Source: Opitutales bacterium | Lineage (GTDB): Bacteria; Verrucomicrobiota; Verrucomicrobiia; Opitutales; Oceanipulchritudinaceae | Assembly: GCA_007133065.1 (NCBI GenBank) | Contig: SLNJ01000019.1 | Location: 67,502-131,501, forward strand | Reading direction: 5' to 3' | Length of the DNA: 64,000 nt | Part shown: positions 1-64,000 of the stretch, piece by piece | Layout of the letters: each line of letters begins with the position of its first letter | Position numbering within the stretch: position 1 is the stretch's first letter | Notes under the pieces: generated by a model | Database searches by the model: none | The model's input: only the letters and a program-made list of their open reading frames with translations | What the model was told of the DNA's origin: nothing | Program-made: the position numbers and the translations under genes

Positions 1-794
1 CGGTGCTGGAGCGTCAAATCTTTGCCGTCGCCGCCGTCCCAGCCCCAGCTGTGGCGATTCGGATCGAAGGAGCCCTTCAGGTAGTCAACGAGTCGCAGCC
101 CGGAGACTGTGAACTGCGCCTGCCGCGAGGCGTCGCTCGGGCCGCGCTCCGGCGACCGGCGTGCCGAGGCCACCGCGAACTCAACCGAAACCACCGACTC
201 GAGGACCGCGATGGCATCCTCAACGTCGGCGTAGTTGATGAACGCCCAGTCCAGATAGATCTCATGCGGGTTCGCCTCCCAATGGCTCAGCAGCGGAACC
301 GTGGGCACGATGTCCGCGCTCTCCCCGTTGGAGCCGATCAGGCGCACGCCCAGGCGCACTTCAGGGTGAACCTCGGCGGTGTGCACGATCAACGCCAATC
401 CGCTGTGGTTCTCCAGCATATTGACGGCTTCCGGCAGGTCGAACCGGAGCCTCTCCGACCCCATGCGCGGGTAATCGATCGGCGCGGCATTCGCCGTGAT
501 CCGGAGGCTGCCGTCTCCCGCCGGTTGCGCCTGCAGATCGCCCACGGTCGATACGTTGCCTGGTATTCCGATGGAAACGGGGTCCGCGGCCGCGCGCTTC
601 TGCTGCTCCATGGCATTGCGGGCAGCCATTTGCAGCGATTCATGTTTGACCTCCTGGATCTCTTTCCAGTCGGGTCCGTTTGCGGTGAAGCCTGGGATGG
701 GGATCGATGTCATGAGAATGCCGATGAGCGCAACAGTCCAACCGGTGCGGCGTTTGTGAGTCGAAGTGACGTGGAAGTCCGGGCGATTGCACAT
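1..794 (-). CDS. hypothetical membrane-anchored/exported protein (N-terminal part only; C-terminus lies beyond the window edge)
   Basis: Absent from the supplied track (no stop in window). My translation of the minus strand from ATG 794-792 stays open to nt 1: MCNRPDFHVTSTHKRRTGWTVALIGILMTSIPIPGFTANGPDWKEIQEVKHESLQMAARNAMEQQKRAAADP... It has a basic N-terminus followed by a hydrophobic helix and balanced composition, unlike the Arg/Ala/His-rich + strand ORF 3..809. Confidence 0.6.
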   Translation of the reverse strand, partial: MCNRPDFHVTSTHKRRTGWTVALIGILMTSIPIPGFTANGPDWKEIQEVKHESLQMAARNAMEQQKRAAADPVSIGIPGNVSTVGDLQAQPAGDGSLRITANAAPIDYPRMGSERLRFDLPEAVNMLENHSGLALIVHTAEVHPEVRLGVRLIGSNGESADIVPTVPLLSHWEANPHEIYLDWAFINYADVEDAIAVLESVVSVEFAVASARRSPERGPSDASRQAQFTVSGLRLVDYLKGSFDPNRHSWGWDGGDGKDLTLQH

Positions 795-989
795 CGTGCC
801 AGCGTGTAACTCCGAAATGCAGGTCTCAAGTACATTCGCAGACGCACGGCGAAGACGGGCTAGACCCTGAGTAGGGTTTCACGGCGGCGGGAGCACGGAT
901 CGAAGCCTTGAGGTGCACACCGTACGGAGCGAGTTCTGAGGGTGCGGCGCAACGAGCGGGCACGTTATGGATTGGCGTGTGCTTTCCTA

Positions 990-1406
990 TCACCTCTTCG
1001 ACCAGTCTTCCCATTTCAATTCTTCAATCTTTTTGAAATGGCGGACATTGAGGGTGGCGACAATGAGGTCGTGACTTACGGCGATAGCGGCGATCGCGAG
1101 GTCGAAATCGTCGATCGTCTTCCCGGTCACCGTTTGTCGGGCCTTCATTTCGCCGAATGCGGATGCTGTCTCGGTTGTGAAATCAAGCACTGTGAGACGG
1201 CCCTTGAGGATTGTTCGATAAGCCTCCCAGAGCTTGCCGGAGTTTTTGAGAAAGAGCCCATACTCCAACTCCGCGACCGCGATTGCCGGTACCGCGAGTC
1301 GGTCGTCACCGTGGCGCTGCCAGTGATCCTGGCAATTTGTGTTGGGGGCGGGGCGGATCGGCTGGCAAAAAATGGTGGTGTCGAGCAAGTAGAGCGGGGG
1401 GCGCAT
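990..1406 (-). CDS. vapC: type II toxin, PIN-domain ribonuclease (VapC family)
   Basis: 138 aa. Acidic residues sit at PIN positions (LLDTTIF..., AVAELEYG, IDDFDLAIAAIA, ATLNVRHF). 1-nt ATGA-type overlap with the upstream antitoxin ORF. Confidence 0.85.
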   Translation of the reverse strand: MRPPLYLLDTTIFCQPIRPAPNTNCQDHWQRHGDDRLAVPAIAVAELEYGLFLKNSGKLWEAYRTILKGRLTVLDFTTETASAFGEMKARQTVTGKTIDDFDLAIAAIAVSHDLIVATLNVRHFKKIEELKWEDWSKR

Positions 1407-1669
1407 CAGTCGAGAGGATTGTTTTGCTTATGTGGATGGCTCTGGCGAACGGGCAGATCGAAATCCTCATCCCAAGATCCTGTTTGCCGGATAAATCCTT
1501 CGCGTCGCGCCCAGACATCCTTGGCATCGGCGGACGACGTGCTGCTTATGGGGCGAAGCTCCGCGATCGGGTGTTCTCGATCGAGAACGACGATCGTCTC
1601 ACCGGTTTGCCGCACTCTTTTCAAGTAGCGGCTGAGGTTGTTGCGGAGGTGGCCTGTTTTGACTTTCAT
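1406..1669 (-). CDS. type II antitoxin, Phd/YefM-like, partner of VapC
   Basis: 87 aa. The N-terminus MKVKTGHLRNNLSRYLKRVRQTGETIVVLDREHPIAELRPI is typical of prevent-host-death family antitoxins. Sits immediately upstream of, and overlapping, the PIN toxin. Confidence 0.8.
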   Translation of the reverse strand: MKVKTGHLRNNLSRYLKRVRQTGETIVVLDREHPIAELRPISSTSSADAKDVWARREGFIRQTGSWDEDFDLPVRQSHPHKQNNPLD

Positions 1670-1971
1670 TTAGCCATGTTGCAGCAGGTAAATAGCCAAG
1701 TCAAGCCCGATCGAATAGCCGCGGTCGATGGCGGCGAGGCGGTCGGCGTGGATCATGGCGTGGGCGGCGTGGGCGCGATCCTGGGAATGCCTCGCAGGCA
1801 TTGCGTGCCCGCTCTCACGAGGGCAATCATAGAGGAACGCGAAGAACGATGAGGTTTTGGGACAGTTGGTCGGGCCTTTTTGACTGGTGACGGGCGACTA
1901 CGGGAAGCTGCCTCCGCCGAGGGGTTCAGTGTGTAGCGGCATTTACGAGACATCCGGCCATCGCGGGCCGC

Positions 1972-2262
1972 TCATTCGAGGCGCCGTTTTTTGGCTCGCT
2001 TGTACACCACGGAGCGATCGCGCTTGCCGAGGGCGATCACGTAGATTGTGACCGTCTTCTTCTCGACCTCGTATACGAGGCGATATCCGGAGCTGCGCAA
2101 CTTGATCTTGTAGCAATCGCTCCGACCTCGCAATCGGTCCGCAGGTACCTCCGGGTTTTCCACCCGCTCCATCAGCTTCTTCTTGAACTGATCCCGAAGG
2201 TTTGGGCTGAGTTGCCTCCATTCCCTCAGCGCGGAGGGCAGAAACTTCAATTCATAACTCAT
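1972..2262 (-). CDS. relE: type II toxin, RelE/ParE (StbE-like) family
   Basis: 96 aa. MSYELKFLPSALREWRQLSPNLRDQFKKKL...YKIKLRSSGYRLVYEV...VTIYVIALGKRDRS is the classic RelE/StbE pattern. 11-nt overlap with the antitoxin ORF. Confidence 0.85.
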   Translation of the reverse strand: MSYELKFLPSALREWRQLSPNLRDQFKKKLMERVENPEVPADRLRGRSDCYKIKLRSSGYRLVYEVEKKTVTIYVIALGKRDRSVVYKRAKKRRLE

Positions 2263-2503
2263 CTAGCGCTACGGCGATAGCCTTCGGCTTTTCGTGCCTG
2301 CGGCGCTCGATGATCTCAAGCAATTCCAGGTCCTCCAGTTTTTCCAGCATCTCCTCGTACGCCGCGGCCGGAATCAGATATGCCGTCGGTCGATTGTGGT
2401 TGAGAATCGCGACCGGCTCACCGCCCGACTCTTCCATGAGAAAATTCGGGTTCTTCTTGAGCTCGGAAATACTCGCCGTGTAAGTACATAAAATAGTATT
2501 CAT
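2252..2503 (-). CDS. type II antitoxin, StbD/RelB/Phd-YefM-like
   Basis: I use the internal ATG at 2503-2501 of track ORF 2252..2719: MNTILCTYTASISELKKNPNFLMEESGGEPVAILNHNRPTAYLIPAAAYEEMLEKLEDLELL... The upstream 72 codons of the track ORF are Arg/Ser-rich and run through an AT-rich promoter. Confidence 0.8.
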   Translation of the reverse strand: MNTILCTYTASISELKKNPNFLMEESGGEPVAILNHNRPTAYLIPAAAYEEMLEKLEDLELLEIIERRRHEKPKAIAVALDEL

Positions 2504-2506
2504 AAT

Positions 2507-2553
2507 AGATCTTAATTTAGATCTTAAAATAGCTTCCATAAGTTCGGTGTCAA
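2507..2553 (-). promoter_or_regulatory. sigma70-like promoter plus tandem operator repeats of the relE-type TA operon
   Basis: Minus strand reads TTGACA (2553-2548), a 16-nt spacer, TATTTT (2531-2526), then two copies of TTAAGATCT (plus strand AGATCTTAA at 2507-2515 and 2519-2527, 12-bp register). Each copy contains the AGATCT palindrome. The last copy ends 4 nt before the antitoxin ATG. Confidence 0.6.
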
Positions 2554-2696
2554 GTTGGAATGCATGGGTAGCCCGCAGCGGCGAGCGCGTTGAGCTGTGG
2601 CATCGTCGTCTCGAACTTGTGTTTGACCTCCTCTGAGGAGGGGAGCAGATTCGCAGGCTCAGGCGGGAATGGCGCGCGGATAAGCCAAAGTAGCAC

Positions 2697-2730
2697 ACGC
2701 TTCCAGCGTGTCGTGTCACGCTGGAAGCGT
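2697..2730. repeat. perfect 14-bp inverted repeat with 6-nt loop (function unknown)
   Basis: ACGCTTCCAGCGTG (2697-2710), TCGTGT, CACGCTGGAAGCGT (2717-2730). No T-tract on either side. Lies in the non-coding gap between the TA island and the oxidoreductase gene. Confidence 0.9.
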
Positions 2731-3139
2731 AACCTACATTGAGGTTCAGGCGGATTGCAGATTGTCGATAACATGGAGGCAGTGACGATGTTTAATGAGT
2801 TCTCAAAATTGATCTTTGAGCACGACGAACTGCTCAGATTTCAGTTTGAAAAGACGCTGCCTCTGTCGACACATCCGGTACCGGAGGTGTTTCGTGCGCC
2901 GGGGTCGCTCTCCAATCCGGCGGAGTCGGAGCAAGAGTCGGAGAGGGGTTGAATGGGGGCTATTTCATCTGGGCGTTGGTATGCCCTCGGTGGGGGAGCC
3001 GCCCTGTTGGAGCCTTCAGGTCGCTCGAGGCGCCGATACGCCCCGCACGCTGAAGCGTGAACCAACCGAAACGCCCAGATGCATCAGCCCCGTGGTACCG
3101 GACTTGTCATCCGTGCCGAATTCACCCACCGTGGCGCGA

Positions 3140-4075
3140 ATGACCAATCAACCGCTTCGTTGCGGCGTGGCCGGGGTCGGATACCTGGGCCGGCACCACG
3201 CTCGTATCCACTCTGAACTGCCCGGTGTCGAACTGGTCGGCGTATACGATGCCGATCGCGATCGAGCGGTCGAAGTGGCGGAGGCGTACGGGTGCCGCGT
3301 GTTTGGGTCGGAGTCGGAACTCGCGGAGGCCTGTGAGGCGGTGAGCGTGGTGGTGCCGACGGACCGGCACTGCGCGGTCGCTCTGCCGCTCCTGCGAAGC
3401 GGGTGCCACCTGCTGATCGAGAAGCCGTTGTGCGTCTCGCTCTCGGAGGCCGAGCAGATTCTGGCCGCGGCGGAGGAGTCGGGAGTGGTGGTCCAGGTGG
3501 GGCACATCGAGCACTTCAACCCGGTGATGGCGTACCTGGAGGATGTGGTGCGCGACCCGCGCTACATCACGGCGGACCGGTTGGCGCCGTTCAACGTGCG
3601 GGGGACGGAGGTGGGGGTGGTGCTCGATCTGATGATCCACGATATCGGGATCATTCTCCAGCTCGTTAAATCCGAGGTGGTACGGGTCGACAGCATCGGC
3701 GTGAACGTCCTGTCCCCGACCGAGGACATTGCGAACACGCGGATCGTGTTCGAGAATGGTTGTGTTGCGAACATCAATGCGAGCCGGGTCAGCCAGAAGA
3801 AGGTGCGGGAGATCCGGGTGTTTCAACCGAATGCCTATCTGAGCCTCGATTTCATGAACCAGGGGGGGCATCTTCTGCGCAAGAACGGGCTGAGTCTCGA
3901 CCGTGAGGAGATCCCGATCGAGAAGGGGGAGCCGCTGATGCTCGAATTGGCGTCGTTCACCGAGACCGTGCGTCGCCGCGGCGATCCGAAAGTCGACGCC
4001 ACGCTCGGCAAGTCCGCACTCGCCCTGGCAATCCGGGTAACCGAGCAGGTAAAAGAGAGTGCGACGACCGCATGA
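3140..4075 (+). CDS. Gfo/Idh/MocA-family NAD(P)-dependent oxidoreductase (possible UDP-sugar 3-dehydrogenase, GnnA-like)
   Basis: Internal ATG 3140 of track ORF 2816..4075. N-terminal Rossmann motif (RCGVAGVGYLGRHHARI), LLIEKPL motif, C-terminal alpha/beta domain. Adjacent to lpxB. Confidence 0.8.
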   Translation: MTNQPLRCGVAGVGYLGRHHARIHSELPGVELVGVYDADRDRAVEVAEAYGCRVFGSESELAEACEAVSVVVPTDRHCAVALPLLRSGCHLLIEKPLCVSLSEAEQILAAAEESGVVVQVGHIEHFNPVMAYLEDVVRDPRYITADRLAPFNVRGTEVGVVLDLMIHDIGIILQLVKSEVVRVDSIGVNVLSPTEDIANTRIVFENGCVANINASRVSQKKVREIRVFQPNAYLSLDFMNQGGHLLRKNGLSLDREEIPIEKGEPLMLELASFTETVRRRGDPKVDATLGKSALALAIRVTEQVKESATTA

Positions 4076-4139
4076 CGACCGGAAATTCCAGCGACGGGAA
4101 TCTGCCGCCTGGTATTGCCGGCCGGAACCCGACACGGTC

Positions 4140-5339
4140 ATGAAGACACCGGCTACAGGGGAACCGGAAGACGCGCGGCCGGGGTTGCCACCGTGGGGGG
4201 GCGGACGTCCGGATCTGCTCATCATCGCCGGCGAGCACTCCGGAGATCAGCACGCCGCCCGGCTGGTGCGGGGGTTGCTCGAACGACAGCCGGAGCTGCG
4301 GGTCGCTGCGCTGGGCGGCCCCGAGCTGGACCGCGCCGGCGCCCGGTTGCTGTACGACCTGACCGCCTCGTCGGTGGTCGGGCTCGCCGAGGTCGTGCGG
4401 CACTACCGGTTCTTCCGAACCCTCTTCGATCGGACCGTGGAATGGATCCGCGTTCACCGGCCGCGGGCGGTCTGCATGGTCGACTATCCCGGGTTCAACC
4501 TGCGGCTGGCTCGGCGGCTCCGCGATGCGGGGATCTCGCGCAAGGGCGGAGGGGCGGTGGCCGTGCACTACTATATCGGTCCGCAGATCTGGGCGTGGAA
4601 GGCCGGCCGACGATTCGAGATGGCGGAGACCCTCGATTCGCTTGGAGTGATTTTTCCGTTTGAAGTGGCGTGTTACCGCGACACCGCGCTGGATGTCGCG
4701 TTCGTCGGGCATCCGTTTGTCGAGCCGGACTACCAGCTTCCGGTCCGCCCGGACGCGCATGGACCGGCGCTGCTGCTTCCCGGGAGCCGTCGCCAGGCTG
4801 TGTCGCGCATTTTTCCGCCGATGGGATCGGCTTGGGAGCGCTGCCGCGTCGCCCTCGGAACAGACCGGCCGGCCCTCGTTCTCCACCCGGATCCTGAGAT
4901 CCGCGGGCTCCTCGAAACCCTCATCGCCTCCGGCGGGCTTGATCGTTCCGCGTTTGCTCTGGCGGCGGCGCATGGAGAAGCGTCGCATCCGGGAAGCGCA
5001 GTTCTGACCAGCTCCGGGACGATGTCGCTGGTCTGCGCGCTGGCGGGTATCCCCGGCGCTATTGTGTACCGGGCCCACCCGCTCACCTACACGATCGGCA
5101 GGATGGTGGTTCGTGTCCCATACCTCGGGATCGCCAACCTGCTGCTCCCGGAATTCCCAATCTACCCCGAATTCATCCAGGGTGCGGCCCGGCCGGACCG
5201 GCTGGCCGACGAATTGCGGGAGGCGATGGGCGACCGCGGCCGGCGGGACCGCGCCCGCGAAGGAGCCGCCCGCCTGCACGCCCGTCTCGGCACCCGCGAC
5301 CGCGATGCTCCGGGCTGGTTGCTGGAGCGGATGGGGTAG
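4140..5339 (+). CDS. lpxB: lipid-A-disaccharide synthase (GT19)
   Basis: LLIIAGEHSGDQHAARLV, DYPGFNLRLA, YYIGPQIWAWKAGR, GVIFPFE, VGHPFV. The start could instead be GTG 4059, which would overlap the upstream gene by 17 nt. Confidence 0.85.
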   Translation: MKTPATGEPEDARPGLPPWGGGRPDLLIIAGEHSGDQHAARLVRGLLERQPELRVAALGGPELDRAGARLLYDLTASSVVGLAEVVRHYRFFRTLFDRTVEWIRVHRPRAVCMVDYPGFNLRLARRLRDAGISRKGGGAVAVHYYIGPQIWAWKAGRRFEMAETLDSLGVIFPFEVACYRDTALDVAFVGHPFVEPDYQLPVRPDAHGPALLLPGSRRQAVSRIFPPMGSAWERCRVALGTDRPALVLHPDPEIRGLLETLIASGGLDRSAFALAAAHGEASHPGSAVLTSSGTMSLVCALAGIPGAIVYRAHPLTYTIGRMVVRVPYLGIANLLLPEFPIYPEFIQGAARPDRLADELREAMGDRGRRDRAREGAARLHARLGTRDRDAPGWLLERMG

Positions 5340-5492
5340 GCGGATCCGGTATGCCGGTGTGATTTTCGTGATTGCGCCGGGTGCGGAGAGGATGCAAGGT
5401 GTGGATATACGCTTGCTTGCGGGAACAAAGCCTCTGTTTTTTGAGACTGCATCGTTTTCGGCGCCCGCTTTCTTTTATTCCACAAACAACCT

Positions 5493-6911
5493 ATGGCCAA
5501 GAGTCTCTTTGAAAAGGTTTGGGACGCGCACGCGGTGCGCGAGCTCCCGAACGGGCAGACGCAGCTGTTGATCGGAACGCACCTCATTCACGAGGTGACG
5601 AGCCCGCAGGCCTTCGGCATGCTTCGGGAGCTGAGGCTTCCGGTCCGGTTCCCCCACCGCACATTCGCGACGGTCGACCACATCGTGCCGACCAATGAGT
5701 CGTCCGAGCCGTATTCGGATGCGCTGGCGGACGCGATGATCAAGGAGTTGCGCAGAAATTGCGAGGAGTACGGGGTCACCTTTTTTGACACGAAAACGGG
5801 TCGCCAGGGAATCGTGCATGTCGTGGGGCCGGAGCAGGGGATCACCCAGCCCGGCACAACAATCGCCTGCGGGGACTCGCACACCTCCACCCACGGGGCG
5901 TTCGGGGCGATCGCGCTCGGCATCGGCACGAGCCAGGTCCGGGATGTTCTCGCGACACAGACCATGGCCTTGAACAAGCTCAAGGTGCGCCGGATCAACG
6001 TGGACGGGGAGCTCAACCCCGGCGTGTACGCCAAGGATGTGATTCTCTATATTATCCGGAAGCTCGGCGTGAACGGCGGCACCGGTTACGCCTATGAGTA
6101 CGGCGGCGAGGTCTTCGATCGTTTCAGCATGGAAGAGCGGATGACCGTGTGTAACATGTCGATCGAGGGCGGCGCACGGGTCGGGTATGTGAACCCTGAC
6201 GAGACGACGTTCGAATATTTGAAGGGGCGGCGGTATTGTCCGCGCGGCGCGGAGTGGGAGGCCGCCGTGGAGCGCTGGCGAAGCTTTGCCAGCGATCCCG
6301 ACTGCCGGTACGACGATGTGGTGAACATCCGCGCGGAAGAGATCGCTCCAACCGTAACCTGGGGGATCAATCCCGGACAGGCGATCTTTATCGATCAAAA
6401 CGTTCCGCGACCGGACGATGTCTCGGAGAACGAGCGGGAGGGGGTGATCGAGGCGCTGGAGCACATGCAGTTCGCCGGAGGCGACCCGATCAAGGGAAAG
6501 AAGATCGATGTCGCCTTTCTCGGTTCGTGTACCAACGCCCGGTTGAGCGATCTGCAGGAGGTTGCGCGCTATATCGAGGGACGCAAGGTCGCGCCGCATG
6601 TGAAGGCGATCGTGGTTCCCGGCTCGCAGGTTGTGAGCCAGATCGCGGTCGAACTCGGGTTGGACCGGATTTTTAAGGAGGCCGGGTTTGAGTGGCGCGG
6701 CGCGGGATGCTCGATGTGTCTTGCCATGAACCCCGACAAACTGATCGGCGATCAGCTCTGTGCGAGTTCGAGCAACCGCAATTTCAAGGGGCGCCAGGGG
6801 AGTCCGACCGGACGCACGATCCTCATGAGCCCGGTCATGGTCGCTGCCGCGGCAATCACAGGAGAAATCAGCGACGCCCGGGAGGTCTTCCTCGATCCCG
6901 TTGCGGCTTGA
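5493..6911 (+). CDS. leuC: 3-isopropylmalate dehydratase large subunit
   Basis: 472 aa. Aconitase-family motifs: [56 protein letters not shown]. Confidence 0.95.
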
Positions 6912-6947
6912 ACCGGGGAACGATTTGCTAACAGGAGAGCATTCACC

Positions 6948-7556
6948 ATGGCACTGGAACCTATCACGGAGATCATCGGACGCGGCGTGCCCGTGCCTGG
7001 CGACGATATCGACACCGACCGAATCATCCCGGCGCGCTACATGAAGTGCGTCACCTTTGACGGGCTGGGGGAGTATCTCTTCTACGATGTGCGCAAGAAC
7101 GAGGATGGGACGGAAAAACAGCATCCGCTCAACGATCCGCGCTTCAAGCAGGCGACGATCCTGGTCTGCGGGAGCAATTTCGGATGCGGGAGTTCCCGCG
7201 AGCATGCCCCGCAAGCGATCTATCACGCCGGGTACCGGGCTGTCATCGCGGAGGGGTTTGCGGAGATTTTCTTTGGGAACGCCACGCAGCTGGGGATGCC
7301 GTGCGTTGCCGTTCCCCGCGCATTGCGCCGCCGGCTCGTAGAACGCATCGAATCCGAGCCTGAGATGGAGATCGCGATCGACGTGGCCGGCCTGAAGCTG
7401 CGGTTCGGCGGCGAGGAGCATGATTGCGAGATGCGGCCGGGAGCGCAAAGCAGCCTGGTGGCGGGTCACTGGGATCCGATTGCCGACCTGCTCGAGGGGG
7501 CGAATGCGGTCGACGCTGTGGCTGAACGACTCCCCTACATGAGCTCGAACCGATAA
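6948..7556 (+). CDS. leuD: 3-isopropylmalate dehydratase small subunit
   Basis: 202 aa. DIDTDRIIPARY, GSNFGCGSSREHAPQA. SD-like AGGAGA upstream. Follows leuC. Confidence 0.95.
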   Translation: MALEPITEIIGRGVPVPGDDIDTDRIIPARYMKCVTFDGLGEYLFYDVRKNEDGTEKQHPLNDPRFKQATILVCGSNFGCGSSREHAPQAIYHAGYRAVIAEGFAEIFFGNATQLGMPCVAVPRALRRRLVERIESEPEMEIAIDVAGLKLRFGGEEHDCEMRPGAQSSLVAGHWDPIADLLEGANAVDAVAERLPYMSSNR

Positions 7557-7615
7557 CGCATTTCGCGCGGACGATATGATCATTCCCCTGGCTTCCACAC
7601 CGATTCCCCCGTTGT

Positions 7616-8200
7616 ATGATTGATCTGATCGAGGGCGCTGGAATCTTCGCATGGCCGCTCGGACTCTGTTCGGTGCTCGCCGTGTTCATCATCTTCGAAC
7701 GCATGATCGCGCTGCGCGACGGGAAGACGATCCCCCGCGAACTCGAGGCCTCGTTCGTGCGCGGTCAGATGCCCGAATCGATGGTTCCCGAAAGCGTGGC
7801 CGGTCGGATTCTGCAATTCTTCCAATCGCGCAATCCCGATCCCGAGCAGCTCAAGGCGTATGCGCGGCTCCAGATTATCCGCATGGAGCGTGGGATCTTC
7901 CTTCTCGACACGGTGGTCAGCGCCGCCCCGTTGCTGGGGCTGCTGGGAACCGTCACCGGACTCGTGAAGGTGTTTTCGCGGATTTCTCCCGAGAGCGGCA
8001 TGCCGGAGCCGGCTGCATTTGTCCAAGGGGTGGCGATGGCGTTGACCACGACGATGCTGGGCCTGGCGATTGCGATTCCAGCACTCGTTTTCAGCAACTA
8101 CCTGAACCGGCGCATCGACACCGTGGCCGCAAAGATCAACGTCGCCGTCGAGCGGCTGCTGGCCGGTCGACGCCAGGAAACGGCCGCCCAACAGCCGTGA
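7616..8200 (+). CDS. exbB: MotA/TolQ/ExbB proton-channel family protein
   Basis: 194 aa, 3 TM. APLLGLLGTVTGLVKVF and AMALTTTMLGLAIAIPALVFSNYL signatures. Confidence 0.85.
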   Translation: MIDLIEGAGIFAWPLGLCSVLAVFIIFERMIALRDGKTIPRELEASFVRGQMPESMVPESVAGRILQFFQSRNPDPEQLKAYARLQIIRMERGIFLLDTVVSAAPLLGLLGTVTGLVKVFSRISPESGMPEPAAFVQGVAMALTTTMLGLAIAIPALVFSNYLNRRIDTVAAKINVAVERLLAGRRQETAAQQP

Positions 8201-8595
8201 GCGTGGTTCCCGAACGGCGGCGCCGGCGCGCCGAGATTAACATCGTCCCGCTCGTGGACGTGCTTGTCACGCTGATCTTTTTCTTTCTCGTCTCGATGCA
8301 GTTTCGCGACCTGCACGCTCTGAACATCACCTTTCCGAAGATCGAGACCGCCGGTGAGAACATTTTCATGGACCAGATCGAGGTGGCGGTGAGCGCGGAG
8401 GGTGAGTTCTACTTCAACGGCGTTCGCATGGACCGCGACGAGCTGCGCCGCTCGCTTGAGACGGCGGCTGAATTCGCCGGCGAGACCCCGGTGCTCGTGA
8501 TGGCCGACGAGGAGAGCCGGCTGCGCGATGTCACGATGGTGATGGATTTCTGCCGCAAGGTGGGACTCGAGCGGATTCGCTTGCAGTCGCGGTGA
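8197..8595 (+). CDS. exbD: biopolymer transport protein ExbD/TolR
   Basis: GTG 8197 overlaps the exbB stop (GTGA). RRRAEINIVPLVDVLVTLIFFFLV gives a TM helix with a conserved Asp. The C-terminal region (VLVMADEESRLRDVTMVMDFCRKVGLERIRL) is ExbD-like. Confidence 0.8.
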   Translation: MSVVPERRRRRAEINIVPLVDVLVTLIFFFLVSMQFRDLHALNITFPKIETAGENIFMDQIEVAVSAEGEFYFNGVRMDRDELRRSLETAAEFAGETPVLVMADEESRLRDVTMVMDFCRKVGLERIRLQSR

Positions 8596-8649
8596 GCGAC
8601 GGTTTTTCTTCTCGCCAACACCGGTTCCAGGCTCTATTCCGGAGGCGTT

Positions 8650-9237
8650 ATGATTACCCTCGCCGTCATTCTTGTTATCCTGCTGGGTCTCGTCATCTAC
8701 GCGGTTTCCGTGTACAACGGGCTCGTGACGTTGCGCAATCGCTTCAAGAATGCCTTCGCGCAGATCGACGTGCAGTTGAAACGGCGCTACGACCTGATCC
8801 CGAACCTCGTCGAGACGGCTAAGGGGTATCTCAAGCACGAGCGCGAGACCCTGGAGGCCGTGATCCAGGCCCGCAATTCGGCCGCGCAGGCGGAGAAGGA
8901 GGTAGCGGGCGACCCGGGGGATCCCACCGCGATGAAAAAGCTGCTCGGTGCGGAGTCCGCGCTCACCGGTGCGATGGGACGCTTTTTTGCGCTCTCCGAA
9001 TCGTATCCGGATCTGAAGGCGAATCAGAACATGATGCAGCTGACCGAGGAGTTGAGCTCGACCGAAAACAAGATTGCATTCGCCCGGCAGGCGTACAACG
9101 ACGCTGTGATGACCTACAACACCAGGCGCGAGAAGATGCCCACCGCGATTTTTGCCGGCGCGATGGGATTCCAGCCGGCCGAATTGTTCGAGATCAGCGA
9201 TCCGGGCGAGCGGGAGACGGTCAAAGTCGAGTTCTGA
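8650..9237 (+). CDS. lemA: LemA family protein
   Basis: 195 aa. N-terminal TM, then YNGLVTLRNRFKNAFAQIDVQLKRRYDLIPNLVETAKGYLKHERETLEAV and SESYPDLKANQNMMQL. Confidence 0.9.
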   Translation: MITLAVILVILLGLVIYAVSVYNGLVTLRNRFKNAFAQIDVQLKRRYDLIPNLVETAKGYLKHERETLEAVIQARNSAAQAEKEVAGDPGDPTAMKKLLGAESALTGAMGRFFALSESYPDLKANQNMMQLTEELSSTENKIAFARQAYNDAVMTYNTRREKMPTAIFAGAMGFQPAELFEISDPGERETVKVEF

Positions 9238-9292
9238 TTGCGCCGGTTCTGAAGGTCGAACAGGGGTCAGGCAGCGGGACATCGTATCATCC

Positions 9293-11260
9293 ATGGATTT
9301 CTTTCGGGCACAGGAACACGCGCGTCGCCGCACGAAGCTGCTGGTTTTCTATTTCCTGTGCGCGGTGGCGGTGATGATCGCCGCGATCTATGTGGTCTGT
9401 ATTCTGCTGTTTGCGGCGGCTGGTGAATACACCGAGGCCTCCGTGGCGGCGCCCGCCGTGCGGGAGTGGTGGAATCCTGAGATCCTGCTCTGGAGCGCGC
9501 TCGCCGTGGGGTTGATCGTGGGGGGCGGATCCGCCTATAAAATCGCGGCCCTGCGATCGGGTGGCGGCGCGGTTGCGCGCTCGCTCGGCGGGCGGCAGGT
9601 CACCGGCGCGACCTCGGATCCGCTCGAGCGCCGCTTGCTCAATGTCGTCGAAGAGATGGCCATCGCCTCGGGGACCCCAATGCCCGAGGTATACGTTCTG
9701 GATGGGGAAGAGGGGATCAACGCATTTGCCGCCGGGAACAATCCGCAGGATGCGGCGGTCGCGGTGACGCGCGGAGCGCTGCAGCGTTTCAGCCGCGATG
9801 AGTTGCAAGGGGTCATCGCGCACGAGTTCGCGCACATCCTGAACGGCGATATGCGCCTGAACCTCCGGATCGCCGGGGTGATTTTCGGTCTGCTTGTGCT
9901 CAGTGTCGTCGGGCAGATCCTGCTTCGCGGCTCCCTGTACGGCGGAATGATGCGCGGTGGGGGGCGCGGGCGAGGATCGGGCGGCGCGATGGCGATCGTG
10001 CTGCTCGGGCTGGCGGTCATCGTCGTCGGGTACATTGGAACGGTATTCGGAAGGATGATCCAGGCGGCCGTTTCCCGTCAGCGTGAGTACCTTGCAGACG
10101 CCGCGGCCGTGCAGTTCACCCGCAATCCCGGCGGAATATCCGGCGCCCTGCAGCGCATCGGCGCCGCGCAGACCCGGGGACGCCTGCAGCACGGCAGCGC
10201 CTCCGGAATGGCGCATCTCTTCTTTGCAAACGCCGTGAGTGCGCGTATGAGCGGACTGCTCGCCACACATCCTCCACTCCCCAAGCGGATCCGGGCAGTC
10301 GATCCCGGGTGGGACGGAACATTCCGGGCGAAGCCGGTCGCCGGCGCGGAGCAGGAGCGGGAGGAGGATCCGGCGAAGCAGGAGCAGCCGGAACAGCAGC
10401 ATGCCGCGGTTGGGCGTCCTATGGGAGCGTTTGGCGAGGGCGGCGGCGTGCTGACCGCGGCGGTGTTGCTGGGCAGTATTGGTCAGGTCGAATCGCGCCA
10501 GCTGCTTTTTGCGCGCGCGTTTCTGGAATCCCTGCCGAATGCCCTGCGCGAGGCCGATGCCGATCCGCTCCGGGCGGAAGCGGTGATTCTCTCCCTGTTG
10601 CTGCAGGCGGATGAGGGCGTCCGGCGCACCCAGGCTTCCGCCGTTCGCCGGCTTGCCGACGAATCGCTGCGGAAGGAGCTGGACGCGATCGCGCCGCTGG
10701 TTGCGGACCGTGAGGCCTGGGAGCGGTTGCCGTTGCTCGAGCATGTGCTCCCCGCGTTGCGGGAGACGCCGCAGCACATGCTTCAGACGTTTTTCAAACT
10801 GATCGAGGAATTGATTGCTGCGGATCGCAGGGTGTCGCTCTTCGAGTTCACGCTCGAGCACCTCGCACGCCGCCGGCTCGTGCCGTGCGCGGAGCGGATC
10901 GGTGGGCCCGATCCCGCCGCTCGTCCCGGGGCGGTGTCGTGTGTGCTAAGCGCTGTGGTAGACCTGAGCGCGGAGGTCCCAGCCGACTCCAAGATGATTT
11001 TCCGGAAGGCAATCAGCGGGCTGCGGCTCGGGGACGGCCTCGATTGGAGGCCGATCCAGGACGATTCCTTCCAGCAATTGGAGACCGCGCTCAATCGGCT
11101 CGAACGGGCTCCGCTTGAATTCAAGGAGCGATTCCTCGAAGCCTGTGCCCGCGCGATCACGCACAATCGCAAGGTCAGTGTCGCAGAGGCCGAGATTTTT
11201 CGCGCCATCGTCGTCAGCCTCGACCTTTCGGTTCCGCCGGTCTGGGCTACGGAGCGTTAG
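9293..11260 (+). CDS. M48-family (HtpX-like) zinc metallopeptidase with ~300-aa C-terminal extension
   Basis: Internal ATG 9293 (MDFFRAQEHARRRTKLLVFYFLCAVAV...). TM helices and HEFAHILNGD (HExxH). Long helical C-terminal region ending KVSVAEAEIFRAIVVSLDL. Confidence 0.8.
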   Translation: MDFFRAQEHARRRTKLLVFYFLCAVAVMIAAIYVVCILLFAAAGEYTEASVAAPAVREWWNPEILLWSALAVGLIVGGGSAYKIAALRSGGGAVARSLGGRQVTGATSDPLERRLLNVVEEMAIASGTPMPEVYVLDGEEGINAFAAGNNPQDAAVAVTRGALQRFSRDELQGVIAHEFAHILNGDMRLNLRIAGVIFGLLVLSVVGQILLRGSLYGGMMRGGGRGRGSGGAMAIVLLGLAVIVVGYIGTVFGRMIQAAVSRQREYLADAAAVQFTRNPGGISGALQRIGAAQTRGRLQHGSASGMAHLFFANAVSARMSGLLATHPPLPKRIRAVDPGWDGTFRAKPVAGAEQEREEDPAKQEQPEQQHAAVGRPMGAFGEGGGVLTAAVLLGSIGQVESRQLLFARAFLESLPNALREADADPLRAEAVILSLLLQADEGVRRTQASAVRRLADESLRKELDAIAPLVADREAWERLPLLEHVLPALRETPQHMLQTFFKLIEELIAADRRVSLFEFTLEHLARRRLVPCAERIGGPDPAARPGAVSCVLSAVVDLSAEVPADSKMIFRKAISGLRLGDGLDWRPIQDDSFQQLETALNRLERAPLEFKERFLEACARAITHNRKVSVAEAEIFRAIVVSLDLSVPPVWATER

Positions 11261-12136
11261 ATGGACACGGTGTTGGAGATCCTGCGCAAGACGGAGGCGT
11301 GGTTTGCCGGGAAGGGCGTCCCCCGGCCGCGGCTCGACGCCGAGCATCTCGTGGCGCACGCGTTGGGATGCCGGAGGCTCGACCTCTACCTGCGGCATGA
11401 CATGCCCATGGAGGAGCCGGTATTGGAACGCCTCCGCGCGCTCGCGCGCCGGCGGGCTCAACGCGAACCGCTCCAGCACATCCTCGGCGAATGGGATTTT
11501 TTCAACCTGCGGTTGAAACTGGATGCGCGTGCGCTCATTCCCCGGCAGGAGACCGAGCAACTGGTTGAGGAGGTCGCGGCGCATTTCCGGAATGGGCCTC
11601 CGCATCATATCCTCGATCTGGGCACCGGTAGCGGAGCGATTATTCTGGCTCTCCTGAAGCATTGGCCGCAGGCACAGGGCACCGCGGTGGATCGCAGTGC
11701 CGATGCGCTGGCTCTGGCGCGTGAGAACGCGGACGAACATGCCGTAGGCGGCCGCGTGCGTTTTGTTCAGGGCTGCTGGATGGAACCGCTGGAGGAGGGC
11801 GTGGTGTTCGATCTTATCATCTCGAATCCACCGTACCTCACCGAGGAGGAGTGGTCGGCGGCGGAGCCGGAAGTGCGGGAGCACGATCCGCGCGGGGCGC
11901 TGGTGGCCGCCGAAGCGGGACTCGCCGACCTGCATCGGATCCTTGACGAGGCGGCCGGCCGGCTGGAGCCCGGCGGGTGGATCTACCTGGAGACCGGAAT
12001 CGATCAACACGAATCCCTGATGGACCGGGCGCGGGAATGCGGCCTGCAGGAGGCCTCGTCGTTGAAAGATTACTCCGGGCGTCCGCGGTTCTTCCGCGCG
12101 CGCCGGGGTGGGGCGTCTATCTCCGCAATGGCGTGA
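11261..12136 (+). CDS. prmC: peptide chain release factor N5-glutamine methyltransferase
   Basis: 291 aa. EPLQHILGEWDF, LDLGTGSGAI, IISNPPY. The start is directly adjacent to the upstream stop. Confidence 0.9.
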   Translation: MDTVLEILRKTEAWFAGKGVPRPRLDAEHLVAHALGCRRLDLYLRHDMPMEEPVLERLRALARRRAQREPLQHILGEWDFFNLRLKLDARALIPRQETEQLVEEVAAHFRNGPPHHILDLGTGSGAIILALLKHWPQAQGTAVDRSADALALARENADEHAVGGRVRFVQGCWMEPLEEGVVFDLIISNPPYLTEEEWSAAEPEVREHDPRGALVAAEAGLADLHRILDEAAGRLEPGGWIYLETGIDQHESLMDRARECGLQEASSLKDYSGRPRFFRARRGGASISAMA

Positions 12137-12250
12137 CATGCATCCCGGGGTTATACGGGATTGGAGGCGTGCGCATCGCAGGCGGCCTGCACACCGTGCC
12201 AGATCACGATTGCAAAGATGAAATGGAATACTCAGGTTGGCATCAGACCT

Positions 12251-13036
12251 ATGAATGCCGAATACCTGAAAGAACTCTTTTCATTGGAAAATCATGTCGC
12301 GGTCGTGATCGGGGGCACGGGCGAGCTATGCGGGGCGATGGCCGAGACCTTGGCGGCTGCCGGGGCGGAGGTCGTGATCGTCGGCCGCAGCGAGGAAAAG
12401 GCACAGGTCCGGCTTGATGCGATTTCCGCGCGAAACGGACGCGCCTGGTTCCATTCGGCCGATGTTTCCACACGGGAGAGCCTGGAGGCGTTGCTGGCGG
12501 CGGTGCTGGAGAAGTCCGGAGCGGTTGACATTCTCGTGAACGGCGCGGGCGTGAACGCACCGACCCCGTTTCTCGAGATACCGGAGGATGAGTTCGATCG
12601 GATTATGAATCTCAACTTCAAGTCGGTGATGTTGTCGTGCCAGGTTTTCGGCAAGTATCTCCTCGAGCGCGGCGCAGGCGGCAGCATTATCAACATCGGC
12701 TCTATGAGCGGAATCCTCCCGCTGTCGCGTGTGTTCACGTATTCCGCGTCGAAAGCGGCGGTGCACAATCTTTCGAAAAACCTGGCACGCGAGTGGGCGC
12801 CCCACAACATCCGTGTGAATATTCTCACGCCCGGATTTTTTCCGGCGGAGCAGAATCGACGCGTCCTCACCGAGGAGCGGGTCGCGCAGATCATGGGGCA
12901 CACGCCCATGAAACGGTTCGGGAAAGCGCAGGAGCTGGCCGGCGCGACGCTGTTGCTCGCTTCGGAGGCTGCAGGGTCGTTCATCACGGGCCACGAATTG
13001 CTGGTCGATGGCGGGTACGCTGCGATGACAATCTAA
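12251..13036 (+). CDS. SDR-family oxidoreductase (hexuronate/mannonate-type dehydrogenase likely)
   Basis: Internal ATG 12251. [16 protein letters not shown] (glycine-rich NAD motif), [15 protein letters not shown] (YxxxK). Neighbour of uxaC. Confidence 0.85.
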
Positions 13037-13074
13037 CGAGGCGGCGCATCAGACCTGGCGAGACGGCCTCCGGT

Positions 13075-13094
13075 CCAAACCGGCCCAAACCGGC
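13075..13094. repeat. tandem 10-mer CCAAACCGGC x2 inside the loop of an 8-bp inverted repeat (13066-13073 / 13104-13111)
   Basis: Read directly: GCCTCCGG tCCAAACCGGCCCAAACCGGCacgatatac CCGGAGGC, about 30 nt after the SDR stop codon. Confidence 0.85.
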
Positions 13095-13390
13095 ACGATA
13101 TACCCGGAGGCACCCCGCACGTGGAAAACCCGGCGCTTTGCGCCCCGTGAAGCGTTGTCACGCCGGAGAGCGAAGGCGAAAGCCGCAGAACCGGTATCCC
13201 GTGCGATCCGGTTCCACACGTCCGTCACGTCGGAACCCGGGCTCGGATCGGGGGCAGCGGGAGGCCGTTGCTTCGCAAGCGTGTTCCGTGGACACCAGCC
13301 GTGGCAGCGCCGTTTTCTCCCACGTATTCGGATCCTGCTCGCAAGAGACGTTTGACGTTCGGCGTTCAATTGCGCCAGAATCGCAGGGTC

Positions 13391-14809
13391 ATGTCATTCA
13401 TCCACGACGATTTCCTGCTTGAGACGGCGGTGGCGCGCCGGCTCTATCATGAGCATGCGCGCGATCTACCGATCATCGATTACCACTGTCATCTGCCTCC
13501 GGCTGATGTGGCACGCGATCGCCGATTTCACAATCTGACCGAGATCTGGCTCGAGGGTGATCACTACAAGTGGCGCCTGATGCGAGGCAACGGGGTTTCG
13601 GAGCGATTCTGTACGGGAGAGGCGTCGGACAAGGAGAAGTTTCTCGCGTTCGCGCGGACCGTGCCTGCGACGTTGAGGAACCCGATGTACCATTGGTGCC
13701 ACCTGGAGCTGAAGCGCTACTTCGGAATCGGCCGTCTGCTCGACGGGGATTCCGCCGAGAGCATCTGGGAAGAGGCGAACGCGCGCCTCGCGGATGCCGA
13801 CATGTCTGCCCATGGTATCCTCGACCGATTCCAGGTGTCGGTGGTCTGCACCACCGACGACCCTGTCGATGATCTCGCGCACCACCGCGCGATCGCCGAG
13901 TCGGGCATTGGAACCCGGGTGTACCCGACGTTTCGTCCGGACAAGGCGTTGACGGTGGACCAGCCGGAAGCATTCAACGCATGGATCGCGCGGCTCGAGG
14001 CGGTGAGCGGGGTTGATTGCACGCGCCTCGATGGTTTCCTCGATGCCCTGAAACAGCGCCACGATTTCTTCCACGAATGCGGGGGACGGCTGAGCGACCA
14101 TGGACTTGAGCATTGCTTCGCCGAGTTCCCGACCGATGCGGAGGCCGCGGCGACCTTTGATCGTGCGCGCAGCGGGGAGGCGGCTTCGGAGGATTGCATG
14201 ACGCGGTTCGCCTCGTACATGATGGCGTACTTCGGTCGCCTTGACGCGGAGAAGGGGTGGACGAAGCAGTTGCACCTGGGCGCGATGCGCAATGTGAACT
14301 CCCGCCTGTTCAAGCAGCTTGGTCCGGACGTGGGGGGCGACGCCATCGGCGATTTTCCCCAGGCCCGGAACCTGGTCCGCTATCTCGATCGCCTGGAACG
14401 GGACGGGAACCTTCCCAAGATGGTGTTCTACAACCTCAATCCGATCGATAATTACCTCTTTGCCAGTATCGCGACGTGCTTTCAGGACGGTGAGACACCG
14501 GGGAAGATCCAGTTCGGAAGCGGTTGGTGGTTCAATGACCAGATTGAGGGAATGACCTGGCAGATGAACGCGCTTTCCAACGTCGGAATGCTCAGCCGGT
14601 TTGTGGGAATGCTGACGGACAGCCGAAGCTTCCTGTCGTATTGTCGCCACGAATACTTCCGCCGCCTCTTGTGCAATATAATCGGGTCGGACATCGAACG
14701 CGGTCTGTTGCCCGACGATGATGCGCACATCGGAAATCTTGTCCGCGGCGTCTGTTACGAGAACGCGGCCGGGTTCTTCGGGTTTGAGCTGGGCGCCTAC
14801 CGGCCATGA
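13391..14809 (+). CDS. uxaC: glucuronate (uronate) isomerase
   Basis: Internal ATG 13391. MSFIHDDFLL...LPIIDYHCHLPP...WLEGDHYKWRLMR...HLGAMRN...GWWFNDQ. Confidence 0.9.
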   Translation: MSFIHDDFLLETAVARRLYHEHARDLPIIDYHCHLPPADVARDRRFHNLTEIWLEGDHYKWRLMRGNGVSERFCTGEASDKEKFLAFARTVPATLRNPMYHWCHLELKRYFGIGRLLDGDSAESIWEEANARLADADMSAHGILDRFQVSVVCTTDDPVDDLAHHRAIAESGIGTRVYPTFRPDKALTVDQPEAFNAWIARLEAVSGVDCTRLDGFLDALKQRHDFFHECGGRLSDHGLEHCFAEFPTDAEAAATFDRARSGEAASEDCMTRFASYMMAYFGRLDAEKGWTKQLHLGAMRNVNSRLFKQLGPDVGGDAIGDFPQARNLVRYLDRLERDGNLPKMVFYNLNPIDNYLFASIATCFQDGETPGKIQFGSGWWFNDQIEGMTWQMNALSNVGMLSRFVGMLTDSRSFLSYCRHEYFRRLLCNIIGSDIERGLLPDDDAHIGNLVRGVCYENAAGFFGFELGAYRP

Positions 14810-14919
14810 CGGCCGGGGGCAATGGATCGACTGACTCCTGTGGTTTCATCCGCACCCAGGATTCCGGCCGAGCGCAATCCGGGCTTGCCGAAACCGTCCG
14901 TTCTCGCTAGCCAATTGAC

Positions 14920-15633
14920 ATGCAGCTAACGGTGGTCATCCCGGTCTATGACGAAGTGCACAGCATCCGAGCGATTCTGGATCGGATGGAGACCGCGGAA
15001 TTGCCGTTGAAGGAAGTGATTGTTGTCGACGATTGTTCGAGGGACGGCACCCGGGAAATCCTGGAGGCGGAATTTGATCGTCCGCCCTTCCGCTTGTACT
15101 TTCACGAGCGCAACCAGGGCAAGGGAGCGGCGTTGCGCACGGGATTTGCTCATGCGACCGGCGAGATCATAGCGATCCAGGACGCCGATCTTGAATACGA
15201 CCCCAAGGAACTGCATCTGTTGATCCGACCGATCGTGGACGAACTCGCTGATGTGGTTTTCGGGTCCCGGTTTGCGGGCGGGCGGGCTCACCGTGTCGTC
15301 TATTTCTGGCATATGGTGGGAAATCGCTTTCTGACACTCCTCTCCAACATGCTGACGAACATTAATCTCAGTGATATGGAGACCTGCTATAAGGTCTTCC
15401 GACGAGAGATCCTGACGCAGATTAAGATCGAGGAGGACCGCTTCGGATTCGAACCCGAGATTACCGCAAAGGTCGCCGCCCTGAAATGCCGGATCTACGA
15501 GGTCGGAATTTCCTATTACGGGCGGACATACGAGGAGGGTAAGAAGATCGGATGGCGCGACGGGATCCGGGCGATCTACGCGATCCTGAAATACAACCTC
15601 TTCCGGCGCCCGAAGCTGAAGTCCGCAGCGTGA
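14920..15633 (+). CDS. family 2 glycosyltransferase (polyprenyl-phosphate sugar synthase-like)
   Basis: 237 aa. [43 protein letters not shown]. Confidence 0.85.
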
Positions 15634-15658
15634 CGTCCGGGTTGTTTCCGGATTGAGG

Positions 15659-15746
15659 CGAGCGCCGATACCCGATCGAATCGTATACGAAGCGCTTTGT
15701 ATTCAAGTAGATCGATTGGGGACACTGCGGGGCGGTAACGCGCTCG
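15659..15746 (+). promoter_or_regulatory. candidate structured RNA leader upstream of metH (three nested helices; weak SAH-riboswitch resemblance)
   Basis: Three nested helices: CGAGCGC (15659-65) pairs with GCGCTCG (15740-46). CCCGATCGA (15671-79) pairs with TCGATTGGG (15712-20). ATACGAA (15685-91) pairs with TTTGTAT (15696-702) around a GCGC loop. The flanks GAGGcGAGCGC and AACGCGCTC recall the SAH element as I remember it. Confidence 0.25.
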
Positions 15747-15868
15747 GGGGGATGAATGGGCCCGATCGGGCATCGGCCGCTCTATCCACTCCCTCACGCG
15801 CATTTCGGGAAAGAAGCAACTCGCCGCTTGACAACGCATCAACATATCGTGATATGATGATTGAATAT

Positions 15869-19606
<3,738 letters not shown>

Positions 19607-19654
19607 TGCACCGTTTGGCCGGGATCGATTACGGGGAGGGGTTGCGGTTGCAGG

Positions 19655-22129
19655 CTAATCCTCGTCCGACACCGACCGTGGAACCGCGCCGCCGGGGGTG
19701 ACCATGGTCGGGTACTGGTAGAGTGAGCCCGGTTCAACGGTGCGGAACTGCTGACGCATGGGAGAGCCGCCGGGGCTGACGAGATTGGCGGTCACGAAGA
19801 TCAACAGATTGCGTTTCTGGGATGATTCACCCTCGCTGCGAAAGATGCGGCCGAGCAGTGGGATGTCGCCGAGCACCGGCACTTTATCCTGCACGGAGAC
19901 AGCCTGTTCGCGGGTGAGTCCTCCCATGACGACCGTGGCGCCGTCCCAGATGGTGACCTCCGTGCGGATCCGTCGCACTGAGAAAATTGGCTGGAAAAAT
20001 CCACTGGGGACCGTGACGGTCCGGTTTGAGGCGATGGCGACGCTCGGTCCACCGTAGTCGACAAATCCTTCGAACTCGGTGACCTGTGGTTCGAGAAGGA
20101 GGCTGATGGCATTGTCGTCTTCGACCGTGGGGGTAACCTCCATTTCCACGCCTACGTTGCGCACCGTGAAGTCGAGGGGCGTTCCCGAGGTAATGGCGAC
20201 GCCCGCGCTCCCTGCACCCGAGTCGCCGCGGCCGACCTGCGCCTGCATGTCGGTGAAATTTCTGGGATAGCGCATCTCCTGCGCCACGACGATCTGGGCG
20301 GTTTTGCCGGAGAGAACGGTGATTCTCGGGGCGCTCATCAAATCGCTCCCCTGTTTTCTGGAGAGGGCGCGGAACAGCAGTTCGATGTCGGCTCCGCCGA
20401 GGATGCCCATGATCCCTCCGAGGTCCTCCGCGCCGGTTCCGAGCGGGAGGGTGCGGGGGATCGCCGGCGCGCTGATAGGCATCGTTACACGCCCGAGCGG
20501 TCCCACCTCGCCCGGCGGCCCGGTGATCTCCAGGCTGCCTGTGTGTGTCTCCGCGCCGAATGTATCTTCCAGCGAGCGGTGATCGGTCTGAAACCTTCCC
20601 CGGTGGTAGCGCTCGGGCCGGCCGTCAGGCCGTGTAATCGGCAGGCCATCCTCGTCGAGGATCGGTCGCCCTCCGGCGCCGACGATCCATTGGAATCCCA
20701 GTTCCTCCAATTCGCTCTGCTGGACCTCGAGGAACCGCGACTCGATTTCGACCTGTTTAACCTCGGAGTAGCGGCGGAGGATGTTGCGGACCCGTTCCAT
20801 ATTGCGCGCGCTCTGGGTGACGATGATCTGGCCGTCGGCGAGGGCGAGATTGGCTCCCGGGACGGTGTCAAAAGGAACGCCGGCCCGTTGGAGGAAATTC
20901 TTCATGGCGGTTTCCTCTTCGGACGAAGCGATCGACTGTTTCGGTTGTGCCGGCTCTGGAGCGAAGGGATCGGCCGGGGGCGCGATAGAGTCCCCAATTG
21001 CTCCCGCACCGGTCAACCGGATGATCGTGGATCGCGTGATGGGGAAGAAGTCGGTTTCCAGTCGCGTCCGTTCACCGGCACCGCGGCGAACGACGACGAC
21101 GTCGCTTTGCGCTTCGTATTCAAATCCCACGGACTCTACGATGAAATCGAGGACGCGATCCAGAGTCAGCCGGCGGAGCGTGATGGTGACGCCGGGATCG
21201 CTATCATCGGGGGCGATCAGGACCATATTGATTCCCATACCCTCGGGGTCGTATTCCTCTGAGAGTAGCGAGAGTGTGTCGATCACGTGGCTCAGGGATA
21301 CGTCGGCAAAGCTGACGTGCGGAATGGCGATGCGTGTCAGGCGATCGCGAAGATCGTGGTCCTCGGGTGCCGCCGGTTCGGCGGTGGTGCGGTCAAAGAC
21401 CCGTGGGCGCTGCCACGCCCGGGCGACCTCGGTGAGCAGCTCCTGTTTTGTCCGTTCGCGATCGTGGATTCCCTCCTGCATGCGTCGTTTCGCGATCTCG
21501 ATTTGGTGAGCGCGTGCCTCGGCGTTGTGTGGGCTCTCTGCCTCGACCTGGTTGAAGGTTTCCTGAGCCGCATCGAGGTCACCGGCGGCGAGTTGTGCGC
21601 GCCCGATGTCGAGAAGGTCACTGATGCGCTCCTGTTTGGCGTAAAATAGTTCGAGGTAGTCGGGAGGCTTCTGCGGGGTCTGGCCGGCCGCTTCGGGCTC
21701 AGTCGGAGCGGAGCGCGGCGCCGGGGGATCGGGTGCGCTCCGGGTATCGGCGTCGACGGGAACCGGTTTCGCCGGCGATGCATCCGCTGCGAGTGTCGTT
21801 GCCTGTCTTTCGATTTCCGCGACAACTGCTTCGTGAAGGCGTTGGACTCCGGGATCTTCCGGAGCGTTCGCTATGAGGGCTTCGAGCAGGATGCGGGCGC
21901 GTTCGAGATCGCCGTCGCTCCGCGCTCGCAGGGCTCCCGCCATCAGATCGATCTTATCGCGGGCTGCGAGATTCCCCGTCGCGGTCTCCGGCGAACCCGG
22001 CGATGCTGTGGTCGCCAGGATTGTGATCATCAGGAGCACGTACGATCGCGCGGTTGTGGCGATTGGTTTCCGGGGATGCAGTCTTTGCAGCCGGAGATAG
22101 GGCGGGAGGTTTTGCCGGGGGATCATCAT
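19655..22129 (-). CDS. type II/III secretion system secretin family protein (PilQ/GspD-like) with N-terminal TPR-like helices
   Basis: C-terminal secretin signature (VPVLGDIPLLGRIFRSEGESSQKRNLLIFVTANLV) and N0/N1-like repeats. ATG 22129 overlaps the upstream stop (ATGATGA). Confidence 0.85.
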   Translation of the reverse strand: MMIPRQNLPPYLRLQRLHPRKPIATTARSYVLLMITILATTASPGSPETATGNLAARDKIDLMAGALRARSDGDLERARILLEALIANAPEDPGVQRLHEAVVAEIERQATTLAADASPAKPVPVDADTRSAPDPPAPRSAPTEPEAAGQTPQKPPDYLELFYAKQERISDLLDIGRAQLAAGDLDAAQETFNQVEAESPHNAEARAHQIEIAKRRMQEGIHDRERTKQELLTEVARAWQRPRVFDRTTAEPAAPEDHDLRDRLTRIAIPHVSFADVSLSHVIDTLSLLSEEYDPEGMGINMVLIAPDDSDPGVTITLRRLTLDRVLDFIVESVGFEYEAQSDVVVVRRGAGERTRLETDFFPITRSTIIRLTGAGAIGDSIAPPADPFAPEPAQPKQSIASSEEETAMKNFLQRAGVPFDTVPGANLALADGQIIVTQSARNMERVRNILRRYSEVKQVEIESRFLEVQQSELEELGFQWIVGAGGRPILDEDGLPITRPDGRPERYHRGRFQTDHRSLEDTFGAETHTGSLEITGPPGEVGPLGRVTMPISAPAIPRTLPLGTGAEDLGGIMGILGGADIELLFRALSRKQGSDLMSAPRITVLSGKTAQIVVAQEMRYPRNFTDMQAQVGRGDSGAGSAGVAITSGTPLDFTVRNVGVEMEVTPTVEDDNAISLLLEPQVTEFEGFVDYGGPSVAIASNRTVTVPSGFFQPIFSVRRIRTEVTIWDGATVVMGGLTREQAVSVQDKVPVLGDIPLLGRIFRSEGESSQKRNLLIFVTANLVSPGGSPMRQQFRTVEPGSLYQYPTMVTPGGAVPRSVSDED

Positions 22130-22953
22130 GGTGTGGGTGTGGATGGGGTCGCGAGCGAGAGGGTCCGTGACTCCCGTGCGTGCTCTGGGCACTCTCGGAC
22201 GACGGTTACGGCGCCGGCGCGCGCGTCTATTCCTTCGAGGGTGAATCGGGCCGCACCGAGGCGGAGTTGCTCGCCTTCACGGAGCGAATGGATGGCGAGC
22301 GGATCCCCGCGTTCGCGGAAGAGCGCATGCCATTGCGGGGCTCGTCGCGCTTTGCTGTCCAGCGAGATCTCCCGTCCCAGTCGTTCGTCGAGAACGGTCA
22401 GATCGATGGATTCTTCGGCATAGGGTGTGGCATGGGGGCGCGCTTCGTCCGCAACGCGGCGGCGTTCGCATCGGAACGCATGGATGCGGAACCCGTGCTC
22501 GGGGAATGCGTCGCCGACCCGTCCCGCGACGTAACCGCCCGTTTCGCGGTTTCGGATTGTGATGAGCGCGCGCTCCGGCGTGCCGGCGTAGCCTTGGAAC
22601 TGGAGCCGGTACCACGGGCGTTCGATCGCGTGGAGTTGCAGCTCAAAATCCCGAGGCGGAAGCGGGGCGCCGGGTGCGGTGATTCGGAATTCGGCCGCGG
22701 AGGCGTCAAAGTAGATTTGCGGCGGACTGAAGAGTTCAAAGACCCAATCTGCGCCGGCGCTCTGTGGGGCGGGAGGATTCCACTGCGGCGGGTTCTCGGC
22801 CGCACCGTCGAGGGCCGGCGGACGATAGGGCTTCTCGAGGGCGACGCTGGGAATCCGCAGTTCCGGCGTGCCGTGCCACAGGGCGGATCCTGCGCTGCCC
22901 AAACAGAGGATGACGCTCCCTGCCAGGATGGCGATGGCGGAGGCGGGCCTCAT
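22126..22953 (-). CDS. hypothetical membrane-anchored periplasmic protein (PilP-position; Amuc_1099-position)
   Basis: 275 aa. N-terminal hydrophobic anchor (MRPASAIAILAGSVILCLGSAG), beta-rich remainder. ATGA overlaps on both sides. Confidence 0.6.
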   Translation of the reverse strand: MRPASAIAILAGSVILCLGSAGSALWHGTPELRIPSVALEKPYRPPALDGAAENPPQWNPPAPQSAGADWVFELFSPPQIYFDASAAEFRITAPGAPLPPRDFELQLHAIERPWYRLQFQGYAGTPERALITIRNRETGGYVAGRVGDAFPEHGFRIHAFRCERRRVADEARPHATPYAEESIDLTVLDERLGREISLDSKARRAPQWHALFRERGDPLAIHSLREGEQLRLGAARFTLEGIDARAGAVTVVRECPEHARESRTLSLATPSTPTP

Positions 22954-23864
22954 GGTGCGTGGCGCGGTCCGGGATGGGGAATTGCCGGCCCGGGCGGTTC
23001 CACGGGCTCGATTGTGACCTTGAAGATCGAGGGCCGGCTGCGGACGATCGGGATCGGCCCCTGCCGGGCGGATGCGGACTCGGTGGCGAAGAGGGCAAAC
23101 GGATGCTTTGGATCGGTGCCGCCGCGACGGTCCGATTCACGCTCGGGTCTTGCGGACAGGGCGCGGATGGAAAGGGGGAGGCGGGAGTCGACGATTGCCT
23201 GGAGCCATTGCCTGAGACTTTTCGTATGCGCGGCGAACGTGACCTCGATTGCCGTCGGACCCCTGCGGTTCGAGGCAATACGGTCGCCCGGTGATCTCGT
23301 CTGCTTCGGAATCCCCTCTTTTGCGTTGCGGTGCACCCGTATGAGTTCGATCGGTTTTGCTTCGAACAGCCGGAGCATCAGCCAGTCGATCCGGCCCATC
23401 TGGCCGTAGAGTGCGTCGAGCATCGCGGGAGGCGGGACATCACCGGTCTCCAAAATGTCCGCGAACCCGAAGGCGCCGGCGCTCTCGCTCACATCGACGC
23501 CCGCCTGGAACGCCTCGTCGCGCAGCCGATCAACGAGCGTGATCACCTCGAAGTATAGATCCTCCGGAGAGCCGGTGAAGCCTGAATCCGATGCGGCGGC
23601 GATGCCGAGGCTGCGCCTGAGGGACGCGCGTTGTTCGCGAAGTGCGGCACGGTGATATTGCGCCGCATCGAGGCTTTTGGAAGTCAGTGCCGGGGCGTGC
23701 CGCAGATAATGGTTCAGCCTTTCGATTTCGCTGTGGAGCCTGTGTTGCGCGGAGCTCCGTTCATCGATCGAATGCCAGACGAAACGCCACCCGAGCGAGC
23801 CGGCGAGGAGCATCAGTAGCGTCGCCGCACAGAGCACACGCTGCTCGCGCAACAGGGCGATCAC
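22950..23864 (-). CDS. hypothetical bitopic coiled-coil protein (PilO-position; Amuc_1100-like architecture)
   Basis: 304 aa. N-terminal TM (VLCAATLLMLLAGSLGW), a coiled coil, then an alpha/beta region and a Pro-rich tail. ATGA overlaps on both sides. Confidence 0.55.
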   Translation of the reverse strand: MIALLREQRVLCAATLLMLLAGSLGWRFVWHSIDERSSAQHRLHSEIERLNHYLRHAPALTSKSLDAAQYHRAALREQRASLRRSLGIAAASDSGFTGSPEDLYFEVITLVDRLRDEAFQAGVDVSESAGAFGFADILETGDVPPPAMLDALYGQMGRIDWLMLRLFEAKPIELIRVHRNAKEGIPKQTRSPGDRIASNRRGPTAIEVTFAAHTKSLRQWLQAIVDSRLPLSIRALSARPERESDRRGGTDPKHPFALFATESASARQGPIPIVRSRPSIFKVTIEPVEPPGPAIPHPGPRHAP

Positions 23865-25444
23865 AGCGGCACCCCCGCGTCGAGTTCGAGGACGAAAGTG
23901 AACTGCAGGATTCCGTGCCGGTCGGTGTCGAATCGTCGTTCGTGAACGCGGGCGACGGAGGGGGATTGTTCGATAAGCGCGAGGAGACGGTTGACCCGGC
24001 GCTGCGTGTGGATGCTGACCCGTTCGAGCGGATTCTCACGGTCGAGCATACGTCCTTCAACCCTGAGGCGTCGGCCGCTCGGGCTCGTCGCATCCACGGT
24101 TCCTCCGGTGCGGGGCGCGTCGAATTCATCCGGGGTGTCGGTGAACGCGAGACTGTCGAGCCAAACATCCTCGATTGCGCTCATGTGGTCCTGGAGTTCG
24201 ACCAGCAGGCGTATCCAGCTGTGGCGCACCTCCATCAGGTGCTGCAGGCCGGCGATGTCGGACTTCAGGGATTCGATCTCGCCGAGGGTGCGATCGATTT
24301 CAGGTTTGAGTGCAGCAAGTGGTTCCGCCCGGGCTTGCGCCTCGCGCACGCCTCCCTCGAGGTGCGCGAGGATCTGTTGGCCGCGCCAGGCCGGAAGCAC
24401 TGCGGCAAGCGCGCAGAGCGTTGCCGCACCGAGCAGGATCCGCGCTGTTTGGCTCCGGCGCATGCGCCCGGACAATTCCGCCGGCGTCAGATCGATTGCA
24501 ATCGAATCATCGAGCAGCGCGGCTGCCGCATGTCCGATCATCGCACCCGGCAACGGCCCGCATTCGGCCAGGTGGTCGCGGTCGAGATGCGCTCCGCAAT
24601 CGATCCGCCGCAGGGGGTCGAATTGCTCGACCGGGAGCCGGATGCGCGTTTCGAGTGACTCCACGAGTGCGGGACAGACCGTTCCCGGGAGGTCGGTGAT
24701 GATTCGCTCGGGCCGCAGTTCCGCGTGGAGGCGCCGGTTGGCGGCAACGGAGTGCTCGACTTGCCGGGTCAGGCTTTCGACGTACTCATCAGGCGGTTCC
24801 GGCGTTGCATGGCCGCGGCCGAACGGAAGCGTCCGGGTGAGAAATCGGTTGCCTGCGATCCATATCAAATGCGTATTCCGGGTCTCCGCGATGACCAGGA
24901 GCGCCGGCCCCTCCGCGTCCGGATAGTTGAATCGATACGCATTGCAGTAGAGGGGAAGGGTGACCGCGGTTGTTTGGGGGCGAAAGCGTCGTTGCGCGCA
25001 GCGGCTCCAGGCCTGTGATATTGCTGTGCGCTCGACTGCGAATACGACGGTATCGAGATCGATACCGTCGTCCGATACAACGTGGTAGTCCCAGTAGCAT
25101 TCCTCGAGGGAGTGCCTCAAGAGGCGTTCGGCTTCATACCGCACCCCTTCGGTTTGCCGTGACGGATCAACAATGGGCGTGGAAACCCGTGCCGTGTCAA
25201 CCTGGCAATCGGCTACGATGAGCGCGCGATCGGTAGCACCGAAGCAGGGATTCCTCCGCGTGAGCCGGCTCACGATCGCTGCCGGATCCGGCGTTAGCGC
25301 CGCCTGATCGCCGGAGTCGACCGGGAACGAACCGGAGGCCTCGAACGCGTCCAGGCGGATTCTGTCGGCGGTGCACCGATGAACCGCGGCGCCCACAAAG
25401 CCTCCCGCCCAGCAGCCGAGAATCAGCATCCTCCCCCTCGTCAT
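23861..25444 (-). CDS. PilM-like actin-fold protein fused to a PilN-like TM/coiled-coil module
   Basis: 527 aa. The first ~330 aa have a PilM/FtsA-like layout. Then a TM helix (ARILLGAATLCALAAVLPAW), a coiled coil (LGEIESLKSDIAGLQHLM) and a PilN-like C-terminal domain. ATGA overlaps on both sides. Confidence 0.6.
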   Translation of the reverse strand: MTRGRMLILGCWAGGFVGAAVHRCTADRIRLDAFEASGSFPVDSGDQAALTPDPAAIVSRLTRRNPCFGATDRALIVADCQVDTARVSTPIVDPSRQTEGVRYEAERLLRHSLEECYWDYHVVSDDGIDLDTVVFAVERTAISQAWSRCAQRRFRPQTTAVTLPLYCNAYRFNYPDAEGPALLVIAETRNTHLIWIAGNRFLTRTLPFGRGHATPEPPDEYVESLTRQVEHSVAANRRLHAELRPERIITDLPGTVCPALVESLETRIRLPVEQFDPLRRIDCGAHLDRDHLAECGPLPGAMIGHAAAALLDDSIAIDLTPAELSGRMRRSQTARILLGAATLCALAAVLPAWRGQQILAHLEGGVREAQARAEPLAALKPEIDRTLGEIESLKSDIAGLQHLMEVRHSWIRLLVELQDHMSAIEDVWLDSLAFTDTPDEFDAPRTGGTVDATSPSGRRLRVEGRMLDRENPLERVSIHTQRRVNRLLALIEQSPSVARVHERRFDTDRHGILQFTFVLELDAGVPL

Positions 25445-26106
25445 GGCTCGGGCTCGATAGGATTGCGCGGCGATCGATTCTCCCGGGTGGTCGCGCGGCG
25501 ATAGGTCGGCGTGGAGTCAAACTCGCCGTGCCGTACGGTTGAGAAGAAGGGAGTATGGTAGATCGGGAGCAATAGTCCGTCCGTCCCGGCAGCCTTTTGG
25601 TCCACGTGTTTCCGGAATCGCACGAGCCGATCGCGGTCGGTGAGGGCACCGGCTGCGTGTTCCCGTCGAAACGGGAGCGGTCGCCCGCCGACTTCGATCT
25701 CGACCAGAGCAGCGAACGGCGTCGCGGTGAGCCGGTCGCGCTTGACGATTTCAGGGGGCAGAAAAAAGGGAACCGCAATGGTTCGCCGATCCTCGACCGC
25801 GACGAGATCGACCGCGCTCCGGTAGAAGTCCGGCTCACTGTCCGTCGCCCGGCCCGCGCGCGTCGCCAGACTCAATTGCACCCGCACGGCTTCGTTGAAA
25901 CGCGGATGTCGTGCCTCCGGATCCCGGTTCGGTCCCCCGTGCAGTAGCACGCGGATCTGCAGCCAAGGATCCGCCCCGCCCGCCACCGTAGCGTGTCGGA
26001 ACTCTAGTCCGCGCACGACGACAGGATCGCGGTTCGCGTGTGCGCTTTCCCAGGGAATCGCCTGAACCACGGTCAGCAACGCCAGGAGGAGTTTTAACCC
26101 ATTCAT
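25441..26106 (-). CDS. hypothetical secreted protein, first gene of the secretin operon (Amuc_1102-position)
   Basis: 221 aa. Signal peptide MNGLKLLLALLTVVQAIPWESAHA. AT-rich promoter-like gap upstream (26107-26214). Confidence 0.6.
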   Translation of the reverse strand: MNGLKLLLALLTVVQAIPWESAHANRDPVVVRGLEFRHATVAGGADPWLQIRVLLHGGPNRDPEARHPRFNEAVRVQLSLATRAGRATDSEPDFYRSAVDLVAVEDRRTIAVPFFLPPEIVKRDRLTATPFAALVEIEVGGRPLPFRREHAAGALTDRDRLVRFRKHVDQKAAGTDGLLLPIYHTPFFSTVRHGEFDSTPTYRRATTRENRSPRNPIEPEP

Positions 26107-26214
26107 TCGGAAGTGAATCCTGGCGGAGGATTCGGGGTCCTGTAAAGATAATAATTTGTAAAAATTAAAACCTATCGACCATGTATTCCGCCGGAAGGTG
26201 CCATGTCCGCTTGA

Positions 26215-27651
26215 CTACTGGATCGGGGAGAAAAGGCGGGCGATGCGCACGGCGAGGCGGAACCAGACCGGGCGTCTGCGGTATTCATCGACCCCGACTG
26301 GGCGGGCGCTTTCGAAGTCCTTTATCAACATGGCTTCGACCTCGCGGACGAAGCGTGGATGCGAGAAGAGAAGCGTGAGTTCGAAGTTGATTCGAAACGA
26401 ACGGTTGTCGAGATTGGCGGTGCCGACGCTGGCGAGTCGGTCGTCGATGAGCATGACTTTCTGGTGCAGAAACCCCGGTTGATAGCGGTAAAACTTCACG
26501 CCGGCCCGTATGGCGGATTCAAAATAGGAGAAGGCGGAGAGATAGACGAGGATATGGTCCGGCTTCGACGGAAGGAGGATGCGCACATCGACATCGCGCA
26601 GGGCGGCGCAGATGAGGGCGGATTCGACCGCCTCGTCGGGGACGAAATACGGGCTCGTGATCCAGAGCCGATTGCGGGCGGTGTTGATGGCATGGACGAA
26701 GAAGAGGCCGCAGGTGTCCAGTTCATCGGATGGGCCGGTGGGAACCACCAGGATGTCGTTTGCGGCCTCCGGCAGGGGCCTGGGGGTCCAGTCAAGGGTT
26801 GGAACCCGACCTGTTGCCCAGTACCAATCCTCCAGGAAGCTGAGCTGAATCGCCTGCACGGACGGGCCGCGAACGGCGACATGGGTGTCGCGCCAATGCC
26901 CGAATTTCCGGCTCTCTCCGAGGTACTCGCGTCCCACGTTGTGCCCCCCGACGTACGCGACGCGGCCGTCGGCGATGACAATCTTGCGGTGATTGCGGAA
27001 GTTGAGCTGAAACCGATGGGCCCGGCCCTTGGTGGCTTTGAAACCGCTCACTTCGACGCCGCTGCGGCGCAATGTTTCGAGATAGCGAGCCGGAAGTTTG
27101 CGGCTTCCGATGCCGTCGTAGAGGAAGTAGACACGGACCCCGGCACGGGCGCGGGCCGCCAGACATTCCCGCAACCGGTGTCCGACCGCGTCGTCTTTGA
27201 TTGTGAAAAACTGTACGAGCAGATAATCGTGTGCCTCCTCGATCCCTGCGAATATTGCGTCAAACGTCGCCTTCCCGTCGACCAGGAGATCGGCCTGATT
27301 TCCGGTGCTGAAGGGCATCTGAGCGAGCTTCGAGAACGAGCGAAGGTCGGGGTGGTCGATGTCCGCCAGCACCGATTGCGCGGCGGCGCGTTGGTGCAGA
27401 TCCCGTGCGATGTGGTGGATCTCCAGGTTCCCGCTCCTGCGCGCGGCGACGTGCCCGTGGAAGCGATGGCTCCCGAATATCCAGTAGAGCGGGAGAGCGA
27501 GCCACGGGAAGAAGAGGAGAGAAAGCGTCCATGCAATGACCCCCTGCGTGTTCCGCCCTTTCATAATGACGTGCACACACGAGCCGATCGCGAGAAGTTC
27601 AACAACCAGATACGCGACACTGTAGATCCAGAATATATTGTCGATCGACAT
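26215..27651 (-). CDS. cls: cardiolipin synthase (PLD superfamily)
   Basis: 478 aa. Two N-terminal TM helices and two HKD motifs (HRKIVIADGRVAYVGGHNVG; LHQKVMLIDDRLASVGTANLDNRS). Confidence 0.9.
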   Translation of the reverse strand: MSIDNIFWIYSVAYLVVELLAIGSCVHVIMKGRNTQGVIAWTLSLLFFPWLALPLYWIFGSHRFHGHVAARRSGNLEIHHIARDLHQRAAAQSVLADIDHPDLRSFSKLAQMPFSTGNQADLLVDGKATFDAIFAGIEEAHDYLLVQFFTIKDDAVGHRLRECLAARARAGVRVYFLYDGIGSRKLPARYLETLRRSGVEVSGFKATKGRAHRFQLNFRNHRKIVIADGRVAYVGGHNVGREYLGESRKFGHWRDTHVAVRGPSVQAIQLSFLEDWYWATGRVPTLDWTPRPLPEAANDILVVPTGPSDELDTCGLFFVHAINTARNRLWITSPYFVPDEAVESALICAALRDVDVRILLPSKPDHILVYLSAFSYFESAIRAGVKFYRYQPGFLHQKVMLIDDRLASVGTANLDNRSFRINFELTLLFSHPRFVREVEAMLIKDFESARPVGVDEYRRRPVWFRLAVRIARLFSPIQ

Positions 27652-27812
27652 GATCCTCGGTGCGAACGTCCGTCACGGTGGCGGACAAGGCCCGGGAGAC
27701 TTGATCGGAGTCCGAAGGGGGCTGTCAAGTACGCTTGGCCTCGGTTCGGGGCCGGTCGGGTTGAGCGCGATCGGGCCCGGATGGCTGGAAGCGTGATCTT
27801 GCAGTCGTTCCG

Positions 27813-28496
27813 TTAGTTCAACGCGATGTCGTCTTCATCCAAACCGTCTTCCAGTTCGCGCATCAGAGAATCCTCGGCGTTGCATTGAAGCAACCAGTCC
27901 TTCAGGGTGCGCAACCGCTGGGCGGTATTCAGAATCTCAAGCAAACTCTGTTTGATCGGGGTGTCGCCACAGAGTGAATACGCGGTGAGGTCGATGTATA
28001 CGTCCGGGTCGTCGATGCTCCGAAGGAACTGAAGGAAAGAGTCCGGTACGTCGGGATCGTCCTGTATCCGATCATGAATGAGATCGTCGAGATCGTTCCG
28101 GAGACGGTCGAGTTCATCCGTTTTGCCGCCCGGCACGGAGACGAGGGGTGTAACGGCACTCTTCCGGTAGGGTTGTTCGTCGAGGATACTGTTGAGGCTG
28201 ACGCGTGTCAGTCCCTGAAGGGCAAGGTTGTACGTACCATCAGGATTGTGGTGACAGATCCGGATCAGGCCGAGCGTGGCGGTCGGGAAGGGAGGCTCGA
28301 ACTGGCCGGTCGATTGTGCCGTATCCTCGTCGAGCGCAGCCACGGCGAAAATCCGGTTGGACGCAAGCACGTCCCGCACCAAGGCCTGGTAGCGCGGCTC
28401 GAAGATGTGCAGCGGCATGATCGCCTGCGGAAAGAGCACGGCGTGCGGCAGGGTCATGACCGGTACCTCGCCGGGCACTTGAATTTCAACTTGCAT
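27813..28496 (-). CDS. LON N-terminal (substrate-binding) domain protein
   Basis: Internal ATG 28496. LPHAVLFPQAIMPLHIFEPRYQALV...RIFAVA...ATLGLIR. No AAA+ or protease domain. Confidence 0.8.
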   Translation of the reverse strand: MQVEIQVPGEVPVMTLPHAVLFPQAIMPLHIFEPRYQALVRDVLASNRIFAVAALDEDTAQSTGQFEPPFPTATLGLIRICHHNPDGTYNLALQGLTRVSLNSILDEQPYRKSAVTPLVSVPGGKTDELDRLRNDLDDLIHDRIQDDPDVPDSFLQFLRSIDDPDVYIDLTAYSLCGDTPIKQSLLEILNTAQRLRTLKDWLLQCNAEDSLMRELEDGLDEDDIALN

Positions 28497-28749
28497 GGCT
28501 ATCAGTTTAGCGCGGTCGCGCGGATTTGCAATGAGCAAACAGAGACCGGGCTCTGTGGAGCCACGGTATTTCTATTTGGACGGATCTGTTGGCGCATTCA
28601 TGCGGTCCCGCCTGAGTTCCACCGCGATTCAAATCCCGGCTGCAGCCGGGAGTGGTGCAACAGGGCACACGCCCCACTGAAACGCAAACAAAAATACCGT
28701 GTGCAGGGTGCTCGCCGGTTGTCCGACCGCGGCCGGTGTGCCCTCCGGG

Positions 28750-29055
28750 TCAATCCTGCCAGGCCGAGGGGTGGAGTTTGGCCCGGTCCGGATCGCTCGT
28801 TTCCGCGACGTACACCGCCAGGCGGAAGGCGAAGAGCCGATCGCGCGGAGTCTTCGGCTTGCGGGAACACGTTTCGGCGTACAGCGCATCCGGGGCGCGT
28901 CCCCGAAGATGGTCGACCTCCGAGAATCCGAGATCGATCAAGTCGCGCACCGTGGCAAGGTCGAGGCCGGGTATCCGGTTGAGCGGGGACATCAGCGCCT
29001 CGACATCGACTTTCTTCTTTCGCTTTTGCAGCGACGGCGGCGGTGCATCAAACAT
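28750..29055 (-). CDS. small helix-hairpin-helix protein (Cdd1/'pathogenicity locus'-like)
   Basis: Internal ATG 29055. LNRIPGLDLATVRDLIDLGFSEVDHLRGRAPDALY... then DRLFAFRLAVYVAE. Assigned from memory of the family pattern. Confidence 0.5.
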   Translation of the reverse strand: MFDAPPPSLQKRKKKVDVEALMSPLNRIPGLDLATVRDLIDLGFSEVDHLRGRAPDALYAETCSRKPKTPRDRLFAFRLAVYVAETSDPDRAKLHPSAWQD

Positions 29056-29141
29056 GGAATCGAAAAATAGGATCGGGTGGCGGCATGGCAACGGAAATCC
29101 CGGGTGCCCAGGTGTGACAGAAGCCCTGGATTTGGCCGGGA

Positions 29142-29162
29142 GTGAGACACGATGTGAGACAC
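29142..29162. promoter_or_regulatory. tandem direct repeat GTGAGACAC-N3-GTGAGACAC in the divergent dnaK / HhH promoter region
   Basis: Copies at 29142-29150 and 29154-29162 are identical. A related GTGTGACAG lies at 29112-29120. About 125-145 nt upstream of the dnaK ATG. Confidence 0.3.
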
Positions 29163-29285
29163 TCTGTCTTTGATGGGCGCATGCCGCTGGGGTTTTGGCA
29201 CTGGCGGTTATTGCAGAAGATGCCTATGATCAACGGATTAAGACAAAAAAATAACATTGGTACGGGCATTGCTGAAGGAGATGGT

Positions 29286-31238
29286 ATGGCAAAGATTTTA
29301 GGTATTGATCTAGGGACGACGAATTCCTGCATGGCTGTCATGGAAGGCGGTGAATCGACGGTGATCCCCAATTCGGAAGGGGGTCGTACGACTCCGTCGA
29401 TCGTCGCTTTTACGAAGAACGGCGAGCGCCTCGTGGGGCAGGCTGCGAAGCGGCAGGCCGTCACGAACCCCCAGAACACCGTATTCTCGACAAAGCGTCT
29501 GATCGGACGCAAGTTTTCGGAGGTCGAAGAGGAGGCCAAGAGCCTCCCTTTCACGGTGCTCGAGGGCAAGAACAATGATGCGGCAATCGAGGTGGATGTT
29601 GGCGGCAAAAAGGAACAATTCACGCCGCAACAGATTTCCGCCATGATTCTCGGGAAGCTGAAGGCCGATGCCGAGGCCTATCTTGGTGAGAAGATCGGGC
29701 AGGCGGTCATCACGGTTCCGGCCTATTTCAATGATGCACAGCGCCAGGCGACGAAGGATGCCGGTACGATTGCGGGGCTCGAGGTCTTGCGCATCATCAA
29801 CGAGCCGACCGCCGCATCGCTGGCATACGGCCTCGACAAGAAGAGCGATGAGACCATCGCTGTTTACGACCTCGGGGGGGGGACGTTCGACATCTCGATC
29901 CTCGAAATCGGCGACGGGGTTTTCGAGGTCAAGGCAACCCACGGCGACACGCATCTCGGAGGTGACAACTGGGATTCCGCCATCATCGATTGGCTGGTTT
30001 CCGAGTTCAAGAAAGACAGCGGAATCAATTTGCGCGAGGACAAGATGGCGCTCCAGCGCCTCAAGGAAGAGGCGGAGAAAGCCAAGGTCGCCCTCAGTTC
30101 GGCCCAGTCGACCGAGATCAACCTGCCGTTTATCACCGCCGATGCCTCCGGTCCGAAGCACCTGAACGTCAGTCTGAACCGCTCGAAGCTGGAGCAGTTG
30201 ACCGACCACCTCGCCCAGCGTACCGTGGAGCCGTTCAAGGCGTGCCTGAAGGATGCGGGGATCGACTCCGGGCAGATCAATGAACTGGTGCTTGTCGGCG
30301 GCATGACCCGCATGCCGAAAATCAATGAAATCGCCCGCGATCTGGCCGGGAAGGAACCACACAAGGGGGTGAATCCCGACGAAGTCGTGGCGACCGGCGC
30401 GGCGATCCAAGGATCCGTCCTGCAGGGCGATACCCGCGACGTGCTGTTGCTCGACGTGACGCCGCTTACCCTAGCCATCGAAACCGCGGGCGGGGTCGCG
30501 ACGGCCATGATCGAGCGCAACACCACGATCCCGACGAAGAAATCACAGACTTTCTCCACCTACAGCGACAACCAGACCGCAGTCGACGTCCGCGTTCTCC
30601 AGGGCGAACGCCCGATGGCGAAGGACAATAAGCTCCTGGGGAATTTCCGGCTCGACGGGATTCCACCCGCACCGCGGGGTACACCCCAGATCGAGGTGAC
30701 CTTCGACATCGACGCGAACGGAATCCTTCACGTGACCGCGAAGGACATGGGGACCGGAAAGGACCAGAAGATCACGATCACCTCTTCATCCGGACTGGAT
30801 AAGGAGGAGGTCGAGCGGCTCCGCAAAGAAGCGGAACAGCACGCCGAGGAAGACCGCAAAAAGCGCGAACTCGTGGAGGAGAAGAACAAGCTCGACACGG
30901 CCGTCTACAGCGTCGAGAAGCTCCTCAAGGAGAGCGCCGACAAGATTCCGGCCGACAAGAAGCCGGCGCTCGAAAAACTGGTCAGCGATGGCAAGGCTGC
31001 GTTTGAGTCCGAGGATGCCGACCAGGTTAAACAGGCGCTCGACGCCATCAACAACTCCAGCGAAATGCAGGAGGTTGTGCAGGCGATGTATGCCGAGAGT
31101 GGTGCCGGTGGAGCGACCGCGGAGTCTGGTGCCCCGGGTTCGGGTTCCGGTGACGGTGAGGCCTCCGGGAAGCCGAACGACGATAACGTGGTGGACGCGG
31201 AAGTCGAAGAAGATGCCGCGGACAGGAAGGACAAATAA
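29286..31238 (+). CDS. dnaK: molecular chaperone DnaK (Hsp70)
   Basis: [22 protein letters not shown]..., [25 protein letters not shown] upstream of ATG 29286. Confidence 0.97.
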
Positions 31239-31251
31239 CTCTCAACAATTT

Positions 31252-31289
31252 GCGACCGAACCATGCAGTGTGGTCCGGTCGCTTGGTTT
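31252..31289 (+). terminator. rho-independent terminator after dnaK
   Basis: GCGACCGAACCA, loop tgcagtg, TGGTCCGGTCGC (12-bp stem with 1 mismatch), followed by TTGGTTT. Confidence 0.65.
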
Positions 31290-31322
31290 CAGGTAATGAA
31301 ACTCTAACAACACGCAGAAAAT

Positions 31323-31622
31323 ATGGCAAAAAAAGTGAACATCAAGCCCCTCGGAGACCGCGTATTGGTGAAAGCCATCGAGTCGAGTGAGGAAGTCAAG
31401 GGCGGGATCATCATTCCCGATACCGCCAAGGAGAAACCAACCGAGGCCGAAGTCATCGCGCTCGGTACCGGCCGTAAGAATGACGACGGCTCCACACGAC
31501 CGTTCGAGGTCAAGGTGGGCGATCGTGTCATCACCAGCAAGTACGGCGGAACCGAGGTCAAGCTCGATACCACGACCTACCAGTTGTTGCGCGAGGATGA
31601 CATCCTCGGGATCATCTCCTGA
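31323..31622 (+). CDS. groES: co-chaperonin GroES
   Basis: 99 aa. [11 protein letters not shown]...[13 protein letters not shown]...KYGGTEVK. Confidence 0.97.
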
Positions 31623-31655
31623 AACGCATACGAATCAGCTCACAAGCTTAATTAA

Positions 31656-33335
<1,680 letters not shown>

Positions 33336-33385
33336 GCGCCCCGCTGTTCCACAACAACAGCCCGTTGGAAAATTCCAATCAAACG

Positions 33386-33417
33386 AGGCGCGCCCCCAAA
33401 AGGGGCGCGCCTTTTTG
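33386..33417. terminator. strong rho-independent terminator after groEL (possibly bidirectional with the convergent CotH gene)
   Basis: GGCGCGCCCC(C), loop AAAA, GGGGCGCGCC, followed by TTTTT. Confidence 0.85.
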
Positions 33418-33554
33418 GTTGTGTTGCGTCGCTCGGGACGACCGTAATCGCGAGAGAGCGCATGGCCCCGACGGTACGGGTCGCAGGCGATGAAATCAGC
33501 GAAGATCAGCGGTGCCGTACTCGATCGGTGGCGCGGAGTTACGAGAACCAGCGA

Positions 33555-36500
33555 TCAGCGTTCGATCCACTCGGACCGGGAGAAGGACCAGAAGTGGCGG
33601 GCGCCGGCGATCGCGGCGGCGAAGTAGAACCAACCCGGATCCCCGAAGCTGAAGAAATATGGGAAGTGTTCGGACGAGGACCAGACCCAGCCGAACGCAG
33701 CGTCCCAGTACCAGAGCTGTTCGGGCGCGGCTTCGGCGAAGTAGATCCAACCGAGTTCCATGTGCCGAACCCACGGATAGTAGGCGAGCTCCACCGTGCC
33801 GAACCACTCCGCGTGGTATCGGTTGTCTTCGGTTCGAGAGAAGTCGTCCCAGGCCGATCCCGGCGGCCACGGGTTGAGCTCGGTCGCCGTGGCGGTGATA
33901 TTGTCAAGGCGCAGCTTCGCGCGGGGCCCCGAGGTTCCGGTCGGCTCGTAGTGGTACCGCCACGCCACCTGAACGTACGGGCGCCCGAGCATTTCTTCCG
34001 GGAGTGGAATTCCGCTGATGTGTTGCGCGTCTCCGGCGATTGCGGAGCGGGTGTACAGAATGGGATCGCCCTCGGGATCGGTGAAATCGAAAAAGGGTCC
34101 GGTGCTTTCGAGGCGGTATTGCAGGCGTAGGTGGTAGACGCGGTTGTTGGGAAGAACGGTGCCGCCGGTCCATTCGAGCTCGGCCGCGCGCACCCCGCGT
34201 GTATCGAGAGCGAGGATTGCGGCCCCGACATACGCGGCGCCGGGAGCATCCTGGGCGTTGGTGGTATTGATAAATCCGAGACCATCGGAGTCGAGCCCCA
34301 CGATCCGGCTCCGGCTTTCAAGGTTGTACGGAAGCGCCCAGGCGCCGGCGAGCGCGGCGGTCGGCCCCGGATCCGGACCGGCGAGCTGAAGCAAGCGCAT
34401 GTGCGGAGGGTACGTTCCGGGATCGGCGTCCGCGGGCCACACGGCGAAGGTGTACGGCGCGTCGGCGAGCCGGTGGGGTGCGGGTTCGAAGGCTGTGGGA
34501 TCCGGGTCGAAGCGCGCGGACAGCACAGGGACCGCCGCCGGGTCGATTGCAATCACCGGGTCGTTGTGATCCGGGAATTCTTTCCACTCGGCAAATCGGA
34601 ATCCGGGGTTCGGCCGGGCCTCGACGGTTACGGGAACCCCGTGAAAATACGATCCGGACCACGGGTATGGTGAGGCCGGATCGGCCAGTCCGAAGGAATC
34701 GCCGTTGATTTCCACGGAGTTGATTCGGAGTGTTCCGCCTTCCGGGTCGCTTACGTCGAACGTGATGTCGGAGCGTCCGGCGAGATCGAAGAAGGCTTCA
34801 ATATGGTCGAAGAGGTGGCCGGGGCGCTGCTCGGCGAAGGCGCGCATCGATATTCGCGAGGCAGCGGGTCCCCTGGTGGTGCTTTCGGGATCGGGGAAAA
34901 TGGACGGCCAGCGCTCGATGTGTTCGTCCACCTCGGGTGCGATCCGTTCCTGGAACTCCTCGAGAAGGGCGGTGGCCCGGCGGGAATGGAATGCGGTGTT
35001 CAACTGGTCGGCGAACCGCGAGATGAAATCGTGGCGAAAGGTGTCGTTGCGCAGGAGGCGGCGGAAGGGCATCGTCGCCCAGGGAGGGTTCGGCCAGTCT
35101 TGATTGGCGTCTGCATAGCCCGATGTCGGACCGTCCGGTTTCGCCGCGAAGCTGAGGGTGTCGAAGTCGGGTTCGTGGAACTGGCGCCATCCGGTATGGA
35201 GGTGCAGGCTGTACCCGAAATCCGTGTCGACGAGCAGCCATCGGAAGCGCCCGTCGAAGGGCGGCCGGATATCGGGGTCGAAGGGCGTGCGCACCCGCCA
35301 GTAATCCATGTTGTTGCTCGGCCAGTCGGTGTTGTTGAGGTAGATGTTGGCGATGTGGAGGTCGATGAAGTTCCCGAGGTCCATCATCGTTCGAATTGTT
35401 TCATACACCTCCGGATCCGCGGGGTCTTCCTCCTCCAGTGTTGCGAGGAGAGCGTCGTAGTGCGCCCGGTTTCCCTCCTTGATGATCCGTTGCACGTTGA
35501 TCTGATGGGCGAGGAGATCGATGTTGTCGGGGTCGATCTCGTGGACGCGTTCGAGGTAGTGCCGGTCGTACCGCTCCCGGATGTTCTGGATCCCCCAGTA
35601 TTCCCCGTTGATAAAGACGATGGACGGTCGATATGCCTGGGTGTCGAAGCGCAGGTGCCCGACCAGCGTCTGATGGAAGGCGTCGCGAAAGTGGGCGTGC
35701 CTGTAGTCCTGTCCACTGTTGCGCAGAATCAGGCGATTGTAGCTCTCGTACGGCTGATCCGGGAAGATGCGGTAGTTAAAGCGCGAGGGACCGTAATCCC
35801 GGCGCGCGTAGAGGCGGAGTGATTTCAGCGGGTATTTGCGGCTGGCGTTTCCGTGGATCCGCGCTCCGGCACCCTGGCTGAGCACGCGCCGGCCGTCGGT
35901 CTCAAACATCTCCAGGTGAATCGGGCGTTCCCAGTTGCGCCCGCGCCTGCGCCAGTTCGGGGTGCTTCCGTCGCCGTGCACGTAGATGCCGGAATCGCTG
36001 GAAAAGAAGTGCGCCGCATCCGTGGAAATCGATAGGACCGGAAAGGAGTAGCGATCGTGGCGTTCCGGGCCGATCAGGTAGGTGCCTGTGGCGGTTGCGC
36101 TCGGCAGTGCCTCCTCGCCGAACGCACGCACGCGAACAACAGTGGCTTTCTGAACGGGGTCTTCGGGAGTACGCCAGTCCCCGTTCGGCGCGATCGTGCG
36201 AATCGGGGTCAGTTCATCCGGCTCGAAACTGCGATCGTAGACCACGATGGGCGACTCCGGGTCGAACCGCGGCGAGGTCTCGGTTGGTTTTGACCCGTCC
36301 AGGGTATATCGCAGGGTAACCGCGCTGTCCGTGGTATGAAGGTGCAGTTCGATCGGCTGACCGTAGTACCCCGGCGCGTGCGAGAAGAGCGGGGCGCTGA
36401 GCAGTCGCTCGTACCCGGTGTCGGAGTTGGGTTGCAGGGGCGTGGGTTCGTCGAAGTACCGCCAGGAGTCCGTACCGTCCGGTGCCCTGCCAAAACTGAT

Positions 36501-36959
36501 ATCGCGAGGGATGCGGGTGGGGGGCAGGGAATCCGCCTCGGAATCGTCGGGACGGGTCAGGAGGATTTCCTCTCCGGTCCACGCGATGCTGAAATTCGTG
36601 TGCAGCGATGCTTCGGGGTCGGACCGGTCCTTGCCGGAGGCCCATACGAGCAGGTGCTCTCCCGGCGGGATGACGATGTCGGGAAAGACCCACCGGAACG
36701 GCCGGTCCCGGTCATCCGAAAGCCCCCAGCCGGCGAGCGAGATGGCATCCGCACCGGCATTGTACAGTTCGATCCAGTCCTCGTAGTCGCCGTCGTCATC
36801 CGCGATGGTCCGGCCGTTCGAAGCCATTGTCTCGTTGAGCAAGACCGTCGCGTAACCGGAAAACGGGTAAATCAGGCACGCGAAGAGAGCAATGGTACGA
36901 AGCGGGGCGGGGATGCAACAGAAGCGCAGCCTGCAGGCTTTGGGGATGCCGGGAAGCAT
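33555..36959 (-). CDS. large secreted CotH-kinase-family protein with N-terminal lamin-tail (LTD) domain and aromatic-repeat C-terminal tail
   Basis: Start taken at internal ATG 36959 (signal-like MLPGIPKACRLRFCCIPAPLRTIALFACLIYPFSG). LTD region: DYEDWIELYNAGADAISLAGWGLSDD...FPDIVIPPGEHLLVWASGKD. CotH region: LRNSGQDYRHAHFRDAFHQTLV...VFINGEYWGIQNIRERYD. Confidence 0.8.
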   Translation of the reverse strand: MLPGIPKACRLRFCCIPAPLRTIALFACLIYPFSGYATVLLNETMASNGRTIADDDGDYEDWIELYNAGADAISLAGWGLSDDRDRPFRWVFPDIVIPPGEHLLVWASGKDRSDPEASLHTNFSIAWTGEEILLTRPDDSEADSLPPTRIPRDISFGRAPDGTDSWRYFDEPTPLQPNSDTGYERLLSAPLFSHAPGYYGQPIELHLHTTDSAVTLRYTLDGSKPTETSPRFDPESPIVVYDRSFEPDELTPIRTIAPNGDWRTPEDPVQKATVVRVRAFGEEALPSATATGTYLIGPERHDRYSFPVLSISTDAAHFFSSDSGIYVHGDGSTPNWRRRGRNWERPIHLEMFETDGRRVLSQGAGARIHGNASRKYPLKSLRLYARRDYGPSRFNYRIFPDQPYESYNRLILRNSGQDYRHAHFRDAFHQTLVGHLRFDTQAYRPSIVFINGEYWGIQNIRERYDRHYLERVHEIDPDNIDLLAHQINVQRIIKEGNRAHYDALLATLEEEDPADPEVYETIRTMMDLGNFIDLHIANIYLNNTDWPSNNMDYWRVRTPFDPDIRPPFDGRFRWLLVDTDFGYSLHLHTGWRQFHEPDFDTLSFAAKPDGPTSGYADANQDWPNPPWATMPFRRLLRNDTFRHDFISRFADQLNTAFHSRRATALLEEFQERIAPEVDEHIERWPSIFPDPESTTRGPAASRISMRAFAEQRPGHLFDHIEAFFDLAGRSDITFDVSDPEGGTLRINSVEINGDSFGLADPASPYPWSGSYFHGVPVTVEARPNPGFRFAEWKEFPDHNDPVIAIDPAAVPVLSARFDPDPTAFEPAPHRLADAPYTFAVWPADADPGTYPPHMRLLQLAGPDPGPTAALAGAWALPYNLESRSRIVGLDSDGLGFINTTNAQDAPGAAYVGAAILALDTRGVRAAELEWTGGTVLPNNRVYHLRLQYRLESTGPFFDFTDPEGDPILYTRSAIAGDAQHISGIPLPEEMLGRPYVQVAWRYHYEPTGTSGPRAKLRLDNITATATELNPWPPGSAWDDFSRTEDNRYHAEWFGTVELAYYPWVRHMELGWIYFAEAAPEQLWYWDAAFGWVWSSSEHFPYFFSFGDPGWFYFAAAIAGARHFWSFSRSEWIER

Positions 36960-37189
36960 GGTCGAATCGGGAATACGAGCTAAAAAAGGGATTCCATTAT
37001 GAAACGATACGCTTTGGATGGCAAGCGCGGTACGGGACCGGAAAAATGTGCTCGTCATCGCCAACGGGGATCTTAGCTTGCAGATTTCACAGATCCGGAT
37101 CGCTCCGGCGAGCGACCCGAAGCCGGCGTCTCATCGTGGAACAGGAAATCCCCAGCACCCGCCTGAGTGGCAGAACATCATGGTCTCCG

Positions 37190-37984
37190 ATGACCCTGGT
37201 CCGGAATCGGCACCTCTTGTGGCAGTTTATCCTGCGCAATATCGAGGTACGGACGAAGGGCAGTTACCTCGGGACCCTCTGGCTCGTGCTCAATCCATTG
37301 ATGATGATGGGACTGTACACGCTGGTGTTCGGGGTTATCGTGGGGAGTCGATTCGGGGTTATGGAGGACGAGACCGGGCTCGATTTCGCCCTCGGAGTCT
37401 TTCTCGGGATCACCATTTTCAACCTTGTCTCGGAAATATTCGGAGCCTCGCCGACGATTATCGTGCAGAATGCCAACCTCGTAAAGCGCGTGGTGTTTCC
37501 GCTGGAAGTGTTACCGGTGGCGGCCGTCGGCTCGGCGTTCTATCACTTTCTGATCACGCTGGCGCTCAGTCTGGGCGGCATCCTGGCATTCGGGCCGCCG
37601 CTGACGGCGGCGGTGTTGTGGTTTCCCGTAATCATCCTGCCGATATTCCTGATCGTGCTCGGTATGGGCTGGCTGTTCTCTGCTTTGGGGGTCTATTTCA
37701 GGGATTTGCAGCACCTCACGAGCTTTTTCTCGCTCGCTTTCTTCTATGCAAGCGGAATTTTCTTCTCCGCCCAGACGGTCAAGGAGCGCGCACCCGAGGC
37801 GTGGGTTTTTCTGAAGTGGAATCCGTTCCTGCACGCCATTGAGTTGACCCGTGATATTCTTTTGTGGGACGTGCCGGTAAGCTGGCAGCCGCTTTTGTAT
37901 CTGTACGTCGTCGGCCTGGTGTCATGCGCGACGGGGTACGCGGTCTTCGTATGGCTGCGCCCGCAGTTCGCTGATGTAATTTGA
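37190..37984 (+). CDS. ABC-2 type polysaccharide/teichoic-acid export permease (Wzm/TagG/KpsM-like)
   Basis: Internal ATG 37190. LWQFILRNIEVRTKGSYLGTLWLVLNPLMMMGLYTLVFG. About 6 TM helices. No ATPase partner next to it. Confidence 0.8.
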   Translation: MTLVRNRHLLWQFILRNIEVRTKGSYLGTLWLVLNPLMMMGLYTLVFGVIVGSRFGVMEDETGLDFALGVFLGITIFNLVSEIFGASPTIIVQNANLVKRVVFPLEVLPVAAVGSAFYHFLITLALSLGGILAFGPPLTAAVLWFPVIILPIFLIVLGMGWLFSALGVYFRDLQHLTSFFSLAFFYASGIFFSAQTVKERAPEAWVFLKWNPFLHAIELTRDILLWDVPVSWQPLLYLYVVGLVSCATGYAVFVWLRPQFADVI

Positions 37985-38085
37985 GCGCCGTCGGGCGGCT
38001 CATTGAGGAACCGGCATCCTCGTGCGGGGGGCGCAACCCCTTCGGCTGCCTGAGACCGGGCTACCGCGTTCATGCCCCGGTGTTC

Positions 38086-39303
38086 CTATTGTATAAACCG
38101 GCTCTCGGCGGCGATTCGTTCCCAGAGGCGCGTGACGTTGCGGTGCAAATCGAACTCCCGTTCGACCCATGCGCGGGCGGTTTGTTGGATCTTCCTATAG
38201 TGGTGGTCGTCCTCCTGAATTCGGCGCAGCGTTTTGACCCATGCGCAGGGCTCACTCGCGGAGAGCAGGCACCCGGATTCTTCGTGCTGCACCGCTTCCG
38301 GGATGCCGCCGACGGGAGTGCTGAGCACGGGAACGCCATGACCCATCGCCTCGGCAATCACGTTGGGCAAACCGTCGCGATCTCCTTTTGCGGCGATCAT
38401 TCCGGTAAAAATGAATACATCCGCCCAACGATAGGCCTCCTCGACCTCCGAATACGGGCGGGCGCCTTCGAGGGTAACGGTATCCGCGAGATCGAGACGT
38501 ACGATTTCGCGTTCGAGTGTGCTGCGCATCGGACCGTCTCCGAGAATACGGACCGCGATCTCGATTCCTGCATCCCGTACGGCGGCGTGTATCCTGAGTT
38601 GGTTGAGAAACCCCTTCTTCTCGACGAGTCTACCGACGCTGAGCAGGCGGAGGGGGCGACGCCGGCCCCGCGGATCGGAAAGCGCCGGCAACTGAGGGAG
38701 TCCCCGCCGGATCCGGTGCACGCGCTCGGGCGGCGCGCCGAGTGCCTGGAGGCGGCGCACGCCGGCTTCGGTCGAGGTGCGAACGAACCGGCAGTGCCGA
38801 AGCTTCTCCCGCATCAACCAATCCCCGCCGTCATCGAACAGGTCGTAGGCGTGAGCGGCCATACTCCACGGGATGTCGAGGGCGTCGCCGAGGAGCCATG
38901 CCACGGTAGCGGGCATCGATCCCCATACGGCGTGCAGGTGGGCGGGCGGGGCGCGACGGAGCCGCGGCAGCTGGTTCGCAGCGGCGCAGACTGCCCACAG
39001 ATTCTCACCCAGGTTCACCGGGTTGGGCGGCGACTCCTCCCAGAGTGCTTCGCTCCATCGGCGGAGGGGTCCTGGCTGGCGCGCCAGCCAGGGCCAGAGG
39101 GCTGGGAACCCGCGGGCGAAGGTCATCATCCGGCCCGGCGCGTGGACGGGATATCCTTCGAACTGCGTGGCGCCCCCCCAGAGGGAAATCAGCTCGATTG
39201 GCCGATTCTGGGCGAGCAACGCACGCACCTCGCGCTGAAGAAACGTCTCCGTGGCGACCGGAAACCGCGTGAACAGGAAAATGGTGCGACGTGAATCCGT
39301 CAT
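38086..39303 (-). CDS. family 4 (GT-B) glycosyltransferase, WcaL-like
   Basis: Internal ATG 39303 (MTDSRRTIFLFTRFPVATETFLQREV...). C-terminal DGLPNVIAEAMGHGVPVLSTPVGGIPEAV. 4-nt overlap with the upstream gene. Confidence 0.8.
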   Translation of the reverse strand: MTDSRRTIFLFTRFPVATETFLQREVRALLAQNRPIELISLWGGATQFEGYPVHAPGRMMTFARGFPALWPWLARQPGPLRRWSEALWEESPPNPVNLGENLWAVCAAANQLPRLRRAPPAHLHAVWGSMPATVAWLLGDALDIPWSMAAHAYDLFDDGGDWLMREKLRHCRFVRTSTEAGVRRLQALGAPPERVHRIRRGLPQLPALSDPRGRRRPLRLLSVGRLVEKKGFLNQLRIHAAVRDAGIEIAVRILGDGPMRSTLEREIVRLDLADTVTLEGARPYSEVEEAYRWADVFIFTGMIAAKGDRDGLPNVIAEAMGHGVPVLSTPVGGIPEAVQHEESGCLLSASEPCAWVKTLRRIQEDDHHYRKIQQTARAWVEREFDLHRNVTRLWERIAAESRFIQ

Positions 39304-40472
39304 GAATGGGCCAGCTCCTCGCCTCGGGTGACCAGAGCGCGGACGAATTCCTCGGGATGATCGGAGGCGCGCGTTGCGGCGATTCCCTCGCGCAGTTGCC
39401 GCATGCGATCGGGCGAGTCGAGCAGGCCGGCGACCGCCCGGGCGAGCTCTCGATCGCTGGAAAACGAGAGGGCTGCTCCTTTCGAACTGAGGTAGCGAAC
39501 GGTGAGGCGTTCCTGCGGCATGATCGATCGGACGAAGAAGAGGATGGGGCAACCCGTGAACACGGCCTCGGCCGCCAGGTTGGCACCGCCGCGTGCCACG
39601 ACGAGGTCGGCGGCCTGCAGGAGTTGCGGGACGCGACGGCTATGTCCCTTGACCGAGGTTCGAAGCGCTCCGCTTCTGTTTTCGGACCACGCCGCAACCC
39701 GCGACAGGAGCCGCTGGTTGTGTCCGCAGATGACGATCACCTGGATCCGGTCGGCGAAGGGGCGCAGGGTCTCGAGGTGGGCGATGTGGCGGTTTGCGCC
39801 GACGGCGCCTGTAGCGAGCAGGATTGTGAAACGATCGGGAAGGAGGCCGAGTTCGTCCCTCAGGAAGCGGCTCCGGGCGTCGCTGTCCATTGGGGGTGCC
39901 AGTGCGTGAGGAGCCAGGAAGTTCTGGAAGCGGCGGGCTTTGGCAGCGGGAAGCCCCAAGGCGAGCGCATGGCGCTCCGCTTCCGCAGTCCGCGAGTAGA
40001 AGAGGTCGACGTGAGGGGAGATCCAGATCCGGCTGTACCCGAAGCCGCCGCTGAACTCGCCGCAATAGGTCGCGCAGCAGACGCGGTCGCCGAACATCCG
40101 TCGAGCCACGTCGAAGTAACCCCGGTTTGTGCTGTCGTGGACGCTGAGGATCACGTGTGGCTGCCAGCGCTGCAGCAGTGCGGTGAAATAGCCTCCGCCC
40201 CATCCAAGACCGCGTCCCTGCATCATCCCGAAGAGTTCGGCGATATACCAATAGATATTGTGCAGCGCAGGGGCGTGTCGCTGGATCGTGTTGTAGGTCC
40301 ACACGCCAAAGCGGGTCAACCGGGAGGAGTTTTCCAGAATGTGTTCGACGTGTACCGTCACCCGATCGCCGTAGAGGCGGCGCACCCATTCCTGGAAGGC
40401 ATACGCCCTTTGATCGTGTCCTCCCCCTGTGCTCGAGGTCAGGATTAGAATACAGGGATCGGTCGGGGGCAT
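39300..40472 (-). CDS. MGDG-synthase-like / GT28-family diacylglycerol glycosyltransferase (UgtP-like)
   Basis: 390 aa. ILILTSSTGGGHDQRAYAFQEW is an N-terminal MGDG_synth-type motif. The C-terminal half is GT28-like (VVARGGANLAAEAVFTGCPILF). Confidence 0.75.
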   Translation of the reverse strand: MPPTDPCILILTSSTGGGHDQRAYAFQEWVRRLYGDRVTVHVEHILENSSRLTRFGVWTYNTIQRHAPALHNIYWYIAELFGMMQGRGLGWGGGYFTALLQRWQPHVILSVHDSTNRGYFDVARRMFGDRVCCATYCGEFSGGFGYSRIWISPHVDLFYSRTAEAERHALALGLPAAKARRFQNFLAPHALAPPMDSDARSRFLRDELGLLPDRFTILLATGAVGANRHIAHLETLRPFADRIQVIVICGHNQRLLSRVAAWSENRSGALRTSVKGHSRRVPQLLQAADLVVARGGANLAAEAVFTGCPILFFVRSIMPQERLTVRYLSSKGAALSFSSDRELARAVAGLLDSPDRMRQLREGIAATRASDHPEEFVRALVTRGEELAHS

Positions 40473-40496
40473 GAGGCATGGGTGCGGCAGTGAGAA

Positions 40497-41765
40497 TCAA
40501 CCGGGCTGTTGGAAGACCAGCACCACGTTGGCGCCACCGAAGCCGCTGCTGTTGCTCATCATAGTCTCCACCCTGCGCGACACGCTCTCATGAACGATGT
40601 CGACGCCTTCCGCCTCGAAATCGAGATGAGAAATATGCGCGGATCCCGGGAGGAATCCGTGCCGCATGGCAAGGTTGCAGAAGGCCGATTCCATGATGCT
40701 GGAGAGGGAGAGGGCGTGACCGGTCAACGCCTTCGTGCTGCTCACCGCCGGGGTTTGATGCGCGCCGAACACCCGTTTGATGGCACGCAACTCCGAGATA
40801 TCACCCACGGGAGTTGAGGTTGCGTGGGCGTTAATGTAGCCGACGGCCCCCGGTTCTATGGCCGTCGCGTCCAACGCGTTCTGCATTGCGCGAGCGAGTC
40901 CGTCGCCGTCCGGATGCGAGGCGGCGACGTGGAAGCCGTCGCTCGCCTGGCCCCATCCCGAGAACCGGGTGTAGGGCGTCGTTCCGCGTGCCTCCGCGAT
41001 CTCCTCGGCCTCGAGGATCATCGCCACGGCCCCCCCGGTCCCCACAAATCCATCCCGGTCGCGATCGAAGGGGCGCGAGGCGGTGTCGGGGTCATCGGAA
41101 GGCGAGAGCACCCGCATGCTCACGAACGGCAGAATCGTCTCGACGCTGAAATCCTCCGCTCCGACGACCAGGATGCGATCCTGACGGCCCAGGGCAATCT
41201 CGTCACGTGCGGCTCCCAGGGCGTGGCCGCTGGACGCGCAGGCCGATACGAATCCGCTGGTCGATCCCTTGATCTTGTACGCCGCGGCAAGATTGAACGT
41301 CAACGTCCCTGCGATCGAGGCGACGATTCCGAGCGGCGAGCAGCGCTGGGGCCCGAACCGGATCATCCGGTCGAGATTGTAGTACATTCGCGACGGAGAC
41401 CCGGCGGATGCGGTGTAGAGTCCCGTCCGGGGATCGTTCACCTGATCGCGCGCCAACCCTGCATCCTCGAGGGCCTGGCTGAGTGCGTAGAACCCGTAGA
41501 CCCCGTGCGGCGGAAGCCCCCTCAGGACATCGAGCCGCAGTTTCAGGCCTTCCGGGTAGACCCAGTCCTCGGGGTCCTCGGCTGTGGTGTCGAATCCCGG
41601 AATCGGTGCTCCAACCCGGACGCCGCATTCGCGTTTCAAAAACGGTTCGTACCGTTGGATGCCGTGTCGGGATTCCTTGAGCCTGGAGACGACTTCCGAT
41701 TGATTCAGCCCAAGGCAGGATGCGAATCCCAGACCGGTTACGACGACGTTTCGCATAGAAGCCAA
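40497..41765 (-). CDS. beta-ketoacyl-ACP synthase (KAS I/II, FabB/FabF-like)
   Basis: 422 aa. RNVVVTGLG, active-site Cys (SACASSGHALG), His-His (INAHATSTPVGD; TKALTGHALS), GFGGANVVL. Confidence 0.9.
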   Translation of the reverse strand: MASMRNVVVTGLGFASCLGLNQSEVVSRLKESRHGIQRYEPFLKRECGVRVGAPIPGFDTTAEDPEDWVYPEGLKLRLDVLRGLPPHGVYGFYALSQALEDAGLARDQVNDPRTGLYTASAGSPSRMYYNLDRMIRFGPQRCSPLGIVASIAGTLTFNLAAAYKIKGSTSGFVSACASSGHALGAARDEIALGRQDRILVVGAEDFSVETILPFVSMRVLSPSDDPDTASRPFDRDRDGFVGTGGAVAMILEAEEIAEARGTTPYTRFSGWGQASDGFHVAASHPDGDGLARAMQNALDATAIEPGAVGYINAHATSTPVGDISELRAIKRVFGAHQTPAVSSTKALTGHALSLSSIMESAFCNLAMRHGFLPGSAHISHLDFEAEGVDIVHESVSRRVETMMSNSSGFGGANVVLVFQQPG

Positions 41766-41795
41766 CGCCTGGATGAGCCGGCCGCAACCGCCGGA

Positions 41796-42734
41796 TCACG
41801 GCAGGTGCGTGCCGTTGCTGCCATGGATTTTCTCGTCCACCGCGGCAGGGGCGGTTGTCGCGAAGGTGAGGGCGATTTCCTCCGCAAAGGCGACGCGCTC
41901 CCCGTTGCACTGGATGCTCCCTTCAAAAAACGCGAGGGGAGGGTGAACCTTCTTGAGCTTCACCTTCAAGTGCAGGAAATCTCCGGGCCGGCAGACCCGA
42001 TGGCACCGCACGCCGTCGCACCCGAAGAAGAATATCCGTCCTGGATCGACCTGCTCCTGCAGCATCTCATTCTGGCCGCGCAGGAGAAAGAGGACCGCCA
42101 GCTGTCCGAGCGCTTCCAGCATGATGGAGGCCGGAAAGATCGGATTGTCCTTGAAATGGCCTTCGAGGAACGCTTCATCCCCGTTGATCCGGTAGCTGCC
42201 CTCCGCATAGTCGTGGTTGAGCCGCGACTCCTGCAGGAAGAGGAACGGGTGCTGCTGCGGCATCACCGCGGCGATCTCCTCGAAGCCGAGCGATTTTTGC
42301 TTCTGCGGGAGCGGAAGTCCCCGGATCTTACAGTCGAGGTAACTCTTGATGTCCCCGAGCGTCCGCAAGCCCCGGAGTTCTTCGTTTTCGATCGAGATAT
42401 CCAGCGTCTCTTCGACGAGCATAATGATCTCCACCATCAGCAGCGAGTCGATTCCGAGATCCTCGAACAGACGGGTGGAATCATTGTTTTCGCGAACCGT
42501 CGGACGTACCTCGGGTTCAACGAAACGTTCGATAATCCCCAGGACGATCGTGGGAACAAGCTCCCAATCCTTGTTCTGGCGGTACGCAACGGCCGCTTCG
42601 ATCGTCTGTGGCGGGCAGCGCTTCAGCGCATCGCGTAGTTCGGTTTCGTTTGCTGTGGTTTTCAAGATTAAATCGGATTGGTGGTTGGGGGGAGAATCAC
42701 GAAGGCCACACCGTGACCACAGGCCCGGTTCCAC
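41796..42734 (-). CDS. fusion protein: acyl carrier protein domain + FabA/FabZ-type hotdog dehydratase domain
   Basis: N-terminal half: FEDLGIDSLLMVEIIMLVEE (phosphopantetheine Ser motif). C-terminal half: LEGHFKDNPIFPASIMLEALGQ...GDFLHLKVKLKK (FabZ HxxxxGxxxxP motif). The track start is GTG 42734; TTG 42665 is an alternative. Confidence 0.75.
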   Translation of the reverse strand: MEPGLWSRCGLRDSPPNHQSDLILKTTANETELRDALKRCPPQTIEAAVAYRQNKDWELVPTIVLGIIERFVEPEVRPTVRENNDSTRLFEDLGIDSLLMVEIIMLVEETLDISIENEELRGLRTLGDIKSYLDCKIRGLPLPQKQKSLGFEEIAAVMPQQHPFLFLQESRLNHDYAEGSYRINGDEAFLEGHFKDNPIFPASIMLEALGQLAVLFLLRGQNEMLQEQVDPGRIFFFGCDGVRCHRVCRPGDFLHLKVKLKKVHPPLAFFEGSIQCNGERVAFAEEIALTFATTAPAAVDEKIHGSNGTHLP

Positions 42735-43069
42735 TGCGATTCACGCCGAGGCCGGGTTTCGGAGGCAAATACATAAACCGGTGAATAAGATTTCAACCGC
42801 TCGGTGTAAACACCAAATTTCGACTCCGGAGGCATTTTTCAGAGGGTATGGGTAGCGATAAGTCGCGATCATTCATGGATTACGACAAAAACAGCACCGT
42901 TCAATTCGAGTTCGTTTCATGCCGCAGGATCATGCAGGATACGTTGGGAGGTCGGAATATCTCTTTATTGGCAGCATAGTGTCATTTTACGTGGGATGGC
43001 AAGCCTGACTTGGGAATCTTTTTGGTTCATTGGAGATTCTCGCGAATGATCAGAACATGGGAATGGTGA

Positions 43070-45163
<2,094 letters not shown>

Positions 45164-45456
45164 CGGGTGGTGCGGGAAATCGGCCGTGCGGTCGACCGCC
45201 GGAGATTGGTGCATGTGATACGCAAGCCCAATGGCCTCCGACCAGTTTTGAGACGACTGCACTGGATTGATGGAGCTCTTTCCCCGGGCATGTTTTCGTT
45301 GAGAGGCGCGCGGGCGATTTTTTCGGAACAATTCCATATGCCCGCTGCCTGAATCCAGAGGCGGGGCGATGCCCGGTCATGCACGACAGACGCTGGGAAT
45401 GCGGCATCTGTCTGAAGTGAAGACGAGTACAAAACAAAAACACGGAAACGAGATAT

Positions 45457-46068
45457 ATGAATCAGAATCGACTCAAATACACCATCCTTCCAATGGTTGC
45501 GGTTTTCGCTGCGGGCACGGCCTTGCATGTCGGGGCTCAACAGGCGCAGCCGGCGCCCGCTCCGCAGCAAGCGCCGGAAGTGGCTCCCGAAGTTCAGCAG
45601 GAACTGCAGGAAGTTCAACAGGAGCTCCAGCAAATCAACATGCAGATAAACTCCGTGCGCCAGGAGGCGAACCAGCGCGATGAAGTACAGAGCGCGCTGC
45701 TGGCATACGAACGGACCCTGAGTGAGAAGATGATCGAGATGGAGCCGGAGAAATCCGATGAAATCGAGCGCAAGCAGGAACTGGTGGAAGAGCTGGTTCA
45801 GATGGACGATTTCGAGAGTCTGAATGAAGAGGAGCGTCAGCAGTTCCAGACCTATCTGCAGGAGCACCAGGAACTGCGGCAGGGGCTCGCGGAAGTCGAG
45901 GCGCAGGCCGCACAGTCCGAGACCGCACAGCAGAAGCTGCAGGAAGTAAGCCAGATCCAGACGAACGTCATGGAGGAAATCAACCCGGACGTGCAATCAC
46001 TGGTTCAGCAGCAGAACGAGTTGCGTCAGAGGTTCCAGCAGCTGCAGCAGCAGATGCAGCAGCCTTGA
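45457..46068 (+). CDS. hypothetical secreted Gln/Glu-rich coiled-coil protein
   Basis: 203 aa. Signal peptide (ILPMVAVFAAGTALHVGAQQ), then heptad-like Q/E-rich sequence to the C-terminus (QQLQQQMQQP). Confidence 0.6.
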   Translation: MNQNRLKYTILPMVAVFAAGTALHVGAQQAQPAPAPQQAPEVAPEVQQELQEVQQELQQINMQINSVRQEANQRDEVQSALLAYERTLSEKMIEMEPEKSDEIERKQELVEELVQMDDFESLNEEERQQFQTYLQEHQELRQGLAEVEAQAAQSETAQQKLQEVSQIQTNVMEEINPDVQSLVQQQNELRQRFQQLQQQMQQP

Positions 46069-46150
46069 AGCAGCCGTGTCGACCGAGCTCTGCGCGCCGG
46101 CCGACTGCTTCGGTTCAAACGGCGTATGAGCCTGCTTGAAATCTCAACTT

Positions 46151-46190
46151 GAAACGATCCGGTCCGACTGCGGGCCGGATCGTTTCATTT
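46151..46190. terminator. 15-bp hairpin between convergent genes (candidate terminator)
   Basis: GAAACGATCCGGTCC, loop gactgc, GGGCCGGATCGTTTC (one G-U pair), then ATTTATT. Confidence 0.6.
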
Positions 46191-46195
46191 ATTCC

Positions 46196-46642
46196 TTATT
46201 CAATGTGCGCCAACTGGTCGAGGTAGTCCTGGAGTATTAGAGTTGCGGCTCGGGAATCGACCTCGCCGCTGCGCCGGGTACGGCGATCGCGCTTGGTTCT
46301 GCGGCCCTGCTCGCGCAGATCGCTCTCGGCCTGGTAGGTGGTCAGTCGTTCATCCGTGCGGTGAACGGGGAGTCCGAACCGGAACTCCAGCTCCGCGATG
46401 AAACGATCGGTCTCCTTCGCGCGCGGCCCGATGGTGTCGTCCATGTTGTAGGGGTATCCGACCACCAGATCGGTGATCCGTCGCTCGGTGATGGATTCGC
46501 CCAGCCGGCGGTCGCGTTCGCGTTTCGGGAGGGCGGGGATCGCGGGGAGCGGGGTCGCGATTCCCAAGGCATCGCCGTAGCTCAGGCCGATGCGTTTGGT
46601 TCCCGGATCGATGCCGAGAAAGCGTCTGGGTGTGCGGGTCAT
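46196..46642 (-). CDS. ruvX: Holliday junction resolvase-like RuvX (YqgF)
   Basis: Internal ATG 46642. FLGIDPGTKRIGLSYGD...LVVGYPYNMDDTIGPRA...VHRTDERLTT. Confidence 0.85.
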   Translation of the reverse strand: MTRTPRRFLGIDPGTKRIGLSYGDALGIATPLPAIPALPKRERDRRLGESITERRITDLVVGYPYNMDDTIGPRAKETDRFIAELEFRFGLPVHRTDERLTTYQAESDLREQGRRTKRDRRTRRSGEVDSRAATLILQDYLDQLAHIE

Positions 46643-46643
46643 C

Positions 46644-47735
46644 CTACACCCAGGGACGGGTCTCCGGATCCTTGTCCAATCGCGCCACCAGTTTCTTGAC
46701 CTCCTGGGCTCGCGAACGCGGGCAGACGAGCGTGGCGTCCTCGGTCTGCACCACAACCAGATCGTCCGCGCCCAGCACGGCGGTCAGGCGATCGCCGTGG
46801 CTGATCACGATATTGTTGCTGCCGGATTCGACAACGCTGTGACCGTCGAGGACATTGCCGCGATCATCCTTCGGGTAATGTCGGGCCACTGCCGGCCACT
46901 CGCCGACATCGTCCCAGTCGAAGGCGGATTCCACGACGGAGACGGAGTCGGCGTGTTCGAGCAAAGCGTAGTCGATCGAGATTTTCTCCATGTCGGGATA
47001 ATAGGTCTCGAGGGCGCTGTCGAGCGATTCGCCTCCGGCGAGGGCGGACTCGATCCTGCCGATGCCGTCGGCCAGGCCCGGTGCGTGCTTTTGCAGTTGT
47101 TGATGCAGCACATCCGCGCGCCAGACGAACATGCCGGCATTCCAGTAGTATTGGCCGGAGGCGAGGTATCGCTCGGCTGTTGCCCGATCCGGTTTCTCTA
47201 CAAACTCGGCGACGGAGCAGGCCGGATGGCCGTGCTCTCCCTGGAGGGAGGCGCCCTTCCGGATGTATCCGTACCCGGTTGCAGGGTACTCAGCCTGAAT
47301 GCCGATGGTTACAAGCGTTTCTTGCTGTTCGGCGATCGAGAAAGCCGTCTTGAGGACAGACTGGTATCCGGTGATGTCGCGGATCACATGATCGGCCGGA
47401 AGCATGGCAAAGGCAGCGTTGGGGCTCTTGCGCGACACAAGCAGGCGGGCGAGCGCCACTGCGGGCGCCGTATCCCTTCCGACCGGTTCTCCGACCACCT
47501 GACCGGCCGGAACCCAGGGACACGTTTCCAGCACTTGCTCCCGTTGTTCGCAGTTGGTGAGTATGAACATCCGGTCCGGAGGAACGACTCCCTCCAGGCG
47601 GGCGAGCGTTTGCACCAGGAGCGGCTCCTTACCGACGATCGGAAGCAGCTGCTTGGGCCGGTTCAAACGGCTTGCGGGCCAGAACCGCTCGCCGCGGCCC
47701 CCAGCCATGATCACGATGAAACGATCGTTCGACAT
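46644..47735 (-). CDS. mannose-1-phosphate guanylyltransferase (no PMI domain)
   Basis: 363 aa. FIVIMAGGRGERFWPASR...PKQLL, GIQAEYPATGYGYI, AGMFVW. Confidence 0.85.
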   Translation of the reverse strand: MSNDRFIVIMAGGRGERFWPASRLNRPKQLLPIVGKEPLLVQTLARLEGVVPPDRMFILTNCEQREQVLETCPWVPAGQVVGEPVGRDTAPAVALARLLVSRKSPNAAFAMLPADHVIRDITGYQSVLKTAFSIAEQQETLVTIGIQAEYPATGYGYIRKGASLQGEHGHPACSVAEFVEKPDRATAERYLASGQYYWNAGMFVWRADVLHQQLQKHAPGLADGIGRIESALAGGESLDSALETYYPDMEKISIDYALLEHADSVSVVESAFDWDDVGEWPAVARHYPKDDRGNVLDGHSVVESGSNNIVISHGDRLTAVLGADDLVVVQTEDATLVCPRSRAQEVKKLVARLDKDPETRPWV

Positions 47736-47935
47736 ATCCTATCCTCGGTTCGGCAGTTTGCAGGTGCCGATAAACTGCATAACTCCGCAGAAGATCACAA
47801 TCAGAATTGTGTCGCGGAAGGACCCGGGGCGCCGGGGCGGCAACGAAAACAAGTCCCGGAGACCGGTTGCCGTGCCCAAACAGATCGATCGGGATTTTCT
47901 TTGATCCGGATCTGTTTTCTGTGATATTTGATGAA

Positions 47936-49108
47936 ATGATTGCAAGAGAGCTGAGTTCGGACGAATGCCTTCGGTACAGTCGGCATATTCGGCTGTCCGA
48001 AGTGGGGATGGATGGCCAGGCCCGGCTGCGCGAGGCACGCGTGCTGGTGGTCGGCATGGGGGGGCTGGGCAGTCCCGCCGCCCTGTATCTGGCGGCCGCG
48101 GGAGTCGGTACGCTCGGGTTGGCGGATTTCGACGCTGTCGAACTCCATAACCTCCAACGCCAGGTGTTGCATGGGGAGGGGGATGTCGGACGCCCGAAGC
48201 TCGAGTCCGCCGCCCGTCGCATCCGGGAACTCGATTCGGGGGTCGCGATCGAGGAGCATGGGGAGGGTATTACCGTTGCCAACGCAGCGGATTGCTTTGG
48301 GCGCTACGACATCATCGTCGACGGAACAGATAACTTCTCGACGCGCTATCTGAACAACGACGCTGCCTTTTTCGTCCGAAAGCCGCTGGTATATGGGAGT
48401 ATTTTTCAGTTCGAGGGCCAGGTCTCGGTCTTCGATCCCGCGAGCGGCACCCCGTGCTACCGTTGTCTTTTCCCGCAGATGCCGCCACCCGGGAGCGTGC
48501 CGAACTGTGAGGAGGCGGGAGTCTTCGGCGCCCTCCCGGGAGTGATCGGAAGTCTGCAGGCGCTCGAGACGCTCAAATTGTTGCTCGGCATCGGCGAGCC
48601 TCTGTGCGGACGGCTGCTAAGCCACGATGGGTTGCGTCAGCGCTTCCACACGCTCCGCATCAAACCCGATCCGACCTGTCCGCTCTGCGGGAACAAACCG
48701 TCGATCCTGGATCTGCGGGAGGAAAACTATCGTTTTGATTGTGCGGTGCCGGCGCCGGAGTCGGGCGATGGCGCGACGGAGGCACCGATGGAGATTGATA
48801 TCGCCGAGGCCCGCCAGCGGATGGGCGGCCCGGATTCCGCTCGCCCCGTGTTAATCGACGTGCGCGAACCGTGGGAGGCACAGATCTGTTCGATACCGGA
48901 GTCGATTCTGCTCCCGCTGCAATCGCTTCCGGAACGCCTCGATCGACTGCCGGGTGACCGGCCGTTGCTTGTCTATTGCCATCACGGCATGCGCAGTCTG
49001 AAAGCTGCTCAATTCCTGAGAAAGAAGGGGTTCGCACGCGCCATGAGCTTGAGCGGCGGCATCGAGGCGTGGGCTCGCGAGGTTGATCCCTCCATGCCTC
49101 GGTACTAG
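47936..49108 (+). CDS. MoeB/ThiF-family adenylyltransferase with C-terminal rhodanese domain (MoeZ-like)
   Basis: Internal ATG 47936. YSRHIRL...VLVVGMGGLGSPAALYLAAAGVG, CxxC pairs (CYRC, CPLC), rhodanese active site (VYCHHGMRS). Confidence 0.85.
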   Translation: MIARELSSDECLRYSRHIRLSEVGMDGQARLREARVLVVGMGGLGSPAALYLAAAGVGTLGLADFDAVELHNLQRQVLHGEGDVGRPKLESAARRIRELDSGVAIEEHGEGITVANAADCFGRYDIIVDGTDNFSTRYLNNDAAFFVRKPLVYGSIFQFEGQVSVFDPASGTPCYRCLFPQMPPPGSVPNCEEAGVFGALPGVIGSLQALETLKLLLGIGEPLCGRLLSHDGLRQRFHTLRIKPDPTCPLCGNKPSILDLREENYRFDCAVPAPESGDGATEAPMEIDIAEARQRMGGPDSARPVLIDVREPWEAQICSIPESILLPLQSLPERLDRLPGDRPLLVYCHHGMRSLKAAQFLRKKGFARAMSLSGGIEAWAREVDPSMPRY

Positions 49109-49168
49109 CGGGCTGCCGCACCGGATCGGCGTTGACGTTGTGTGTGCCATCGGTCAGAAGACAACGCG

Positions 49169-50215
49169 ATGATGCAGTACCAGACCACGATTTCGATTTC
49201 GGGCGACGACTTTTGGATTAATGATCGGCCGACTTATGCCGGTCGAACCTGGAAGGGCCATCGTATTGAGGGGTTGCTCATGAACAGCCGGATGGTGCAG
49301 GGGGTCTTCGACGACCTCAATCCGGAGACGCGGTCGCGCTGGGATTACCCGGATCGTCCGTGGGATCCGGACTACAACACGGACCAGTTCATCGCCCACA
49401 TGCCGCTCTGGCGGGAGCACGGGCTCCTCAGTTTCAACGTGAACCTGCAGGGCGGCAGTCCCCTCGGATACAGCAAGAGCCAACCGTGGCACAACTCAGC
49501 TTTTCGGGAGGACGGCTCGTTGCGGCTCGAATATCTGAAACGGCTTCAGCGCATCCTCGATCGCGCTGATGCACTCGGTATGGTCCCGCAGGTCGGATTC
49601 TTCTATTTCGGACAGGATCAGCGTTTCAACGACGAGGCGGCCGTGATCGCCGCGACCGATGCGGCGACGGACTGGTTGCTCGGGCGCGGTTACACGAATC
49701 TTCTGGTCGAGATCGTGAACGAGGCGAATGTCGCTTACACGATGGAGATTCTCAAAGAGAATCGCGTGCACGAGCTGATTGCTCGCGTGCAGGAGCGTTC
49801 CGAGGGCAGGGTGGAAGGTTCCGCGGGCCGGCTTCTGGTCGGTGCGAGCATGAGCGGGAACCACATCCCTCCGGAGGGCATCGTCCGGACGGCCGATTTT
49901 CAGCTCCTGCACGGAAACAGCGTCGGGGATCCGAACCGCATCCGTGAAATGGTCCGTGAGGTGCGCGCCCTTCCCGAATACGGAGGCGAGCCGGTCGTGT
50001 TCAACGAGGACGATCACTTCGACTTCGACAAGCCGGACAACAACATGATCGCTGCAGTCAGCGAGCACGCGAGCTGGGGATTCTTCGACTATCGCATGAA
50101 AGAGGAGGGGTTCGAAGAAGGGTACCAGAGCGTGCCGACCGACTGGGGCATAAACAGCGAGCGCAAGCGCGGGTTCTTCAACCTGCTCCGGGAGATGACG
50201 GGCGGAGGGGGGTAG
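49169..50215 (+). CDS. putative clan GH-A (GH5-like) glycoside hydrolase
   Basis: ATG 49169. TIM-barrel-like pattern with LLVEIVNEANV (Asn-Glu acid/base motif) and a later VVFNEDDH. Tentative. Confidence 0.5.
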   Translation: MMQYQTTISISGDDFWINDRPTYAGRTWKGHRIEGLLMNSRMVQGVFDDLNPETRSRWDYPDRPWDPDYNTDQFIAHMPLWREHGLLSFNVNLQGGSPLGYSKSQPWHNSAFREDGSLRLEYLKRLQRILDRADALGMVPQVGFFYFGQDQRFNDEAAVIAATDAATDWLLGRGYTNLLVEIVNEANVAYTMEILKENRVHELIARVQERSEGRVEGSAGRLLVGASMSGNHIPPEGIVRTADFQLLHGNSVGDPNRIREMVREVRALPEYGGEPVVFNEDDHFDFDKPDNNMIAAVSEHASWGFFDYRMKEEGFEEGYQSVPTDWGINSERKRGFFNLLREMTGGGG

Positions 50216-50275
50216 AGTACACCATGTCCCGGCGGGTGCTCCCGCATGCCGCGTTTACGCGGAAGCGAAGGCGCC

Positions 50276-51646
50276 TCAATCCTCCGGAGGATGATCGGCG
50301 CCCGGTTCGTCCGGTTCGCGGACGTATTCGATGACGCGGGTCGGTTCCATTTGGCCGAGCAGAAGGCGCCGCGTTGATTCGGGGATGTAAGGATCGTCCT
50401 CAAGGTAGTTGCGGGCGGTTTGCGCGTCGCGCTCCATCCAGTACTGTCCCACCACCATCACCATGAACTCGCTCTCGGTTGGGTCGGTGATCGAGTGCGC
50501 CCACCCCATGGCGATCGCGGGATCGGTTTCCATGGCAGCGAGGGCGACCGACTGCACCGCGGCATCGAAGTCGGGGTGAAGTTCGAGCTCGTTGAGCCAC
50601 TGCGCGGCCGGAACGACCCCTTCGTGATCGATCCAGGAGCTGACCGCCTCCTCCAGAGCTGCTGCGCGGACCGGCCCCTCGGGCAGCTCATGAGCCCAGC
50701 TTGCGGCTGTCTTCGGGTCGAACTGTGACCACGCTCGTGCAATATGCTGGCGTGCAAGCGCGCGCAGGTCGCCGTCCCCCTGACTGTTGGCCCAGTCGAT
50801 GGCCTCGTGCGGATCGTAGCGTGCCCACATTCCCAATACATGGGCAACGGTTTCCATTCGGACACGATCGTCGGGCAAATCGGCAAGTTGGGCGAGGACG
50901 GCTTCGGGCGGAATGCGCTTGAGCTCGGTGCGGGCGATCGAGCGCATGGCCTCGGAGCGGTACCGCTGCGAGGCGATCGATGAGGCAAGTGCCATCGCGA
51001 GTTCGGAATCGTATTGCGCGACATGCTCGAAAATCGCCTGGTATCGCTGCTGCCGGACATCCTCCGAACCACTGCGCTCCTGCACCCACTCCCAGGCGGA
51101 GATCGGATCGTCTTCAGCCCAGCCACGCAGGACGGCTGCGACCGCCGCCTCGCGGTCCCAGTCCCCCCGGTCGGCGAGAACGTACGCGAGCGCGGATCGA
51201 CCGTCCATCCCGGCCCACTGCTGCAGGAAGACCAGGAACGCTTCCTCACGCAGCGGGCCGCGCGGGAGTGTCTGGAGAAAGGCGATCGTTTCCACGATCT
51301 GGCGCTGGCTCAGTTCCGAGGCGATTCGCTGGGCTTTATAGGCGCGCTGCACGTTGTCGCGCACCCGCAGCAGTCCGCTCAGTGCATTGCGAAAGTTTTC
51401 GTCGAGTCGGCCGTCGGCTTGCCGGGTGATCGATCGAACCGGGGCGCCGGCGAGCCGTTCCAGAATGAGTCCGATCTCGGCTTGGTGGAGTGTGGCTTCG
51501 TCCCGTCCCGTCCAATCCTGGCGGTCGAGGCCGCGGAAGAACGCGATCCCCGCGAACAGACCCATTGCGAAGAAAATGCCCAGGGTCACGATCCAGGCGA
51601 CCCCGATGAAAGCAGGTGTATAGCGTGAATTTCTCACGGCACTCAA
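50276..51646 (-). CDS. hypothetical membrane-anchored helical-repeat protein
   Basis: 456 aa. N-terminal TM (FIGVAWIVTLGIFFAMGLFAGIAFF). About 8 degenerate repeats of the form ...W..DP..A..W... (e.g. VLRGWAEDDPISAWEWV, LGMWARYDPHEAIDWAN, ARAWSQFDPKTAASWAH). Confidence 0.6.
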   Translation of the reverse strand: MSAVRNSRYTPAFIGVAWIVTLGIFFAMGLFAGIAFFRGLDRQDWTGRDEATLHQAEIGLILERLAGAPVRSITRQADGRLDENFRNALSGLLRVRDNVQRAYKAQRIASELSQRQIVETIAFLQTLPRGPLREEAFLVFLQQWAGMDGRSALAYVLADRGDWDREAAVAAVLRGWAEDDPISAWEWVQERSGSEDVRQQRYQAIFEHVAQYDSELAMALASSIASQRYRSEAMRSIARTELKRIPPEAVLAQLADLPDDRVRMETVAHVLGMWARYDPHEAIDWANSQGDGDLRALARQHIARAWSQFDPKTAASWAHELPEGPVRAAALEEAVSSWIDHEGVVPAAQWLNELELHPDFDAAVQSVALAAMETDPAIAMGWAHSITDPTESEFMVMVVGQYWMERDAQTARNYLEDDPYIPESTRRLLLGQMEPTRVIEYVREPDEPGADHPPED

Positions 51647-51713
51647 CAGGGTTATGCAAGAACACCAGGAAATGCAATGGCAACCGGCCGTCGCCCCTTC
51701 GTTTCGTGCGGAA

Positions 51714-52235
51714 TCACGGGATTCGGCCTTCGTCGAAGTCGATCATGTCGCAGAAATTGTGCAAATCCTTGCGGTGACTGATTTCCATGCGTTTTTTCGC
51801 GGCGTCGAGCGCCTCCTTGCCGGTGTCGCTCATTCCTTTCAGGATGAGTTCCCGATTCCATTTCGCCACGCGCAGATCCTCCGGAAAAAGCGCCATCAGG
51901 CGCCGGTCCCGTTCCTGGTCCGACTCGCTCTCCCGAACGGCGGAGATGACTTCCTGCGGGTCTACGCCGAGGTGAAGACACAGGAATCCATCGAAACCCT
52001 TGGTGAAATTGCGTTGATACGACTTGGGCAGTTTGCCGTCCAGGTGCTTTCGGATCTTCGCGAGAAAACGGGGCAGGTGAAGCAGTCCACATGCATGGGG
52101 GATATAGGGCGAGGGCAGGTCGGTGAGCACTTCGCCGGTGTCCGGGCGCGTGGGGGGGCGCGGTGATGCAGCGTTGGGCGGAAGCGGGTTCGATGGCATG
52201 AGGGGCAGACTGTGCGATCCACTTGGAAGGTGCAA
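51714..52235 (-). CDS. hypothetical protein (DUF5069-like by recollection)
   Basis: 173 aa (alternative start M13). CGLLHLPRFLAKIRKHLDGKLPKSYQRNFTKGFDGFLCLHLGVDPQEV. Confidence 0.45.
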   Translation of the reverse strand: MHLPSGSHSLPLMPSNPLPPNAASPRPPTRPDTGEVLTDLPSPYIPHACGLLHLPRFLAKIRKHLDGKLPKSYQRNFTKGFDGFLCLHLGVDPQEVISAVRESESDQERDRRLMALFPEDLRVAKWNRELILKGMSDTGKEALDAAKKRMEISHRKDLHNFCDMIDFDEGRIP

Positions 52236-52315
52236 TCGTAATCATGCTGGCGTCGAGGGATCTTGTCGCAGTTCCGACTGGCGCAAACGGAAAATCCTCC
52301 CATATTGTGCACCCC

Positions 52316-61307: not shown

Positions 61308-62550
61308 GCGACCGGCGACACCAGACTCCGGGTTGGCATTTCCCATACCGCTCGCAGCGAATGCCGGTGTTCGCCCGCAATGCCGTGGCTACCTCGCAAC
61401 CGCTGGCTACCCAGGCCGGGCTCCAGATGCTTTCCGATGGGGCAACGCAATGGACGCTGCGCTCGCCGCCGCAATCGCGCTTACCGTCGTGGAACCGTGC
61501 AGCAACGGGATCGGTTCGGACGCATTTGCCATCGTTTGGGCGGATCAATCGCTGCACGGATGGAACGGGTCCGGTCGGGCTCCAAGAGGATTGAAGCGTG
61601 AGCACTTCGGGAATGCCGATCAGATGCCGATGCTTGGTTGGGGGACGGTGACCACCCCGGGCGCCGTCGAGAGCTGGGTCCGACTTAGTGACCGCTTCGG
61701 CAGGCTCCCGTTCAAACGCCTCTTCGCTCCAGCGATTGGGTTCGCCTGCGATGGATTCCCGGTTTCCCCGAAGACCGCGTGTGCCTGGTCCCGAGCGCGG
61801 GATGTGTACCGCGACTTTCCGGATTGGCAGGCTCATTTTGTCCCCGAGGGATTCGAGCCGGTACCCGGTGCGATTTTTCATTCGCACGCGATGGAACACC
61901 CGGCCGGAGATTTTCTGCAGGATTCATGGCTCCAAAGCCAGAGTGAACGAATCCGCATGGATCGCGCACTCGACCTCGCACCGCAGATCTTTCCGGAGCG
62001 GGGCACGGTGTGCCTCTCGGCTGCCGATGCGAGTGGATGCATGGTCTCGTACATCCAGTCGAACTATATGGGATTCGGTTCCGGGGTCGTCATTCCCGGG
62101 ACCGGAATCGCCATGCAGAATCGGGGGAGCGGGTTCTGCCTGACTCCAGGACATCCGAATGAATACGCACCGAACAAACGGCCGTTTCACACAATCATCC
62201 CCGGTTTTGTATGTCGCGATGACGCTCCTCTGTTCGCATTCGGTTTGATGGGGGGCCACATGCAGGCGCAGGGACACCTGCAGATGGTGCGCCGGATCTT
62301 CGACCTGGCCGAGAATCCACAGGCTGCCTCCGACGCCCCACGCTGGCACCTCCGGACCGATTTCAAGCTGATTTTCGAAAAGGACTTCCCGGTTTGGATG
62401 ATCGAGGAACTGCGCGCGCGCGGCCACGGCGTCGCCGGTTACGCCGCGGAATCGGCGTTCGGGGGCATGCAGGGGATCTATAGCCTCGAGAACGGGGTGT
62501 ACTGCGCGGCTTCCGATCATCGCAAGGACGCTTGCGCAGGCGGGGTTTAG
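61304..62550 (+). pseudogene. ggt: gamma-glutamyltransferase family gene, frameshifted in a G4 run and apparently internally shortened
   Basis: N-terminus MSDRRHQTPGWHF...FARNAVATSQPLATQAGLQMLSDG is in frame 2 (track ORF 61304..61594). The conserved continuation GNAMDAALAAAIALTVVEPCSNGIGSDAFAIVW... is in frame 1 (track ORF 61093..62550). The switch occurs at GGGG 61439-61442. The nucleophile region ERGTVCLSAAD...SNYMGFGSG and PGHPNEYAPNKRPFHTIIPG are present. Confidence 0.6.
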
Positions 62551-62609
62551 GGGCGGGGATCCCCGTCGGCGGGTCCGGTGCAACCGTCACGCTCTCCGTT
62601 CACGTTCGT

Positions 62610-62921
62610 TCACTCGTTCGCCTCCCGCTCCTTCAGCGCGCTGCGACAGAAGGCGCAGAGCATGTCGACGCGGCGGAAGGGAGAGCGGGTACGACTCATG
62701 GCCGCGTCGTCCGCGAGCACGACCGCACATCCGTACTGCTCGTTGATACGTGCCTCCAACTCGGCGATCAGGATGACCAGTCCCATGCTGTCCAACCCAC
62801 CGCTCTCGCCCCATAGCGGCGTCTCGGCTCGGGGGTCGCGCAGGGTGTCCAGCTGCCAATCCCGGTTCAGATCCCGGATTGTGGCGAGCACCAGGGACTC
62901 GATTTCGTTCTGCGTCGGCAT
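62610..62921 (-). CDS. acyl carrier protein-like protein
   Basis: 103 aa. ESGGLDSMGLVILIAELE is a DSL-type phosphopantetheine attachment motif in a 4-helix-sized protein. Confidence 0.6.
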   Translation of the reverse strand: MPTQNEIESLVLATIRDLNRDWQLDTLRDPRAETPLWGESGGLDSMGLVILIAELEARINEQYGCAVVLADDAAMSRTRSPFRRVDMLCAFCRSALKEREANE

Positions 62922-62942
62922 GGGTGGTTCCCGCGCATCAAA

Positions 62943-63659
62943 TCAGAGCTGCGCCGCTCGTGAATCCGGGATGAGGCAGAGCCGGGCGACATCACCGAGG
63001 ACCTCCTGGAACCCGGCGTCGTCCCATATTCGATCCAGGGAATGACTGCTTGTAATGCGAACGAAAAACTGCTCTCGGCGCAGGTTCACACCGTAGCGCA
63101 TCAGGTCCTGGAGAATCACGGTGATTGGCGGCGCCTCGTTGAACCCCCTGCGGTAAGTGTGAACCTCGCCGCCGACGATGTGCCAGTATACGACATGGAT
63201 GCGGTCGTGGTCCTTCTCAAAGGTTCGTCGCTCTGCCGGCAGTAATTCTCCCGCTTCCCGCGAATGCCTCGCTACGGCGAACTCCATGTCGGTGCAGCTC
63301 CAGCCCATCCACGTCCAGCAGCGGTCGGGCGTGTGCGCGTTGACCAGACGGACCGGCATGCTGCCCGGCGCCCAATACGCCAGATAGAGACTGAAATTAT
63401 CGCGGCCGCGCGTATACTCCCGGTACACGTAATCATCGAAATTCAGGATGGCCCGCGAGCGCGCTTCGATTTGCTCGGTCTGCCCCAGGGGAAGGTCGCG
63501 CACATGCCACGCGGAAACATCGCGGACCAGGGCCTCTTCGAGCGGCTCATCGAGGGTGCGGTGTTCTTCCGCGATCCACCTGGGAATAGCTTGGGCGATG
63601 ATGACCGCCGCGAGCAACGCGGCGATCACAATCAAAATCGCGCTCTTGGCAGGACCCAT
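62943..63659 (-). CDS. EpsI-family protein (exosortase-associated)
   Basis: Internal ATG 63659. N-terminal TM (SAILIVIAALLAAVIIAQAI), then ILNFDDYVYREYTRGRDNFSLYLAYWAPG...NAHTPDRCWTWMGWSC, which matches the EpsI HSPxxC...GW pattern. Confidence 0.65.
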   Translation of the reverse strand: MGPAKSAILIVIAALLAAVIIAQAIPRWIAEEHRTLDEPLEEALVRDVSAWHVRDLPLGQTEQIEARSRAILNFDDYVYREYTRGRDNFSLYLAYWAPGSMPVRLVNAHTPDRCWTWMGWSCTDMEFAVARHSREAGELLPAERRTFEKDHDRIHVVYWHIVGGEVHTYRRGFNEAPPITVILQDLMRYGVNLRREQFFVRITSSHSLDRIWDDAGFQEVLGDVARLCLIPDSRAAQL

Positions 63660-63838
63660 TAATTTGCTCTCCTTAGCGGCGGGGTATCCGCTTCTCCCGG
63701 CGATCGTCCAAAGCAGCCGGAGTGGCGAATCGTGATTGATGCAGAGTCCCCCCGCGGGTTCAAGGCATTTCTTCTCAATCGGTCCGGGATGAGATTTTCG
63801 GATTAACAACGGGGAGGTTTTGGTAGAGAAGAGTCGCG

Positions 63839-64000
63839 ATGACATGGGCAACCCATGGAGATTTCGTGCGGCGGTTTCGCCGGCAGACCGGTCGGGACGG
63901 CGCTTCGAAGCCGCCGCTGTCGCGTCGCGAGCGTGCGATCCTCGTGTTGCTCGCAGCATACCTCGTCGCGATGACATGGCCGGTCGGAGGGCAATTTTTC
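63839..64000 (+). CDS. hypothetical membrane protein, N-terminal fragment (runs off window end)
   Basis: Absent from the supplied track (no stop in window). ATG 63839: MTWATHGDFVRRFRRQTGRDGASKPPLSRRERAILVLLAAYLVAMTWPVGGQFF, open to nt 64000. Basic N-terminus, then a TM helix. Confidence 0.4.
   Translation, partial: MTWATHGDFVRRFRRQTGRDGASKPPLSRRERAILVLLAAYLVAMTWPVGGQFF

Follow-up and report, generated by a model that had tools for sequence, protein, structure and literature searches.

A five-gene secretin operon of a soda-lake Opitutales bacterium as an orthologue of the Akkermansia muciniphila Amuc_1102-1098 locus

In the 64,000-nucleotide window analyzed here (the whole stretch of DNA), a soda-lake Opitutales bacterium carries five overlapping minus-strand genes, g1 to g5, which are almost certainly the Opitutales orthologue of the Amuc_1102-1101-1100-1099-1098 locus of Akkermansia muciniphila (MUL2 and its secretin). 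Taken as a whole, this Amuc-type operon probably (roughly 0.6) forms the scaffold and pore of a machine of the type-IV-filament class whose motor is encoded elsewhere, a mechanism that we infer from the make-up of the operon and of the genome. The module is real and well organized; it is, however, known across Verrucomicrobiota and is thus an ordinary further member of a named locus rather than a new one. The sequence was encountered in DNA runs only, all of them from metagenomes of salt and soda lakes.

The original prediction placed five open reading frames between 19655 and 26106, and all five were confirmed at their positions on the minus strand. g2, g3, and g4 each have a single transmembrane (TM) segment (residues 334-352, 10-28, and 7-25, respectively), and Sec-type N termini could be read from the sequences of g1 and g5. 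A 4-bp start/stop overlap is present at all four junctions; three of them (25444, 22953, and 22129) are ATGA, as had been claimed for every junction, but the g2/g3 junction (23864) is GTGA, the start codon of g3 being GTG. By crude gene calls, overlap-compatible same-strand neighbors make up 224 of 1493 pairs genome-wide (15%), and a run of four consecutive overlaps, that of g1 to g5, occurs once in the whole genome; since about 0.75 such runs are expected under independence, the run is notable but statistically unsurprising. In 80 orthologous Opitutales loci, the four junctions overlap in 4/44, 9/67, 21/70, and 11/71 cases (9 to 30%), and overlap at every junction is therefore peculiar to the source genome and unconserved in its relatives. 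In the source organism, the five products may be translated together, as the 4-bp overlaps suggest, whereas relatives manage without such overlaps; because most relatives lack the overlaps, a stoichiometry fixed by coupling, as first proposed, is not a conserved trait of the operon.

The reference cluster of A. muciniphila comprises MUL2 (Amuc_1099-1102) and the secretin Amuc_1098; it is represented by five NCBIfam families (NF042424, NF045709, NF038287, NF042425, and NF042912) and by PDB structures of Amuc_1100 (6KNY/6LAD) and Amuc_1102 (7DSZ). Direct NCBIfam matches were obtained for three of the five window proteins, all below the equivalog cutoffs (g2, 134 of 650 bits; g3, 28 of 180; g5, 366 of 750), and none for g1 and g4, so that by NCBI thresholds g1 to g5 rank as distant relatives rather than equivalogs. 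At locus L051, all five proteins exceed the equivalog cutoffs; the gene order and strand of the operon are identical to those of L051, and the window proteins are tied to it by direct matches, iterated HMMs, and profile-profile matches (93 to 100% probability, with mismatched negative controls in hhalign reaching at most 3.4%). The Akkermansia link, originally drawn by position, is thus one of homology for all five genes, as indicated by NCBIfam, profile-profile, and g1 fold comparisons; the first and three middle open reading frames, in which a lack of similarity would have counted against the original prediction, all show similarity to the Akkermansia locus. Both loci have five homologous genes on one strand in matching order, with a Sec-exported first protein, a PilM-PilN fusion, and a TPR-bearing secretin, and both are devoid of motor or pilin genes. 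They differ in that the sequences are highly divergent (14 to 27% identity), the PilM-like domain in the window lacks ATP-binding motifs and is about 45 residues shorter, and g4 lacks a Ca-binding TSP3-like insert. In addition, the host, an Opitutales bacterium, comes from a salt or soda lake, and hence the substrate is not mucin. In Akkermansia, the proteins encoded by the cluster are abundant in the envelope (PMC5332112), and MUL2 has been reported to be a type IV-like pilus system with synteny throughout Akkermansiaceae (PMC13174399).

The first gene, g1 (25441-26106, 221 aa), encodes an exported beta-sandwich protein with a C-terminal helix and is a divergent homologue of Amuc_1102 (MUL2A). 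It has no direct Pfam match, but it lies upstream of the PilM-like gene, as Amuc_1102-like genes do, and hhalign against the Amuc_1102-type clade gave a probability of 93.4% (E = 2.4e-7, 133 columns). Its AlphaFold model (pLDDT 77.8, pTM 0.75) retrieved chains of 7DSZ as the top three Foldseek matches in the PDB (E = 2.4e-5 to 3.3e-5, probability 1.00, TM 0.51 to 0.62), the next match being about 100 times weaker. The leader (…AIPWESAHA/N) is a signal peptide of the Sec type, and the protein contains no prepilin motif (G/FTLxE); g1 is therefore no classical pilin and would rather be an exported accessory or fiber-associated subunit.

g2 (23861-25444, 527 aa) is a homologue of Amuc_1101 (MUL2B), composed of a PilM-like cytoplasmic actin-fold domain, the TM helix, and a PilN/GspL-C-like periplasmic half (Amuc_1101_fam, E = 1e-38; hhalign against the Akkermansia-type clade, 100%, E = 4e-78). 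Pfam PilM_2 (PF11104) matches 19 of the 21 aligned members of the g2 family (best E = 2.5e-43); it does not match window g2, either in the protein search or at its site in the whole-genome search. Judged from these profile matches, the PilM-likeness of g2 stands at the family level. PilN is matched by a single member of the 21 (E = 0.006), and a few members give weak T2SSL, GspL_C, or T2SSM matches. The nucleotide-binding motifs of g2 are degenerate in alignment A5 (LILGCW for LDxGA, VIAETRNT for VDIGARST, and DLPGT for GGxS), and the deletion of about 45 residues is common to loci L042-L045 and L055. Because these motifs have been lost in the source lineage, its PilM-like domain is probably a structural adaptor only.

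The two following genes encode bitopic proteins. g3 (22950-23864, 304 aa), consisting of the TM segment, a helical stalk, an alpha/beta domain, and a Pro-rich tail, is an inner membrane Amuc_1100 homologue in the PilO/GspM position. It matches Amuc_1100_fam (E = 1.6e-6), as do 19 of 20 members of its family, and weakly GspM (E = 0.0021); an Opitutales-only profile finds Amuc_1100 (6KNY/6LAD) as its first PDB match (E = 1.4e-4), and hhalign gave 99.8% (E = 5.5e-29, 295 columns). No significant Pfam PilO or T2SSM match was obtained for g3. g4 (22126-22953, 275 aa), an Amuc_1099 homologue in the PilP/GspC position, has a Pro-rich linker and a confidently modeled all-beta periplasmic part after the TM segment (AlphaFold pLDDT 85.7); a lipobox Cys at the end of the N-terminal hydrophobic segment is absent from its sequence. 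Starting from window g4, an iterated HMM picked up all 20 positional orthologues, that of the Akkermansia type among them, and no other protein; hhalign gave 97.3% (E = 2.1e-11), and 12 of 20 family members match Amuc_1099_fam. The g4 fold has no PDB match at E ≤ 0.01, PilP (PF04351) is matched by none of the 20 family members in Pfam and NCBIfam, and the g4 profile (alignment A3) reaches the GspC HR-domain only nonsignificantly (E = 0.073), so similarity to PilP/GspC finds no support from sequence or fold. According to alignment A3 and TSP3_bac matches, the TSP3/EF-hand-like Ca-binding insert missing in g4 is present outside Opitutales.

g5 (19655-22129, 824 aa; the longest open reading frame starts at an alternative GTG, 22192) is an outer membrane secretin of the Amuc_1098 family with an N-terminal TPR region (Pfam Secretin PF00263, residues 588-784, E = 1.2e-34; TPR matches at 172-212). 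Its nearest relatives, from Puniceicoccaceae and Opitutales MAGs, are 57% identical. Amuc_1098_fam (E = 2.9e-109) outscores by far both GspD (133 bits, cutoff 351) and PilQ (TIGR02515, 117 bits, cutoff 284). The possibility raised at the outset that g5 is the GspD of a type II secretion system (T2SS) was ruled out, since the T2SS of this genome owns a separate secretin on contig C75.

The operon shares gene order and membrane topology with PilMNOPQ of Pseudomonas, Myxococcus, and Thermus (an actin-like protein in the cytoplasm, then two bitopic proteins, a beta-protein in the periplasm, and a secretin), and a secretin C-domain of this kind is present in g5. It also lies apart from pilB/C/D and pilin genes; classical pilMNOPQ operons, as in Pseudomonas aeruginosa, likewise have no motor and pilin genes alongside. 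Unlike in PilMNOPQ, PilM and PilN are fused, g1 is an extra first gene, g5 has TPR repeats in place of AMIN domains, and a separate unfused pilMNOPQ-like operon co-occurs in the source genome. The original analogy with pilMNOPQ therefore holds for PilM at the family level; the PilN and PilO/GspM signals are weak, with no PilN (PF05137) or PilO (PF04350) match in window g2 and g3, where topology alone agrees, and the PilP-likeness of g4 was not found. In the favored reading, the module would build an envelope-spanning scaffold and an outer membrane pore. g2, joining PilM-like cytoplasmic and PilN-like periplasmic domains in one polypeptide as GspL does, would be partnered in the inner membrane by g3, and g4 would be the bridge to g5, making contact with the N-terminal domains of this secretin, whose fused TPR region may stand in for a separate pilotin. 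ATPase, platform, prepilin peptidase, and prepilin-type subunits encoded elsewhere would drive and fill the machine. The lack of PilP/GspC similarity in g4, of significant PilO/T2SSM similarity in g3, and of a prepilin leader in g1 speaks against this reading, as does the loss of the ATP-binding motifs in the PilM-like domain of g2.

The statement that no ATPase, platform, peptidase, or pilin gene lies within the 64 kb proved correct, but the machine cannot be said to lack them, because the genome encodes eight PilB/PilT/GspE-type (T2SSE) ATPases, three platform proteins, one prepilin peptidase, and at least 15 open reading frames with a prepilin motif. All of these T2SSE, T2SSF, and Peptidase_A24 matches and prepilin-motif frames, PilB, PilC, PilD, PilT, and pilins included, are situated on other contigs, not on the 150-kb one that holds the window (C12). 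The genes for PilB, PilT, and a PilT-like protein form a cluster on C133 that includes no scaffold genes, and PilC platform candidates are found on C67 or C115. A narrower form of the favored reading would combine these with the major pilin candidates and take the module as the alignment complex and pore of the one true type IVa pilus of this organism; the orphan cluster, the absence of any other Pfam PilM_2 or PilO match in the assembly, and the joint loss of PilT and the module (see below) all point that way. However, contig C64, whose edge cuts a PilO-like gene, continues with genes for a PilP-like protein and a secretin of 587 aa; in complete relatives (L152-L154), this arrangement proves to be a five-gene pilMNOPQ-like operon, unfused and distinct from the module, and such an operon would suit PilB/PilT as a partner equally well or better. 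Given also the three or four secretins per sampled Opitutales genome, we consider the narrower form improbable. PilB/PilT could in reality belong with the C64 operon or with the complete T2SS operon on C75, which includes a secretin of its own.

The fused architecture of GspL is also that of g2 (actin-like domain, TM helix, and periplasmic domain), and both systems have a secretin pore. Together with the weak T2SSL, GspL_C, and T2SSM matches in the g2 family and the weak GspM match of g3, this could speak for a second T2SS-like exporter, in which a short pseudopilus drives specific large exoproteins or adhesins through g5, with g1 as an exported cofactor. However, PilM_2 fits the g2 family far better than T2SSL, g5 prefers its own family to GspD, the organism is already equipped with a complete T2SS, and gspE/F/G-K do not adjoin. 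The operon is preceded by a cardiolipin synthase gene and followed by a convergent metH, neighbors that offer no cargo candidate in the window, and such an exporter thus appears very unlikely.

The comparative mapping suggested originally showed that the block, single copy in the source genome, is widespread across Verrucomicrobiota: of 301 genomes sampled from the phylum, 249 carry a g2 homologue (130 of 149 genera), and about 18 of the 20 loci inspected retain the order of the five genes. No ATPase, platform, or pilin gene adjoins the module in 98 of 100 Opitutales loci and 20 of 20 loci across the phylum. This separation in 118 of 120 loci, the lost nucleotide-binding motifs, and the presence in the source genome of two further secretin systems as potential users of its motors are consistent with a motor-independent conduit. 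Such a conduit would be self-contained, a secretin gate with an inner membrane ring, and would do without ATPase, platform, and pilins; its role would be to import large glycans or other polymers or to display them, in line with the proposal that MUL2 takes up mucin in Akkermansia. Akkermansia-type genomes, with two secretins and one platform gene, break the rule of one motor per secretin, and the MUL genes are reported (PMC12418764, citing Davey 2023) to be necessary for the intracellular buildup of mucin products.

The remaining comparative evidence, in contrast, favors a motor. In the two exceptional Opitutales loci, L107 (Opitutia UBA7374) and L097 (Coraliomargaritaceae), which resemble one lineage, the secretin is followed after a 454-bp gap by same-strand genes for a prepilin, a GspE/PilB-type ATPase, a platform protein, and a further prepilin. 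Of the 11 sampled genomes without a PilT-family gene above the cutoff, 9 also lack a g2 homologue (Fisher p = 3e-6, uncorrected for phylogeny), and in the f11 genomes secretin, platform, and module are jointly absent. PilM/GspL-type cytoplasmic domains are known solely in the role of adaptors, whether for an ATPase or for a platform, and no secretin is known that works without a cognate inner membrane motor or export apparatus, except those of filamentous phages, which still rely on ATPase-like phage partners. On balance, the motor-independent conduit is unlikely, and the scaffold and pore with a motor encoded elsewhere is preferred.

T2SS, the unfused pilMNOPQ-like system, and the Amuc-type module coexist in sampled Opitutales genomes. 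We tentatively raise the possibility, itself rather doubtful, that the Amuc_1098-1102-type module represents, beside the other two, a third type-IV-filament-like machine spread across the phylum, which would borrow a motor encoded elsewhere or, where the nucleotide-binding site is lost, act as a motor-independent gated polymer conduit. Amuc_1100 is widely described as an outer membrane or pilus surface protein; if the module is such a third machine, Amuc_1100 would instead be an inner membrane scaffold subunit in the PilO/GspM position, and the apparatus would be an ancient housekeeping one, to which the link with mucin is not special.

As predicted, five consecutive minus-strand ORFs are present precisely at 25441-26106 (g1, 221 aa), 23861-25444 (g2, 527 aa), 22950-23864 (g3, 304 aa, with a GTG start), 22126-22953 (g4, 275 aa), and 19655-22129 (g5, 824 aa), in order of transcription. 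They are flanked by a convergent metH and, upstream, by a cardiolipin-synthase-like gene. Hydropathy analysis gives a single transmembrane segment each in g2 (residues 334-352), g3 (10-28), and g4 (7-25), and Sec-type N termini are read from the sequences of g1 and g5. Start and stop codons overlap by 4 bp at each of the four junctions. The overlap reads ATGA at three of them but GTGA between g2 and g3, owing to the GTG start of g3, so the description of every junction as ATGA was slightly off. In a crude genome-wide gene call, such overlaps are possible in 224 of 1493 same-strand neighbor pairs (15%), and a run of four occurs only once in the whole genome, formed by g1 to g5; because independence already predicts about 0.75 such runs, the arrangement is striking but not improbable. 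Nor are the overlaps a general trait of the operon, since they are mostly missing in 80 orthologous Opitutales loci (4/44, 9/67, 21/70, and 11/71 at the four junctions). A promoter and terminator scan of the operon gave no signal exceeding shuffled expectation. The tightly packed operon is real, though in itself an ordinary find in the window.

The operon is a divergent orthologue of the known Amuc_1102-1098 locus, which has been treated in the Akkermansia literature (PMC5332112, PMC10688800, PMC13174399), is already named in NCBIfam, and has two component structures solved. Among the window proteins, Pfam matches were found only in g5 (Secretin domain and TPR repeats). In NCBIfam, g2 matches Amuc_1101_fam (E = 1e-38), g3 matches Amuc_1100_fam (E = 1.6e-6), and g5 matches Amuc_1098_fam (E = 2.9e-109), all under the equivalog cut-offs, whereas g1 and g4 have no match. 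The g5 score of 366 bits compares with 133 for GspD and 117 for PilQ, and the type II secretion system (T2SS) secretin of the genome is a separate protein belonging to a complete T2SS-like operon on contig C75. Single-sequence phmmer searches of g1, g2, and g3 against the PDB gave no useful match, and profiles were required. We drew a comparison set of 20 loci from across the phylum, about 18 of which share the five-gene layout; the proteins of one of them, L051, score above the NCBIfam cut-off of every Amuc family in question (1102, 1101, 1100, 1099, and 1098), and L051 thus represents an Akkermansia-type reference locus. HMMs iterated from g3 and g4 of the window retrieve 20/20 positional orthologues, including L051, and no others. 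Profile-profile comparison of the Opitutales clade, including the window, with the other clade gave probabilities of 93.4% for g1 (E = 2.4e-7), 100% for g2 (E = 4e-78), 99.8% for g3 (E = 5.5e-29), and 97.3% for g4 (E = 2.1e-11), against at most 3.4% for six mismatched control pairs. In addition, the top matches of an Opitutales-only g3 profile are the Amuc_1100 crystal-structure sequences (E = 1.4e-4), and the three best PDB matches of the AlphaFold model of g1 (pLDDT 77.8) are to the Amuc_1102 structure 7DSZ (E about 3e-5, TM score 0.51 to 0.62), with the next match about 100 times weaker. Together, these results show that all five genes are homologues of Amuc_1102-1098, so that the likeness originally proposed by position holds as homology. 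The homology of g1 and g4, proteins that no library recognizes, is new here and derives from profiles and a predicted fold.

The accompanying analogy with pilMNOPQ held for the PilM-like character of the g2 family, in which Pfam PilM_2 is matched by 19 of 21 members, with E values down to 2.5e-43; the C-terminal half of a few members also gives weak PilN, T2SSL, GspL_C, or T2SSM matches. The window g2 itself has no PilM_2 match in Pfam, because its three actin-fold nucleotide-binding motifs are degenerate (LILGCW for LDxGA, VIAETRNT for VDIGARST, and DLPGT for GGxS) and its PilM-like half carries a deletion of about 45 residues, which is common to its closest relatives (L042-L044) and to loci L045 and L055. 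The motifs are intact in most of the phylum (alignment A5 of the g2 family), and the PilM nucleotide-binding site thus appears to have been lost in the lineage of the window, which is newly seen here. As for g3 and g4, their PilO and PilP labels are ones of position and topology, since the searches returned no PilO or PilP signal. The g3 family has no PilO or T2SSM match in Pfam, and its GspM signal is weak (E = 0.0021 for the window g3; 4/20 members); the claim of a PilO-like fold for Amuc_1100 is given no weight as evidence here. The g4 family has no PilP or GspC signal in Pfam and NCBIfam, and its PDB profile search gave a non-significant match to the GspC HR domain (E = 0.073). A PilP-like fold for g4 was dropped, as Foldseek found nothing in the PDB at E ≤ 0.01 for its confident model (pLDDT 85.7).

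Several variants of the locus were observed. Outside Opitutales (L051-L061), Amuc_1099-family proteins contain an insert with the Ca-binding motif DxDxDGF…E (Pfam TSP3_bac, EF-hand), and those of several lineages also have CxxC…CPxC zinc-ribbon-like cysteine pairs; the entire Ca-binding insert is absent from the Opitutales g4 proteins, including that at 22126-22953 (alignment A3 of the g4 family). In genome G225, of the order Opitutales, the homologues of g3 and g4 form one 529-aa ORF (L045:6564-8153), through gene fusion or a frameshift in sequencing, and this locus has no g1 homologue upstream. Three non-Opitutales loci have a tandem secretin pair, not a single one, downstream of the module (L052:9210-15068, L057:106-5473, and L061:8942-13870).

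Of the 301 phylum genomes sampled, 249 (about 83%) have a g2 homologue, as do 130 of 149 genera; this is an undercount, as two same-family genomes scored negative have a third secretin whose score is Amuc-type-like. A secretin alignment search returned 571 relatives, of which the best 80 are mostly Opitutales, Puniceicoccaceae, or Opitutaceae, the remainder bearing broader or stray labels; the closest among these 80 is 57% identical. MUL2, the Akkermansia Amuc_1099-1102 locus, has been reported as syntenic across Akkermansiaceae (ISME J 2026, PMC13174399) and, for Verrucomicrobiales, as "often conserved"; the same paper found it less conserved in Chthoniobacterales and missing from Methylacidiphilales, and makes no mention of Opitutales. 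The exact sequence of 22000-25500 occurs in metagenome runs of salt-lake (2012) and soda-lake (2019) origin, indicating that the host is a haloalkaline-lake Opitutales bacterium; a search for RNA runs with this sequence found DNA metagenome runs only.

The original prediction found no ATPase, platform, prepilin peptidase, or pilin gene within 64 kb, and this extends to the whole 150-kb contig; the machine does not, however, lack these parts, which are all encoded on other contigs. T2SSE-family ATPases number eight in the genome, among them a PilB-PilT-PilT cluster on C133, and platform proteins number three (C67, C115, and C75). Candidate partners of the module are ATPases on C15, C76, C112, and C133 and the platform proteins of C67 and C115. 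The genome also has one prepilin peptidase (C126) and at least 15 prepilin-leader ORFs. The C133 cluster (40776-44999) comprises a PilB-like protein of 566 aa, a PilT of 373 aa, and a second PilT-like protein of 419 aa, and no gene for a platform, pilin, or scaffold protein adjoins it. Another PilT-like gene is on C76, as is the gene of a 591-aa ATPase that lies between two sigma-54-type response-regulator-like genes.

The module, single-copy in its genome, of which roughly 6% is absent from the assembly, coexists there with the T2SS and an unfused pilMNOPQ-like operon, which is newly seen here. The end of contig C64 (349-12258; locus L142/L009) lies inside a PilO-like gene; downstream of this come genes for a PilP-like protein, a secretin of 587 aa, and an exported protein of 3035 aa. 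The orthologues in complete relatives (L152-L154) are unfused five-gene operons (343, 217, 194, 195, and 614 aa) in which Pfam recognizes the secretin alone, the first four proteins being without a match. The module as the sole PilMNOP-like set of the genome was accordingly withdrawn. The 3035-aa protein ends in an aromatic-rich repeat (…YHYELGWLYLWAE…FELGWLWTSDNYYYHQSLLYQY…) similar to the Trp/Tyr/Phe tail of the CotH protein at 33558-33818 of the window.

Opitutales genomes sampled have 3 or 4 secretins and 3 or 4 platform genes (3 and 3 in this genome), Akkermansia-type genomes 2 and 1, and f11 genomes none of either; the Akkermansia-type counts led us to reject one platform gene per secretin as a general rule. 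Among the 301 genomes, 290 have a PilT-family gene that exceeds the cut-off, and the module is absent in 9 of the other 11 (Fisher p = 3e-6, without phylogeny correction). In 2 of 100 Opitutales loci, a gap of 454 bp separates the Amuc-type secretin from downstream genes on its strand that encode a prepilin, an ATPase of the GspE/PilB type, a platform protein, and a large prepilin-like protein: L107:10166-16530 (Opitutia MAG UBA7374), which encodes an additional 451-aa protein of GspL-like layout, and L097:4832-9790 (Coraliomargaritaceae MAG). This adjacency, an addition of the present analysis, is a lead from apparently a single lineage, and among all 120 loci only these two place the module beside motor genes. 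A motor-independent conduit would need none of them, but we consider it less likely: the motor genes of the genome, the co-absence of PilT and module, the secretin and platform counts, and the L107/L097 adjacency together favor a motor-driven machine of the type-IV-filament class, whose mechanism we infer.

Amuc_1100 and Amuc_1098 are heavily studied host-active proteins of a candidate probiotic, and to our knowledge, the machine containing them has no established mechanism. The three coexisting secretin systems and the rare pilin-ATPase-platform adjacency offer concrete handles for locating the motor of the module. A clear orthologue in a salt- or soda-lake Opitutales bacterium, together with the presence of the module in most sampled genomes of the phylum, argues for a general envelope apparatus rather than a mucin or host adaptation, and free-living, possibly more tractable relatives could thus be used for working out its function.

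Follow-up and report, generated by a model that had tools for sequence, protein, structure and literature searches.

On the minus strand of a 64-kb stretch of DNA from a member of the Opitutales, in the Verrucomicrobiota (the window, that is the whole 64,000 nucleotides analysed), enzymes of fatty acid elongation are encoded next to two glycosyltransferases, which raises the question of what lipid such a combination could produce. Four ORFs are found: an acyl carrier protein (ACP) fused to a FabZ-type 3-hydroxyacyl-ACP dehydratase (ACP-DH, 41796..42734), a FabB/F-type beta-ketoacyl-ACP synthase (KS, 40497..41765), a GT28 lipid glycosyltransferase (39300..40472) and a GT4 (group 1) glycosyltransferase (38086..39303). 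As the initial annotation had reported, they are spaced by gaps of 30 and 24 nt and by a 4-nt ATGA overlap at 39300-39303, which couples GT4 to GT28; the four genes form a single operon, and the same order is found in dozens of species-level genomes, so that the arrangement is not due to chance. The coordinates and strand given earlier hold, while some of the start codons are uncertain. The database gene call P0001 (289 aa) starts the fusion at TTG 42665, which is the likely start, and not at GTG 42734; in the KS gene, ATG 41756 matches the N-terminus of homologues (MRNVVVTGLG) and may be the start instead of TTG 41765; the longest ORF of GT4 extends to 39552, but ATG 39303, with GAGGAG 12 nt 5' of it, is better supported. 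The operon is flanked by the divergent ligA (43085..45163) and by a convergent gene on the plus strand for an ABC-2 permease (37046..37984), beside which a CotH/LTD protein is encoded (33555..37064).

The fusion protein was assigned by Pfam, NCBIfam, alignments, an AF2 model and Foldseek. Pfam detects a PP-binding domain (E 2e-8) and a FabA-like hotdog domain (E 3e-16), and the NCBIfam models for FabZ and ACP give 67 bits (cut-off 113) and 42 bits (cut-off 71), respectively. According to the alignments, Ser74 in a DSL motif is the phosphopantetheine site and the catalytic residues are the pair His170/Glu184; two additional helices, bearing a conserved LKRC motif, are present at the N-terminus. 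The AF2 model has a pLDDT of 85 and its best Foldseek matches are FabZ structures, with a TM of ~0.9 on target. The KS is an elongating enzyme, as indicated by Pfam (ketoacyl-synt N and C domains, E 3e-26 and 2e-29), by NCBIfam (FabF 322 bits, cut-off 494; FabB 318 bits, cut-off 630) and by PDB alignment, where it is slightly nearer to FabB (3oyt, 4e-77) than to the best FabF (2e-65); the Cys-His-His triad is intact (SACASSGH, HATSTPVGD and GHAL in the alignment). No second copy of acpP, fabF or fabZ occurs within the 64-kb window.

These similarities might suggest a housekeeping or semi-housekeeping function, with the fusion acting as the FabZ of the lineage, the KS as its partner in general or unsaturated fatty acid synthesis and the glycosyltransferases as mere neighbours. 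The proximity of the KS to FabB in the PDB and the adjacency of dehydratase and KS, which recalls fabA-fabB, are in line with this explanation; moreover, a canonical fabZ was not found in the roughly 20 kb searched in each of the related genomes. Against it, the FabZ, FabB and FabF scores are far under the cut-offs and the catalytic acid is the Glu of FabZ and not the Asp of FabA; together with the gene content of the endosymbionts described below, this makes a housekeeping role decidedly unlikely. A system of the aryl-polyene kind, or another type II PKS-like one (Cfa1-3- or Amc-like), making a polyene or a cyclic acid that is then glycosylated, is extremely improbable. The order ACP-DH-KS is also that of Cfa1-Cfa2-Cfa3, the cluster has no ER, precomputed Pfam matches to ApeI-like domains are present, weak or faint, and NCBIfam gives sub-threshold matches to AmcE (43 bits, cut-off 140), AmcF (138, cut-off 325) and AmcB (21, cut-off 80). 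Conversely, the FabZ and FabF/B models far outscore the Amc ones, the only KS has an intact Cys, no second KS subunit is present, and both an adenylating or loading enzyme and a LolA- or MMPL-type exporter are absent; the likeness to aryl-polyene and heterocyst-glycolipid clusters, pointed out earlier, is superficial, since CLF, a second dehydratase and a type I PKS are all missing.

As first proposed, a glycolipid is the very likely product of the operon. The GT28 enzyme is UgtP/MGD1-like: Pfam assigns Glyco_tran_28_C (29.7 bits, cut-off 22), with MGDG_synth at 22.1 bits, under its cut-off of 25, and the only two PDB sequence matches are a processive diacylglycerol (DAG) beta-glucosyltransferase (9wde, 5e-18) and plant MGD1 (4wyi, 1e-12). 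In GT4, Pfam finds Glycos_transf_1 (E 4e-25); its best NCBIfam matches, EpsE and WcaL, are both far under their cut-offs, and PDB matches to BshA and PimB are weak. An unusual acyl chain could then enter DAG, on which the GT28 (MGDG-synthase/UgtP-like) and the GT4 (DGDG-synthase-like) would build mono- and diglycosyl-DAG. In plants and in the UgtP system the same two families, GT28 (UgtP, MGD1) and GT4 (DGD1/2), act serially on a two-tailed lipid alcohol, and the operon mirrors the plant MGD/DGD pairing; besides having only DAG glycosyltransferases as solved relatives, the GT28 finds its best NCBIfam match in diglucosyl-DAG synthase. The similarity is nevertheless low, as the 94 bits of this match compare with a cut-off of 500, and neither the operon, nor its flanks, nor the related loci contain an acyltransferase or a thioesterase that could shift the chain from ACP to glycerol. 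The neighbouring permease is Wzm-like (Pfam ABC2_membrane, 4e-22; weak NCBIfam match to the Wzm/RfbD permease) and no ATPase gene adjoins it. Orthologues with 53-54% identity occupy the same position at loci L086, L091 and L092, and are absent at L087 and L006; the permease probably exports the operon product, in an association limited to the nearest clade. Of the envelope neighbourhood described in the initial annotation, the permease is retained in the nearest clade; CotH is not conserved as a neighbour, being found elsewhere only at L013.

The fusion is carried by at least 577 species-level genomes, and the records of the 80 best loci are all labelled as Opitutales, Opitutaceae, Puniceicoccaceae or unclassified Verrucomicrobiota. 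Neighbours were counted over the 61 loci whose downstream sequence extends for 6 kb or more. KS follows the fusion in 56 of them; GT28 is present in 46, always accompanied by KS or by a short-chain dehydrogenase/reductase (SDR), and a GT4 orthologue comes after the module in 49, including loci without KS and GT28. SDR genes (26/61) occur, among the loci, only in Opitutaceae, and GT9 heptosyltransferase-like genes (9/61) adjoin the module in some lineages. The genes thus belong to one unit, as expected from the earlier description, whose order recurs across related loci, and the four-gene operon is the copy, in this genome, of a module conserved across Opitutales. Such wide conservation of the fusion could fit a housekeeping enzyme; however, KS is missing at several loci, where GT4 or an additional partner directly follows the fusion, and overlapping or tightly spaced start and stop codons tie the module to the glycosyltransferases and to this partner across deep divergence.

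The additional partner, which had escaped the initial annotation, is an alpha-oxoamine synthase (AOS) resembling serine palmitoyltransferase (SPT), found within 10 kb in 33/61 loci. Its best PDB matches are the Sphingobacterium SPT structures 8guh and 3a2b (1.7e-87, 297 bits), compared with about 220 bits or less for KBL/BioF-type enzymes and 186 bits for cysteate acyltransferase; the PLP lysine and the histidines are matched in the alignment. SPT is also the best NCBIfam match, with 358-378 bits, well under the cut-off of 640. In the closest species-level genome AOS takes the place of KS and GT28, and at L006 (76% identity) the genes ACP-DH, AOS and GT4 lie on one strand next to ligA; at L091 and L092 the permease gene lies between the complete four-gene operon and AOS. 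No AOS was found by tblastn within the 64-kb window, so that for this genome the link to AOS rests on its relatives. The MAG GCA_033762955.1 has the exact architecture of the window at L086 and the orthologous AOS on a separate contig (L090), and Oceanipulchritudo E05-032 likewise has the window architecture at L021 and AOS on another contig (L089). The absence of AOS from the window may be counted in favour of glycosyl-DAG, but the recurrent partner is SPT-like and not a Pls-type enzyme. The Opitutaceae SDR has a weak NCBIfam match to 3-ketodihydrosphingosine reductase (86 bits, cut-off 400), versus 75 bits for FabG. Around the loci examined, acyltransferases were not found, whether ceramide-synthase-like or of other types, nor is one annotated in Candidatus Organicella, and no homolog of bCerS or CerR was found in the neighbourhoods examined.

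Further evidence comes from two ciliate endosymbionts with extremely small genomes, Candidatus Organicella extenuata (158 kb) and Candidatus Pinguicoccus supinus (163 kb), both of which retain the cluster (Org646_00018-00025 and Ping_00179-00185; PMC8204192, Supplementary Table). On a single strand, at least three GT4 genes and a hypothetical gene are followed by AOS, ACP-DH, KS and GT28, and the order is identical in a third code-4 contig (L094). The order of the last three genes is that of the window, while in the endosymbionts they adjoin AOS and GT4 genes. Identity to the window orthologs is 40% for ACP-DH, 47% for KS and 37% for GT28, and the proteins of the endosymbiont clusters are reckoned as 40-54% identical to those of the window or of the related loci. 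In the published annotation the fusion and KS were assigned to FAS II (as FabZ and FabB), the glycosyltransferases to LPS biosynthesis and AOS to a BioF homolog of unknown function, and a joint pathway was not proposed (PMC8204192). The fusion is the only FabZ listed for both organisms, where it is counted in FAS II, which would suit a housekeeping function; conversely, Organicella has a separate fabG-acpP-fabF besides the cluster, a second fabZ not being listed (PMC8204192), and this, together with scores far under the NCBIfam equivalog cut-offs, agrees with the earlier view that the operon does not encode the housekeeping AcpP and FabF. The Organicella fusion, differently from that of the window, lacks the GHF motif containing the catalytic His, a further argument against a general FabZ, which also indicates that the dehydratase requirement is not universal.

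The authors of these genomes did not find genes for glycerol-3-phosphate acyltransferases or Kdo2-lipid A; the endosymbionts keep FAS II, eight glycosyltransferases and the activation of heptose, GalA and colitose, without phospholipid or lipid A genes. Retention of the cluster in such genomes favours a sphingoid anchor over a DAG one. Since GT28 is kept where acyltransferases making phosphatidic acid are reportedly missing, its acceptor is likely not DAG, in spite of its resemblance to UgtP and MGD1. For the same reason, and given the SPT-like partner, the diacylglycerol-type lipid of the initial annotation is not maintained, and glycosyl-DAG is judged rather unlikely; the best reading is that the operon is half of a glycosphingolipid-like pathway.

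Known systems offer partial parallels. In Caulobacter and other Rhodobacteria a dedicated ACP distinct from AcpP, AcpR, feeds Spt (PMC9386255); there too a private ACP is linked to sphingolipid synthesis, and downstream glycosyltransferases make outer-membrane glycosphingolipids. Differently from AcpR, the window ACP shares a polypeptide with a FabZ-type dehydratase and is extended at the N-terminus by two helices, and its apparent loader is a FabB/F-type KS and not an acyl-ACP synthetase; moreover, the Opitutales AOS falls in a Bacteroidota-like SPT branch, under NCBIfam cut-offs, and the bCerS/CerR enzymes have no counterpart among the homologs found. In Pseudomonas fluorescens MYb115, SgaAB(C) combines a chain-building enzyme, an SPT-active AOS and an SDR to produce long-chain sphinganines by a non-canonical route (PMC12134224), but there the chain is built by SgaA, a type I PKS acting iteratively, while here discrete type II proteins are found, with the glycosyltransferases within the operon. 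The third parallel is the acpXL-fabZXL-fabF1XL-fabF2XL-lpxXL cluster for very-long-chain fatty acids in Rhizobiales, a private ACP-FabZ-KS set without KR and ER, which are provided by FAS II (PMC5613085). Gene order, the lack of KR and ER in the cluster and the likely destination of the product, an outer-membrane glycolipid, are shared, and an AcpXL-like module could also be evoked by the GT9 neighbours of some lineages, by the presence of lpxB in the window and by the Puniceicoccus AOS, which adjoins bamA-skp-lpxD. In the Opitutales, however, one fusion protein contains both ACP and dehydratase, only one KS is present instead of two, and the partners are AOS, GT28 and GT4 and not lipid A enzymes; an LpxXL/LpxL-type acyltransferase is absent from the operon, its flanks and all loci examined, the cluster persists where Kdo2-lipid A genes are reportedly missing, and AOS would be left without a role. 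This explanation is therefore very unlikely. The lpxB gene also indicates that in the organism of the window the operon lipid is not an LPS replacement.

With moderate confidence, it is proposed that the operon provides a glycosphingolipid-like envelope lipid with its tail and its first sugars. General FAS II would furnish the KS with an acyl primer, to be condensed with malonate bound to the ACP of the fusion protein; the 3-keto group would be reduced by FabG here, and in Opitutaceae by the SDR of the cluster, which could alternatively act as 3-keto-sphinganine reductase. The fused FabZ domain would then dehydrate the chain in cis, enoyl reduction would be optional, and the cycle may be repeated. 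The SPT-like AOS, encoded elsewhere in such genomes, would join the acyl-ACP to an amino acid, probably serine, yielding a long-chain amino-alcohol base. After a presumed N-acylation, sugars would be attached, the first by GT28 and the following one by GT4, and the finished lipid may leave the cell through the ABC-2 permease. The envelope lipid of the Opitutales module is thus probably sugar-decorated and sphingolipid-like, previously undescribed in this group; no report of sphingolipids in Opitutales was found in the literature. A more far-reaching version, which we put forward only tentatively and regard as doubtful, is that Opitutales make an LPS-like glycosphingolipid by an undescribed type II machine, composed of the ACP-FabZ fusion, the FabB-like KS and the SPT-like AOS, and that this is the sole envelope lipid of both endosymbionts. 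If true, it would explain why these organisms maintain FAS II, eight glycosyltransferases and sugar activation without genes for phospholipids or lipid A. In this version the fused dehydratase may leave a 2-enoyl-ACP, whose condensation would yield a 4-unsaturated base with no need of a desaturase.

Upstream of the fusion gene a putative promoter was recognized from its sequence on the minus strand (42782..42812), with TTTACA (42810-42805), a 17-nt spacer and TATTCA (42787-42782). The site is the single occurrence of TGTTTACA in the 64-kb window, where 0.24 are expected. An automated promoter scan chose different, weaker sites at 43002-42956. The TTTACA hexamer of the putative promoter aligns across 7 relatives, and, out of 85 related loci, 48 have TTTACA within the 300 nt that precede the fusion gene, compared with 0.024 expected per 300 nt.

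The operon in the window is composed of four genes on the minus strand: an ACP-dehydratase fusion (41796..42734), in which a phosphopantetheine-binding domain is followed by a FabA/FabZ hotdog domain; a complete beta-ketoacyl synthase, KS (40497..41765); a GT28 glycosyltransferase (39300..40472); and a GT4 (group 1) enzyme (38086..39303). The initial annotation had placed four minus-strand ORFs at these coordinates, spaced by 30 nt, by 24 nt and by a 4-nt overlap, and all of this was confirmed; the overlap reads ATGA. The fusion ORF also stands, but its likely start is TTG 42665, where the database gene call (P0001, 289 aa) opens, and not the proposed 42734, a GTG. The KS may start at ATG 41756, and a GAGGAG is present 12 nt ahead of the GT4 ATG. 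The operon is bounded on one side by the divergent ligA (43085..45163) and on the other by a convergent ABC-2 permease gene (37046..37984); past the latter, and divergent from it, a CotH/LTD protein of 1169 aa with LTD, CHB_HEX_C and CotH kinase-like domains is encoded (33555-37064, minus strand). GC content is 0.63-0.66 in the operon versus 0.58-0.66 across the remaining window, giving no compositional signal of horizontal transfer. A 604-aa ORF antisense to the fusion and the KS (40824-42638, plus strand) was discarded as a shadow ORF of high-GC DNA and is not a gene; orthologous shadow ORFs are also found in other loci.

Alignments of relatives revealed that the fusion has preserved the serine of the DSL motif, the catalytic His-Glu pair of FabZ and an N-terminal LKRC stretch. 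Its AlphaFold2 model (pLDDT 85) predicts a pair of additional helices, then an ACP bundle of four helices and a hotdog domain, and FabZ enzymes are the top structural matches of this predicted hotdog domain (TM about 0.9 on the target). Protein-cluster representatives include remote full-length fusions to as low as 33% identity. Among representatives P0280-P0390, many stand-alone proteins of 110-180 aa match the N-terminal LKRC helices and ACP only, and stand-alone dehydratases of about 150 aa match only the C-terminal half; thus, the fusion also occurs in split form. The KS carries the Cys-His-His triad found in elongating synthases and, compared with solved structures, is somewhat nearer FabB (4e-77) than FabF (2e-65). 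The GT28 enzyme, first labelled MGDG-synthase/UgtP-like, has a GT28 C-terminal domain that exceeds its Pfam cut-off and an MGDG-synthase N-terminal match that falls slightly below its own; the only sequence relatives with a solved structure are the processive diacylglycerol (DAG) glucosyltransferase and plant MGD1. For GT4, solved relatives are weak only. All four proteins stay under the equivalog cut-offs of NCBIfam, the scores being 67 bits (cut-off 113) for FabZ, 42 (71) for ACP, 322 (494) for FabF, 318 (630) for FabB and 94 (500) for diglucosyl-DAG synthase.

Fusion homologues bearing organism names belong to the Verrucomicrobiota, order Opitutales. When one genome per species was scanned, at least 577 genomes were found to encode the fusion, and the titles of the best 80 loci are all Opitutales, Opitutaceae, Puniceicoccaceae or unclassified Verrucomicrobiota. 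The window proteins were mapped by tblastn onto related loci, of which 61 non-redundant ones with at least 6 kb downstream were counted: the fusion is accompanied by the KS in 56, by GT4 in 49, by GT28 in 46, by a serine palmitoyltransferase-like alpha-oxoamine synthase (AOS) in 33, by a reductase gene (SDR) between KS and GT28 in 26 and by a GT9 heptosyltransferase-like gene in 9. The layout of the window, ligA followed by ACP-DH-KS-GT28-GT4, is common to the close relatives L086 and L087. The genes treated as one unit in the initial annotation are therefore co-conserved in relatives, contrary to the refuting case named there, and the operon is genuinely conserved as a whole. The envelope neighbourhood suggested around it holds for the ABC-2 permease, whose orthologue lies beside the module in loci L091 and L092, but not for CotH, which is not conserved there; indeed, since it occurs next to the module elsewhere only in L013, CotH was rejected as a component of the system.

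Alignment of the regions ahead of the fusion gene in related loci revealed a conserved TTTACA box that resembles a -35 element. Of 85 loci, 48 have it no more than 300 nt upstream of the gene, where 0.024 would be expected per 300 nt. In the 64-kb window TGTTTACA has a single occurrence, at 42805-42812 on the minus strand, some 140 nt before the fusion's TTG start; the box probably serves as a conserved -35 element or an operator. A promoter/terminator scan of the window returned weak matches only, and an Rfam scan of the entire window gave zero matches, thus no known riboswitch or leader is found there.

The best NCBIfam match of the AOS is serine palmitoyltransferase, under the cut-off. Against the Sphingobacterium serine palmitoyltransferase it scores 1.7e-87, with KBL, BioF and cysteate acyltransferase well lower, and its PLP-binding residues align. 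In L006, the closest species-level genome among the matches listed (76% identity), the order is ACP-DH - AOS - GT4 beside ligA, with the AOS sitting where the window has KS and GT28. In L091 and L092 the order ACP-DH-KS-GT28-GT4 is followed by the orthologous ABC-2 permease and the AOS, whose position is taken up in the window by the CotH gene. No AOS is encoded within the 64-kb window, and it presumably lies elsewhere in this genome. A MAG (GCA_033762955.1) has the architecture of the window (L086) plus an orthologous AOS on a separate contig (L090), and likewise an Oceanipulchritudo MAG combines this architecture with an AOS on another contig, after GT4.

One of the remote fusions is encoded by Ca. 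Organicella extenuata, an endosymbiont with a 158-kb genome, whose locus (L093) was translated with genetic code 4. The table of its genome paper lists a one-strand cluster of three GT4 genes, a hypothetical protein, a "BioF homolog", "ACP + FabZ", "FabB" and a "GT28 UgtP homolog", a gene set shared by Ca. Pinguicoccus supinus (PMC8204192); a third code-4 contig (L094) shows the same gene order. Identity between Organicella and the window is 40% for the fusion, 47% for the KS and 37% for GT28, and the Organicella AOS is 54% identical to an AOS from Opitutaceae. The 452-aa endosymbiont hypothetical protein matches no Pfam family, and tblastn finds it neither in the window nor in any locus. According to the authors, FAS II, sugar-activation genes and eight glycosyltransferases are retained in the endosymbiont genomes, in which they found neither glycerol-3-phosphate acyltransferases nor genes for Kdo2-lipid A (PMC8204192); no acyltransferase is annotated in Organicella. 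A DAG-based glycolipid, the product first proposed, would suit the relatives of GT28, but it leaves the AOS without a role and cannot account for the survival of the cluster where acyltransferases for phosphatidic acid are reported missing; it is thus unlikely. A separate fabG-acpP-fabF is present besides the cluster, and the fusion is the only FabZ that the authors list (PMC8204192). The cluster ACP and KS are therefore paralogues, in agreement with the earlier claim that this is not general FAS II, a claim against which the single listed FabZ speaks. The Organicella fusion (P0391, L093 10001-10801) lacks the catalytic GHF histidine motif in the alignment, which L094 keeps, and its precomputed Pfam annotation is PP-binding only, although in the published reconstruction it figures as the sole FabZ of the genome. 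That these genes are the housekeeping FabZ and FabB, as the lack of another listed FabZ in the endosymbionts would suggest, is rather improbable in view of the sub-threshold scores, the loci without KS and the tight coupling to glycosyltransferases and AOS. In the sequence examined, which covers about 20 kb per genome, no canonical AcpP, FabZ or second KS was found.

We propose, with about even confidence and with a chemistry deduced from gene content, that a glycosphingolipid-like envelope lipid receives its lipid tail and initial sugars from this operon. The KS would transfer an acyl primer to the private ACP and extend it by two carbons. The chain would next be processed by a reductase together with the fused dehydratase, and the AOS would join it with an amino acid to give a predicted long-chain base. 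GT28 and GT4 would then glycosylate the lipid, and the ABC-2 permease may export the product. Among the module and AOS neighbours no enzyme for N-acylation was found, the search for ceramide-synthase-like or other acyltransferases returning only unannotated ORFs. A private ACP supplying serine palmitoyltransferase has a precedent in AcpR feeding Spt (PMC9386255), and a chain builder acting with an AOS in the SgaAB PKS sphingolipid route (PMC12134224). The acpXL-fabZXL-fabF cluster (PMC5613085) shares its gene order with the module and likewise lacks its own ketoreductase and enoyl reductase; an AcpXL-like lipid A module is very improbable here, the defining acyltransferase being absent from the operon, its flanks and the related loci, and aryl-polyene-like or Cfa/Amc-like pathways, whose defining genes are also absent, can practically be set aside.

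Other AOS contexts were also observed. In the cultured Puniceicoccus vermicola (L088 10001-15546) the AOS immediately precedes bamA-skp-lpxD and has the same orientation, an outer-membrane biogenesis context, with neither fabZ nor lpxA after lpxD. In Oceanipulchritudo sp. E05-032 (L089 8702-17608) a GT4-AOS pair has two sulfotransferase genes and a Wzm/Wzt-type ABC transporter in its vicinity, which hints that in some lineages the glycan of the lipid may carry sulfate and be exported through an ABC-2 system. In several Opitutales lineages a GT9 heptosyltransferase-like gene comes after the AOS, namely in L001 (13473-15748), L024-L027, L029, L033 and L047, the two overlapping or abutting in most of these loci and separated by about 45-200 nt in L029 and L047; the endosymbionts have kept heptose-activation genes, as would fit a head group with heptose on this lipid.

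Bacteroidota and Proteobacteria are documented sphingolipid producers (PMC9386255); no report was found for Verrucomicrobiota, Opitutales included. In the literature on sphingolipids, lipid A and fabZ of Verrucomicrobia/Opitutales, only the Organicella genome paper touches the cluster, annotating its genes singly and dividing them among FAS II, LPS and "unknown" (PMC8204192); no paper treating them as one pathway was found. If the proposal is true, a glycosphingolipid pathway would extend throughout an order of abundant soil, freshwater, marine and gut-associated bacteria, with a new mode of serine palmitoyltransferase loading, where a KS and an ACP-dehydratase fusion replace an acyl-ACP synthetase or PKS. 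It would also give a concrete, testable answer to the endosymbiont puzzle, that is, the keeping of fatty-acid synthesis and many glycosyltransferases where every known membrane-lipid pathway is absent. The practical yield is modest: a defined set of five to eight genes, open to testing in cultured strains through lipidomics, or through heterologous expression.

Elsewhere in the window, sizeable ORFs with coding-like GC3 and no Pfam match are found at 22950-25444 (minus), 45061-45996 (minus), 49142-50215 (plus), 50276-51646 (minus) and 58116-61307 (plus); this Pfam-less set includes two genes adjoining a secretin gene (19655-22192), and the three ORFs between 45061 and 51646 have no NCBIfam match either. 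Finally, the window contains a Gfo/Idh/MocA oxidoreductase gene overlapping the start of lpxB, for lipid-A-disaccharide synthase (2816-5339, plus strand), an MsbA-like ABC exporter (52223-54061, plus strand) and a PLD/cardiolipin-synthase-like gene (26215-27651, minus strand); lpxB, the exporter and the PLD-like gene indicate that the organism also makes lipid A and phospholipids.
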